From positions 60,140,001-60,204,000 of the forward strand of contig NW_027266264.1 of NCBI RefSeq assembly GCF_022045235.1: DNA of 64,000 nt. Reading direction: 5' to 3'. The notes under the pieces are model-generated. The model made no database searches. It worked only from the letters and a program-made list of their open reading frames with translations, and was not told where the DNA came from. Position 1 is the first letter of the stretch; the number at the start of each line of letters is the position of its first letter. The translations under genes were made by a program, and so were the position numbers. This document shows, piece by piece, positions 1 to 64,000 of the stretch. The DNA comes from Haliotis cracherodii (taxonomy: Eukaryota).

Positions 1-14719: not shown

Positions 14720-15714
14720 GCTATATACAAAAAAATAACCAAAAGTAATGAATGTCGTAGATGTGTCTTTTTTCAACAAGGAAACCAAGAAACATGATCG
14801 GGACAAAACTGGGATTCGAAACCGGACCAGCCCATTTACATCAAAACCTTTACATCAAACTTCGGCGTTTTACACCACTGAACCACCAGTGCCTTTGTCG
14901 TTATTTCGAAGTCGGATTCGAGCGCCGGAATCATCCAACAGTTTGTGCGGTAATGCCTTGTCGTGGGTGTTTAGGATCGCGCAAGATTTAATTATATTAT
15001 TTCACCCCTCCGGGCTGTATGGCTGCGTATTGCTTTCATATCACATTCCATGTGATAGAATATTTCATTTCATGATGAATATGGGTTGTTTTTATAAAGA
15101 TGAAAAGTTTTCTGCAGTTACAAAGCCATACACTGATGACGTAGTGCACCGTACGCCGTGCACACAACAGCTCTTGTTTCAAACTACAGAACTAGAGACA
15201 GTCGTATCTCTCCTGAAGGATTTATAATTTCGACGGATTTGACATTTACTCAATATTTTCTTTTGACTTCGCTGGACGAAAATATCCTGTGTGTTTCGCA
15301 TTCGTGATGATTTAAAGATATGCTTCTTTCTTTGAAGTTGTTTTTTTGTGTTTTAATGAAATTATTTCATTCCTGGACATCACCGTGGCGTGACAGTAAC
15401 CTGCTTAGGTTCACTAGGGGAAGATGATTATTTTTCAAAGAGGTTTATCTGAAACACGATAAAGGGCGACTTGTTAGATGCACCGCCCTGAGTCAGAGTA
15501 ACACAACAGGCCTTAAACCGCCACTGTCTAACCTCGCTGTGCAGGGTGGCGTCTTACGTTTATGTTATAGAATGTACATGTAGTTACGAACGCCTTAGCG
15601 CTAAGATTGCTTTGCGGAACGGCCCCAAACCGAGATCGACTTTCTTGTGTTTCACAAAAATGGTGAACAACAACGTGCGTTACTTTCCTCCCAAATAATG
15701 CTCAAACGTCGTAC

Positions 15715-15914
15715 AATTGTCTGTCATACAGACCCTGGGACAAAATATAGCCAAAACAGCTCATGCAAGTCATTAATAGTGGTCAAGTCTAGATTACTGA
15801 AGTATCAGAAAATGAAAACGAAGGGAGTCTCTGGGCTCCTTATTATTATATTTTATTAAGATAATTGAACAACAGTTTTTTCTGTGTTCGTCTCAAAGAC
15901 TATATGTTAGTCTA
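15715..15914 (-). mobile_element. Diverged copy of the TAG...CTA element
   Basis: Reverse-complement similarity to 1529-1731. Confidence 0.6.
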
Positions 15915-16479
15915 GCCATATAAATGAAATGCACGTGTTGTTTCAATGCGGTATTCATGCATTGCGACTTTGTGAGTGATTATGCGTGTCGGTTGTAGAA
16001 ACTACCCATATTACCCTAATCTGGAAAGTCGTCAACCTGTCCCTCCTCAAACACCACATATAACTACCAACAATTTAACGAACACAAATACTAACGGAAC
16101 AAAGTTACTGTGCTTCGATAAAAATGATTATATTCTGAAATTAGATATGCATCTTTCAAATACATATTCATGAAGACATGTCTTCGACTTTACGGTCGTG
16201 ATTAACAATTTCCACGCGCATGTACATGCAGGGCGCACAATTAAGATGTTTGCGTGTTTGTTGGGAGCATGATCCGCACACAATGCTCTTTTAATGTGAA
16301 CAGCACACAATGTGTGTTTAGCTATCAGGCGCTCATAAAAGCATTTACGCAATGCCAGGGCTTGCTTTAAATCAATGTCTAGGCATCATTTATGTGCTGC
16401 AAACAGCAATGGCGCAAAACGAAGATGCCAGACATTTAAATATTCTGCGAAACACAACATTATCTTTGGAGATTTTATC

Positions 16480-17285
16480 TACATCAGGGCAACAGTCATG
16501 ACTTGCCACGGGCGGGTCGTCCATGTGTGACGTCACGTCAACAAAACAATCATATTCGGTTGGTGCATCTATGGAATCGATACCATGTGCCAAATTAAGT
16601 CCTCGGGAAATTCCTGGGTTGAGACCATTTAGTGGCACAACCGTAGGCAACCGGTTCAAGGAGCACAACATCCGGCCTCGACGTCCAGCGATACCCCCAA
16701 TCCTGCTACAACGTCATCCGTCATCAGGCACGCCTAGCTTGGTGAAGTCGGCATCTTAGGTTCAGAAGACAAGACTGGGATAGATGAGTCCAGGTTTCAT
16801 TTGGAATCTCTGGTGGTCGTGCAAGCGTCCACAGGCGTCCAGGAGAACGTTTTGGCGACGCTTGCGTTACTCAACGTCGTCAGTTTCGGGATAGAAGTGT
16901 GTGACATGGGTTGACATCTTATGGGAGAACACATCTCATCGTTGTTTGAATGGCGTGCGCTACCAGGACTACATCGTTCGAGATCACGCTGTGCCCTTTC
17001 TGCAACTGCGGGGACGTAATGTCACGTTGTAGAAGGGAAATGCCCACTTACGTGTGGCACGTGTTGTAACAGACTTTTTTTGACTGCCATAGCCGGCTGT
17101 TTAAACAGACCTCTCCCCTATAGAATATGTCTGGGATGAGATGGGAGGCGCCTACAACAGGACCAGAACTAGCCGGTAACGCCAGATCAGTTGGGCCGAT
17201 CGTTGGTTGACATTTGGAGCAGCATCTCCCAGGCTCTTTTCAATGTCTGGTTTCTTTAATGCGCCGCCGCTGCCTCGTCTGTCAA
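16480..17285 (+). mobile_element. Degenerate Tc1-like transposase fragment
   Basis: Remnants TVGNRFKEHNIRPRRPA, DESRFHL, HRRPGERF, DLSPIEYVWDEM and LVSLMRRRC across several frames; no TIRs found. Confidence 0.75.
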
Positions 17286-17289
17286 ACAA

Positions 17290-18575
17290 ATACCCTTACA
17301 CAGATTACCCAACAGCTAGCCTCCCACAGATTTCTTCACAACTACCTTTACACAGATTATCACACAGCTAGCCTCACACAGATTACCACACAACTACCTT
17401 TACACAGATTATCACACAACTACCCTTACACAGATTACCACATAGCTAGCCTCACACAGATTACCACACAACTACCTTTACACAGATTATCACACAGCTA
17501 GCCTCATACAGATTACCACACAACTACCTTTACACAGATTACCTCACAACTACCTTTACACAGATTATCACACAACTACCCTTACACAGATTACCACATA
17601 GCTAGCCTCACACAGATTACCACACAACTACCTTTACACAGATTATCACACAGCTAGCCTCATACAGATTACCACACAACTACCTTTACACAGATTACCT
17701 CACAACTACCTTTACACAGATTATCACACAACTAGCCTCACACAGATTACCACACAACTACCTTTACACAGATTATCACACAACTACTCTTACACAGATT
17801 ACCACATAGCTAGCCTCACACAGATTACCACACAACTACCTTTACACAGATTATCACACAGCTAGCCTCATACAGATTACCACACAACTACCTTTACACA
17901 GATTACCTCACAACTACCTTTACACAGATTATCACACAACTACCTTTACACAGATTACCACACAACTACCTTTACACAGATTATCACACAACTAGCCTCA
18001 CACAGATTACCACACAACTACCTTTACACAGATTATCACACAACTACCCTCACACAGATTACCACATAGCTAGCCTCACACAGATTACCACACAACTACC
18101 TTTACACAGATTACCACACAACTACCTTTACACAGATTATCACACAACTACCCTTACACAGATTACCACACAACTACCTTTACACAGATTATCACACAGC
18201 TACTCTTACACAGATTACCACATAGCTAGCCTCACACAGATTACCACACAACTACCTTTACACAGATTATCACACAACTACCCTCACACAGATTACCACA
18301 CAACTACCTTTACACAGATTATCACACAACTACCCTTACACAGATTACCACATAGCTAGCCTCACACAGATTACCACACAACTACCTTTACACAGATTAC
18401 CACACAACTACCTTTACACAGATTATCACACAACTACCCTTACACAGATTACAACACAACTACCTTTACACAGATTATCACACAACTACCCTTACACAGA
18501 TTACCACACAACTACCTTTACACAGATTATCATACAACTACCCTTACACAGATTATCACACAACTACCCTTACAT
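17290..18575. repeat. 26-bp minisatellite
   Basis: CACAGATTAYCACACAACTACCTTTA with recurring GCTAGCCTCA variants. Confidence 0.95.
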
Positions 18576-18734
18576 TACCTACCATTTTTGTACCGTATCA
18601 ACTGGAAAGCGTACATCTGTATGGATAACATTATGTAGATTCTTACATTACATTATAATATCATTCCAGCTTGATAACGGTGTGAGGGTCGTCTTGGAAA
18701 GTCTTTAAAATGTATTTAGAAGTGATACACATGA

Positions 18735-18914
18735 GGAAGAGAATTTATGGTTGTCAACTTCTTTATTATAAGAAACACAACGTTTCGGAGTATATGCTTA
18801 CTCCTTCATCAGATATATGCTTACTACTTCATTCACCTGATGATGGAGTAAGCATATACTCTGAAACCTTGTGTTCCTCATAATAAAGAAGTTGACGTCC
18901 TTAAATCTTCTTCC
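18735..18914. ncRNA. Inverted pair of Penelope-type minimal hammerhead ribozyme motifs
   Basis: Minus strand: CTGATGA-AGGAGT-AAGCATAT-ACTCC-GAAACGTTGTG. Plus strand: CAC-CTGATGA-TGGAGT-AAGCATAT-ACTCT-GAAACCTTGTG. ~80-bp inverted arms. Confidence 0.7.
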
Positions 18915-20705
18915 CTACATCGAAACGTCGCTAAATACAATACACAAGACGTGATCCATTAAGCTATACGTTTTCTTATTTATTCATCAACTCCTAGACA
19001 GCCAATCAAACAGTCAGTAAGTCCCCTACCACAGCTTCCAGCAGGTCGAACTGGCATCTCCACATGTAGAATCTGTGACAATTATTGGCATAAAAGTGAA
19101 TACTGCTATCCATTTTACTTCAGTAGCCATAAACTCTAAGTACAGCAACCAACTACTACACTGTTAATACACTGATTAAAATAATAACTATTACTACCCT
19201 GTAAGTAATTCCTGCTATTATTGCCATAGGTACTTATATTTCTTCTAATGTTATTGCTATTTTCCAGATGTTCCTCACAGGCGGTGTAGTGAATCAGAGA
19301 TCTGCTCTCTTTGTCACAACAGAGAAAATGTATTTCAAAGATTATGTCAGTATTAACATGCAAAGACAGAAATAGTAAGAGTAGTGTGGTTGATTTGACG
19401 TTCTGCATGCATATAAAATACTTTTCTCTCATTTTGCCTACGGCACTGGAAGATCATCAGTACTTTTTTAATAGAAATAGCGTCAGGTGCCAGGCGAAAA
19501 AAACTCACAGTCGCCTAAAAAACATCGTGATTTAGCCCCTCCAACCTTCATGTGTGTGAAGCATACAATCAGCTAAATCAACCGTGACTAGGATATTTGT
19601 CTCGTGTTTTTCATCAAAGGAATAAATGGTAGAAAGACAGTGAAATGAGAATGTGTTGTCATGCAAACAGTACCCCAGCAGCGAAGGATTCAGCTGTCCT
19701 AGCTGTTGCATAAATGTATGTAGAGCTGATGGATCAGCTAATTCCTTAACAGAAGACTGACGGTCGGGGGAATAGGAATAATTGAATTATTTCAGATCTG
19801 ATGGGATAACGGTCCAATTGATTACCGCTGCTTGCCGGGAACAGGATTTAACGAAAGCTGATATTTGTTTTCCATTTGCTGAATATGTTTGTCAAGGCGC
19901 ACATAAAATCATAGTTACAAGTAAACAGGTCTTGTGGGTGAGTGAGTGAGTATGGTTTTACGCCGCCTTTAGCAATATTCCAGCAAAATCCGGGCGGGGG
20001 AAAACCAGAAAAGGACACTGGTCAACCATGTCGTATTCATGAGGTGTATTACATCATCAAAGACCATAAACGATTCAACCAAACCAAAACACATATTGTA
20101 AACTAAATTTCATTAACCACCAATAACTATTAGAACTGTAGCACATACCGGGAGGATATCCTACCTACTAAACGTTATAGATTAAGTGAGTGGTTTACGC
20201 CTGCATTTGGCAATATCACGGTTGGGTTCACCAGAAATGGACTTCACACATTGTACCCATGGGGGCAATCGAACCAGAGTATTCGGTGTGGCGAGCAAAC
20301 ACTTAAACCATTAGGCTTCCCCGACGCCCCAACAAGACTTAAAGTGAATACCACAATGAAGTCACGTTCCTCTTCGTCTTGATACAAATATTAATGAACA
20401 TAATTCCTCAACACATGGACAGGTTTTTGTTCGACCAGTGCCAGTCCGAAGACAGTGTCTAGAAATTGTTAGATGGTATATGTGAACGCGATATGTCTTC
20501 ATTTTCTCTATTCAAGTCATGGGGTACTTGCAAAGGAAGCTTTATGTATTGTAACACGGTATCCTTTGGGGAAGTGAATGTGGAGACTGTACGTATACTT
20601 CAGAATCGGTAAGGGTATTATGACTATACTGATGTACACCTTCCAACGTGCTAAATCTATATCTGTTGAAATGCATGTGTTTTCTGTTGTACTTTCGCTT
20701 AAAAT

Positions 20706-21163
20706 TGTTGCTCTGTAACTCGACGCATGTCACCTGGTTTACTCGCACAACAAGACTGTCCCAGAGTTGCTCTGTAACTCGACGCATGTCACCTGGTTTA
20801 CTCGCACAACAAGACTGTCCCAGAGTTGCTCTGTAACTCGACGCATGTCACCTGGTTTACCCGCACAACAAGACTGTCCTAAAGTTGCTCTGTAACTCGA
20901 CGCATGTCACCTGGTTTACCAGCACAACAAGACTGTCCCAGAGTTGCTCTGTAACTCGACTCATGTCACCTGGTTTACCCGCACAACAAGACTGTCCCAG
21001 AGTTGCTCTGTAACTCGACACATGTCACCAGGTTTACTCGCACAACAAAACTGTCCCAGAGTTGCTCTGTAACTCGACGCATGTCACCTGATTTACTCGC
21101 ACAACAAGACTGTCCCAAATTTGCTCTGTAACTCGACTCATGTCACCTGGTTTACCCGCACAG
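20706..21163. repeat. 59-bp tandem repeat, ~8 copies
   Basis: GTTGCTCTGTAACTCGACGCATGTCACCTGGTTTACTCGCACAACAAGACTGTCCCAGA. Confidence 0.95.
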
Positions 21164-22249
21164 CATGAGCATGGATCTACGCAAATGGGATATGATGACA
21201 TGCATCAACCAAGTCAGCTAGCCTGACCACCCAATCCCGTTAGACGCCTCATACGACCAGCATAGTCGCCTTTTTACGGCAAGCATGGGTTGCTGAAGAC
21301 CTATTCTAACAGGTATATTCACGGGTGGTATATTCAATAGAAAGTCCCATAGATTTTGTTTTACCTTTGAACACAATCCCTAAATCACACACAATTATGC
21401 TTAAGACAATGTTCTGATTAAAGTAAAATGAAACCAGAAATGTTCCTGATATTTCAGTGGGAACGAACCTGGAATCTTTGCAGCCGGGGAGTGGACCACT
21501 AAACTTCTGACGTGACACAAGACTTTAAAGAATCTTAAGTTGCGTCCCTTGGGCACGCCTATGATTGTGGGTTCGAATCCCGGTTCGCCCCAATCATGTT
21601 TCTAGGTTTGTCAGCCCCATACCCATGCTTGTGGGTTTCACGACCTGCATCACTTCGGGCTTTCCTCTCAAATTAAGCTGACACGCCGATATAACTGTAA
21701 TACTGTTAAAAGCGGCGTTGAACCCAAATTCACTCACTTCACTCAATCTTATTTTTCAGTCAAGTACGCCAGCAAGATATATTTTACGCCCGTTTCCTAA
21801 AGTAACGTGGGTTGGAAACAGACAATTGTTGATAAATGTTGTTTCAGAGTTTTCTTCCGACTTATAAGACGTATAAAACATCGAATTTGGTTACAAATGT
21901 AAACCCGCCAGCTGGGTGATGAAAGGGGTTCATTTGTCTTCGTGCTGCATTCAGGCGGTTTATGTATGTGTAAAAAAACTCACCTTGAAAAATCTCTGGA
22001 AACCCTCTATTACCGTCCCATGAACTCCTCGTGTCTGTATTTTGCAACGGTAGGTAAGCATATTCATACATGAAACACTAGGATGATAGCGCCACTCTAC
22101 CACCGCCAGTAGAAGTACTTATACATGTAGATTCCCTAGGGTGCGTGGTACTGTGAGGTGGTGAGGTCGCCGTGACCTCGGTAACATAGAGCTGAGTGAT
22201 TCGGGAAATGGTCATCTATAGAGGTGAGACAGACGACAGACATTTTCCA

Positions 22250-24097
22250 TCAGGTGTTGATAACTTTATTTATTTGATTTAACATGTAGACACCATCGAT
22301 TTTATTTTCAAAGAATCTTAAACACAGTTCCTGATCACGCCGGTCGGACCAACCCCCCAAACCTTGACGCATTGATCTTGTTTTTGCTTTATTTTTAGAA
22401 GCTTTTAATTTGTGTGGAAAGAGATTTTTCTGGTACATGGATAATACATTTTGTGTGCTACTTTTTAACTGGTCTGTGTCACATCCTTTGGTGTTTCTAT
22501 GGAAGCCGTGACAGGTGCCTATATGGAATACTCACCCAGCCTTAGGTTTGAGTAATTTCATACCTTCGAAGCAAGTGGATGTGATGTGTTCAAGTGCCCA
22601 GTCCCAATTATAATCATCAAACTCACAGAATGACCTAGCACATGATTTAAAAACTTCCCTGAAGTCTCTTTTAAGAGCCATGCCTCTTCCAATGCCGGTG
22701 AACCAGTTTGATATTACCACTTCCCCCGTTTCAGAGATGTACGAGTTCGGTTTCAGCTGTTCGTGTTCGCCAAGAATGTACATGACACAAGAGGGACAGA
22801 TTATGGGCTTCTCGTCATTCATGAGCCTAGTCACATGAATGATGTCCTCAGCCAAATAGTGATGATCTTCTAAAGGCAGCAAAGTTTTTATTCAGAATAT
22901 GGACTCGATCCAAGACATAATGCTGCTTCCACACCCAATGGTGTTTGATCTGGGTGAACTTCCCCTCCCTGTAGTGACCGTACGTGTCCGGAAACTTGGC
23001 ATTGTAACAACCTGTGGCAATAACCTTTTCCTTCCCTATATCTCTCGGACAGTCACGAGGAATATCTCCGGGGAACTGTTTGTCAAGGAAATGCATGGCG
23101 TACATCTTCCCGAGGCAAGTGAGTTAACTGACTATAAAAGTCCAGTTTCCACCCTTGCCGAACTAGGCTGGCATTATGGAGTTACATTTTGGCTGGACTA
23201 ACGAGTCTATGCATAGTCCAATCAAAATCGCGCACCGAAATCGAAATCCAGTTCGTAAACTGTCATGCAGATTTCGGTCGACAGCAGGATTTGCAAAGCA
23301 TGTGCACCGCTAACTCGTTGTCAACAGATATTTTCTAAATCTTTTCATGCTTTTAATCAAGGTGCTCACGTGATTTGATGCACTTCGCGATGTAAGACTC
23401 GTTTTATAACAGTATAGATCTTGATTATTAATCAGATCGTCTTGACTGGGCGCCACTGTTTTGTCTGAAGCAAATGCAAGTGATACGAGAGGTTGAATCT
23501 GATTGGTCAATAGGAGAGGCATAGAAAGGACATAACTCGTAATAGCCACTGGTGGCGCTACGATCGAGCCCAGGAATTCCAGCCTTGTTCGGCAAGTGTG
23601 GAAACTGGACTTTTAAAGTCAGTTAACTCCCTTGCCTCGGGAAGATGCATGGCGTACGGATAAAAGAGTTGTTGTATGGGACAGAAATTTATAGAAAATA
23701 ACAAGTTTAAACGTTTCTGGAGTATAGTTGTCATGACTGAAGACGACGAGTGTCTGGTTGATGTATCGCACTGATTTCATGGATTCTGTCATGATTTGTA
23801 GGTCTTCCAGTCTTTTATGAACTTGAATCCGTATAACAATAGAATTGTTATGAAAATGCAGTGGAAACTTTTCAACACTACGGATATGCGGTTCCGAGTT
23901 GAGTCTGAGCAACGTTTGCAGTGCTGTTTGTTCACTACTGGAGGCACTGAGGGCCATGAGATCCATGTACAGCTGTGTGGGTGACGGCTCATATTCAACA
24001 TTTGAGACATAATGTAGATGGATTCGTTAAACAAGTAGGCAAGGGGTAACACCAACGCACCATGAGGCCGATATTCGACCCGAAGTCTGAAACACAT
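22250..24097 (-). pseudogene. MGAT2: Intronless MGAT2 (alpha-1,6-mannosyl-glycoprotein 2-beta-N-acetylglucosaminyltransferase) pseudogene
   Basis: Colinear MGAT2 motifs in shifting frames: IQVHKR...LVVFSHD; FPGDIPRDCPRD...YGHYREGKFTQIKHHWVWK; LEDHHYLAED; FCEFDDYNWDW; VFHIGTC; GGWSDRRDQELC. Lesions: frameshifts, an in-frame TGA at 22532-22534 and a MITE at 23103-23647. Confidence 0.9.
23103..23647. mobile_element. MITE with ~70-bp TIRs and 9-bp TSD (Mutator-like), inserted in the MGAT2 pseudogene
   Basis: TIR CATCTTCCCGAGGCAAG(T/G)GAGTTAACTGAC...GAAC(T/A)AGGCTGG at both ends; TSD CATGGCGTA at 23094-23102 and 23648-23656. Confidence 0.85.
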
Positions 24098-25364
24098 AAA
24101 TATAAAATTGCCAAATTATGCTGTTAAAGTAATAACTAATGTTACGGTTTTGAGGAGGTGACTTTTAAGACGCCGCAATTCGCTGTACAGATTTGCACCC
24201 CTTTGGCTCGTCAGAAAACCTTTGTTTGTGGATTCGAATCCCGAGTCGCCCCGATAATGTTTCTAGGTTTGTCAGCACAAAACCCGTGCTCGTGGGTTTC
24301 ACCGTAGTGGTAAACTCTGAGACCTGCATCACTTCGGGCTTTCCTCCCATATTAAGCTAACACGCCGTGATATAATATTTTTAACTGGAATACAGTTCAA
24401 AATGGCGTTAGACCCATGTCACTCACTCACTCTAGAATCTGTCACTTTACTGAGCTCATCGATTGATCAAGCATGCTGTGGTTGTTTACAACAAGTTCCT
24501 CACAGCGACAGCGGGTTAGCGGAGCTATCACAGCTGCACAAGTGTTTTAATAGTTCTGAAAAATGAACGTTGTGCAAGAGTTCTGGCCACGCGGAGCTAT
24601 ATTAAATATCCTTTCTGAGTGTGTAAAACCAATTAAACCAATAAAAATAGTTTCAAAAACAGACAGTGTTGTCCGAGGTCTTGTTAGGTGTGAAATTATC
24701 CTAAATGTACAGTGCATCGGATTTTGTACTGCCTCATACCTTAACGTCAGAAAGATAAAGCAAATGGGTTTGAACGCTTAGGAATAAAGTTACACATTCG
24801 ATACAAAAAAAGATTATCTTGCAATAAATCACGAAAATCGAGTTTCCACAATGACGTCAAATACGACAGAGCGACATACATACGCACACAGAAAAGGGGT
24901 ATAACTCTGCAATGCTGTGGACTAGGCATTGTAATTCGGCACTCTCGATGAGAACTGGTTCTGGATCCCGACAACATATTCTCATAATGTTATGTTCAGT
25001 TGGAAGCTAACTGTTTAAATTTAAATTGCGGTATTGAAATCTTTAGAGGGATCATCACAAATCATAAGGTATGATTAAATCGCACTACATAGAACAAATT
25101 ATAGCGAAATGGATGTCCCTATCTAATATGTTCCTATCTATTTTATGTCTTCGGAGAAAGACGACATTGCTATGTTGATCAATATACATCTCACCTAATT
25201 TTCGTTCATTATAGAAAAAATATCGATTTGTAAAATAGAATTTGAAGCTTTTTTGGACACAACATTGAATCGTTAACCAATACGAGGCCATTCGTTCATT
25301 TCAAATTGACAAGGCATCATCAGTATTACATTAATCAACTTCTAAAAAACCCATTCAAACATTA

Positions 25365-25560
25365 GACTCGGGGACCAGTTTCGGTAGACAGGAGCCCAGT
25401 CAAGAGCTTGCGTTTAGAAGCTCCTCGCAGCGATAGCCCGTTCGCGGAGTTCTCTATACTATCGCTGCCACCAGTACAAACACTACCTACTGTGGTGGGT
25501 TCCTACAACCCTGCTGGGAGTTGAACTCGCAACCGACTGACCGTTATGTTTACAAACAAG
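25365..25560 (-). mobile_element. Single-copy tRNA-related SINE-like sequence with a hairpin-rich body
   Basis: B-box-like GGTTGCGAGTTCAACTCCC on the minus strand; hairpins GCAGCGATAG/CTATCGCTGC and GAGCTT/AAGCTC. Confidence 0.4.
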
Positions 25561-26599
25561 TGATGACTGTCGTGACCCCGTATACTCTTACCCCAGCTTG
25601 ATTATTTTCTTCTTTCGTCCATTTGAATTTCTATTTCATTTCAATTATCATGTAATTGAATGTAACGGGGAAGTTAAGTGATCTTCCGTTCCTCTGCAAT
25701 CTCGAACCAATATGATCAAACAAAGGAAAAGGTAAATTCATCAGGCAAATATGGTCAGTCATTAACCTTTTCAAAATGAACAATGATGACTTCCCAAAGA
25801 CACAAACAAAAGTACAAATGTTACTGCTTTGGAGGTGAAAAGGCAAATTTCAAGATTCTTGTAATGGCCGCGCCTTCACTGGTGGCAGCGATGTTACCGA
25901 GAGTGTAACGAATGTGTCAAGCGCTGATAAGGAGCTTGTTGTCTTTACAACCAAGGGAGGTAACTCTAAATCAGACCAAAGTAGATAAGTCACGTGATAT
26001 TTTACGGCAACCTCAGTCATTTGCTCCCACTTTAACAACAGTGGAAGAGAATTAAATATTCAAAATTAAATAATCAAAATTATTATTGTTTCTTGAGATT
26101 ATTGCATTATGTAGGCCATATTCGAGTGTAACTGAGAGCTGCCCCATGTTAGGGTCTATGTGCACACACAGTACATGCACAGGGACACACACGTAAGGTT
26201 TCAAACAAAAGACTATTTTTTACTGAAAGCCAACATGACGATGGATCTAGAATATATTGTTTTGTGTCCACTTCCAAACTGAAACAATAAGTTAACCCAG
26301 ACATCTATACGGAAAAGAATTCAGCGAGAAACCAACAAATGGTATACAATTAACAATTGCATCATTAAATTAACTAGGTTTACAGATTAATATACTGGCA
26401 GTACACAATAGAGTGGTAGTATAAACTTCAAAGGCAGTACAATTACAATGGCAGTATAAAATGCTAAAAAAATGTCAGTCACAATAATATTCACCAAGCA
26501 GAAAAAGGGGCATTCTAAAATAGGCCTTGGCTGGATATCCAGAGGGAACACAATGATTTTCACACATACGCTGGTCTTGATGAAATGTGAGATGTAATA

Positions 26600-26700
26600 T
26601 GAGATGCGAGACACCAGTACTTGCGCCCTTATATAGGCTAAATATCTTCCAGAAGGCTCTATACAGATGCTGAGCTAGTCTAGCTGTTCCAGAAAACACT
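26600..26700 (-). promoter_or_regulatory. Heat-shock-element plus TATA promoter-like cluster
   Basis: Two TTCTGGAA (nTTCnnGAAn) cores at ~26646 and ~26687, TATATAAG at 26628-26635 and an Inr-like TCATATT ~25 nt downstream. Confidence 0.45.
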
Positions 26701-27219
26701 AGCATACATTTGACTCCAAAAATTATCTACATATACTTTCACGTCACTGCATTAGATAATAATTAGACAGTCCTAACAACTAATTATTGTCAAATCACAA
26801 AGCAATGAATGTCTACTGAATCTCAACAGAAACAATGAAACAATAACAACATTGTTTAAGAATATATAAGACAGCCACGTAAAAAAAGTCGTAATATTAC
26901 AGAGACACTTATTTATAAGTTGAACAGTTTGTAAATGTTACCGCAAGGACTGTTGTATTTTACCACGGCGGTCTGTAAACGATACTACACATTAAGATGA
27001 CAACCTTACCTATAAACTAGTGCAGTTCATGCAGGTCAACAGCTGCTGATAAATGATGGAAGAAAGGCAGGGTAAGCTAGCTCATAAAGAGTGGTGGCAT
27101 ACGCGGGGTAGTGTCACGTGAGATCTTCGTTCGCAGGTCAACATCCATACTGTCAGCAGCATCTATAAATCGGCCTTCACAAACCGAGTACACCTGTCAC
27201 ATTTTATTACGGAAGCAAT

Positions 27220-27251
<32 letters not shown>

Positions 27252-27479
27252 GGGAGGGGCGGGCATTAATGGCAATACATTATATATACAGTCACACTGT
27301 TCAATGTGAAGCCTTGCCAACATTGAAATGATAACCCAGAGATAATGATATAATGATACTACCACACACGAGTAGTCGGTATAAGATAAGTACCCGACAC
27401 CCCACTTGGGGAATTTATCCCAAATCTATAAAGCTTCCGCAAATAATCAATGATAACTGAGTCATGGGTGTGACTATAT

Positions 27480-27850
27480 TAAAAGCACGAGAATACGAGA
27501 TCACGATATCGATATCGCGACATTTGACCAATGTGCTTTTGTGCCAATTGCCTATACAGTTATATGTAACTATTTTCAAAAACGCGAGAACGCGACACTT
27601 GTCCAATGTCGCGATCCCGCGCTCTCGCGCTCTCGTTCTTTTGTGCCAATTGCCTTTACAGTTATATGTAACTATTTTCAAAAACGCGAGAACGCGACAC
27701 TTGTCCAATGTCGCGATCCCGCGCTCTCGCGTTCTCGTGCTTTTGTGACAATTGCATATACAGTTATATGTAACTATTTTAAAAAACGCGAGAACGTGAC
27801 ACTTGTCCAATGTCGCGATCTGGCGCTCACGCGTTTTCGTGCTTTTCTGT
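27480..27850. repeat. ~107-bp CpG-rich tandem repeat (~3.5 copies), subterminal to the Polinton-like end
   Basis: TGTGCCAATTGCCTATACAGTTATATGTAACTATTTTCAAAAACGCGAGAACGCGACACTTGTCCAATGTCGCGATCCCGCG... Confidence 0.9.
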
Positions 27851-28319
27851 CAATAAGCCAAACTCACTCACTTATTCAGAGCCATGCCGGTCCCTCAGGC
27901 TATATATTCGGGTACATTTCCAGTATGTTAAGGACTCAATAAATAAAAAGTTAGTGTTTCATTGATGTTTTCAAAACATGGGAGACGGGAGGCATTTTAT
28001 TTTTAAAATTTATTTGTTTCTTATCGAACTATGTCATTGAAACTGACTTCACAAACAATCTGGGAGCATTTCCCACCAGCTGCCAAAGCCGCAAGTCTTT
28101 CTCTATGTTGTTCTAAAGATTTAACTACTTTAGGTCCTGTTTCACCTTGGAGCAGTTTTTCGAGAAGTTCCTCGCATTCCATCTTTTTAGTGTAATACAC
28201 CAGCCGATATATAAGTCTAATATAATGAAATATGAAATATCCAATACAGCCCGAATTAATAAACTGTTGCAAAAGAATGAGTATTTCCTACAACATTAAT
28301 GTATATTCAAATGGTTGTA

Positions 28320-28484
28320 GGGGCGGTCGGGTAGTCTAGTGGTAAAAGCGTTCGCTCGTCACGCCGAAGACCCGGGTTCGATTCCCGACATGGGTACAAT
28401 GTGTGAAGCCCATTTCTGGTGTCCCCCGCCGTGATATTGCTAGAATATTGCTAAAAGTGGCGTAAAACCATACTCACTCACTCA
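28320..28484 (+). mobile_element. SINE family A, full copy inserted into the Polinton-like remnant
   Basis: Near-identical to 59732-59896; TSD-like AAATGGTTGTA/AATTTGTTGTA. Confidence 0.9.
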
Positions 28485-28597
28485 AATTTGTTGTACGTGT
28501 TCAATTTACTACATTTTGCTATAGTTTGCTAAAATCTGCTGAGCAGTTGCTAAAATTTGATAAGCAGTTGCAATATTTTGTTGAGTAGTTGCTATAT

Positions 28598-28652
28598 TTT
28601 TTTCCCAACCAGTTTTGCCACATATAATAGCGCAGTGTGGTTCTTTAGGTAA
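28598..28652 (-). pseudogene. Packaging (A32-like) ATPase N-terminal remnant
   Basis: LPKEPHCAIICGKTGW(E)K is a decayed Walker A (GxTGxGK) immediately downstream of the capsid-like stop. Confidence 0.5.
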
Positions 28653-28657
28653 AGGTT

Positions 28658-29160
28658 ATTAATAGAAATCTCGCACGAATCTCCCATTTTGCGCATCCAC
28701 AATCACGTACAAACATATGTTTAATTTACCAGCCGCTTCGGTCTTCTTTGTTATCTGTATAGTAACACACTGACTAGCATTCTCTATTCTCGGTTAGCTA
28801 ATGCATCAGCAACAGCCTTATCTTCTGCGATGGTATTATCACGACTAGCTGTCTCGTTGGATTCCGATTAGTGCTTGTGTCAATACCTTGATACTGTAAG
28901 TTTTCTGTTCTTTTACTGTTCTCCAGAGTAACAGAAGTATACATCGCTGTCGTCAATACTCAAGACTTTATTACCGCTAATTATAATCAAGATTTTCTTT
29001 ACAATTGCACGACCTATGTTCTGAACAAGCTCCCTGTTAACATCAGTAGAAGACAAACTGATTGTAAAATGATAGTCGAGCAGTTCCTGGAACTAACACA
29101 TCATGAGCTCCGAGATTAGAAAAGTGAACCAGAAGTGTCTAATTCTGATTAATGGTACTC
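28658..29160 (-). pseudogene. Putative Polinton-like major capsid protein remnant (internally deleted)
   Basis: STINQN*TLLVHFSNLGAHDVLVPGTARL / VNRELVQNIGRAIVKK..ISGNKVLSIDDSDVY / YQGIDTSTNRN / EDKAVADALANR / RIENASQCVTIQITKKTEAAGKLNICLYVIVDAQNGRFVRDFY*; recognised from memory of invertebrate Polinton-like capsid ORFs, not from a search. Confidence 0.55.
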
Positions 29161-29959
29161 ACATGAATTGTTTGATAGGCATTAGTTAGAAGTTGATGAT
29201 CCATGGATTGTCATGACATAATTTGCATAAACTTAAGACCCAAATAGAAGCATTGTTAGAGTCTTGGTCTGGCCCAGGCCCGGATGAGCCAGAACCCCTT
29301 TTCATTACAACATAGCTTAAAGGAAATGACGATACTTGGATAGTCATGATATAATACACATAGACTTAAGACCCCCTAGAAGCATCGATAGGGTTCGGGA
29401 ATGGTTCAGGTGGGAGTGAGCAAGAATCCCCATCGTCTATACTACTTCAGGTAGTTCACGTTCACTCGACTATGACACATTCGCTAACTCTTATTATGGA
29501 ACAAAATATCGCAGTGCAGAGTTTTCAGAACTCCCAACATGCATAGAACTACCATACGCCCATGGTCATCATTCAGTATATCCTTGGAGCAAGGCAAACT
29601 AAAAAGAGTGGGGAGAGGTTTGCGATTGGGAGAAGGCAGCAGGAGCAATTTTGAGCTCCCACTTGACCACCATTACGTGTGTAATTGAAACTAAGCCGAA
29701 TCTCCCAACTGTAGACAAAAGAACCACACGCCAGAATAATCGGACCATTTCTTATGAATAAATTGCAAATGTGATTGAATGGAAGAACCAACTTAAAGCT
29801 CGAACAATAACGATACATGTTTAAATTATTATCAAATTTCAGTAAATTAGTATATATGTATAATAATTTCCTGAAATGTTATAGTAATAAAGTTAATAAT
29901 ATGAATATATATATATATAGGAGGTATAGTGATGACTTTTTAACTTATATTTACCAGGT

Positions 29960-30235
29960 GAGGTGAAATGGGGTTTAACGTCGACTTGTTTGTACGAGTC
30001 CGGTGTCATTGTGCTATCCCTCTGAGATACCATGTGGCAGTTTAACATTGAAACCCAACTCAGATTTGTACAGTATACTGGCTCTGAGGCGACCAGTCCT
30101 TGATTCATCATCTAATGCCGGGCGCCAGGGTAACAACAAGTACCATCTTTAATTTTTTGGGTATGACGCGGCCGGGAATCGAACCACACCCCTTCAGCTC
30201 TCCGTGAAGACGCTCTATATTCACGAGGCGGTCTT
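29960..30235 (-). mobile_element. tRNA-headed SINE resembling the molluscan RUDI/Meta type
   Basis: Minus strand B box GGTTCGATTCCCGGCCGCGTCATACC...AAGATGGTACTTGTTG...CCCGGCATTA; tail GACGTTAAACCC; a related fragment at ~14530-14665. Confidence 0.6.
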
Positions 30236-33200
30236 AATACTCCAGATATGTTAAACGTCGTCTTCACAGTTAACATCGGCGTCGCATTTCCTGTGCCAAG
30301 TTGCGTCCCTTTGCAGTGGTGAGATTGATCAACAGATTCGCGCCAGTTATGATTTTTTTTGTCTGTCACCATTCATTACCATCGTGTTTCTTAGCAGTGA
30401 ACACTTACGACTTACTACATGACATGCCTTGATAGAAGTACATAAAACTACGGACCCGAGTTTCGATTTCCCTCATTCTGTTAAGCCCATGCTTTGTGTT
30501 CCATGGCGTAATAGTGACTGCGTGAGTGAGTTGGGTTTAACGCCGCTTTTAACAGTATTCCAGTTATATCGCGGCGTGTCAGCTTGATGTGGGAGTAAAG
30601 CCCGAAGTGATGCAGGTCTCAGACGTTTACCACTTCGGTGAAACCCACGAGCACGGGTATGGTGCTGACAAACCTAGAAACATAATAGGGGCGAACCGGG
30701 ATTCGAACCCACAATCATAGGTTCCTGGAGCGTCCAAAGGACGCAACTCGACGACTGGGCCACCCGTGCCTCCCATGGCGTAATATACATGTAGATGTAA
30801 CATTGTTTCAAGCGCCTCCAATCAATACTCAACTCATTGTCATGTCAGGCGCCGTGCTACGATTGTTTTTTGGTTTGTTGTTTGTTGTTTAACGCCGCAC
30901 TCGGCAATATTCCAGCTACATGACGGCGGTCTGTAAATAATCGAGTCTGGACCAGACAATCCAAGCAATTGGGATACGATTACATGCATCAAACAAGTCA
31001 GAAAGTCTGACCACCCGATCCCGTTAGTCCCCTTTTACGACAAGCATAGTCACCTTTTACGGCAAGCATGGGTTGCTGAAGACATATTCTGCCACGGAAT
31101 CTTCACGGGTCTCATGTGTCATCGAAATCCACATCACCAAACCATAGAAATGTTCCGACCAAAACTGTGAGATGTGTACACCTAGCCTTGTTTTCTTGTT
31201 TGTTTGTTGTTTAACGCATTCAGCAATATTCCAGTTAAAGGTCGGCGGTCTGAAAATAATCGAGTCTGGACCACACAATCCAGTGATTGACATCATGAGG
31301 ATTCATTCACGCAATTGGAATACGATGACATGCATCAACCAAAACAGCGAGCTTGACCACCCGACCCCGTCAGTCGCCTACGACAAGCATAGTCGCATTT
31401 TACGGCAAGCATGGGTTGCTGAAGACCTATTCTATCCCGGATCTTCACGAGTTGTGCACCTGACATGCACGCCGGGTGAAGATTGGGGGGGGGAACAGGC
31501 TGCTTTTCCGCTTTGCATATCAATCGTTTTTATTACAAATTTATTAGGAAAAGTAAATAAATTTGTGTTTAATCCCCCATTATATACCGAAACATGAACA
31601 TTTAAGATACGTAATTCTTTGCACGAAACCAAGCAGCTATGAATGTCCAATTCAAGAGTGTTGTTGGTATTCTCATGTAGACAAAGTGTAAACGATGTGG
31701 AAAATTTCGTTTGTTAACAATTGTTTCATGATACACAATTTACGTATTGTACATAGCTACATGTATAGTGTTGTCATTTCATATTCTACTATCAACGCAT
31801 TATTTTGCAATACCAGCTTCATACATTTCGTCCTCATGGGTTTGCGGTCCATAGCAGTATGACGTCATATCAATACGTTGCCTGAAATAACTGAAGACGG
31901 CGGCATGGACGTTTAAGACGCCACAGGCGTTCTTGAGTGACGTCGGTAAAACATTAATTTGAATGAACTGATGCCTCCACTGGTGATCTACATTTTCCCT
32001 ACATTTCCTCCGAAATGAATAGTTTTGGTAATATATATAACAACCAATTATAGATCTGTTCCCCGCGAGTACAGTTGGAAGTATCGGGGCTCGCCACACT
32101 AATCCACTAGGGATTCTCCGATGGTTATCCTGTAATACGTTTGGGCGGTGGGGTAGCCAAGTGGCTAAAGCGTTCGCCCGTCACGCCGAAGGCCTGGGTT
32201 CGATGGCGTACATGGGTACAATGTGTGAAGCCCTTTACTGGTGCACCCCTCCGGTGAAAACGGCGTAACACCATACTAACTCTATTACGTTCTAACAGGA
32301 ATGGTATCTTGCCAGGATATGCTACAGTTCTAATAGTTATTGGTGGTTTAAGGAAATTTAGTTTACAATATGTGTTTTGGTCACTTATCATCACTTATGG
32401 TCTTTGATGATGTAATACGCCTCATGAACATGACATGGTTGACCAAGAAGCGCTGAGTGGCCTCCCTTCACCATGTCAGGATCCACAGGACGAGCGTTCA
32501 AATCCCAGATTCGACCTGATCATGATCTTTGGTCGTTCTCGTAGGTGAGTGTGGTATTACGACGCTTTTATGAATATTTCAGCACACCTCGGCCGAGTAT
32601 ACCAGAATTGGGCCAAACACATTGTACCCAGGTGGGGAATCGAATCCGTGCCTTCGGCGTGACGTGCTAACGCCATAACCACAATGTACCCCACCGACCC
32701 TTGACGGGAGGTATTACCCACGTTGAAAACATCTTTCACCTGGAAAATCGTGATTTCCTCCCACATTAAACAAATATTCCTGAAATATTGTTCAAGAGAC
32801 CTTGAACAATAATCACCGACTAACTTCAGTGTCCCGAACCAAGACAAAGTGTATCATTACAGACCTCACAAACAATTCATAAACCCAATATGGTTGAAAA
32901 TATTTATTCCAAATCTGTTTCGCACAGTTAGATGTATAGCGTGATAATGCTCTACTATGTATGTACATGATACACGGACGACAAAGACAGGTGTACAGAC
33001 AACCGCCACAGAGTGACGCGGACTCACCAACACAGAAAACAGAACACGTCCACGTACAAAATGTTTGTGTCAAAACAGCAAAACAAAACTACATCATCTT
33101 AAATTCTCAACAAGAATTGTACAACATGGGAAATGTAAATAATTAAATTCAAAAAGGACATTACATCTTTCGAAAAGTTCAATGAATTCATGCTGACATT

Positions 33201-33512
33201 AAACAATTCAGTGAAAGGGCTAACTGGGGAATATAGTGTATTGATTCTGCAGAAAGGAACGCTTGTGTGGTCAGGCTTACCTTTTTATTCATTTTATCAC
33301 AGATTCGCGCTTCCTTCTTAAAAATATGTGGAAATATTTTTCATATTTCGCATTTGTTTTGTTTTCGCGGACACATCAGTTCATAATTCAACGCCACTAG
33401 CGGTTCTGTATAAAAGAACCAGCTACGCTTCGTAAGCTGTACTTAATATTTTAATATTACACTGTAAAGAATAAAAGGGGTAAGTTCTCTGTGTCTGTTG
33501 GGGTACTATCAT

Positions 33513-33543
<31 letters not shown>

Positions 33544-35865
33544 CATACACAGCTACTTTGATACCCATTTTATCACCCTAAAAAGAAGGACCTATACCAA
33601 GATCAAAGTAACAACAGAAAAGTTGGTGTCATGATCAAACAGGTGACCACGGCCATACTTCAACACACTCAAACAGGTGTGTGATCGGCTATGTCACTTG
33701 ACATACACATAAGCCATGTTTTTATAACAAAACGAAAAATAAGTTTGATTAGACACGATCAACACTGCTATCGGTAACTACTTAAAACCATCTGAGAATC
33801 GCAACACAACACATTATAATCCGTTGTTTGGTGTATTGACATTGATGGAGATTATGCAGCAAAAAAAGTGAAGTTTCAACATCAGGACACTCTAAATGCA
33901 ACGTTTCAACGGCAGATGAAGAGCTTTTGAATTTAAATTAATTTCAGAAATACAATATAAACATTTTGAAATCAGACATTTGTTATTCTTGTTTGAATCT
34001 GTGTATAAGGGATTCCTACTTAATGTATATTATCAGCAGTGTATATTATCAGCGCACAGAGCACTGATGCACAGTGAATGCTGTGCTATACACATGCATT
34101 TATTATTATTAATTTTATTCATTGTTATTAGAGCTGTACTGCTAATGGACACAGAGACTTATATGCGAATAGAATACCTCACGACCTAAACAAATATTGT
34201 CACAGTTCTAGAGCCAAATACCACATGTGGCATGAAAAGCACATGTCGCACGCAATCCTGTGAAATATACAATTAGCCTTTATCACGGTTATCGAGACCC
34301 ACGTGATCAAATGACGATCACTCATTGGTCAAAACCTTTATCTATGCTAAAACCAGGATATGAACAAAGTTAACGCATGCTACCTGAACGAAAGTACTCA
34401 CGCGTACAATAGTAAAATATCTTTAACAAGTCACAGCCATACAGAAATGAGGCAAGAACCCCCATAATAAGCACTATAGTCTATATACAATATATACAAC
34501 TAAAGCTTATCTATAAACTGCAATTAAATACACCATGTGCTTCTGTGTGATAATAGTATGATAGGTGGAATTTAAAGGCTTAGCCTATATATCAAGCTAA
34601 ATGATAAAATTGAGAGTTGTTATCACATGGAAATATCACTTCAGTAACACAAAAGTGTCACAGACAGATAACAGAGGTTTTTACCATCGACCTGATCTAC
34701 TGATAAACATTTAGAACATTAAGTTGCATTGAGTTATCTCCCTTAGCCCATGCTGGAAATAGAGGCATGGAACATCGGGTGTGTTCTCACTGAATTCAGG
34801 TCTTTTTAGTAAAAGATCTGATTTTAATGAGATTGTATCGCAAGATTTATTTCTTTTCTTGCACATTATGTACTCTATATTCCATATTACTGTATCTGAA
34901 CTTTGAATCTCTAATACACATTTCGGAAATGTGTTTATTTTAACAGAACCTGAAATAAATATTATAATATTACATGAATTCTTAAAGTTTAAGCATAAAA
35001 TACAAATATGTCAATGTAACAATAATATTTTGTCTGATTGCAAACAGAAAAACAAATCATGATTTGCTCCAAATCCAAATAATTAATGAATTATTTCAAC
35101 ATAAAGTCCATAACAAACGTCATATGAATATGCAAGATATTAACAGCATTGGATATTTTAAGTATTACATTACATACTTATTAATAAGATACACACTAAT
35201 ACAAACTGTTAGTTAAGGGAAAAACAACACAAATGTCTACATGAACTAGTCACCAGCAAAGGTAAAAATACATTTATCAGTCCAGGAAAAAGGTCCGCCT
35301 ACAATTTCAGTGTAATGCTTTTAATGTACGTAGTATTTTCCTTGAGATCTGACGCAAGTTGTGAACTTATGCATAATCAGTTGACTCAGCATCTTGTCCT
35401 GAGTTGTTTTCTTCAAAATACCAATTTATCAATTTGAGAAAATATTGATTGAGATTTTCTTTTACCTTTCCTTATTTTTTGTCACAGACCTTTTTTCTAA
35501 TAAAAGCATGTTTTATCAATCAAATACATTATATATATATATTGATAGTCAGCATATTGGAAGACAGGAAATCAAATATCACAACATTCAATAATAGCTT
35601 GTCTCATGCACAAAAACAGGTAACAAAACAATCACAATACTTGTCACACAATTTCATTAAAATCAGATCTTTTATCCTGATTCAAACTCTTGTAAAACAT
35701 CTGATTTTAATGAGATTGACCTCACACAGCAAGAAACTCCTACCTGAAGAAGCCGATATGGACCACAATAAATTGATACCCACATATGAATATATATATT
35801 TATATATAGGAAAGAACACAAACACAAAGAATACTTAGATGTTACAGGTCTTATTACAGACACAT

Positions 35866-35867
<2 letters not shown>

Positions 35868-35907
<40 letters not shown>
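35868..35907. repeat. (TA)n microsatellite
   Basis: Direct inspection. Confidence 0.9.
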
Positions 35908-35910
<3 letters not shown>

Positions 35911-37908
35911 TGAGATGATTCATGCATATTCATAAGATGAGACTCCCTGGGCTATAGTAAATTATAAAGGTCAAAAGGTCAAAGGTCATTGTAAGGTCAC
36001 TTTCAGACATGTGATGTGATAGATGATAAAAAATAAGATTTTATGGGTATTGTTCTCAACCATGACAAGAGTTGTAAGTTTTTTCATTTGTGTGAAATGT
36101 CACCTGATGTTACAGTTGCATACGGTTTAAAGGTCATATATCTCAAGGTCCCTTCCTTTACACTACTAACTACCCACTAGCTAGGTTAAATACTACTTGA
36201 TGTTCCATACTGTATCCATATGTACACACAAACTTATATTTACATATATACAGGAAGTGCTATACAGTTGATTTGGTGATTATTTCGAACCAGACAGCTC
36301 ACACCCATGATACTAGTTTCCTTTTGCATGTAAACACTCATAATATACACTAACAAGTACAACATATATCATATAATATTTTTGTAGTGTTGTTGGAGGC
36401 TACTTGGGTATTTAAGTCACCTATTCAACAATTAATCATAAAGTATTATTGATTTTGCATGTGCAAAGAAAACTTCGCTGCATTAAAGTGGAACTATTAT
36501 CTTTATTTACAGATAGAGCTTTAAAAATATCTTTCATATTAATTTCAATCTAAAATAATTCACCATCACGGGTTTACTTACTGAAGCAACACAAAATGTT
36601 CTGGGCTTAAAGGTCTGGCTACAGTGTCTAAACACCTGTTGGTGCTTCCTATGCTTAGCAGACGAATGGCGAGGTTAAAATACAGCCATCCAACTTCAAT
36701 TTTAACATTTTTCAAATATGTATGCTGTTGACCCTAAATTTTAAATTTATCTTTGATAAAAAGTCATGTATAAAAATATTTTATCTACTGACTATGTGTG
36801 AAATAATACATCTACCGATAATGAGTACATTACACCTGTTTGTTTGTTTGTTTGGTTTTTTTTGTTTAACCCCGCACTCAGCAATATTCCAGCTATATGA
36901 CAGCGGTCTGTAAATAATCAAGTCTGGACCAGACAATTCAGTGAACAACATCATGAGCATTCATCCACGCCATTGGGATACAATGACATGCATCAACCAT
37001 GTCAGTGAGCCTGACCACCCAATGCAAACACCTGTTTGACATGCCTTTCACCTCTGTAGCATCACACCTTCAAGCCAGGTAGAAACAGGGATGAATAATA
37101 ACCAAAACATATATATTATCGCCAAGCAGAAGAAATGTGAAGCATCTTGATATTCATGTCTGACGAGACCCTTCACTTAAATGCAGGTTTTAATGCAGAT
37201 GCTTGATATATACCAATATAGTTATGACAACCACCTAAGTTTAATTACACTGGAGAAGGCCCAAATGATGTTTTGAGTGAAATATGTTTAATTTCAAATA
37301 CCGTGAAAAAATATTGTCTTCAAATCAAGACTGTTTCAATGAAACAAAAAAAAGTTGATTTTTAAAAATGTTCAAAATAATATGACGAAACATTAGTTTA
37401 ACGTTCAACTGATCATCATTCAATTCTGCCCTACTCTGGCTCCAGATGTTGAGTCAGGTCACTGAAGGGTTTGTACACAATGTCACAACAGGGTCACTCA
37501 TTCACTCCTTCATCTACTAGTCACATCCATTTTAGGCCACGCTTTATTTTTACTTCATATACCCACTTACCCAAAACCAAGGGGGAAAAATGCTATGTTC
37601 TGAAACAATTTTGGTATTAACTTAAAAATGTAAAATGAGAAATTATGAAAAATACTTCATGTGCCAAAATCTATCAATCTGGTACATGGCAACATGACGT
37701 TTGCAATTTTATTAAAAAATTTACCGAGGTGTCAGACATTGTGTGGTTTAAATAGTTCTTCTCAGAAAGGGGGACATATTGATGGAGAGACTGATAGTGC
37801 ATGTTAATACATTCTTGAAAATATTTGAGCGAAAGAAAGATGTTTCAAGACTTTGCGAGAAGTCACCTGTACTTCTGCAAAGTTAACTTTCAGATTCACT
37901 GTGTCTGG

Positions 37909-38449
37909 CATCTGTCCAAGGCAACAGAGTAAACTGACTAAAAAAGTAATGTTTCAACTCTTGAACTAGGCTGGAGTTATGGAGTTCCATTTAGCTGGAC
38001 TAACGAGTCTATTCATAGTCCAATAAAAATCGTGTAAAAAAATCAACATTTGATTCGTAAACTTGATTGCAGATTTCGAATGATTGCAGAGTTTTCAGCT
38101 TGTGAGTACCATCAACTTGGCTTTAACAGTTATTTTCTAAATCTATTCGTGTTTTTAATGAGGGTGCTCTAGTGGTTTGATGCATTTTGTGAGGTAAGAC
38201 CCGTTTTATTACATTAAATATCATGATTTTCGATCAGATCCTCTTGAATGGGTGCCGCCATTTTGTTTGAAGTAAATGCAAGTGATATGAGAGGTGGAAT
38301 CTGATTGGTCAGTAGGAGGGACATGCAAGGGACGTAACTCATAATAGCCATTGGTGGTGCTATGATCCTGCCACGTAATTCCATTCTAGTTCGGCAAGGG
38401 TGGAAACTGCACTTGTATAGGCAATTAACTTCTTTGCCTTGGGGAGATG
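37909..38449. mobile_element. Older, diverged copy of the same 9-bp-TSD MITE
   Basis: Colinear with 23103-23647 over the full length (e.g. GCTGGACTAACGAGTCTAT, GAATCTGATTGGTCA, GGTGGTGCTA); decayed TIRs. Confidence 0.8.
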
Positions 38450-38724
38450 TATGTCGAGGGGATATTGACAGGAAGAGTACCCAATCAGCTACGAAGGATA
38501 CATAGAGCCATTTGAAGAGAAGTCACCTGTGATTTTGCAAATTAAAGTTTCACTTCTTAAACAGCATTAGGTGTTCTTGTAAAATTGACAGGAAGAGTAT
38601 ACCATCAACTACCAAGGATATATATATACAGACTTCAGCAAGGATTGTGGCTTAGCAAGAAATCAGTTATCTCACAAACCAACAACATTCAGGCATTCAT
38701 CGCTTCTAAGAATGTCCATTTCTG

Positions 38725-39062
38725 TCCACTATGGACATGTCAGAGTAATGTCACTGTGGACGTGTCATTATGGACATGTCAGAGTAATGTCACTATGGAC
38801 GTGTCATTATGGACATGTCACTATGGATGTGTCATTATGGACATGTCACTATGAACGTGTCATTATGGACATGTCACTATGGACGTGTCATTATGGACAT
38901 GTCACTATGAACTTGTTATTTTGGACATGTCACTATGGACGTGTCATTACGGACATGTCACTATGAACGTGTCATTATGGACATGTCACTATGGACGTGT
39001 TAGTATGGACATGTCACAAAGTTATGTCGCTATGGACGTGTCACTATGGACATGTCACTATG
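38725..39062. repeat. 14-bp tandem repeat just 3' of the ZNF704-like stop codon
   Basis: Alternating GGACATGTCACTAT / GGACGTGTCATTAT. Confidence 0.92.
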
Positions 39063-39083
39063 GTCATGATTGGGAGGAGATGC

Positions 39084-39314
39084 TTAGTCCAGGAAGCGGG
39101 TGCATGCTTTCTTCCATTTACACTGAGTACACCATGAATCCCTGTTTTCCATTCCGTAAACTTTCCGACATTTCCTGACCTCACTTCGTGGCTTCCGATG
39201 CATTCCACCAGCTTTTGGAGGTGATGCGAACATGTGAGACTTGGGAGACTGAGCCTGGTGTTGCTGGAGACGTACCTGGACACTTGGCCGGGAAAACCTC
39301 ACTGGGGAGGATGC
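39084..39314 (-). CDS. ZNF704: ZNF704-like exon 7 (C-clamp domain, stop codon)
   Basis: gtgcag acceptor; [37 protein letters not shown] is the C-clamp (basic stretch plus 4 Cys). Confidence 0.93.
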
Positions 39315-42300
39315 CTGCACAAACAAAACATACATGTTATTCCTAGGGTCATGGGAATCTTCAAAACCAGTTTCATGAAAGTCCAGATCCGTCATGCATA
39401 TTGATCTGGATTTAAATATTTTTCAGCGCACAGGTGACAAGTATTCCAATGAGTTGCAACTGCATGTGGAGAGTTGTGCCCCTTAGGCATACAAGGATAG
39501 AATGATTGTGTGTTCGAGTCCTATTTGGGTTGATGATTGTTGGTTTGTCAGCACCATACCCATGTTTGTCGGTTTCACTAAAGACTTAAGTATCTAAGAC
39601 CTGCATCACTTTGGGCTTTCCACTCACATTAAGTTGGCATGCTGTGATATAACTAAAATACTGTTCAATTCAATTCTTTATTTCAGTATAAAGGCCATAG
39701 GCCCACGTACAAATACTCATTGAAAAATACAGTATGAGGCAGATGAAAGAGGGTATTAAGTGACAGTATTTCGGATTGCAAGTGCTTCCAGTATATACTT
39801 AACACAATTAGTTACAATACTAGTGCGGTTACAAGATAATAGAGTATTATATTTAAATAAGGTAGGATTGGAAGAGTAATAAATAGGTAAATACTTATTT
39901 CTTAAATATCTGTAACATGGGCAGACAAGCATAAAATGAAACTCATCTTCAATTTCCTGTAAATTACAATATCTGCACTGCCTATTACAGTACTCTATAC
40001 CGCATCTTCTACCTAAATTTACCATCAATGGCAACTCGCCAATTCTTAACAAACAAAACATACGCCTATAATGACGGCTTGTGATTTCACAGAGATACTT
40101 TTCAACTGTTAGCAATGACTTATATTCCTTATACATTGATAATTTACGTATTTCACAAACTTTACAATACCAGTCCTGTTGGTTACAGTCTTTTACCCTT
40201 TGAATAAATGCATTAATAAAGAGGGTCTCATTACCAACTTCCTGCGAAATCCACACGTGGCCAAATCCATAACTGAATAATAGTCTTTTGACACAAGTTA
40301 CCCATGTAGTGCGATTAACTTCATCTAAAGATTTCAGCATTAAATAACATTGCTTAGGGTATCTATAACTGGGTAAAGATAACAATTTCAACCAATATTT
40401 AATACATTTCTTGTGATAATCAATAAATAAGCCATATCTACCACATTCGCCAAGGGCAGCAACATTTGTAACATGACTTCCAATTCCAATAGTAAATTTA
40501 CAGAATTTAATCTGAAATTTTTCAATTGCTGCAATTTTTGAATAGCCCCATATTTCTGAAGTGTATAATAATATCGGCTTAATTTGAATGTCAAATATTT
40601 TAAAAAGTATATGTACGGGTATGTTCTTCAAACAATGCTGTAATTTCTTAACGACGAACAGAGCCTTATTTGCCTTCTGAACAAGAGAGTTGATACCAGT
40701 CGTCCAACACAGCCGATTTGAAAATAACAAACCTAGATAATTATAATAGGTAGATACATTAACATTAACATCTCCAAACCTCCATTTCTCAGTACTCCTA
40801 AGTTTGCCACCATTTCTGAAAACTAAAATTTCAGTCTTACTATGGTTAACTTCTAAACCCCATTTAGTACAGAATGATTTAAGGATATTAAGTTTTCGTT
40901 GGAGACCAACTACAGTATCATCAATTATGCACAAATCATCGGCATATAATAACAACAAAATGTCTAGAGATTCTTGACTCACAAATATTCCCCTCTCGCC
41001 GGAGGAGTGCAACATTGATTCTAATTCAACAATAAGCAAAGAGAACAATATAGGGCTAAGGGTGCAGCCTTGGCGTACACCACTTAGCGTTTCAAAGTAG
41101 CAAGTTGCTGTGCTATTTGATAACTTTACAGCCGATTTCACTTTTAAATACATATCTTTAATGACATAAAATAACTTTCCATGTATACCCTTATTTAACA
41201 TGACATACCACAACAATTTTCTATTTACACAATCAAAGGCTTTTCTAAAATCAACAAATAAACAGTAAAATCTGCCATTAGCTTTAGATAAGTATTTCTG
41301 TATTAGACTTTGCAACACAAATATATTATCAATGGTGCTGTATCCAGCCCTAAAACCTGCCTGAGACTCTGGTATCTTATCGTAAATGTCACAAAACATA
41401 GTAAGCCGTTTATTAAGAATAAAAGTAAATATTTTACCCAATACATCACTAAGTGTAATACCCCTATAATTGTTAACATCAAATTTGCTGCCTTTCTTAT
41501 GAAGGGGAGTAAGTAAACCTCGAGCCCAATCCTCAGGAAAATTACCACTATGCAAAATAGCGTTATATAATATAACTAGATAAGGAAGAAGATTACCCTT
41601 GCAACACTTTATCATTTCTGGTAGAACTCCATCGGGACCAGCCGCCTTACCATCTTTCAAATGATTAATAGCATGTAAAATTTCTGGTTCAGTGATTTCA
41701 CAATTCAAAATATCATTTAATTCTTCATCATTACAGACAAAACAGTTAGATTCCTCGTGTTCATAAACAAAACTCTCAGCGGAAGCAAGATTATCATGAT
41801 CAACATCATAATCAGTTATATTCAAAATATTTTTAAAGTAGGAGACCCATTCTGATGGAGCTATAAACTGAGTTGCATTACTGTTTTTTGACACAAGTCC
41901 CTTCACTTGGTTCCAGAAGATCTTAGGATTACAAGTATGAGACATTAAATCCTCAAGTAATCGCTCTTCAAAAATCAATTTCTTTTGTCTACACATATTT
42001 CGATACGCATTTCTTAACTGTCTAAACTGTTGTAAATAGTTCAGATCACCAGTTATTCTAAACATATTAAGAATACGATATTTCTCATGTTTCAACTCTT
42101 TACATTCGCTATCATGCCATCTTGCTCCTGAGAATGTACATATGTTTGAGCTTGTAATTACCTTCATATCACTGACAGAAGCACAAGTAATGATCAATGA
42201 TGTCAATTTTGTAACTGCACAATTAACACCGCTAGAAATTTCACCCATGAAATCATCAAAGCTATATGATGATAGCGAGTCCCGAAGTAACTCAGAAAAT

Positions 42301-45300
42301 GCTTCAGCCTTACCAGCACACCATCGGTATCTACAAATAGATTCTGCATTATCAGCATTCATGTTACTGATAACATTCTCTGTATCTGTAACAGCAAACT
42401 TAAACACAATGGGAAAATGATCTGACTCACATCTTGTGGCTACACTGAAATCATAATTAGTACTAAATAATTCAGATGAACATAAGCAATAATCAACCAT
42501 GCTGGCACCCCCACCAGCAAAGCATGTAAAATCCCCGCGGGGATCTGATTTTGTTCTCCCATTCATCATATGTATATCAAGAGAACAGCATAAATCTATT
42601 AAATCACAACCATGGGAGTTTACACGATCATCTGTCCACTTTCTAGATATGCTTAAACTGTCAATTTTATAATTCAAATCTTCCAGTGAAGGAATGTATT
42701 TGTTGCCATCCTGTAAAATATAATCCTTTAAGTTGCCTGTTCTAGCATTCATATCACCCATAATCACAAAAACAAAGTCTTCAATATCAGCATCTGTGAT
42801 GCACGAGAGCAAACAGTTTTCTAAGTAATCAATCCCTTTCTGCAGTCTTGGATCGCTCCGGACGGATGAATATACAGGGTGAATATACACACATCCATAT
42901 AAAATATCGTATGTGTAACCAAAAAGTTTCTTATCCAAAAGCACGAAAATACAATCAGTAAAGTCAGACCAGATCTTCTTGATGTATTGACTTGCAAAAT
43001 GGCTAACGCAAACGGCAACACCGCCTCTGTTATTAAAGTCCCGTTGGTTAATATAAACAGTATGGTTTATAAATATAGAAGAAATGTCATCTTTATTTAC
43101 ATTGTTCCATATTTCAACAAATCCAATGACATCAAACTTCAGACAATACTGTATAAAGTCAGAGTCAGCTAGTTTCTGTTTCAAACCATGAACATTCCAT
43201 GTCACTATTTCAAACCAAGTACGCGCATCAATCTCTGGCGGCAACTGGTGGACCGGGCCATCTTCCTAGCTTAGGCCGGGCGAGCTAATGACATCATCAG
43301 ACGCACTCACTTCACGTGAAAGTCCTGGCTTGTTACCTGATTTGACAGTTGTGACACAGTCTAAACCCAGGTCATAGGAATAAATATTATCCTCAGTATA
43401 CAGCTTATCATACCGCAAAAATGCCTTCAAACCTGATTCACGCGCCTGAAACATCTTCGGGAGAAGTTTCTTTCTCTTCTGTCGCACCAGTGGGGAGAAG
43501 TCCTCAGTAATAAACATATCAGTGTCCTTCAAAGCTTTAGATGCCCTCAGAATAGCGTGTTTGTCCTTGTCGTCTGCTAGCTTAACAATAATAGCCTTCC
43601 CCTTCATAATGCGATGTGCCCTTTGAATGTTCACATCATCTAATAACTGCAGGTCGTTCCTGAGGACATTTTTTACAATCAGTTCACAATCAGTCCATGA
43701 CTCTGTTTCATTACCTCTCGGTACACCGTGAAATATCAGATTGTTACGCCTGCTCATATTCTCAAGGTAATCAAGTTTGTCATCCATTGCTTTCATCTGA
43801 TCTTTCAAACGAAAATTTTCCTCTTCTAGGGCTTGACATCGGTTATTAGTCTCAGAAATCTGCTCTAAAACCACCTTCAGTGTACTCTCAACAGTCTGAA
43901 GTTTCAGATTCATATCATCATTAGAACGCTGAATTTTGTCTATCTTACATGACACTTCTCTCAGTTCATCCAACACAGTTTGTAAAGTTTTTTCACTTGC
44001 CTTTGAGGATAATGTAAGTTGCTTCTCTCCACCTTTACCTCCAGCAGTAGATCTAGTTTGTACGCCATCATTAGAATCCGGACCTGGGTTGGGTTCGACA
44101 CCTCCCATCAGTAACAGCATGAGAATGAGGTTCAGCACAACCAAGCGGGTGTGTATACCAACCAGCGCGTTTAAACGAGGGATGCGTCCACGTCTGGCCT
44201 TATTTGCTTTTCAAATACTGTTCAAAGCAGTATTGAACTCACTCATTTTCCAGAATATAGAGGTGATTAGGAATCTCTAGAGATAGATAATCTTTAATGA
44301 TAAATAGTGAAGTTGAGGATAATGTTTTCACTGTGTATCAAACTCCTGTTTTGAAACATGTTTCAGTAATATTTCAGGTTGACACATGTGAGCTTTAAAG
44401 CCACTCTCCATGTAGGACTTGTATGTATATTCTCTTACCACATTGCCTGGTGATGATGACTGTATCTGCCATGACAACGACCTCTTGATCTGACCTTCTG
44501 GGATGACAATTGGGAGTGATGTCCCCTGACCTGTTATGTCCCCACCAGATGGCACCGACGAGGCCAGGATGTGAGAGGGTGTCTTATGTTCCTGTGTAAG
44601 AAACAAAACAATGACAGTGACAGAGAGGGACAGCTTCCTGATGGATCATCCAGTGAGGAGGTCAGGCTGCACCATTGCTTATTCATTACAGTAAACTACG
44701 GTTGTAATGAACTCTAAGGGACCACAAAATTTAGTAATTATAACAGTTGTTCTTTAGAAGCATATATACAGCAAAACCAGTTCGTCATATCATCCAGGTC
44801 GTTCTAAGCGTGTTCGTTATAAATGTAGTTCACTGTATTTTGTTGAAAATTGGCTGTTTATTAAGTTCTTACTTTTTAAATTTAGGCTTTTTAACGCTGC
44901 ATTCAGTGCAACAATGTAAAACAATGCACTAAAGTTATTTCTGACTATATTGGTCCTATAATCAGGGGGTACGGATGGTCCAGTCATCTAATCGCTGTCC
45001 CTAGGGCACAAAAGAAACCTATGATTGTGGGTTCGAATACTGGTTCGCCCCGATTATTTTTTAGGTTTGTCAGCACCCGGGGTCGGAGGTTTCACCAATG
45101 TGGTAAACATCTGTGACATGCATCACTTGGGGCGATATGAAGCACAAATGAGAAAGACTTTGTTTCCCTGAAGAGTATGAGGGTCTTACCTTTCTCTGAT
45201 AATCATGGTCAAATATCCCAACATTGGCGACAGGTATGACATTGGTGGAAGAGTCCATGTTGCTGAGAGGAGGGGGTGAGGATGTATGCATCTCGGCAAA

Positions 45301-48300
45301 CTGTCGCGTGACATTGTCCATCTCGACTTGAACCTCATTGTAATAGAAGTCCTCCTCCTGGTCGGACAACTCCTCGTCACTGTCACGGCTGAATAAAACA
45401 AGCATGAAACACTCATATCCCCCGCCAATATGACATGTACAGTTGCATGCAAGGCAAGAAATACTGTAAGGTTTCCAAGATCTGCTCCGGAAATCAGCAC
45501 TACCAACATTTTCAGTCTAAGTCAAGTCATTGCTATGGAAACTTGAAAAATAATTTTTTCAAAAATCCCAAACTATCAAAAGGCACCAGTTTACCACCAT
45601 ACCTATCTATTTACCAATGTTGGTGAAGAAATATTGTATGTTTTTCAAGAACAGCTCAGGAAAGGAGCACAACCAACATTTTCAAACTAAGTCAAAGTTG
45701 GTGCCGTGAAACTCGAAACAATTTTTCTTTTCTCAAACTATCACAAGGCACCAGTTTACTACTAGACCTATCTATGTGCAACTAGGTCCACACATAGTAG
45801 TAATAAAAGCACCATACTACTATGCTATTGATACTATAATACCTGACACACACAAATCATTGTTACCTTCAATCACTATTTCAGTCTACTCATACGACAA
45901 GTATTGGATACCTGGCACTATTCTGCACCACTGAGACATGTGGGAAAAGTAGGGAATATATCTGTTATAACAGTCTGATCGAAACAATGTATGGCATCAA
46001 AACTGACTTACTTGAAATGTGTCTTCCGTACATGCTTTGTAATATCTTTCAATGTGTTACAGACTTCCCCACATCGGCGCCATGTGCACTGGAACACTGT
46101 CCTCAGACCCTGGAAAACCAAAACTGCTGATGAGACGAGGGTTACAAACTTCACTGACAGAATGATTTTCTACTGAAGGGACCCACCCAGCATCATCCAG
46201 AGACAAATGTGTCTGTTGTGCCACACACACAAAGATTCCATCTGTTGTAGACATTTCTTTTGTCTAGTTAAACAGATTAAAATGAAATTATATTTCAAAA
46301 CAGATAACATGTGTCTGATCTACAGTTGGAAGAAGAGAGAGCTACTCCTGCAGGTGATAACAAACTCGCTTACGAATCTTCTGTTTGAGAAAACATGTTG
46401 TCATTTTTGTATCAAATACCATTGTTGATAATTGATACAAATACAAAATTGTATGATGCATTTTCAAACAATATCAAATACTTACAGCTGAATTTATCAC
46501 AGAATATATATCCTCACAACCCTTATCACAGTGTCTTTAACCTTTTCAATCTCAGTAAATTAGATAATAAATGTGCAGGAATAATAATAATAATAATAAT
46601 GATCATCATCATCATCATCATCATCATCCATTGATATGGCACTGTACTCCATGCATAAGCATGCTTTAAGTGCTTAGATCAATGTGTACACTCAAAAATC
46701 ATTCTCAGCTCCCTTGGAAATATACAACCCAAGCTGCCTGTTAGGTGCTAGAAGGTTAACAGCCACATTGCCATCTCATCCTACCGGATACCCATCAACT
46801 GCTGGGTGAACAGAGACACATTTCGAACAAAGTCACTTGCCCAAGGAGACAACACATGTGCTGCATGTGCTTCAGTGTGGGGCAGGACCGAGTCCCTAGA
46901 TGCAGAAACTGATACAGGTAATCAGGTTCTTTAAAAACATCTAGCATTACTTTCAAAGATTCAATAAGCACGTACATTAAAACTAAATGTACTCATGTTT
47001 ATTTTAAGTTATTCCAGAGAAATGCCGTAAAAGGCGACTATGCTTGTCGTAAAAGGCGACTAACGGGATTGGGTGGTCAGGCTCGCTGACTTGGTTGATA
47101 CATGTCATCGATCCCAATTGCGAGGATCGATGCTCATGATGTCAATCACTGGATCGTCTGGTCCAGACTCGATCATTTAACAGACCGCCGTCATATAGCT
47201 AGAATAATGCTGAGTGCGGAGTTAAACAACAAATCAACCAACCAACCAGAGAAAGATTTTGGTGCAATTAGTCTTTTATTTACCATAGCAACAATGTTTC
47301 AAAGTGAGCAGTAAAACGTGAGACATGTCATACTTCCAGTGTCGGTGTTTATAAACTGTTATACACAGTGAAAGTGGGAACTGATAGATGGCCTATGACA
47401 AAAACCATATCAACAACACGATGACCTTGGGGTAACCCTCTCCGCTCTGCACCATGTGACTTTGTCCCATGTTACTGTGTGTGGATATCTATCAGTTAAA
47501 CTGTCAGTCATCACATGCAATGTTCCTGTCCACACTACAGGAGTCTGGTGTTTTGTTTATTTGTTTGTTTGTTTCTTTCTTGTTTAACGCCATACTCAGC
47601 AATATTCCAGCTATATGACAACGGTCTGTAAATAATCGTCTGACCCACATAATCCAGTGATCGACATCATGAGCATCGATTCTCGCAATTGGGATTTGAT
47701 GACATGCATCAACCAAGTTAGCGAGCCTGACCACCCGATCCCATTAGTCGCCTCTTACGACAAGCACAGTTGCCTGTTACAGCAAGCATGGGTTGCTGAA
47801 GACCTATTCTACCCGGGATCTTCATGGGCACTGACAAAATGTACCACCATGATTTTGTGCTCAAATGGTCTCATAAGGAGTCAGTGAGGGAGTTACATCC
47901 CTTTGAACAGTTCCTGCATGACATAAATTCACCATTTCTTACAGCGGTGATAAAATCTTGTGTTGTCTTCCATTTCTCCAAATTGTAAAACAGAGTTGAA
48001 CAATTTTTTGTTTGTCAAAAGTCATCATATTTAGGGTAATTTGAGCTTTTTTGGTTTGTCAACCTTGTAAACCAACTAAACAAAAAGATAAGCCCTTATG
48101 ATGGCAAATGGTTCCAGGCTAATAATAAAAAAACAGAGATAACCAAGAATGTGGGGCTCAGGGCTTGCTTTAGCTATAGATCACATGCACCAGAGCTACC
48201 TATTTTTAAAAATGGAATCTTATATTTATGTCTACATGCACCGAATGTCAAAAATATTTATAAAAAACTAACCATTACTTGTCAACAAAACAATGGTCTT

Positions 48301-51300
48301 TGAACACACTCAATATCTCTAAGCTTTATTCACCATACCACATCACTAATCCCTGAATCATAAGTAATTTGCCATGCAAATGACGTCATCAGACTGTGGG
48401 TACAAGATTTTGTTCTGTACTGTAGTTTCATCGGTAACTGAAGTAGACCACTGTATGACGTCATGATAGTCAGATTATCCTGTTATACTCATAATGCAGT
48501 ATGTGTGTGTTACCATTGATCACACTTCCACATAGGTACTGCAACAGTAAGTACTAACATACTACAAATCATGTCATGTCATCAGAGATCTGTGTTACCA
48601 TTGATCACACTGCCACATAGGTACTGCAACAGTAAGTACTAACATACTACAAATCATGTCATGTCATCAGAGATCTGTGTTACCATTGATCACACTGCCA
48701 CATAGGTACTGCAACAGTAAGTACTAACATACTACAAATCATGTCATGTCATCAGAGATCTGTGTTACCATTGATCACACTGCCACATAGGTACTGCAAC
48801 AGTAAGTACTAACATACTACAAATCATGTCATGTCACATCAGAGATCTGTGTTACCATTGATCACACTGCCACATAGGTACTGCAACAGTAAGTACTAAC
48901 ATACTACAAATCATGTCATGTCACATCAGAGATCTGTGTTACCATTGATCACACTGCCACATAGGTACTGCAACAGTAAGTACTAACATACTACAAATCA
49001 TGTCATGTCACATCAGAGATCTGTGTTACCATTGATCACACTGCCACATAGGTACTGCAACAGTAAGTACTAACATACTACAAATCATGTCATGTCACAT
49101 CAGAGATCTGTGTTACCATTGATCACACTGCCACATAGGTACTGCAACAGTAAGTTCTAACATACTACAAATCATGTCATGTCACATCAGAGATCTGTGT
49201 TACCATTGATCACACTGCCACATAGGTACTGCAACAGTAAGTTCTAACATACTACAAATCATGTCATGTCACATCAGAGATCTGTGTTACCATTGATCAC
49301 ACTGCCACATAGGTACTGCAACAGTAAGTTCTAACATACTACAAATCATGTCATGTCACATCAGAGATCTGTGTTACCATTGATCACACTGCCACATAGG
49401 TACTGCAACAGTAAGTTCTAACATACTACAAATCATGTCATGTCACATCAGAGATCTGTGTTACCATTGATCACACTGCCACATAGGTACTGCAACAGTA
49501 AGTACTAACATACTACAAATCATGTCATGTCACATCAGAGATCTGTGTTACCATTGATCACACTGCCACATAGGTACTGCAACAGTAAGTTCTAACATAC
49601 TACAAATCATGTCATGTCACATCAGAGATCTGTGTTACCATTGATCACACTGCCACATAGGTACTGCAACAGTAAGTACTAACATACTACAAATCATGTC
49701 ATGTCACATCAGAGATCTGTGTTACCATTGATCACACTGCCACATAGGTACTGCAACAGTAAGTACTAACATACTACAAATCATGTCATGTCATCAGAGA
49801 TCTGTGTTACCATTGATCACACTGCCACATAGGTACTGCAACAGTAAGTACTAACATACTACAAATCATGTCATGTCATCAGAGATCTGTGTTACCATTG
49901 ATCACACTGCCACACAGGTACTGCAACAGTAAGTACTAACATACTACAAATCATGTCATGTCATCAGAGATCTGTGTTACCATTGATCACACTGCCACAT
50001 AGGTACTGCAACAGTAAGTACTAACATACTACAAATCATGTCATGTCATCAGAGATCTGTGTTACCATTGATCACACTGCCACATAGGTACTGCAACAGT
50101 AAGTACTAACATACTACAAATCATGTCATGTCATCAGAGATCTGTGTTACCATTGATCACACTGCCACATAGGTACTGCAACAGTAAGTACTAACATACT
50201 ACAAATCATGTCATGTCATCAGAGATCTGTGTTACCATTGATCACACTGCCACACAGGTACTGCAACAGTAAGTACTAACATACTACAAATCATGTCATG
50301 TCATCAGAGATCTGAGGTTTTATTATTTTGATAAATTTCTGGGCCCAGGGTGCAACCTGGTTTTGTAAGGTGCAACTGGTTTTGTATGTACCCGGTGCAC
50401 GTTAAATCTAGTTCTTTAAATCCAGGCCTGTAGCGAACTCAACTATTCCTGTGTTTTTGGGGCCAATGGTACTCTGTAATCACACTGCTAACAACTCTCT
50501 TGTCAGTTGGACATATGTCTCATACTGTAGTAGTCAACTGTTTACAAATACATTGTCCATTTCAGCAAATATCATAGTCTGTCTTACAGACCCTGATACA
50601 AATATATATCAAATACAGCACATGCAAGTCTATAATGTTTGGCAAGTCTAGATCACTGCAGTATCTGAAAATGAAAAGAGTCACTGGGCTCCTTTTTATT
50701 ATATTTTTATTAAGATAACTGAACAACTGTTTTTATTATGTATGATATGTTCATTTCAGAGACTAGATTTTAGTCTACTAATATCATATTCCTATCTGAA
50801 ATCAGATGAAATTCATATTTATTGCAGTAGCATCTTACATTTCATTTTATTGTCAAGTAAGTACCTATGTAAGTAAGTACCTATGTAATGAATTTTCCTG
50901 TCATCAATTTCATGATCACAAGGAAGAAAGTTAATTGATTCCAAATCAATCATTCTCTCAAATTGATTTTTTTTTAAATAAGTAACGTTAAATAATGATG
51001 ATGTATTTTTATGTCAGACAACGTCTTCTTATTTTCACTAGAATAAAGCATAATTATTTTCTGTGACAAAATATTTTTACTTATAGTGTCATACTTATAG
51101 TGTGCAGACAAACGCTAAAACTAGATATATATATAACAAAGTGCAAAATAATGTGTTCATTTGTTTCAAATGAATAGTGACCTACATTACAAGAATATCA
51201 ACGCATAGTAAATTAAGCAGAGTCTCGCTTGAATAACATTCAAATTTTCTGGGGACACACTGCCCTAGTTTTACAATGCTTTTCCAGTTCTGGATTGCCA

Positions 51301-54300
51301 AAACTGGCTGAACTGACCTACTTTCCAGTGACCTACTTCTGGAAGGAAGAAAGGCTGTGTTCGTGTTTATACATTATGGGATACCTCCTTGACCTCTCAT
51401 GGGGGCACGTTGCAGTTTCACTATAAAATATGATTTCATATGGTTTCATCTGTCTTAAAGCAGGAGACATGTCTTGATCAAACAGATGAACATTTTTATT
51501 TCTAAATATATATAAACAGATCTTAATATTTTACAAACAAATAAATAGTAAATAAATAAGGCACAGAAAAAGATTTCCATCTCATGATTTCTTATGTTAT
51601 TATTTTATGATTTTAAAAATAAATACAACTAAGATCAGTTTTTGGTTCTTACTGTCCATTTAATAAAAACACTGTCATCAACATCGTTGTGACTGCGAAA
51701 TGACAGAAAGGGTATCAAACTTTCAATAAATATTCGTAATGTTACAACTTACAAAGTATGAAATTTCACTGCGAAACTTAACTATAATATAAAGCTATAT
51801 TCCTTGTTTACGAATTCCATCGTAGAGGTTTTTCCAAACTATTTTGATTATTTACATTAATAGTCATAATATATTTTAACCTCAAGATTGCCCAAGGCAG
51901 AGAAATTGTTCAACCTGCGCAGCTAAAGGTACTATTTATAGCGCTTAAATCATAGATCACGTGATAGCCGAAAACGTCACCCCCACGTGACATAAACAAA
52001 TCATGCCCCTTGCACGTGCCGGTTTCGCTCAGCTGTCAAAACATCCCGAACCTGCGAATGTACAGTTGCAACTTATTTTATCTTCACATTTGATATACAT
52101 AAACGCTCTATATCGCCCAAAAGCACTACATTGAGTCCATTCCTATTGTGTGAAACAGGATATCTAAGTGCGCGAGCTCCGCATTCATTCAGCTGTGCAG
52201 AGCGATCGATACAGACAACTGACAGGACAGCACAACTTGGGCGGTGTGCGTTGCAGCTAAATATAGCACACCGGCAAGGCAATCAGCTGTTTGCTATCCG
52301 GGTCAGGCTAAACTGTCGGCATCTCAGCGGACGGCCACTCGGAAATGTTGTTGTAAAACAAACAGAATGTTCCAACGTAAACCTGAGTTAGTCTACTTTT
52401 TATTTCAATTCACAACATGTGTAACGGGGGTACATTTGCGCAAACTAGTCCCAATGTGTCTGAGCTGAGATAGAAAAGCCAGTAGATCTATTTTGGTACC
52501 TGACAAACTGTATTTACTTTAGCCTGTGGATGACGGGTCTCAATACATGTCGCTGTGGATATGCACCGACGATAGTTCAGCACAGGAACAATAGGGTACA
52601 TCGATCATGGCATAAACACATGATGAAACGTTGTGAAACCGCCTGATGGGGTAGCACAGTGTTGAATTGTTGATAACCATACGACATATACCTTACTTCC
52701 ATTGAATTCTCTTCGTACCCAGCTTACAGGATAAACCCCAAACCCCACATACGTTTATGAGCTATAATGATATACACAGTCATACCTTGTGTTCTTGTGT
52801 GTCGGCGTCGTAAAACTGTTTGATGTTTTCCTCGAGATCCAGAACGTCGTCGGGAGGGGTGGGGCTCCTGATCTGAATGGCTGCAGGTGCGCTCTCGCTC
52901 AAGTGTGAGGGCAGGGGTGGGGACCGGTCACTTCTCTCAGAGTGACCACTTTCAAACCCACTGCTCGCCGCACTACTCGACAAATGATAGTCATGGAAAG
53001 ATCCCGGACTTCGAAGAAATTCTGAAAAAGTAACACCTTAAAATATGTCTCCGAATTTGGAATCACCAAAATGCACATCGTATGAATATATGCCAATTAA
53101 CACACAGAGCCAAAGAAATAAACAAACAGTTGAACAAATGCATATTAATGTAATAACTTTATTGAGATAAACAAGGGCATGGCGATTTTGCTAAAATTAA
53201 TTGACAATTCGGTGGTTACACATTGTCACACATTGCAAGAAGAAACATTATTACATTAAACAGTATTAATACATTAATATTAACGTGCACACTCTTTAAT
53301 CAGCATGATGTCTGTGATAATATTTTATTATACACCATATGCTAGTTTATAAATTGACCTTTGTCCTTGAACGACTGCGGGAAGGAGGGCGAGGCTGGAC
53401 TACTGGACAGACTGGTGAGAGCGAACGCTGCCACATGTTCACGTTCATCTACCATGTCGACATCGTCGTTGTCGTTGTCGTCGTCGCTTCCATACAGTGC
53501 TGAGTCTAGGTGACGTCTCTCTCGCCTATGTGTACAGGGAAGCATAGATAAAACGTTTTGTTTGTTGTTTAACTCCGCACTCAGCAATATTCAGCCTGAC
53601 GACGGCCTGTAAGTAATCGAGTCTGGGCCAGAAGAACCAGTGATTGATAATGAGCCCCGTCACCAATCATCACAATCCAGTGTATTTAGACACTCTTACG
53701 AAAAGCATATAGGTTGTTTGGGACCTTTCCTAATCTTGAATGACTAGGGGAAATAAAAGCTTAATGAAAATACAGTGATACCCAAACTTTGGAGATATAT
53801 CTCTTTGTATATCTAGTAATATTGTCTTGTATTTTTTTTTTTTTTGAGCTGTATGTGGTATCTGATTGCGTTCGGTGCACAATTTTACCGTTTCTTCATC
53901 AGTATATTTGACAGATTTTAGGAACACACAATCATCTTTTACACTGATATTGTGCGATTTGCTTCATTTGTTGAAAATACTGAAATATAGAATTAAAATG
54001 GAAACAGAGATTTGAATTTATCCGGATTTGATTCACCATCAGCCAAACCAAATACTAAAAATAATTCCAGTTAATGTCCACCGCTGATTCTATATATGGC
54101 TCTGACATATTGCTGACATGACTTGGGTTATCATTATCCGGGGCATATTGAAGATTCGGAACAAAAAAACTAGAAATGACACTGATAATTGATACGAAAT
54201 CTCATACCATATGTTACTTCATGAAATATATTACTGTTAATAAATAACTAAAGCAACTAATAAACACCATACATCTGTTTTGAAACAAACACTTACCTCA

Positions 54301-55138
54301 TAATGACAGCCAGTCTCTTATATTTCTTTGTCAGTATGTATGTTTGTAAATTCGGACTAAGAAGCATCCAGTTTGGCTTATTCAGCAATTTTCTAAGTTC
54401 GTTGTGCATGATTATGTAAAACCTTTGTAATCCAAACAATTCTGAGTGCTCTCAAAATAACACAGCAATGAGGGGACATTGACAATACACGTCTAATTGC
54501 CAGTTGTGCTAACTGTTCCTAACGTAATACAATATGAGAAGAAATCAGCGTGACGATTTCATAACAAGACCGACTGCCGGTGCAAGCGATCAGCTGTTTC
54601 AGACAAGTAGGTCGCCCGATATAGAAACTTACCGTGACTTTGCCGGCACGTCGATTACATGTGAAACTGGTCTCTTCTTTGGTTCGGAAAGTTGAATATC
54701 TGCAAGTTTGGAGTAGTCTGTGTCCAAATCAGCTAGTCTGGCCGATTTTCTACTTTCTAAGAGCCTCACTTCGTCAATTCTCTTCACCATCTCTCGCCTC
54801 TCCCCGTCCATTTGCGTGACTGTTATCAAAACATTATCCTCGTCCTGTGTAATAACAATCGCTGACACTTCTCTCCCATTCAGGGTCACGAACACTTTCT
54901 GTCCATTTCTCAAGTTAATTTCTGTCATTTGACAGAATCCCTGCCCGACAATGCCTTCTGAAGTAATTTCCTTGGAATCCCCATTGTCGAATTTGACCTT
55001 ATACATAGCACTTGTTATAAAACCTTCCTCGGAAGTCTGGGATTCAATAATACCGGGGTAGTATCGGCCATCTTGTTGGAGCGCTGCGATTCTCGTTCCT
55101 GTAATGGATCGCTTCGCCAGCTTTCTGTTCCCAAACAT
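39084..55138 (-). CDS. ZNF704: ZNF395/ZNF704/SLC2A4RG-family (Glut4EF/HDBP-like) transcription factor, 7 coding exons: 55138-54633, 53525-53359, 53021-52786, 46109-46012, 45388-45190, 44591-44439, 39314-39084 (1590 nt, ~529 aa)
   Basis: All introns are GT-AG with compatible phases (2,1,0,2,0,0). Contains the N-terminal '[12 protein letters not shown]...DGRYYPGII' block, the '[12 protein letters not shown]' motif, a C2H2 finger, the acidic 'EEDFYYNEV' block and a C-terminal C-clamp. Confidence 0.9.
39756..43265 (-). CDS. LINE ORF2: AP endonuclease, reverse transcriptase and C-terminal CCHC; no start AUG
   Basis: TWNVHGL, GDMNAR, VDY and SDH (APE); [19 protein letters not shown] and LLYADD (RT); CRYC...EDEFHF..VC. 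Uninterrupted ~1170 codons starting immediately after the ORF1 TAG. Confidence 0.95.
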   Translation of the reverse strand, partial: EDGPVHQLPPEIDARTWFEIVTWNVHGLKQKLADSDFIQYCLKFDVIGFVEIWNNVNKDDISSIFINHTVYINQRDFNNRGGVAVCVSHFASQYIKKIWSDFTDCIFVLLDKKLFGYTYDILYGCVYIHPVYSSVRSDPRLQKGIDYLENCLLSCITDADIEDFVFVIMGDMNARTGNLKDYILQDGNKYIPSLEDLNYKIDSLSISRKWTDDRVNSHGCDLIDLCCSLDIHMMNGRTKSDPRGDFTCFAGGGASMVDYCLCSSELFSTNYDFSVATRCESDHFPIVFKFAVTDTENVISNMNADNAESICRYRWCAGKAEAFSELLRDSLSSYSFDDFMGEISSGVNCAVTKLTSLIITCASVSDMKVITSSNICTFSGARWHDSECKELKHEKYRILNMFRITGDLNYLQQFRQLRNAYRNMCRQKKLIFEERLLEDLMSHTCNPKIFWNQVKGLVSKNSNATQFIAPSEWVSYFKNILNITDYDVDHDNLASAESFVYEHEESNCFVCNDEELNDILNCEITEPEILHAINHLKDGKAAGPDGVLPEMIKCCKGNLLPYLVILYNAILHSGNFPEDWARGLLTPLHKKGSKFDVNNYRGITLSDVLGKIFTFILNKRLTMFCDIYDKIPESQAGFRAGYSTIDNIFVLQSLIQKYLSKANGRFYCLFVDFRKAFDCVNRKLLWYVMLNKGIHGKLFYVIKDMYLKVKSAVKLSNSTATCYFETLSGVRQGCTLSPILFSLLIVELESMLHSSGERGIFVSQESLDILLLLYADDLCIIDDTVVGLQRKLNILKSFCTKWGLEVNHSKTEILVFRNGGKLRSTEKWRFGDVNVNVSTYYNYLGLLFSNRLCWTTGINSLVQKANKALFVVKKLQHCLKNIPVHILFKIFDIQIKPILLYTSEIWGYSKIAAIEKFQIKFCKFTIGIGSHVTNVAALGECGRYGLFIDYHKKCIKYWLKLLSLPSYRYPKQCYLMLKSLDEVNRTTWVTCVKRLLFSYGFGHVWISQEVGNETLFINAFIQRVKDCNQQDWYCKVCEIRKLSMYKEYKSLLTVEKYLCEITSRHYRRMFCLLRIGELPLMVNLGRRCGIEYCNRQCRYCNLQEIEDEFHFMLVCPCYRYLRNKYLPIYYSSNPTLFKYNTLLSCNRTSIVTNCVKYILEALAIRNTVT
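43266..44144 (-). CDS. LINE ORF1: 2A-like motif, coiled coil and L1/Tnp22-type RRM region
   Basis: [13 protein letters not shown]; heptad-rich segment; [21 protein letters not shown] and FITEDFS motifs; frame open to the element's 5' junction. Confidence 0.85.
   Translation of the reverse strand: MVVLNLILMLLLMGGVEPNPGPDSNDGVQTRSTAGGKGGEKQLTLSSKASEKTLQTVLDELREVSCKIDKIQRSNDDMNLKLQTVESTLKVVLEQISETNNRCQALEEENFRLKDQMKAMDDKLDYLENMSRRNNLIFHGVPRGNETESWTDCELIVKNVLRNDLQLLDDVNIQRAHRIMKGKAIIVKLADDKDKHAILRASKALKDTDMFITEDFSPLVRQKRKKLLPKMFQARESGLKAFLRYDKLYTEDNIYSYDLGLDCVTTVKSGNKPGLSREVSASDDVISSPGLS
44439..44591 (-). CDS. ZNF704: ZNF704-like exon 6
   Basis: acacag acceptor; EHKTPSH...[15 protein letters not shown]; GTAAGA donor. 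Confidence 0.82.
44689..44835. mobile_element. Tc1/mariner/pogo-type MITE, same TIR family as 61583-61756
   Basis: CAGTAAACTACGGTTGTAATGAAC ... GTTCGTTATAAATGTAGTTCACTG, TA flanks. Confidence 0.7.
45190..45388 (-). CDS. ZNF704: ZNF704-like exon 5 (acidic region)
   Basis: ttattcag acceptor; [19 protein letters not shown]...DHDYQRK; GTAAGA donor. Confidence 0.9.
46012..46109 (-). CDS. ZNF704: ZNF704-like exon 4 (C2H2 zinc finger)
   Basis: ttttccag acceptor; [32 protein letters not shown]; GTAAGT donor. Confidence 0.9.
48506..50314. repeat. 85/87-bp satellite array, ~21 copies, in ZNF704-like intron 3
   Basis: TGTGTTACCATTGATCACACTGCCACATAGGTACTGCAACAGTAAGTACTAACATACTACAAATCATGTCATGTC(AC)ATCAGAGATC. 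Confidence 0.97.
50575..50777 (-). mobile_element. Copy of the TAG...CTA element
   Basis: TSD CAAATATCA/CTAATATCA. Confidence 0.75.
52786..53021 (-). CDS. ZNF704: ZNF704-like exon 3
   Basis: ctttttcag acceptor; FLRSPGSF...[17 protein letters not shown]...EHK; AAG|GTATG donor. Confidence 0.82.
53359..53525 (-). CDS. ZNF704: ZNF704-like exon 2
   Basis: TAG acceptor; RERRHLDS...[15 protein letters not shown]...KDK; G|GTCAAT donor. Confidence 0.85.
54633..55138 (-). CDS. ZNF704: ZNF704-like exon 1 (start codon; invertebrate N-terminal domain)
   Basis: [19 protein letters not shown]...VIDVPAKSR ending at a CG|GTAAGT donor. Confidence 0.88.
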
Positions 55139-55249
55139 ATCTGAAACGGTTCATCAACGATACATATGATAAAGTTGAGTACTAATTTCCAGATCCCGTG
55201 CGTCGATGTACCCCAGATATTCTTCAATGTCACCGCTTTCTGATGTAAA

Positions 55250-55430
55250 CATATGCCGGTAAACTGCGCCGGTTTGTTTTGGTGTCAGTGGAGGCGGAGC
55301 TTAGTGAAAATATCAACAAAACCCATATGATCGCAGTCCAGCCCCCTGATTGGACGAATGGGGCACACCTCCATCATTTGATTGGTCAATATGCAGAACC
55401 TGTCAATCATGCTCAAGGTTATATAGTCCG
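55250..55430 (-). promoter_or_regulatory. Putative promoter of the ZNF704-like gene
   Basis: GC box (GAGGCGGAGC, ~55290), two ATTGG/CCAAT boxes (~55349, ~55381) and two GCCGG motifs (55256, 55268) about 120-250 bp upstream of the ATG. Confidence 0.45.
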
Positions 55431-57690
55431 TCACGAGGGCAAAGGTTGTTTATGTATTTTTATCGCCCTTCTTTGTGTTTCCTAGGTGATTAGGATATAG
55501 TTATTAGGTACTAAAATTACTCGAGAAGTTATTTGTTGATCAAAATATTAACACTCGACATGTCAGGATGCTGTATTTCCGCCTACTGGTTGTTTGATGG
55601 CGCAATTTGCAACGTGTACACAAACTGGGTCAAATTCATGTTTTCGGTGATGCTAACTTCAATTAGTTGCCCAGCAGTAAAAAGAACATAAGTTATAAAA
55701 CAAGCGTATCTGTGATGCATATGATTCTCGTTGTTACTAGATACGATTGCCAAAGTATTTACATCAACTCAAAAATCGCAGGTTAGACATATTTTCACAC
55801 TCTTAGGGAATACAGTAGATCCAAATATAGCTACACGCTGGAGGCAAAATAAAAGACGGAAGAGCCAAGGTAGGGAAAGGTCATGATATAAACATTATTA
55901 CCCACAGTGCAATTTTAACATGGCAGCGCCCACAGCACTTCAAATGAGAGGATGTTTGAGGTGCTTCACTGACATTATTATGTTATATTTCCTTGCAAAC
56001 ATCGTGGCTTATGTAGCATGTCATTTGGCGGATGGAGTTGAAGGTAATATATCGATTATGCAGTCTTGTCAGTTCTTAAAATAGAATAATTAGATTGTTG
56101 TGGTGCACGTACACACAAATTATAGGCTCATCTTATAGACGACATCATTCCCATAATTCAGCTAGTGGTGTCTGTTGGTTTATATTCATCCATTCAAAAA
56201 CTAAAACCACGACGCTTTTCAGTTATTCATTCACTGTCATCGCCTAGCGTGACAGCCTATCTTGATGACAAACTTTGACAGATTTCTGTCGTGTTTTGAT
56301 ATTCTCATATGCGTCCCATGGGAATTCTGTTTACATTAGCGGTAGACAGATTCAGATCTGTTTTAAACAGAATACGTAGAACCGCAGATGAACATGCCTG
56401 TCTGTTGTTGGACAAATATTACACGCATATATTGTTCCACATAACTTCTCTTAATACACATTATAGCTAGACGAGCATGTGTTATGTATATATCAGTTTC
56501 TATAATGTGGTCATGATATTGCAAAGTCTCAATAAAGTGTGGAATGTCACATACTGTAACGCACTGGCTGATAATGCATCACTGTGGAATGAAGGCCTCT
56601 ATACTGTATCATGTACATGGAGTCTGAAGTCACACACTTGACTTGGGGGGAAATGTTACCAGAACTGGGTATGGCAGCAGGCAATAGCTGCAGGATATGG
56701 GTTCGCGCTTGAACATTCTCTGGGAATAACCTAGGTTAGCTGTTCCGAGTGAAGTAATTTTGCAAGTTCCGATCCTTATCGAAGGACAGATAATGCGTAC
56801 ATGCCGAGCTGCCAGTGGGATATTCTTTATATTACTCAAAAACTGTGGAATCCGCAGTTGACCTAATGTTAGAAAGACGTCACGTTAAATCGTTTGTGAA
56901 GTCATTGCGAGCACATGACGTTACGTTGCTATATGGACCTCTTCGCAAATAATTGAAGTTGGTTTGTTGTTTGACGCTGTACTCACTCAGCAATATTCCA
57001 GCTTTATGACGGCGGTCTGTAAATAATCGAGTATGGACCGGACAACCCAGTGATTGATATCATGATCATCGATCCAAGCAATTGGGATCGATGCTATTCA
57101 TCAACCAAGTCAGCGAGCCTGACCACCGGATCCCGTTAGTCGCCTTTTACGACAAGTATAGCCGCCTTTTACTGCTAGCATGGGTTGCTGAAGATATATT
57201 CTACAAATATTTGGAACGAACTAGATCTATAGCCAATCAACATTATACAAGTAAAAGCGACAAAAACATTTCCATAATCCTAAGAAATCTGTAATAAAAG
57301 CAGAGTTCACTGAACGATTACCGCTATTTTATAGAAACAAATTAATTGTCCCTGAAAATTCTGCAACAAATATTCATGCTTCAGACCTCTGAAAAAAAGA
57401 AAAGAAATTGCCTGTCACCAAAATTACATTGTTGCAATATGTATTTTTTAAAACTATTCAGGTTCTTATCTCATAGCTAAAAAAAATATCTAATCTCGAT
57501 TCAGAATCCAAGCAAGCACCCCTGCCCCAAAAAGGGAAAAGTATAGGAAATAGTCGGTCCCTTAAACACAAGTGCTCAGACACAGGTGAATTATTACAAT
57601 TGTTCCATTGGTTTCATTGTTTGCGAATAGGCCCATAGCAACGCTACGCCATGACGATGTTATGTGATGTCGTTCCAACAGTAACTGAAC

Positions 57691-57798
57691 GGGCCCTGTT
57701 CCACAAAGCGACCACAGCGCTAAGGTGATCGAACTCTCATACTGTAACATAGGCTTACGACAGTCGTCGCGCTACGATCGCTTTGAAGAACGGTCCCC
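57691..57798. mobile_element. Small MITE with GGG-starting TIRs (Harbinger-like, unconfirmed)
   Basis: GGGCCCTGTTCCACAAAGCGA ... TCGCTTTGAAGAACGGTCCCC; a related end at ~15590-15626. Confidence 0.5.
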
Positions 57799-58675
57799 TG
57801 GTGTCTTCACTTGAGATAAGAAAACCCCACATTTTTCTACATTTTCACAGAAAAAAAGACTATGAGTAATATAACGAAATACAGTGTTGAATTAATGTTG
57901 AAATGTCCTCCCCAAGCCTCGATACTTACTTCACAGGGTACAGATACATACAAGTCCTTGTATAGCTAGTAGGTAAAATACTGCAAAGTATTACATGTGA
58001 TCTGAATGATCAATTGTGTCGTCACACTCATGACGAATTTTGGTCACAATAACGGCTGCGTATGGATATCATATTACTGAGATGCTGGCTGATTTCGCGT
58101 GTCACTGTATCCATGGCACCCTATCCCCAATTGCGTAGATCGATGTTCAGGTTGTCAATCACTTGATTTTCTGGTTCAGGCTCGATTATTTACAGACCGC
58201 CGTGTGGGAATAACCAATATTGAAGCCTTTTCACATAACAAAACGTGCGTATGAATACACCGATAGCCTACGTATCAATCTATAAAAAATATTGGCTGCC
58301 TTTCACCGATCAGAACTGCATACCGTATTGATATGTCCTCTAATAGACACTGGATCTCGAGTACAAACCAGGTCTCTAATTCACGCCGGGTCAACAGCTT
58401 TCGCGAAATTAATGGACCTCCCATCGTGTGATAGAGGAAATACGGTACGTTTGATCTCGGATGTTTTGGGCGACGATTTGGACGTAATATACACTATAGA
58501 TGACGCCTTCACATAGTTTGGGGGATTGGTCTCAGAATTCCGATCCAATTTTAACATGGCCTGTCCGGTGGACACGTTTTAAGGCTCGCTGACTTGCTTG
58601 ATGTATTCCATTTGCGGAGATCGATGATCATGATGGCAATCATTGGATTGTCAGAAGCGTCTGAAGCCAGAATAT

Positions 58676-58932
58676 ACCCGTGAAGATCCGGGAAAGAATA
58701 GGTCTTCAGCAACCCATGCTTGCCGTAAAAGACGACTATGCTTGTCGTAAGACGCGACTAACGGGATCGGGTGGTCAGGCTCGTTGACTTGTTTGATGCA
58801 TGTCATCGATCCCAATTGCGTGGATCGATGTCCATGATGTCAATCACTGGATTGTCTGGTCCAGACTTGATTCTTCCCAGACCGCCGTCACTTAGCTGGA
58901 ATATTGCTGAGTGCGGCGTTAAACAACAAACC
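58676..58932 (+). mobile_element. SINE-like family C (no tRNA head), full copy
   Basis: ACCCGTGAAGATCC...GCGGCGTTAAACAAC with (CAAA)n tail; ~15 copies or fragments, e.g. 2012-2215, 12497-12659 plus 14210-14258, 21165-21326(-), 30880-31110(-), 31195-31450(-), 36855-37022(-), 47022-47248, 47575-47828(-), 56960-57200(-), 59243-59472, 62477-62737, 63322-63575. Confidence 0.85.
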
Positions 58933-59731
58933 AGGCAACCAGTCATGCTTGTCAGTTGGACCCACTGAAGTAGGGCTCGTATGGCAATATGACTTGACTG
59001 GTCACGTGTCATCCTACCCCAGTGGCGTGGCTCATTGTCCACTTCAAGTCACTGGTTTGACTGTTCATCGGTTATTTACAGATATAGCTGGAAAAGTGCT
59101 GACTGCGGCGGTGAACAACATTCATTCTCACACTTGACTCACAGCACCATCACAAATACACGAGTAATCTTCGTATTTTCTAGTTGCTACCTGGCGTTGC
59201 GGGAGACTAACGGGATCGGGTAAAAACAAACCTACTAATATACGGGTTAGAATTGGTCTAAAGCAACCCATGCTTGTCGTTAGACGCAACTAACGTGATC
59301 GGGTGGTCAGACTCGCTGACTTGGTTGATGCATGTCATCGTATCCCAGTTGCGTAGATCGATGCTCATGATGTCAATCATTGGATTGTCTGGCCCAGACT
59401 TGATTATTTACAGACCGCCGTTATATAGCTGAAATATTGCTGAGTGCGGCGTTAAACAACAAACAAACAAACCAGCGAAGATACCGGTTAGAATTGGTCT
59501 TCAGCAACCCTTGCTTATCGCAAGAGGCGACTAACGGGAACGGGTGGTCAGGCTCGGTGACTCGGTTGATGTATGTCATCGTATCCCAACTGAATAAGCA
59601 TGAGTGTTGATCCTTTTCGAACTGATGGACTTTGTTGGTTGAATTCCCTACCGCTAGTTCTTAGTTAATATCAGTCGTTGTTTGTTCGAGTATATGTAAA
59701 ATGTGTGCTAACAACCACTTCTTCTATGTAT

Positions 59732-59896
59732 GGGGGCGGTCGGGTAGCCTAGTGGTTAAAGCGTTGGCTCGTCACGCCGAAGACCCGGGTTCGATTCCCG
59801 ACATGGGTACAATGTGTGAAGCCCATTTCTGGTGTCCCCCGCCGTGATATTGCTGGAATATTGCTAAAAGCGGTGTAAAACCATACTCACTCACTC
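59732..59896 (+). mobile_element. tRNA-derived SINE family A, full copy
   Basis: A box TAGCCTAGTGG, B box GGTTCGATTCC, (ACTC)n tail, TSD TTCTATGTAT; other copies at ~7340-7505(-), 19937-20010(-), 20187-20330(-), 32143-32280(+), 32545-32700(-). Confidence 0.9.
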
Positions 59897-60944
59897 TTCT
59901 ATGTATGAAACATAAATGTGTCGACTGTTAAAAATTATATTCATGCGCAGCGGAATGACGAAACATGTCGAATACTTCGGTTTCATGAAATGAATCAAAT
60001 GTAAGGACCGAAAACAGTAACACGTGTATATGTCGTGAGTACAATCGGATAGACCAAAGTTCGTTCGCCCTCTCTGACCGTCGTCAAGAATGGCCTATAG
60101 TTATCTCAAGATTGCGGAGATAATTGCATATTCACATAACACGAAAGCGTAATTATGAGAATGTATTCATTAATGGATATGCTTAACAGCATGCCCACGG
60201 GTATCCCAGGGTATTGCTGGGTGAGATAGTTCAGTTAACCGTGTTGGCATTCAGAGCATGGCTGGAAATCTATCGAAAAAACATATTGCCCCGACATTTT
60301 CGGAAAAAAAACATAATTATTTTTCAGACTGTTGAACACAAAAAGATTGCCTGCCACAAAAAATACATTGTTGCAAGGTATTTTTCTCGAAACAATTTCA
60401 GTATCAAACCTTTGAGTATCGGGTGGCCACGTTGTGTGACCAGGTTGTCGCGAGGGTGTCATTGCGTCACCACGGTGCGGATCGTTGCTCATCCTGTCAA
60501 CCACTGGTTTACCTGACCCATACTCGAATTCTCACAAATAGATCATTTTATAGTTTAAGGTAGAGACTGCCACGCGAACCACCCACTATTGTGTTCAAAT
60601 ATTTGGAACTTTTGGGGGTTTGTTGTTTTACGCCGCACTCAGCAATATTCCAGCTACATGAGGGCGGTCTGTAAATAACCGAGTCTGCTATCCCTGACAC
60701 GGTTTATTGGTAGTGGTATTTTTTGTATTCGCTCAATGATGCTTACCCCGGCATCAAATCACTCGTGGACAGCTTTACGCTCTAAATATAGCGTCACACC
60801 ATGAGAGTATTGCCCAACGCATCATTTCAGCCCTGTAAAGCAAACGTTAATCTTATCAGTTTATGGCAACACAGTAATACATAAAGTGTATCAACATTAC
60901 TTTTTACTAGTTTATAACTGCAAATAAAACTTCTTATCACATGT

Positions 60945-61226
60945 GGGGGCACGGGTGGCCCAGTCGTCTAAGGCGCCGCGATTCGCTGTGCAGAGTTGCG
61001 TTCCTTGGGCACGCCAGAAACCTATGATTGTGGGTTCGAATCCCGGTTCGCCCCAATTATGTTTCTAGGTTTGTCAGCACCATATCCGTGCTCGTGGGTT
61101 TCATCGAAGTGGTAAACATCTGAGACCTGCATCACTTCGGGCTTTCCTCCGACATTAAGCTGACACGCGGCGATGTAACTGGAATAATGTTAAAAGCGGC
61201 GTTAAACCCAACTCACTCACTCACTC
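60945..61226 (+). mobile_element. tRNA-derived SINE family B, full copy
   Basis: GGTGGCCCAGTCGTCTAAGGCG...GGGTTCGAATCCC head, (ACTC)n tail, TSD-like CTTATCACA; other copies at ~9584-9855, 21540-21745, 24165-24431, 30520-30772(-), 39480-39668 plus 44213-44245 (split by the LINE), 44963-45132. Confidence 0.88.
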
Positions 61227-61582
61227 TTATCACAACTAAGACGTGACGTTGTTGTTATTATTTAACCTGTCCCTGCAAGGCCAATCAACACCGTTTCAAG
61301 ACCTGTCCATAGATATGAACACGATACTATACAGACCTGACACCAGGCTTGAAGCTATGTTAGTATACGTCAGAATAGCCCTATACGCTTCAATGATATT
61401 TGTTTCTTAATTTGCGTCAGTAATATTCCACCTGTTTCACGTGGGCTTCTGTTAATCGAGTCCGGGCTAGAAGAAGACGGTGTTGACATCGCGAACAAAT
61501 CTCCACGAAAAATGATCCACATATTAAAATGCGATATTTGAATTGAACAAGCAAAGTAAGACGACGTCGGTATTCACATATA

Positions 61583-61756
61583 CAGTAAACTACGGTTATA
61601 ACGAACACGCTTATAACGAACTGACCGATATAACGAACTTACTTGTTAGCCCCGGCCATGTGTTGCATTATACTGTATATATGCTTATAACAAACTACGG
61701 TTATTGCGAACTAAAACAGGTGGTCCCTTTGAGTTCGTGATAACCGTAGTTTACTG
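61583..61756. mobile_element. Tc1/mariner/pogo-type MITE
   Basis: TIR CAGTAAACTACGGTTAT(A/C)ACGAAC flanked by TA. Confidence 0.85.
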
Positions 61757-64000
61757 TACTTGGTTTCCTTTAGGCAGGGTTAATGTTAAAACTGTAATAA
61801 AACATTCACATTTCGGACTTGATGGATAATATTGTCCTGTATACAGTACTATAGCAGTGTTCAGTTCGGCTGGTTCAGCCGGCTTCAAACAGGTACTTGC
61901 ACGCGGAAACAGGGCCCCAGTACGTGTCGCTCTTCCGCCAAGAGACTCGAAATGATTTTATTCGTGCTGAGCACAAGTGTACGCACCACACCAAGCGTGT
62001 ACAATGAAACACCAAGATACGGGGTCAAAATATTCAATTTTTGTCAAAGCAAAGCATATATACGACTCAAAAGAAGGAAACCCGTTTCTTTCATGTTACT
62101 ATAGTTATTCTGTCATGACAGATTACATTAAATAGAGTAATAAGACAGATTATCTTTAGTATATGTGATATGGAAGAATCGGGTATTCTTTAACTTCTTT
62201 TGAGAAGTTGTTTACATATTATATACTGTTGAGGTGTATATATCGAGGTGTGTTGACGTCTATTCGCTCTTCTAACAGCGTATGGTATATTGCAGTACCT
62301 GCGGGAGACTGATTCTCAGATCTGAATATATGTATTTTTGATAGCAGACACAAGCAATTACATATACATATACGCCAGTTGAAAGAACACACCTTCAATG
62401 TCGCGCCACGGTGACAGTCGCCCATCAAACAAACAATCCGTCGTAATCTTTTCCATTTCCTATCTCTCTGATGTAACTCGTGAAGATCCGGGGTACAATT
62501 GGTCTTCGGCAACCCATACTTGTCCTAAAAGGCGACTATGCTTGTCGTATAAGGCGACTAACGGGATCGAGTGGTCAGGCTCGTTGACTTGGTTGATGCA
62601 TGTCATCGATCCCAATTGTGTGGATCGATGCTCATGATATCAATCACTGGATTGTCTGGTCCAGACTCGATTATTTACAGACCGCCGTCACATAGCTGGG
62701 ATATTGCTGAGTGCGGCGTAACTACAAACAAACAAACATTACCTCACCTAACATGCCTGGATAAAAACATGTTGTTTTTCTTTTCTTAATGGAATTAGTA
62801 ATTTGGGTAATGCGTACTCTTTGACAACAATTATCAATTTAAACATTATCGGTCATGAGCTGGACAAACGCCTGTGAATTAATTAAATCCGGACAACTTA
62901 AATTACAGTTGCAAACTCGAGCACGCACACTGTATCAGGACGGCGATGCACTGACAGGCACGAAACTGTTGTTAACCTATTTCAGCAAACAGTTGTCACC
63001 TTTCCGGTTGGGCATGACGCAGCTCGAATATTGCCGGCAGTTACCGGTCAAGTCCGAATGGCTCGAACGAGTTGTTCACTCGGAACTTTCAAGGTCCAAA
63101 GAGTTGCCCCCCTTACATCCCCACCGACCCGCTATATGTTTGAATATAGCCACAGTGGAAACGGCTCTATTCTCGTACTCGTCATGTAAACTTATCAAAG
63201 TTGTGTTGTCAACAAGTATTAAACCGCGTGTTTATCGACACCTAAATTGTGAGATAGACAGATAGATCCGAATCAGCTGTGGGAGATACAGAGTCTTTAG
63301 GCTGTGGTGTGTAAATATTATTCGGGGTAGAATAGGTATTCAGCAACCAATGCTTGCCGTAAAATGTGATTGTGCTTGTCGTAAAAGGCGACTAACGGGA
63401 TCGTTTGGTCAGGCTCGATGACTTGGTCGGTGCATGTCATCGATTCCAATTGCGTGGATTGATGTTCATGATGTCAATCATTGGATTGTCTGGTCCAGAC
63501 TCGATTATTTACAGACCGCCGTCATATAGCTGGAATATTGCTGAGTGCGGCGTTAAACTATAAATCAAACCAAACCCAATTACATATATGTATAAAATAT
63601 CGTAAAATACCAACTCCCTCAATCACCGATGGATAATTATGCAGTCAGCTCAAGTTGATCGGAGTTTGTTTTTTAAATTAGGGGCATCACGCTTGTCCCC
63701 CAGACATAACTGTAGTGAGTTATTTACATTCAGAGAATGTCCAGAATAAGTGCCACGTCATGTCTACAGTCTCCAAACCCGCACTTCGCCAAATCCTTGT
63801 TTGTATAATAAAGCCCCAGACGATACTATTGCATTTTTCTTATTGTGTAATGTACATAATATTTTATCAGTAAGATCCGGGTATGTCGTTGAGCTCAAAC
63901 GTGTGTGTCTGCTTTGGGTTTTGTATTTGTATATGTATGAATGCATTCATCCGGGAATATACCTATGCACAAACGTGTCTGGCTCTGTGGTTTTCAATGT

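What the first reader, a model, noticed from the sequence alone, without database searches (positions are those of the whole stretch)
43200..43300. LINE ORF1 and ORF2 are one reading frame separated by a single UAG, and ORF2 has no usable AUG: candidate gag-pol-style readthrough
Seen: the minus strand reads ...GGC CTA AGC TAG GAA GAT GGC CCG GTC CAC CAG TTG CCG..., so ORF2 continues in frame straight after the ORF1 stop (43266-43268). The first in-frame Met of ORF2 is about 160 codons in (MGDMNAR), past the N-terminal endonuclease residues (TWNVHG...E). The nearby AUG (GAAGAUGG) is out of frame and opens only a short ORF. ORF2 is otherwise intact, so this does not look like decay. The stop also sits between CCCGGCC and GGCCCGG, which could pair as a stem. 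Inference: ORF2 is made by UAG readthrough as an ORF1-ORF2 fusion, or by AUG-independent reinitiation. With the 2A-like motif, the element would stack two recoding events on one mRNA.
Basis: partly seen in the sequence, partly recalled or inferred. Interest (0 to 1): 0.8.

Follow-up and report, generated by a model that had tools for sequence, protein, structure and literature searches.

The report
Conserved in-frame UAG between LINE ORFs
A full-length LINE retrotransposon has its two genes in one reading frame split by a single UAG, and this stop, plus a 19-base signal starting at it, is conserved across many very distant LINE families, which points to programmed stop-codon readthrough (gag-pol style) as the way the reverse transcriptase is made.

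Summary
On the minus strand, ORF1 (44120-43269) ends in UAG (43268-43266). The EN/RT frame continues in phase for 1169 codons. Its first in-frame AUG is codon 169, past catalytic endonuclease residues.

The stop is not a copy-specific mutation. Eleven of 12 genomic copies keep a stop. All 13 related LINE families sampled in this genome (endonuclease 31-56% identical) have ORF1 in phase, one TAG, and the block UAG-GRR-NNY-GGCC-NN-GNCC. Synonymous positions are frozen there and flanks are unconserved. True ORF2 stops are TAA in 8 of 9 families.

LINEs on metagenome contigs show the same layout. Their contexts include UAG-G, UAG-CAA-UCA and UGA-CGG, the three classical readthrough contexts.

Instead, the block resembles and is complementary to a conserved 3'UTR hairpin (GGCC-NNN-GGCC). 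It is the best pairing partner of the 3'UTR in most families, but there is no covariation.

Best reading: programmed UAG readthrough giving an ORF1p-ORF2p fusion (about 0.57). Main rival: AUG-independent reinitiation at the block. No translation data exist. I found no paper describing LINE readthrough. A sister note (s1-829683) saw the same on other DNA of this genome.

The parts
39665..44212 (-). Full-length LINE copy, about 4.55 kb
   Evidence: Four other copies lose similarity exactly at 44212. Flanked by a target-site duplication TTGAACAGTATTT. Contig joints at 44213.
44213..44226 (-). 5' copy of the target-site duplication (TTTGAACAGTATTT), in the host repeat
   Evidence: Read directly. 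Matches 39668-39655.
39655..39668 (-). 3' copy of the target-site duplication; overlaps the last bases of the LINE tail by microhomology
43269..44120 (-). ORF1 (284 codons from the first AUG): coiled coil plus RRM-like plus C-terminal domain, L1 ORF1p type
   Evidence: Translation. AlphaFold model pLDDT 78. Foldseek top hits are the human L1 ORF1p trimer 2yko, E 1.4e-9.
44079..44105 (-). 2A-like motif GGVEPNPGP, 9 residues after the first AUG
   Evidence: The motif is conserved in the ORF1 frame of sister families, several with canonical GD[IV]ExNPGP.
43266..43268 (-). In-frame UAG between ORF1 and ORF2
43250..43268 (-). Conserved 19-nt cassette, +1 to +19: UAG GAA GAU GGC CCG GUC C. Family pattern: UAG-GRR-NNY-GGCC-NN-GNCC.
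   Evidence: Information profile over 18 families: only +1 to +19 is conserved, flanks about 0.1 bit. The Gly codon is GGC in 8/9, whereas ten other invariant Gly columns use 3-4 codons (P = 1.3e-5).
43205..43261 (-). Out-of-frame (+1) AUG in good Kozak context, opening an 18-codon ORF
   Evidence: Not conserved as AUG in other families.
43200..43249 (-). Linker between the cassette and the endonuclease start (W23). Translated in frame 0. Length and sequence vary between families (10-45 codons).
   Evidence: Alignment A1. Family A versus L067: 13/25 residues identical with 6 synonymous-only codons in frame 0; the other frames carry stops.
39756..43265 (-). ORF2 frame, 1169 codons plus UAA. Endonuclease about 43205-42417; reverse transcriptase about 41498-40731.
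   Evidence: RT matches human L1 ORF2p structures at E 4e-31.
42759..42761 (-). First in-frame AUG of the ORF2 frame (codon 169)
39693..39704 (-). 3'UTR hairpin GGGCC-UAU-GGCC. Conserved in all 9 families checked. Similar and complementary to the junction cassette.
   Evidence: The 14-mer has 596 genome hits versus 2 in the control.
39665..39682 (-). AAUAAA (39682-39677) and the short 5-mer repeat tail (GAATTGAATTGAA)

Best explanation
The element is an intact, recently active APE-type LINE. Its whole coding capacity is one reading frame: (2A-like peptide)-ORF1p-UAG-ORF2p.

Most ribosomes would terminate at the UAG and make ORF1p, an L1-type trimeric RNA-binding protein. A small fraction would decode the UAG with a near-cognate tRNA and continue. 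The product would be an ORF1p-linker-ORF2p fusion of about 1454 residues carrying endonuclease and reverse transcriptase. This is the way gammaretroviruses make Gag-Pol.

The signal is the 19-nt block UAG-GRR-NNY-GGCC-NN-GNCC, a Beier-Grimm type III-like context. It may be helped by pairing of its GGCC...GNCC part with the conserved GGCC-NNN-GGCC hairpin of the 3'UTR. That would resemble the long-range interactions needed for readthrough in tombusviruses.

Shown:
- The anatomy.
- Conservation of stop, phase and block.
- Nucleotide-level constraint on the block.
- Frame-0 coding right after the stop.

Inferred:
- That readthrough occurs.
- That a fusion protein is the active form.
- That the 3'UTR takes part.
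For: 1. The stop and phase are kept in 11/12 copies and in 13/13 diverged families of the genome, always as TAG. TAGGGGTGTGGCC occurs 129 times versus 4 in the control. Sense-codon versions are at background apart from satellite arrays.
2. Stop identity is selected. The junction is TAG in 9/9 families, while the real ORF2 stop is TAA in 8/9 (Fisher P = 2e-4).
3. The constraint is at nucleotide level. Only +1 to +19 is conserved. First and third codon positions are fixed while second positions vary.
4. There is no in-frame AUG or near-cognate codon in codons 1-6, yet frame-0 coding constraint starts by codon 7. An AUG-started product would lack N24, E51 and Y127.
5. An unbiased endonuclease-protein search of metagenome contigs finds 14 distinct LINEs with a long ORF1 (120 aa or more) in phase and a single stop, of about 26 with such an ORF1 near the ORF2 start (P = 0.025 against 1/3). 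With L070 (shorter upstream frame) and L091 and L135 that makes 17. Stops: TAG in 13, TGA-CGG in 2, TAA in 2. Contexts include UAG-G, UAG-CAA-UCA and UGA-CGG, the three classical readthrough classes (PMC3159437; PMC13517186).
6. The variable, low-complexity linker fits a tether in a fusion protein.
7. The junction block is the best, or in the top 0.05-0.35%, of all 16-nt windows for pairing with the element's own 3'UTR in 9/10 families.
Against: - There is no direct evidence of translation through the stop.
- No local stimulatory structure was found.
- Type III contexts are thought to need a stimulatory structure. The only candidate, 3'UTR pairing, shows no family-specific covariation (permutation P = 0.14). 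It cannot be told apart from one motif being bound twice by a protein.
- Human and rat L1 make ORF2p without an AUG and without a fusion protein (PMC5972666; PMC2241872), so a LINE precedent exists for the rival mechanism.
- Families share ancestry, so the counts are not fully independent.
- Whether the runs that hold the element are RNA is only a guess.
Confidence: 0.57

Rival explanations
1. AUG-independent termination-reinitiation, the 'unconventional' L1-type mechanism. Ribosomes terminate at the UAG, the 40S or 80S is held by the conserved block (alone or paired with the 3'UTR), and translation resumes at the next codons without Met-tRNAi. ORF2p is then a separate protein.
For: - Human L1 ORF2 translation does not need its AUG and depends on ORF1 translation (reviewed in PMC5972666; PMC5009743).
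- No ORF1p-ORF2p fusion is seen in rat cells (PMC2241872).
- SART1 coupling needs a structure downstream of the stop.
- A conserved block directly after the stop, with no AUG, fits a tethering site.
Against: - Reinitiation gives no reason for UAG to be kept against UAA or UGA over divergence to 30% protein identity, while ORF2 itself ends in UAA.
- Codons 1-6 are never near-cognate starts.
- There is no IRES-like structure.
- Other LINE lineages carry UGA-CGG and UAG-CAA-UCA, which are readthrough contexts rather than reinitiation contexts.
Confidence: 0.25
2. ORF2p is made from another RNA or by internal entry (a spliced or subgenomic transcript, or an IRES) using a non-AUG start. The in-frame stop is then a true terminator and the phase is incidental.
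For: - Mouse L1 has been proposed to use internal entry (own knowledge).
- Contig data cannot exclude other transcripts.
Against: - No splice-type joint around the junction appears in the contigs of 4 runs.
- The fold is no more stable than shuffles.
- Phase and single-stop layout are conserved across families and other organisms, which internal entry does not require.
Confidence: 0.08
3. A-to-I editing turns UAG into UIG (Trp), as at the amber/W site of hepatitis delta virus, in a fraction of transcripts.
For: UAG is the preferred ADAR triplet (own knowledge).
Against: - The stem is not conserved and not above chance.
- Contigs bridging the stop in two runs list no change at 43266-43268. This is weak evidence, because contigs drop minor variants.
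- Editing does not explain the UGA-CGG and UAG-CAA-UCA junctions in other lineages.
Confidence: 0.04
4. Copy-specific nonsense mutation in a decaying element; the family's functional form has a sense codon or an ORF2 AUG.
For: One copy (L006) lacks the stop through a 12-nt deletion.
Against: - 11/12 copies and 13/13 families have the stop.
- Copies 98-99% identical have intact ORF1 and ORF2 frames with the stop.
- Sense-codon variants of the motif are at background level.
Confidence: 0.01

Closest known systems
Gammaretrovirus gag-UAG-pol readthrough (Beier-Grimm type III, UAG-G plus downstream element)
   Same: A structural or RNA-binding protein and the polymerase lie in one frame, split by a single UAG followed by G/purines. 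The expected product ratio is set by leaky termination. A conserved element starts 6-8 nt after the stop.
   Different: No compact pseudoknot was found. The element is a non-LTR retrotransposon without a protease, so the fusion would stay uncleaved. The conserved block is a short GGCC-NN-GNCC primary-sequence motif.
Tombusvirus and luteovirus readthrough with long-range pairing to the 3' end (PMC3234231 listed; summarised)
   Same: A UAG-G context, and a sequence just 3' of the stop that is complementary to a conserved 3'UTR element kilobases away.
   Different: The pairing here is only predicted. No covariation was found, and because GGCC is self-complementary, similarity and complementarity cannot be separated.
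Human, rat and mouse L1 bicistronic translation (unconventional termination-reinitiation)
   Same: Same element class. ORF1p has the same fold. ORF2 is expressed at low level without dependence on an AUG.
   Different: L1 has a 60-63 nt spacer with two in-frame stops and an ORF2 AUG. Here there is one UAG, no spacer, no AUG and a conserved post-stop block.
SART1 UAAUG stop-start coupling
   Same: A LINE with no inter-ORF spacer and a downstream RNA requirement.
   Different: SART1 overlaps an AUG with the stop and changes frame. Here there is no AUG, and the nearby AUG is out of frame and not conserved.
2A-containing APE-type non-LTR elements (Odon et al. 2013, PMC3708506; Luke et al. 2013, PMC3894237)
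   Same: A 2A-like NPGP motif near the N-terminus of the long frame in marine invertebrate LINEs, including molluscs.
   Different: Those papers describe the 2A as lying in 'ORF2' of elements mostly lacking ORF1, and do not mention an in-frame stop or readthrough. Here the 2A precedes a bona fide L1-type ORF1p, which is separated from ORF2 by UAG.
Arabidopsis Ta11 LINE
   Same: From memory only: ORF1 and ORF2 were reported in frame, separated by a single stop, with suppression suggested.
   Different: I could not verify this, because the paper is not in the library. It is a plant L1-clade element. As far as I recall, no conserved post-stop block or cross-family survey was reported.

Membership tests
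APE-type LINE (non-LTR retrotransposon) | ORF2 with an N-terminal AP-endonuclease domain and a reverse transcriptase domain | tested here: met
   Pfam Exo_endo_phos at 21-283 and RVT_1 at 590-845. RT matches L1 ORF2p structures at E 4e-31.
APE-type LINE (non-LTR retrotransposon) | ORF1 encoding an RNA-binding, gag-like protein | tested here: met
   The model matches the human L1 ORF1p trimer (coiled coil, RRM, CTD), E 1.4e-9.
APE-type LINE (non-LTR retrotransposon) | Target-site duplication, defined 5' end, 3' tail, multiple dispersed copies | tested here: met
   TSD of 13-14 bp. A common 5' end at 44212 in 5 copies. AATAAA plus a 5-mer repeat tail. At least 12 copies.
Programmed stop-codon readthrough (type III, UAG-G) | Single in-frame stop, with the downstream frame under coding constraint and needed for function | tested here: met
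Programmed stop-codon readthrough (type III, UAG-G) | Stop identity and 3' context conserved beyond amino-acid needs (UAG-G, hexanucleotide UAGGGV or UAGGAU-like) | tested here: met
   17/18 families UAG; +4 is G in 15/18; +5 and +6 are purines; synonymous sites are frozen to +19. Definitions from PMC13517186.
Programmed stop-codon readthrough (type III, UAG-G) | Downstream stimulatory RNA structure (pseudoknot, stem-loop or long-range pairing) | tested here: inconclusive
   No local structure or conserved partner. There is strong predicted pairing with the 3'UTR hairpin but no covariation.
Programmed stop-codon readthrough (type III, UAG-G) | Readthrough product demonstrated | not testable with these tools
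   No proteomic or ribosome-profiling tool is available. The runs are contigs of uncertain type.
L1-type termination-reinitiation | Inter-ORF spacer with stop(s) of any identity; ORF2 start codon dispensable; separate ORF2p | tested here: inconclusive
   The missing AUG fits. UAG-specific conservation and the absence of a spacer do not. Whether ORF2p is a separate protein is not testable here.
SART1-type stop-start overlap (UAAUG) | An AUG overlapping or adjacent to the ORF1 stop, in the ORF2 frame | tested here: not met
   No AUG in the ORF2 frame before codon 169. The AUG at 43261 is in the +1 frame.
2A/StopGo recoding element | D[VI]ExNPGP motif with at least about 18 upstream residues in the exit tunnel | tested here: inconclusive
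   The motif here is GGVEPNPGP (D replaced by G), only 9 residues after the first AUG. Sister families have canonical GDIELNPGP with 120-180 upstream residues. Activity was not tested.

The most novel reading that the evidence does not exclude
A whole superfamily of marine-invertebrate LINEs makes its reverse transcriptase by programmed UAG readthrough as an ORF1p-ORF2p fusion. The readthrough would be driven by a 19-nt cassette that pairs with, or mimics, the 3'UTR hairpin that the reverse transcriptase recognises. Synthesis of the enzyme would then be physically coupled to the 3' end of its own RNA, giving a mechanism for cis-preference and feedback that parallels tombusvirus RNA switches. 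Together with an upstream 2A, the element would be a three-product polyprotein on one frame.
Probability: 0.22. Interest if true: 0.85.

Novelty: new variant of a known kind. Interest (0 to 1): 0.72.

Why it matters
How LINEs translate ORF2 from a bicistronic RNA has been an open question since the 1990s. In mammals it is called 'unconventional' and is still unexplained.

Here a large and diverse set of LINE families offers a simple, conserved and short signal: one UAG plus 16 bases. It can be tested in a reporter.

If it is readthrough, several things follow:
- Non-LTR elements would join retroviruses and RNA viruses in using leaky termination to set the gag:pol ratio.
- An uncleaved ORF1p-ORF2p fusion would give a direct physical basis for cis-preference.
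- TE annotation pipelines that treat the stop as damage, or call such elements 'single ORF' or 'ORF2 without start', would need revision.
- The GGCC-NN-GNCC block would be a new readthrough-context motif for animals.

Tried and rejected
- Copy-specific nonsense mutation: rejected.
- Any conserved local partner of the block within -120 to +185: mean z about 0.
- Complementarity of the block to the organism's own 18S rRNA: none. A first script timed out.
- Family-specific co-evolution of the junction and the 3'UTR: not significant (P = 0.14).
- Out-of-frame AUG or near-cognate start in the block opening a conserved ORF: the +1 and +2 frames are short and unconserved.
- N-myristoylation-type reading of the GCGQG peptide: dropped, because Gly at position 1 is not conserved.
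- A-to-I editing: no support.
The viral-contig scan found nothing.
- Literature: ten searches found no paper describing readthrough at a LINE ORF1/ORF2 junction. Zorro3 needs its ORF2 AUG. The Ta11 paper could not be fetched.
- LINE clade assignment was not achieved. Pfam sees only EN and RT, and ORF1 gives only coiled-coil noise.
- The large protein search (search of protein representatives) was not used.
Full report
**Observation**

On the minus strand the sequence reads ...TCG CCC GGC CTA AGC TAG GAA GAT GGC CCG GTC CAC CAG TTG..., with TAG at 43268-43266. ORF1 and the long EN/RT frame are in the same phase, and a single stop lies between them.

- The ORF2 frame (43265-39759) is 1169 codons without a stop. 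It carries Exo_endo_phos (aa 21-283) and RVT_1 (aa 590-845).
- Its first in-frame AUG is codon 169 (42761-42759). That is downstream of W23, N24, E51 and Y127, which are invariant in the endonuclease alignment of ten families. An AUG-initiated product would therefore lack catalytic endonuclease residues.
- The AUG in GAAGAUGG (43261-43259) is in the +1 frame and opens 18 codons.

**The element**

- Five copies share the same 5' end at 44212.
- A 13-14 bp target-site duplication (TTGAACAGTATTT) flanks 44212 to about 39665.
- The copy is therefore full length (about 4.55 kb) and sits inside a very abundant short repeat. Contig depth in the flanks is in the thousands, and there is a joint at 44213.
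- ORF1 starts at 44120 with [14 protein letters not shown].
- Its model is a long helix, then an RRM-like domain, then a C-terminal domain (pLDDT 78). The model matches the human L1 ORF1p trimer (2yko, E 1.4e-9).
- The 3'UTR has a GGGCC-UAU-GGCC hairpin (39704-39693), AAUAAA (39682-39677) and a 5-mer repeat tail.

**Not a private mutation**

The genome holds at least 12 copies of this family spanning the junction, at 93-100% identity.
- Ten have TAG and one has TAA.
- One has a 12-nt in-frame deletion that removes the stop.
- At least two copies have uninterrupted 1169-codon ORF2 frames.

**Deep conservation in the genome**

A search with the endonuclease region found many related families, at 31-56% amino-acid identity. 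I examined 50 loci.
- In all 13 families whose junction is present, ORF1 homology or a long upstream frame is in phase 0, the separating codon is TAG, and the same short block follows.
- Most families read TAG GGG TGT GGC CAG GGC C. This family reads TAG GAA GAT GGC CCG GTC C.
- After the block comes a linker of 10-45 codons that cannot be aligned between distant families, and then the endonuclease start (F/S/T)WN.
- Across 18 families, including six from other organisms, only positions +1 to +19 carry information. The pattern is UAG, G at +4, purines at +5 and +6, GGCC at +10 to +13, G at +16, and CC at +18 and +19. Flanks are at about 0.1 bit, and A is favoured at -1 and -3.

The constraint is on nucleotides.
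- First and third codon positions are fixed while second positions vary.
- The Gly codon at +10 to +12 is GGC in 8 of 9 families, although GGC is only 19% of Gly codons.
- Ten other invariant Gly columns of the same proteins use three or four different codons (P = 1.3e-5).

Genome counts agree. The 13-mer TAGGGGTGTGGCC occurs 129 times (control 4). Versions with AAG, CAG or GAG are at background once satellite arrays are set aside.

**Stop identity**

In nine families where both ends could be read, the junction stop is TAG in 9/9. The genuine ORF2 terminator is TAA in 8/9 (Fisher P = 2e-4). A terminator whose only job is to end ORF1 should drift between TAG and TAA over this much divergence. 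It does not.

**Coding right after the stop**

Family A and a 54%-identical relative (L067) share 13 of the first 25 residues after the stop. Six of these codons differ only synonymously (Leu, Pro, Arg, Thr, Phe, Asn). The other two frames contain stops.

Translation in frame 0 must therefore begin within the first six codons. None of those codons is AUG or a near-cognate start in any family.

**Other organisms**

I therefore used an unbiased endonuclease-profile scan of metagenome contigs, which returned 74 loci.
- Among loci with a recognisable ORF1 (120 aa or more) next to the ORF2 start, 14 distinct elements have ORF1 in phase with a single stop. About 12 have other arrangements: overlap, another phase, or several stops (P = 0.025 against 1/3).
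- With L070 (shorter upstream frame) and two loci resolved later (L091 and L135), there are 17 in-phase single-stop loci. The stop is TAG in 13, TGA in 2 and TAA in 2.
- Contexts are UAG-G (most), UAG-CAA-UCA (L105/L106, with decayed copies L132/L133), UGA-CGG (the L116 group and L130), UAA-CAA-UGU-GGCC (L072) and UAA-AUG (L123).
- UAG-CAA-UYA, UGA-CGG and UAG-G are the type I, II and III readthrough contexts of Beier and Grimm (PMC3159437; PMC13517186).
- AT-rich contigs with ordinary UAA...AUG starts and no in-phase ORF1 serve as contrast.

**RNA structure**

- The upstream arm is missing in sister families.
- The best duplex of the block with 120 nt upstream or 160 nt downstream is no better than with shuffled flanks, with mean z about 0.
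- The 141-nt fold has z = 0.09.
- There is no complement in the organism's 18S rRNA.

Something else turned up.
- All nine 3'UTRs carry (G)GGCC-NNN-GGCC, placed 0-10 nt before AAUAAA and preceded by UGUAY. The 14-mer has 596 genome hits against 2 in the control.
- The junction block GGCC-NN-GNCC is both similar and complementary to it.
- In 9 of 10 families the junction window is the best, or within the top 0.05-0.35%, of about 2000 windows across 4 kb for pairing with the element's own 3'UTR (-17 to -25 kcal/mol against a median of -7). The one family with a degenerate block (L056) shows no such pairing.
- Own-versus-foreign 3'UTR pairings do not differ (permutation P = 0.14). There is thus no covariation.
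- Pairing, as in tombusvirus readthrough, cannot be separated from one motif being recognised twice by a protein.
- In L099, which lacks the GGCC block, AGCCUAAG at +11 to +18 is the exact complement of CUUAGGCU 13 nt after its ORF2 stop. Its overall rank is unremarkable (3.5%).

**2A**

The NPGP motif is present in the ORF1 frame of most families. Several have the canonical GD[IV]ExNPGP. In many families it is preceded by a conserved protein of about 130 residues beginning MG[IV]P..WRARIG. The general layout is therefore N-protein-2A-ORF1p-UAG-ORF2p.

In the window's family the N-protein is gone, the Asp is replaced by Gly, and only 9 residues precede the motif. Its activity here is doubtful.

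**Reads**

Contigs of four runs (RNA only by guess) from four organism labels cover the element at 90-99% identity. Two contigs bridge the stop without a listed change or joint. This shows presence in close relatives. It shows nothing about translation.

**Literature**

The 2A papers on these elements do not mention an in-frame stop or readthrough, and they regard ORF2 initiation as open (PMC3708506; PMC3894237). Reviews list SART1 coupling and L1 reinitiation only. Ten full-text searches gave no report of LINE readthrough. From memory, Arabidopsis Ta11 was described with in-frame ORFs split by one stop, but I could not check it.

**Verdict**

It is a superfamily-wide, nucleotide-level conserved UAG cassette at the ORF1/ORF2 boundary.

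Programmed readthrough giving an ORF1p-ORF2p fusion is the best-supported mechanism (about 0.57). AUG-independent reinitiation at the cassette is the main rival (about 0.25). The local stem is rejected. A link to the 3'UTR hairpin is a new, untested lead.

An independent first-reader note on other DNA of this genome (s1-829683) reported the same pattern.

Copies were only compared.

Noticed in passing
window 39693-39704 (minus strand); L143-L150: All nine LINE families checked have a 3'UTR hairpin (G)GGCC-NNN-GGCC 0-10 nt before AAUAAA, preceded by UGUAY and followed by a 5-mer repeat tail. It is probably the reverse-transcriptase recognition element. The 14-mer has 596 genome hits versus 2 in the control.
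   Followed up: partly
window 39600-39664 and 44213-44900: The LINE is inserted, with a TSD of TTGAACAGTATTT, into a very abundant short repeat. Contig depth there is in the thousands, and contigs join 39621 to 44213 with 27-39 other letters between.
   Followed up: partly
L047, L049, L052, L055, L062, L042 (alignment A2): In sister families a conserved protein of about 130 residues, starting MG[IV]P..WRARIG.F..P.G and followed by a hydrophobic stretch, precedes the 2A motif in the ORF1 frame. It has no Pfam match and is absent from the window's family.
   Followed up: no
window 44121-44212: The ORF1 frame is open from the very 5' end of the element, but the first AUG leaves only 9 residues before the 2A-like motif. 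Either the motif is vestigial here or translation starts upstream at a non-AUG codon.
   Followed up: no
L006 (G000:C80:10094292-10097630): One copy has a 12-nt in-frame deletion that removes the stop and half of the cassette. This fuses ORF1 and ORF2 (AGC TAC GTC).
   Followed up: no
L105/L106, L116/L122/L124, L130 (metagenome contigs): LINEs of other organisms have ORF1 and ORF2 in phase, split by UAG-CAA-UCA or UGA-CGG. These are the plant-virus type I and alphavirus type II readthrough contexts.
   Followed up: partly
L099 (FXBE01001562.1): This LINE lacks the GGCC cassette, but AGCCUAAG at +11 to +18 after its UAG is the exact complement of CUUAGGCU 13 nt after its ORF2 stop. Its 3'UTR also has a GGAC-UUU-GUCC hairpin just before AAUAAA.
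   Followed up: partly
G000:C45:16686517-16687723, C45:66901258-66902101, C78:49607755-49608095: Satellite arrays whose unit contains CAGGGGTGTGGCC or GAGGGGTGTGGCC, the LINE post-stop block with a sense codon. They may derive from the LINE junction, or the match may be coincidental.
   Followed up: no
P0001, P0002: The closest database homologues (40% identical) start with Met and carry a Thr/Asp/Asn-rich low-complexity stretch of about 130 residues before the endonuclease. This looks like a much longer version of the variable linker. Their DNA could not be fetched.
   Followed up: no

Follow-up and report, generated by a model that had tools for sequence, protein, structure and literature searches.

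The defining features of a SINE are transcription by Pol III and a head of the small-RNA type. The DNA analysed here is a stretch of 64,000 nt of the Haliotis cracherodii contig NW_027266264.1, read on the forward strand and referred to below as the window, and it holds many copies of a SINE-like repeat, family C, that begins with a structured head of another kind. This raises the question of how the 5′ end of the family-C RNA is made. The initial annotation of the window proposed that the head may be a ribozyme that frees the SINE by cutting itself out of longer transcripts. The answer put forward here is that the head is a module of ~70 nt with two pseudoknots, found in SINEs, in LINE 5′ UTRs and in the 3′ UTRs of RNA viruses, and that it may act as a passive block to 5′-to-3′ exonucleases that sets the SINE 5′ end. 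This second part is offered tentatively, as the favoured reading of sequence comparisons.

The transcription of LP-SINEs, the type to which family C belongs, has been a question since 2016, and the presence of the module in viral 3′ UTRs makes it testable with a 70-nt RNA. If the head blocks Xrn1, animal genomes would encode a new xrRNA class, and SINE RNA could be formed by a new route. If it binds ribosomes, animal retroelements would contain an enhancer of a type known from plant viruses, and a translation route for uncapped, ribozyme-cut LINE RNA would become apparent. Either way, one cis-acting RNA would be common to retrotransposons and several virus groups.

Family C in the window and in the genome

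The family-C copy at 58676..58933 (+) belongs to the long subfamily and consists of head, body, LINE-like tail and CAAA repeats. Its structured head, or LP domain, occupies 58676..58766 (+; model R1 match at 58671-58772, 60.5 bits) and includes a tandem 22-nt duplication at 58716..58759 (+), in which the decayed copy (58716-58737) is followed by the second copy (58738-58759). The 3′ tail and the CAAA repeats lie at 58893..58933 (+). This tail is common to the Nimb/I-like LINE copies L241 and L248, with 90% identity over 30 nt when measured with the 62476 copy of the SINE.

Full-length copies of the long subfamily are also found at 62476..62735 (+) and, with two CpG-type changes, at 47576..47828 (−), and another full-length copy lies at 31202..31452 (−). 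The head is complete in the copies at 30880..31110 (−), which has an internal deletion, and 21160..21326 (−), which is without its 3′ part. The short subfamily is represented at 59243..59470 (+), with a clipped 5′ end and a B-box-like 9-mer at 59356-59364, at 59471..59592 (+), without the 3′ part and with a model R1 match, and at 2021..2208 (+), an old, 5′-truncated copy. Other 5′-truncated copies occur at 63320..63567 (+), 56960..57202 (−), 47023..47244 (+) and, with no head, 36858..37023 (−), and a fragment is present at 12524..12655 (+). Model R1 further matches a diverged head without family-C body at 45870..45950 (−; 23.6 bits) and a possible partial head of another family at 10666..10751 (−; 15.4 bits, E 0.016). 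The copies to which the initial annotation had drawn attention were all found, at 58676 and 62476 and, on the minus strand, at 21326, 31110, 31452 and 47828. The division into two subfamilies by the 22-nt duplication was likewise borne out, the duplication being present at 58716-58737/58738-58759 and absent from the copies at ~2021, 59243 and 59471. Among 23 unbiased full-head copies, 16 are long, 2 are short and 5 are unassigned.

A family-C profile (length 248, tail repeats extra) was made from 25 copies and searched against 400 kb taken at round coordinates genome-wide, together with the window. It gave 102 matches, 82 in the 400 kb and 20 in the window, and the matches occupy 3.5% of the 400 kb sampled. 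Extrapolation to 1.18 Gb suggests ~240,000 family-C matches, which are matches rather than exact copies. In the 400 kb and the window, 31 of the 74 matches that reach the tail begin within the first 10 model positions while the others are spread evenly, in agreement with the sharp 5′ end described initially. The base preceding CCCG at the start of the head is A in 75 of 89 head-bearing copies and the base preceding that one is G in 53, with no dominant base further upstream. Target site duplications (TSDs) of 9–18 nt were found in 32 of 67 complete copies, which have CAAA-type tails; they end 0–2 nt before CCCG in 20 copies, 3–4 nt before it in 10 and further away in 2. The 5′ ends of family C thus lie 1–2 nt before the first helix of the head.

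Among the 150-nt upstream flanks of the 89 copies, similarity adjoining the head was seen in two pairs only, both of them neighbouring duplicated loci, and ARAGORN gave one tRNA-like match among the 89 flanks. Since these flanks are unrelated, family C is not missing a tRNA or 5S head, in keeping with its first description as an element that starts at the head itself. No tRNA was detected in family C by Rfam or ARAGORN, and its body has no BLAST match to 16 tRNA-like loci from the H. cracherodii genome, loci that cover few isotypes. Family C therefore has no tRNA-like head such as marks SINE2 (tRNA-derived) elements. The statement that there is no Pol III promoter was nevertheless too strong. 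A strict A box within the first 60 nt is seen in only 1 of 89 copies, but the B-box consensus 9-mer is present in 42 of 89, mostly at about +125 or +147. Many copies have an A box with one mismatch near +15, although such boxes occur at many positions, and A and B boxes are ~130 nt apart at best. Runs of T4 are found in only 10 of 67 copies.

The fold of the head

The secondary structure of the head was assessed by covariation in 35 matches aligned to model R1. In hairpin 1 (58682-58688 with 58701-58707, + strand, in the copy at 58676), all 8 model pairs change on both sides, and in hairpin 2 (58709-58711 with 58717-58719, + strand, loop 58712-58716) all 3 do so. The covariation score of the two hairpins is 0.518, compared to 0.189 in shuffles. 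Many of these changes are from A-U to G-C, so they are not mere CpG decay, the confounding process to which the initial annotation had pointed. Hairpin 1 also contains a conserved AGAATA strand (58695-58700, +). Hairpin 3 (58744-58747 with 58755-58758, +), recognised from its sequence, is invariant, in part because the searches demanded it; it is also kept in LINE copies that were found by protein. All three hairpins drawn initially are thus present, two of them with covariation.

Two pseudoknots tie these hairpins together. Pseudoknot 1 pairs the 5′ end of the head with loop 1 (58677-58680 with 58689-58692, +; 88% of cells paired), and pseudoknot 2 pairs loop 2 with bases after hairpin 3 (58713-58715 with 58763-58765, +). 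The latter has only 3 bp in family C and 4–7 bp in most other families, with loop and partner combinations such as CCTGG/CCAGG, CCTCC/GGAGG, CCTTC/GAAGG, ATCT/AGAT and CTCA/TGAG. Both were assessed by swapping partners between rows 10,000 times in 30 rows, 3 redundant and 2 truncated rows having been dropped. Pseudoknot 1 scores 4.22 versus 3.80 and pseudoknot 2 scores 3.82 versus 2.97, and neither score was reached by any of the 10,000 swaps, counts that are not probabilities, as the rows are related to each other. An earlier and rougher parse with 25 rows had the same outcome.

The initial annotation had instead drawn a closing stem, CCCGT/ACGGG, and a loop-loop pairing. The former scores 2.88 versus 2.88, reached by 5087 of 10,000 swaps, and the latter 3.35 versus 3.30, reached by 3302, so that both are at chance. 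The head is therefore a conserved, pseudoknotted RNA, as had been supposed, with a different topology from the one proposed. The closing stem is returned for the 58676 copy by minimum-energy folding, which is blind to pseudoknots; this accounts for the fold seen by eye and is not a test of it, and across families the stem was rejected. Since both topologies can be drawn within family C alone, the earlier fold looked right. The CCCAT/ATGGG variant of the 47828 copy, which had been taken as possibly compensatory, is found in 1 of 70 copies, while 8 others vary in another way at the two positions, and its double change is as expected of CpG decay.

HDV-like ribozymes are characterised by a nested double pseudoknot in the order P1-P2-P3-P1.1-P4 and a G.U first pair. 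The head, by comparison, has two sequential pseudoknots and no match to RF02682. No Rfam family matches it in the window or in the viral, metagenomic and LINE loci, the hammerhead, twister and HDV models included; for hammerhead, twister, twister-sister, pistol and hatchet, there is no match to the head at the gathering score or at E values up to 1-10.

A separate observation concerns older heads of H. cracherodii (L404:1476-1556, L420:1476-1558, L290:6652-6733 and L263:635-717), in which hairpin 1 reads GGGGA/TCCCC rather than the GAAGA/TCTTC of family C, a double change within one lineage.

The head in SINEs, LINEs and viruses

It has been reported by Matetovici et al. in 2016 that Haliotis has LP-SINEs of 255 bp (Hdi_LP and Hmi_LP), whose first ~70 bp match the 5′ ends of Nimb LINEs of locust and zebrafish and of a turtle RTE, and that such LP heads can stand in for tRNA heads in SINEs (PMC4758252, in the text available). 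The core of the scallop “Nimb-17 homology” block in supplementary Fig. S2 of that paper is the same as that of family C, and its helices are the same by eye. In sequence, the head of family C matches the ~70-nt LINE-derived LP domain of these mollusc elements, as judged from the scallop core. LINE and SINE heads are 73% identical over 59 nt, and family C also has variable TSDs, 3′ tandem repeats and a length close to 255 bp (248 in the profile, plus tail repeats). The available text of PMC4758252 differs from the present description in proposing a promoter and in describing no structure, viral copies or upstream HDV-like element. The idea of an undescribed motif survives for the fold, which matches no Rfam family, whereas the head sequence was described in 2016 as an LP-SINE head. 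The double-pseudoknot fold, the viral copies and the arrangement of an HDV-like element plus head appear to be new, in that no description was found in open-access text, while the SINE type and the head sequence were known already. The literature covered for the fold and the viral copies was open-access text, and a search of open-access papers for the head core sequence found none.

In the 2016 account, the LP domain is a putative promoter, with the Pr77 ribozyme as an analogy (PMC4758252, available text). The head DNA would then act as an internal promoter with the start site at the 5′ edge of the head, either as this “LINE promoter” or, in family C, as a stretched Pol III type-2 promoter, and the RNA fold would serve a separate role. 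In molluscs, locust, zebrafish and turtle, the head stands where the elements begin (PMC4758252, in part), which is consistent with such a function, as are the B-box 9-mers, the A boxes near +15 and the scarcity of T4 runs in family C, and Pr77 offers a precedent for a dual promoter and ribozyme (PMC3383444, in part). The one-mismatch A boxes occur at many positions, however, and the covariation described above is at the level of RNA helices. Further evidence comes from other head-bearing families.

An exact 17-nt core pattern was searched against viral contigs and metagenomes, and it retrieved 9 stretches in the former and at least 122 in the latter. Among the metagenome matches listed, most are short repeats with the head at the 5′ end. 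In three metagenome families, the copies start a single base ahead of the first helix, the starting base being A (20 of 30 copies), G (10 of 13) and G (9 of 10), and four SINE-like families begin 1–2 nt before it with first bases that differ and are all purines, which also fits a promoter. Several head-bearing families have runs of T4–T6 in or right after the head and neither an A nor a B box; these are unlikely to be Pol III RNAs, which speaks against the promoter. In one family, a tRNA-like A box lies 16–17 nt past the core, and similarity between copies still starts at the head. A cap-derived G was considered as a general feature of these 5′ ends and rejected, as G stands before the first conserved base in only 7 of 30 copies of family F1.

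Other arrangements were also noted. One family (L100, L109, L123 and L128) carries the head immediately before a tRNA-like region that has an A box, an order also seen in scallop MESC SINEs. Other repeat families (L142, L137 and comparable metagenome loci) retain just the 3′ half of the head, joined to different upstream sequence, and a metagenomic repeat (L075:1362-1518) has two heads in tandem. A prokaryotic distribution was considered and found no support: only 5 of 26 GTDB matches bear the whole head and none is convincing, one of them heading a complete LINE, two lying by simple repeats and two being on short contigs of host-associated bins. We read these matches as eukaryotic DNA in the bins. 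The complete LINE among them (L239, G001:C4:517500-527500) is of animal type, with head, ORF1 and a 1238-aa ORF2, and lies in a 537-kb contig of a bivalve gill-symbiont assembly, as a result of either host contamination or transfer.

The LINE partners of the head were sought in the H. cracherodii genome with the ORF1 behind one head as protein query. In 28 of the 30 best loci, the head lies 580–810 nt upstream of the ORF1 match. The head-bearing LINEs encode endonuclease, RT and RNase H, and the label Nimb/I-like follows from this architecture together with PMC4758252 (in part). The LINEs begin 58 nt upstream of the head with an element that folds, by inspection, as a minimal HDV-like ribozyme. 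This predicted ribozyme has the HDV order, a G.U first pair and a start at G1, and in 3 of 3 loci tested it gives a full-model match to RF02682 of 27.5–29 bits, which is below the gathering score of 44. It stands at the exact LINE 5′ end in a young Nimb/I-like family (L228:667-724 and L241:765-822), in which 39 of the 40 best copies are identical over 177 nt of UTR. LINE copies start at GG in 29 of 30 and 28 of 30 cases.

Two further searches, by head and downstream UTR alone, were pooled with the protein search and gave 90 loci with 86 distinct head matches. The HDV-like element is retained directly upstream in all 86 (84 with the core intact and 2 with an altered version), it adjoins the head without a spacer, and none of the 86 LINE copies starts at the head, contrary to what a promoter at its 5′ edge would predict. 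Mean identity among 15 LINE copies is 0.98 in the HDV part, 0.92 in the head, 0.85–0.89 in the next 200 nt and 0.43–0.66 beyond, ORF1 included. The LINE head is 92% identical across subfamilies in which the ORF1 DNA is 65% identical. The 5′ UTR also contains many upstream ATGs. From these comparisons, the LINE 5′ end is probably made by the HDV-like element, a candidate ribozyme, and the conserved head would serve another role there. A LINE whose head is identical to that of family C was not seen among 30 inspected of 61 pattern matches, which resembled copies of the SINE lineage and had no downstream frame over 201 aa, and an exact search with one full-head pattern gave no copies.

These LINEs bear directly on the proposal that the head is itself a new self-cleaving ribozyme, which would cut 1–2 nt before the first helix and release the SINE RNA. 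The sharp 5′ ends and a double pseudoknot with invariant unpaired bases are what such an RNA might show, and ribozymes are known at LINE 5′ ends (PMC5786205) and in the UTRs of linear toti- and tombus-like viruses (PMC13725137), as far as the available texts of both go. However, all the LINE copies retain the HDV-like element next to the head, where a second cutter would be redundant. Different families have different bases at the putative cleavage site, and no Rfam ribozyme model matches the head. In the viruses described below, where the module follows the last ORF, a cut at the start of the 3′ UTR would detach the end of the genome from its coding part. Cutting by the head at its own 5′ edge, the central idea of the initial annotation, is thus disfavoured and is considered improbable. 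The head resembles the HDV-like LINE ribozymes and the Pr77 of ingi/L1Tc (PMC3383444 and PMC5786205, both in part) as a short conserved 5′ module of unrelated LINEs and their short derivatives; unlike them, it is without the nested HDV order, and the separate HDV-like element is upstream of it in the LINE and absent from the SINE.

With looser patterns, 38 viral stretches were obtained, most of them chance matches. Eight viral contigs score above 40 bits, one of which was new, and two of the eight are near-identical, leaving seven distinct. Six of these are RNA-virus-like: they carry RdRP_4, RdRP_3, a nodavirus capsid, a peptidase A21 capsid, an S-domain coat and, in the sixth, an ORF with RdRP-like motifs by eye and no Pfam match. 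The module is in sense orientation in each of them and follows the last ORF seen, 1–121 nt past its stop and 3–108 nt from the contig end, although these ends may be incomplete. The seventh is a 212-kb DNA-virus contig with the module between two genes. Pseudoknot 1 can form in all seven viral versions and pseudoknot 2 in four. Tandem pairs of the module are present in two of the six RNA-virus contigs, L031 and L396; flaviviruses have tandem xrRNA copies.

Possible roles of the module

The presence of the module in RNA viruses, which have no DNA stage, rules out a promoter that acts in DNA only, and transcription from the head itself is accordingly a poor prospect as the explanation of its sharp ends. 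The viral 3′ position would instead call for a function of the RNA itself and for a host partner that unrelated viruses have in common. Such a partner might be sought in the polymerases: the module could bind the polymerase of the element or virus that carries it, or another host protein, in replication, packaging or localisation, and sharp ends could arise by selection for complete modules. This would fit the location of the module near viral genome ends, and the region of the T-shaped structure (TSS) of plant viruses, a 3′ CITE, also binds the viral RdRp (PMC5336357, in part). The enzymes concerned are nevertheless unrelated, and a Nimb/I-type RT, RdRP_4, RdRP_3 and a large DNA virus would all need one motif; moreover, neutral SINE copies cannot gain a sharp end by selection alone. 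Polymerase binding therefore seems very improbable. One motif for such different polymerases is unlikely, which makes a host enzyme or the ribosome the probable partner.

If the partner is the ribosome, the head would be an enhancer resembling the TSS of turnip crinkle virus (TCV) and PEMV2, which binds 60S and 80S ribosomes. It would permit cap-independent translation of viral RNA and of HDV-cleaved LINE RNA, and it would dock SINE RNA on ribosomes to capture new ORF2 protein, the SINE 5′ end being made in some other way. The analogy is close in several respects. Like the head, the TCV TSS has a pseudoknot at its 5′ edge and a loop 2 that pairs just 3′ of the third hairpin (PMC5336357 and PMC5712577, in part), and both have three hairpins with two pseudoknots that bound the fragment. 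The TSS lies in 3′ UTRs, and 2 of the 6 RNA-virus contigs, with the module close to the contig end, have a tombus-type RdRP_3 or S-domain coat. The upstream ATGs of the LINE 5′ UTR and the capacity of LP heads to replace tRNA heads (PMC4758252, in part) are further points in its favour. The head is shorter, however (~70 nt compared to ~100 nt), its third hairpin is invariant and minimal, with only 4–5 bp where the TSS has a large H5 with an internal loop, and it has no run of five upstream adenylates (PMC5336357 and PMC5712577, in part). Pseudoknot 2 is optional in the viruses, as it cannot form in 3 of 7 versions, and the module is found in toti-, noda- and tetra-like contigs and in animal retroelements as well. 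In addition, an enhancer leaves unexplained why elements without the HDV-like ribozyme start exactly at the head. Such an enhancer is a serious possibility on the unlikely side, and the main rival of the favoured reading.

If the partner is a host enzyme, the favoured candidate is a 5′-to-3′ exonuclease that the module would stop. SINE copies would be read through inside host Pol II RNAs, and in this respect the proposal agrees with the initial annotation that SINE RNA may come from read-through transcripts. Decay of the host RNAs by Xrn1 or Xrn2 would stall at pseudoknot 1 and leave an RNA that starts at the head. The LINE ORF2 protein would then recognise the common tail and reinsert a copy of this RNA in the genome. 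In LINE RNA, which the HDV-like ribozyme would leave uncapped, the module would serve as a second safeguard of that end, and in viruses its product would be a stable 3′ subgenomic RNA like those of known xrRNAs. It has been found that Xrn1 halts at the base of the first helix in plant xrRNAs (PMC12397905, in part). A block of this kind would account for where the SINEs begin, for the families that look like Pol II products, for the place of the module in viruses and for the HDV-like element kept in 86 of 86 LINE copies.

Several observations fit an exonuclease block less well. The topology of the head is not that of xrRNA classes 1–3 as defined in PMC12397905 (in part). Classes 1 and 2 have a three-way junction and a double pseudoknot, whereas the closing stem that would make such a junction in the head is at chance. 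In class 3, an apical loop pairs with the 3′ end, whereas loop 1 of the head pairs with the 5′ end. The head is like these classes in being a compact pseudoknotted RNA of viral 3′ UTRs with a predicted stop at the base of the first helix, and unlike them in occurring also at retrotransposon 5′ ends (PMC12397905, in part). A ring around the 5′ end cannot be shown from sequence. No LINE copy starts at the head, though some such copies might be expected if LINE RNAs were trimmed. The purine starts of all four families would also suit initiation of transcription, and a cap might be the source of the G seen in 53 of 89 family-C copies. The invariant AGAATA and hairpin 3 would suit a binding site or a catalytic core equally well, and the topology matches that of the TSS, a known translation enhancer. 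An exonuclease block and a translation enhancer could both hold.

A wider proposition is held somewhat more doubtfully than the block itself. The head may represent an undescribed class of exonuclease-resistant RNA that has been passed among animal retrotransposons and viruses of unrelated RNA and DNA groups, and that lets a promoterless SINE of ~200,000 copies propagate as a decay product of host transcripts.

The window also contains elements of other kinds. A tRNA-derived SINE head with A and B boxes lies at 59738-59809 (+). An apparently intact LINE at 39759-44210 (−) has a 314-aa frame and a 1169-aa endonuclease-RT frame, with no RNase H match and no head of the family-C kind. The frames at 12798-13825 (+) look, by eye, like a Tc1/mariner transposase; the frame at 13328-13825 has no Pfam match at E 0.001. 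Finally, exons are found at 54632-55150 (−), which matches DUF4772 and Tudor-like domains, and at 3089-3670 (−), which belongs to an aquaporin (MIP).
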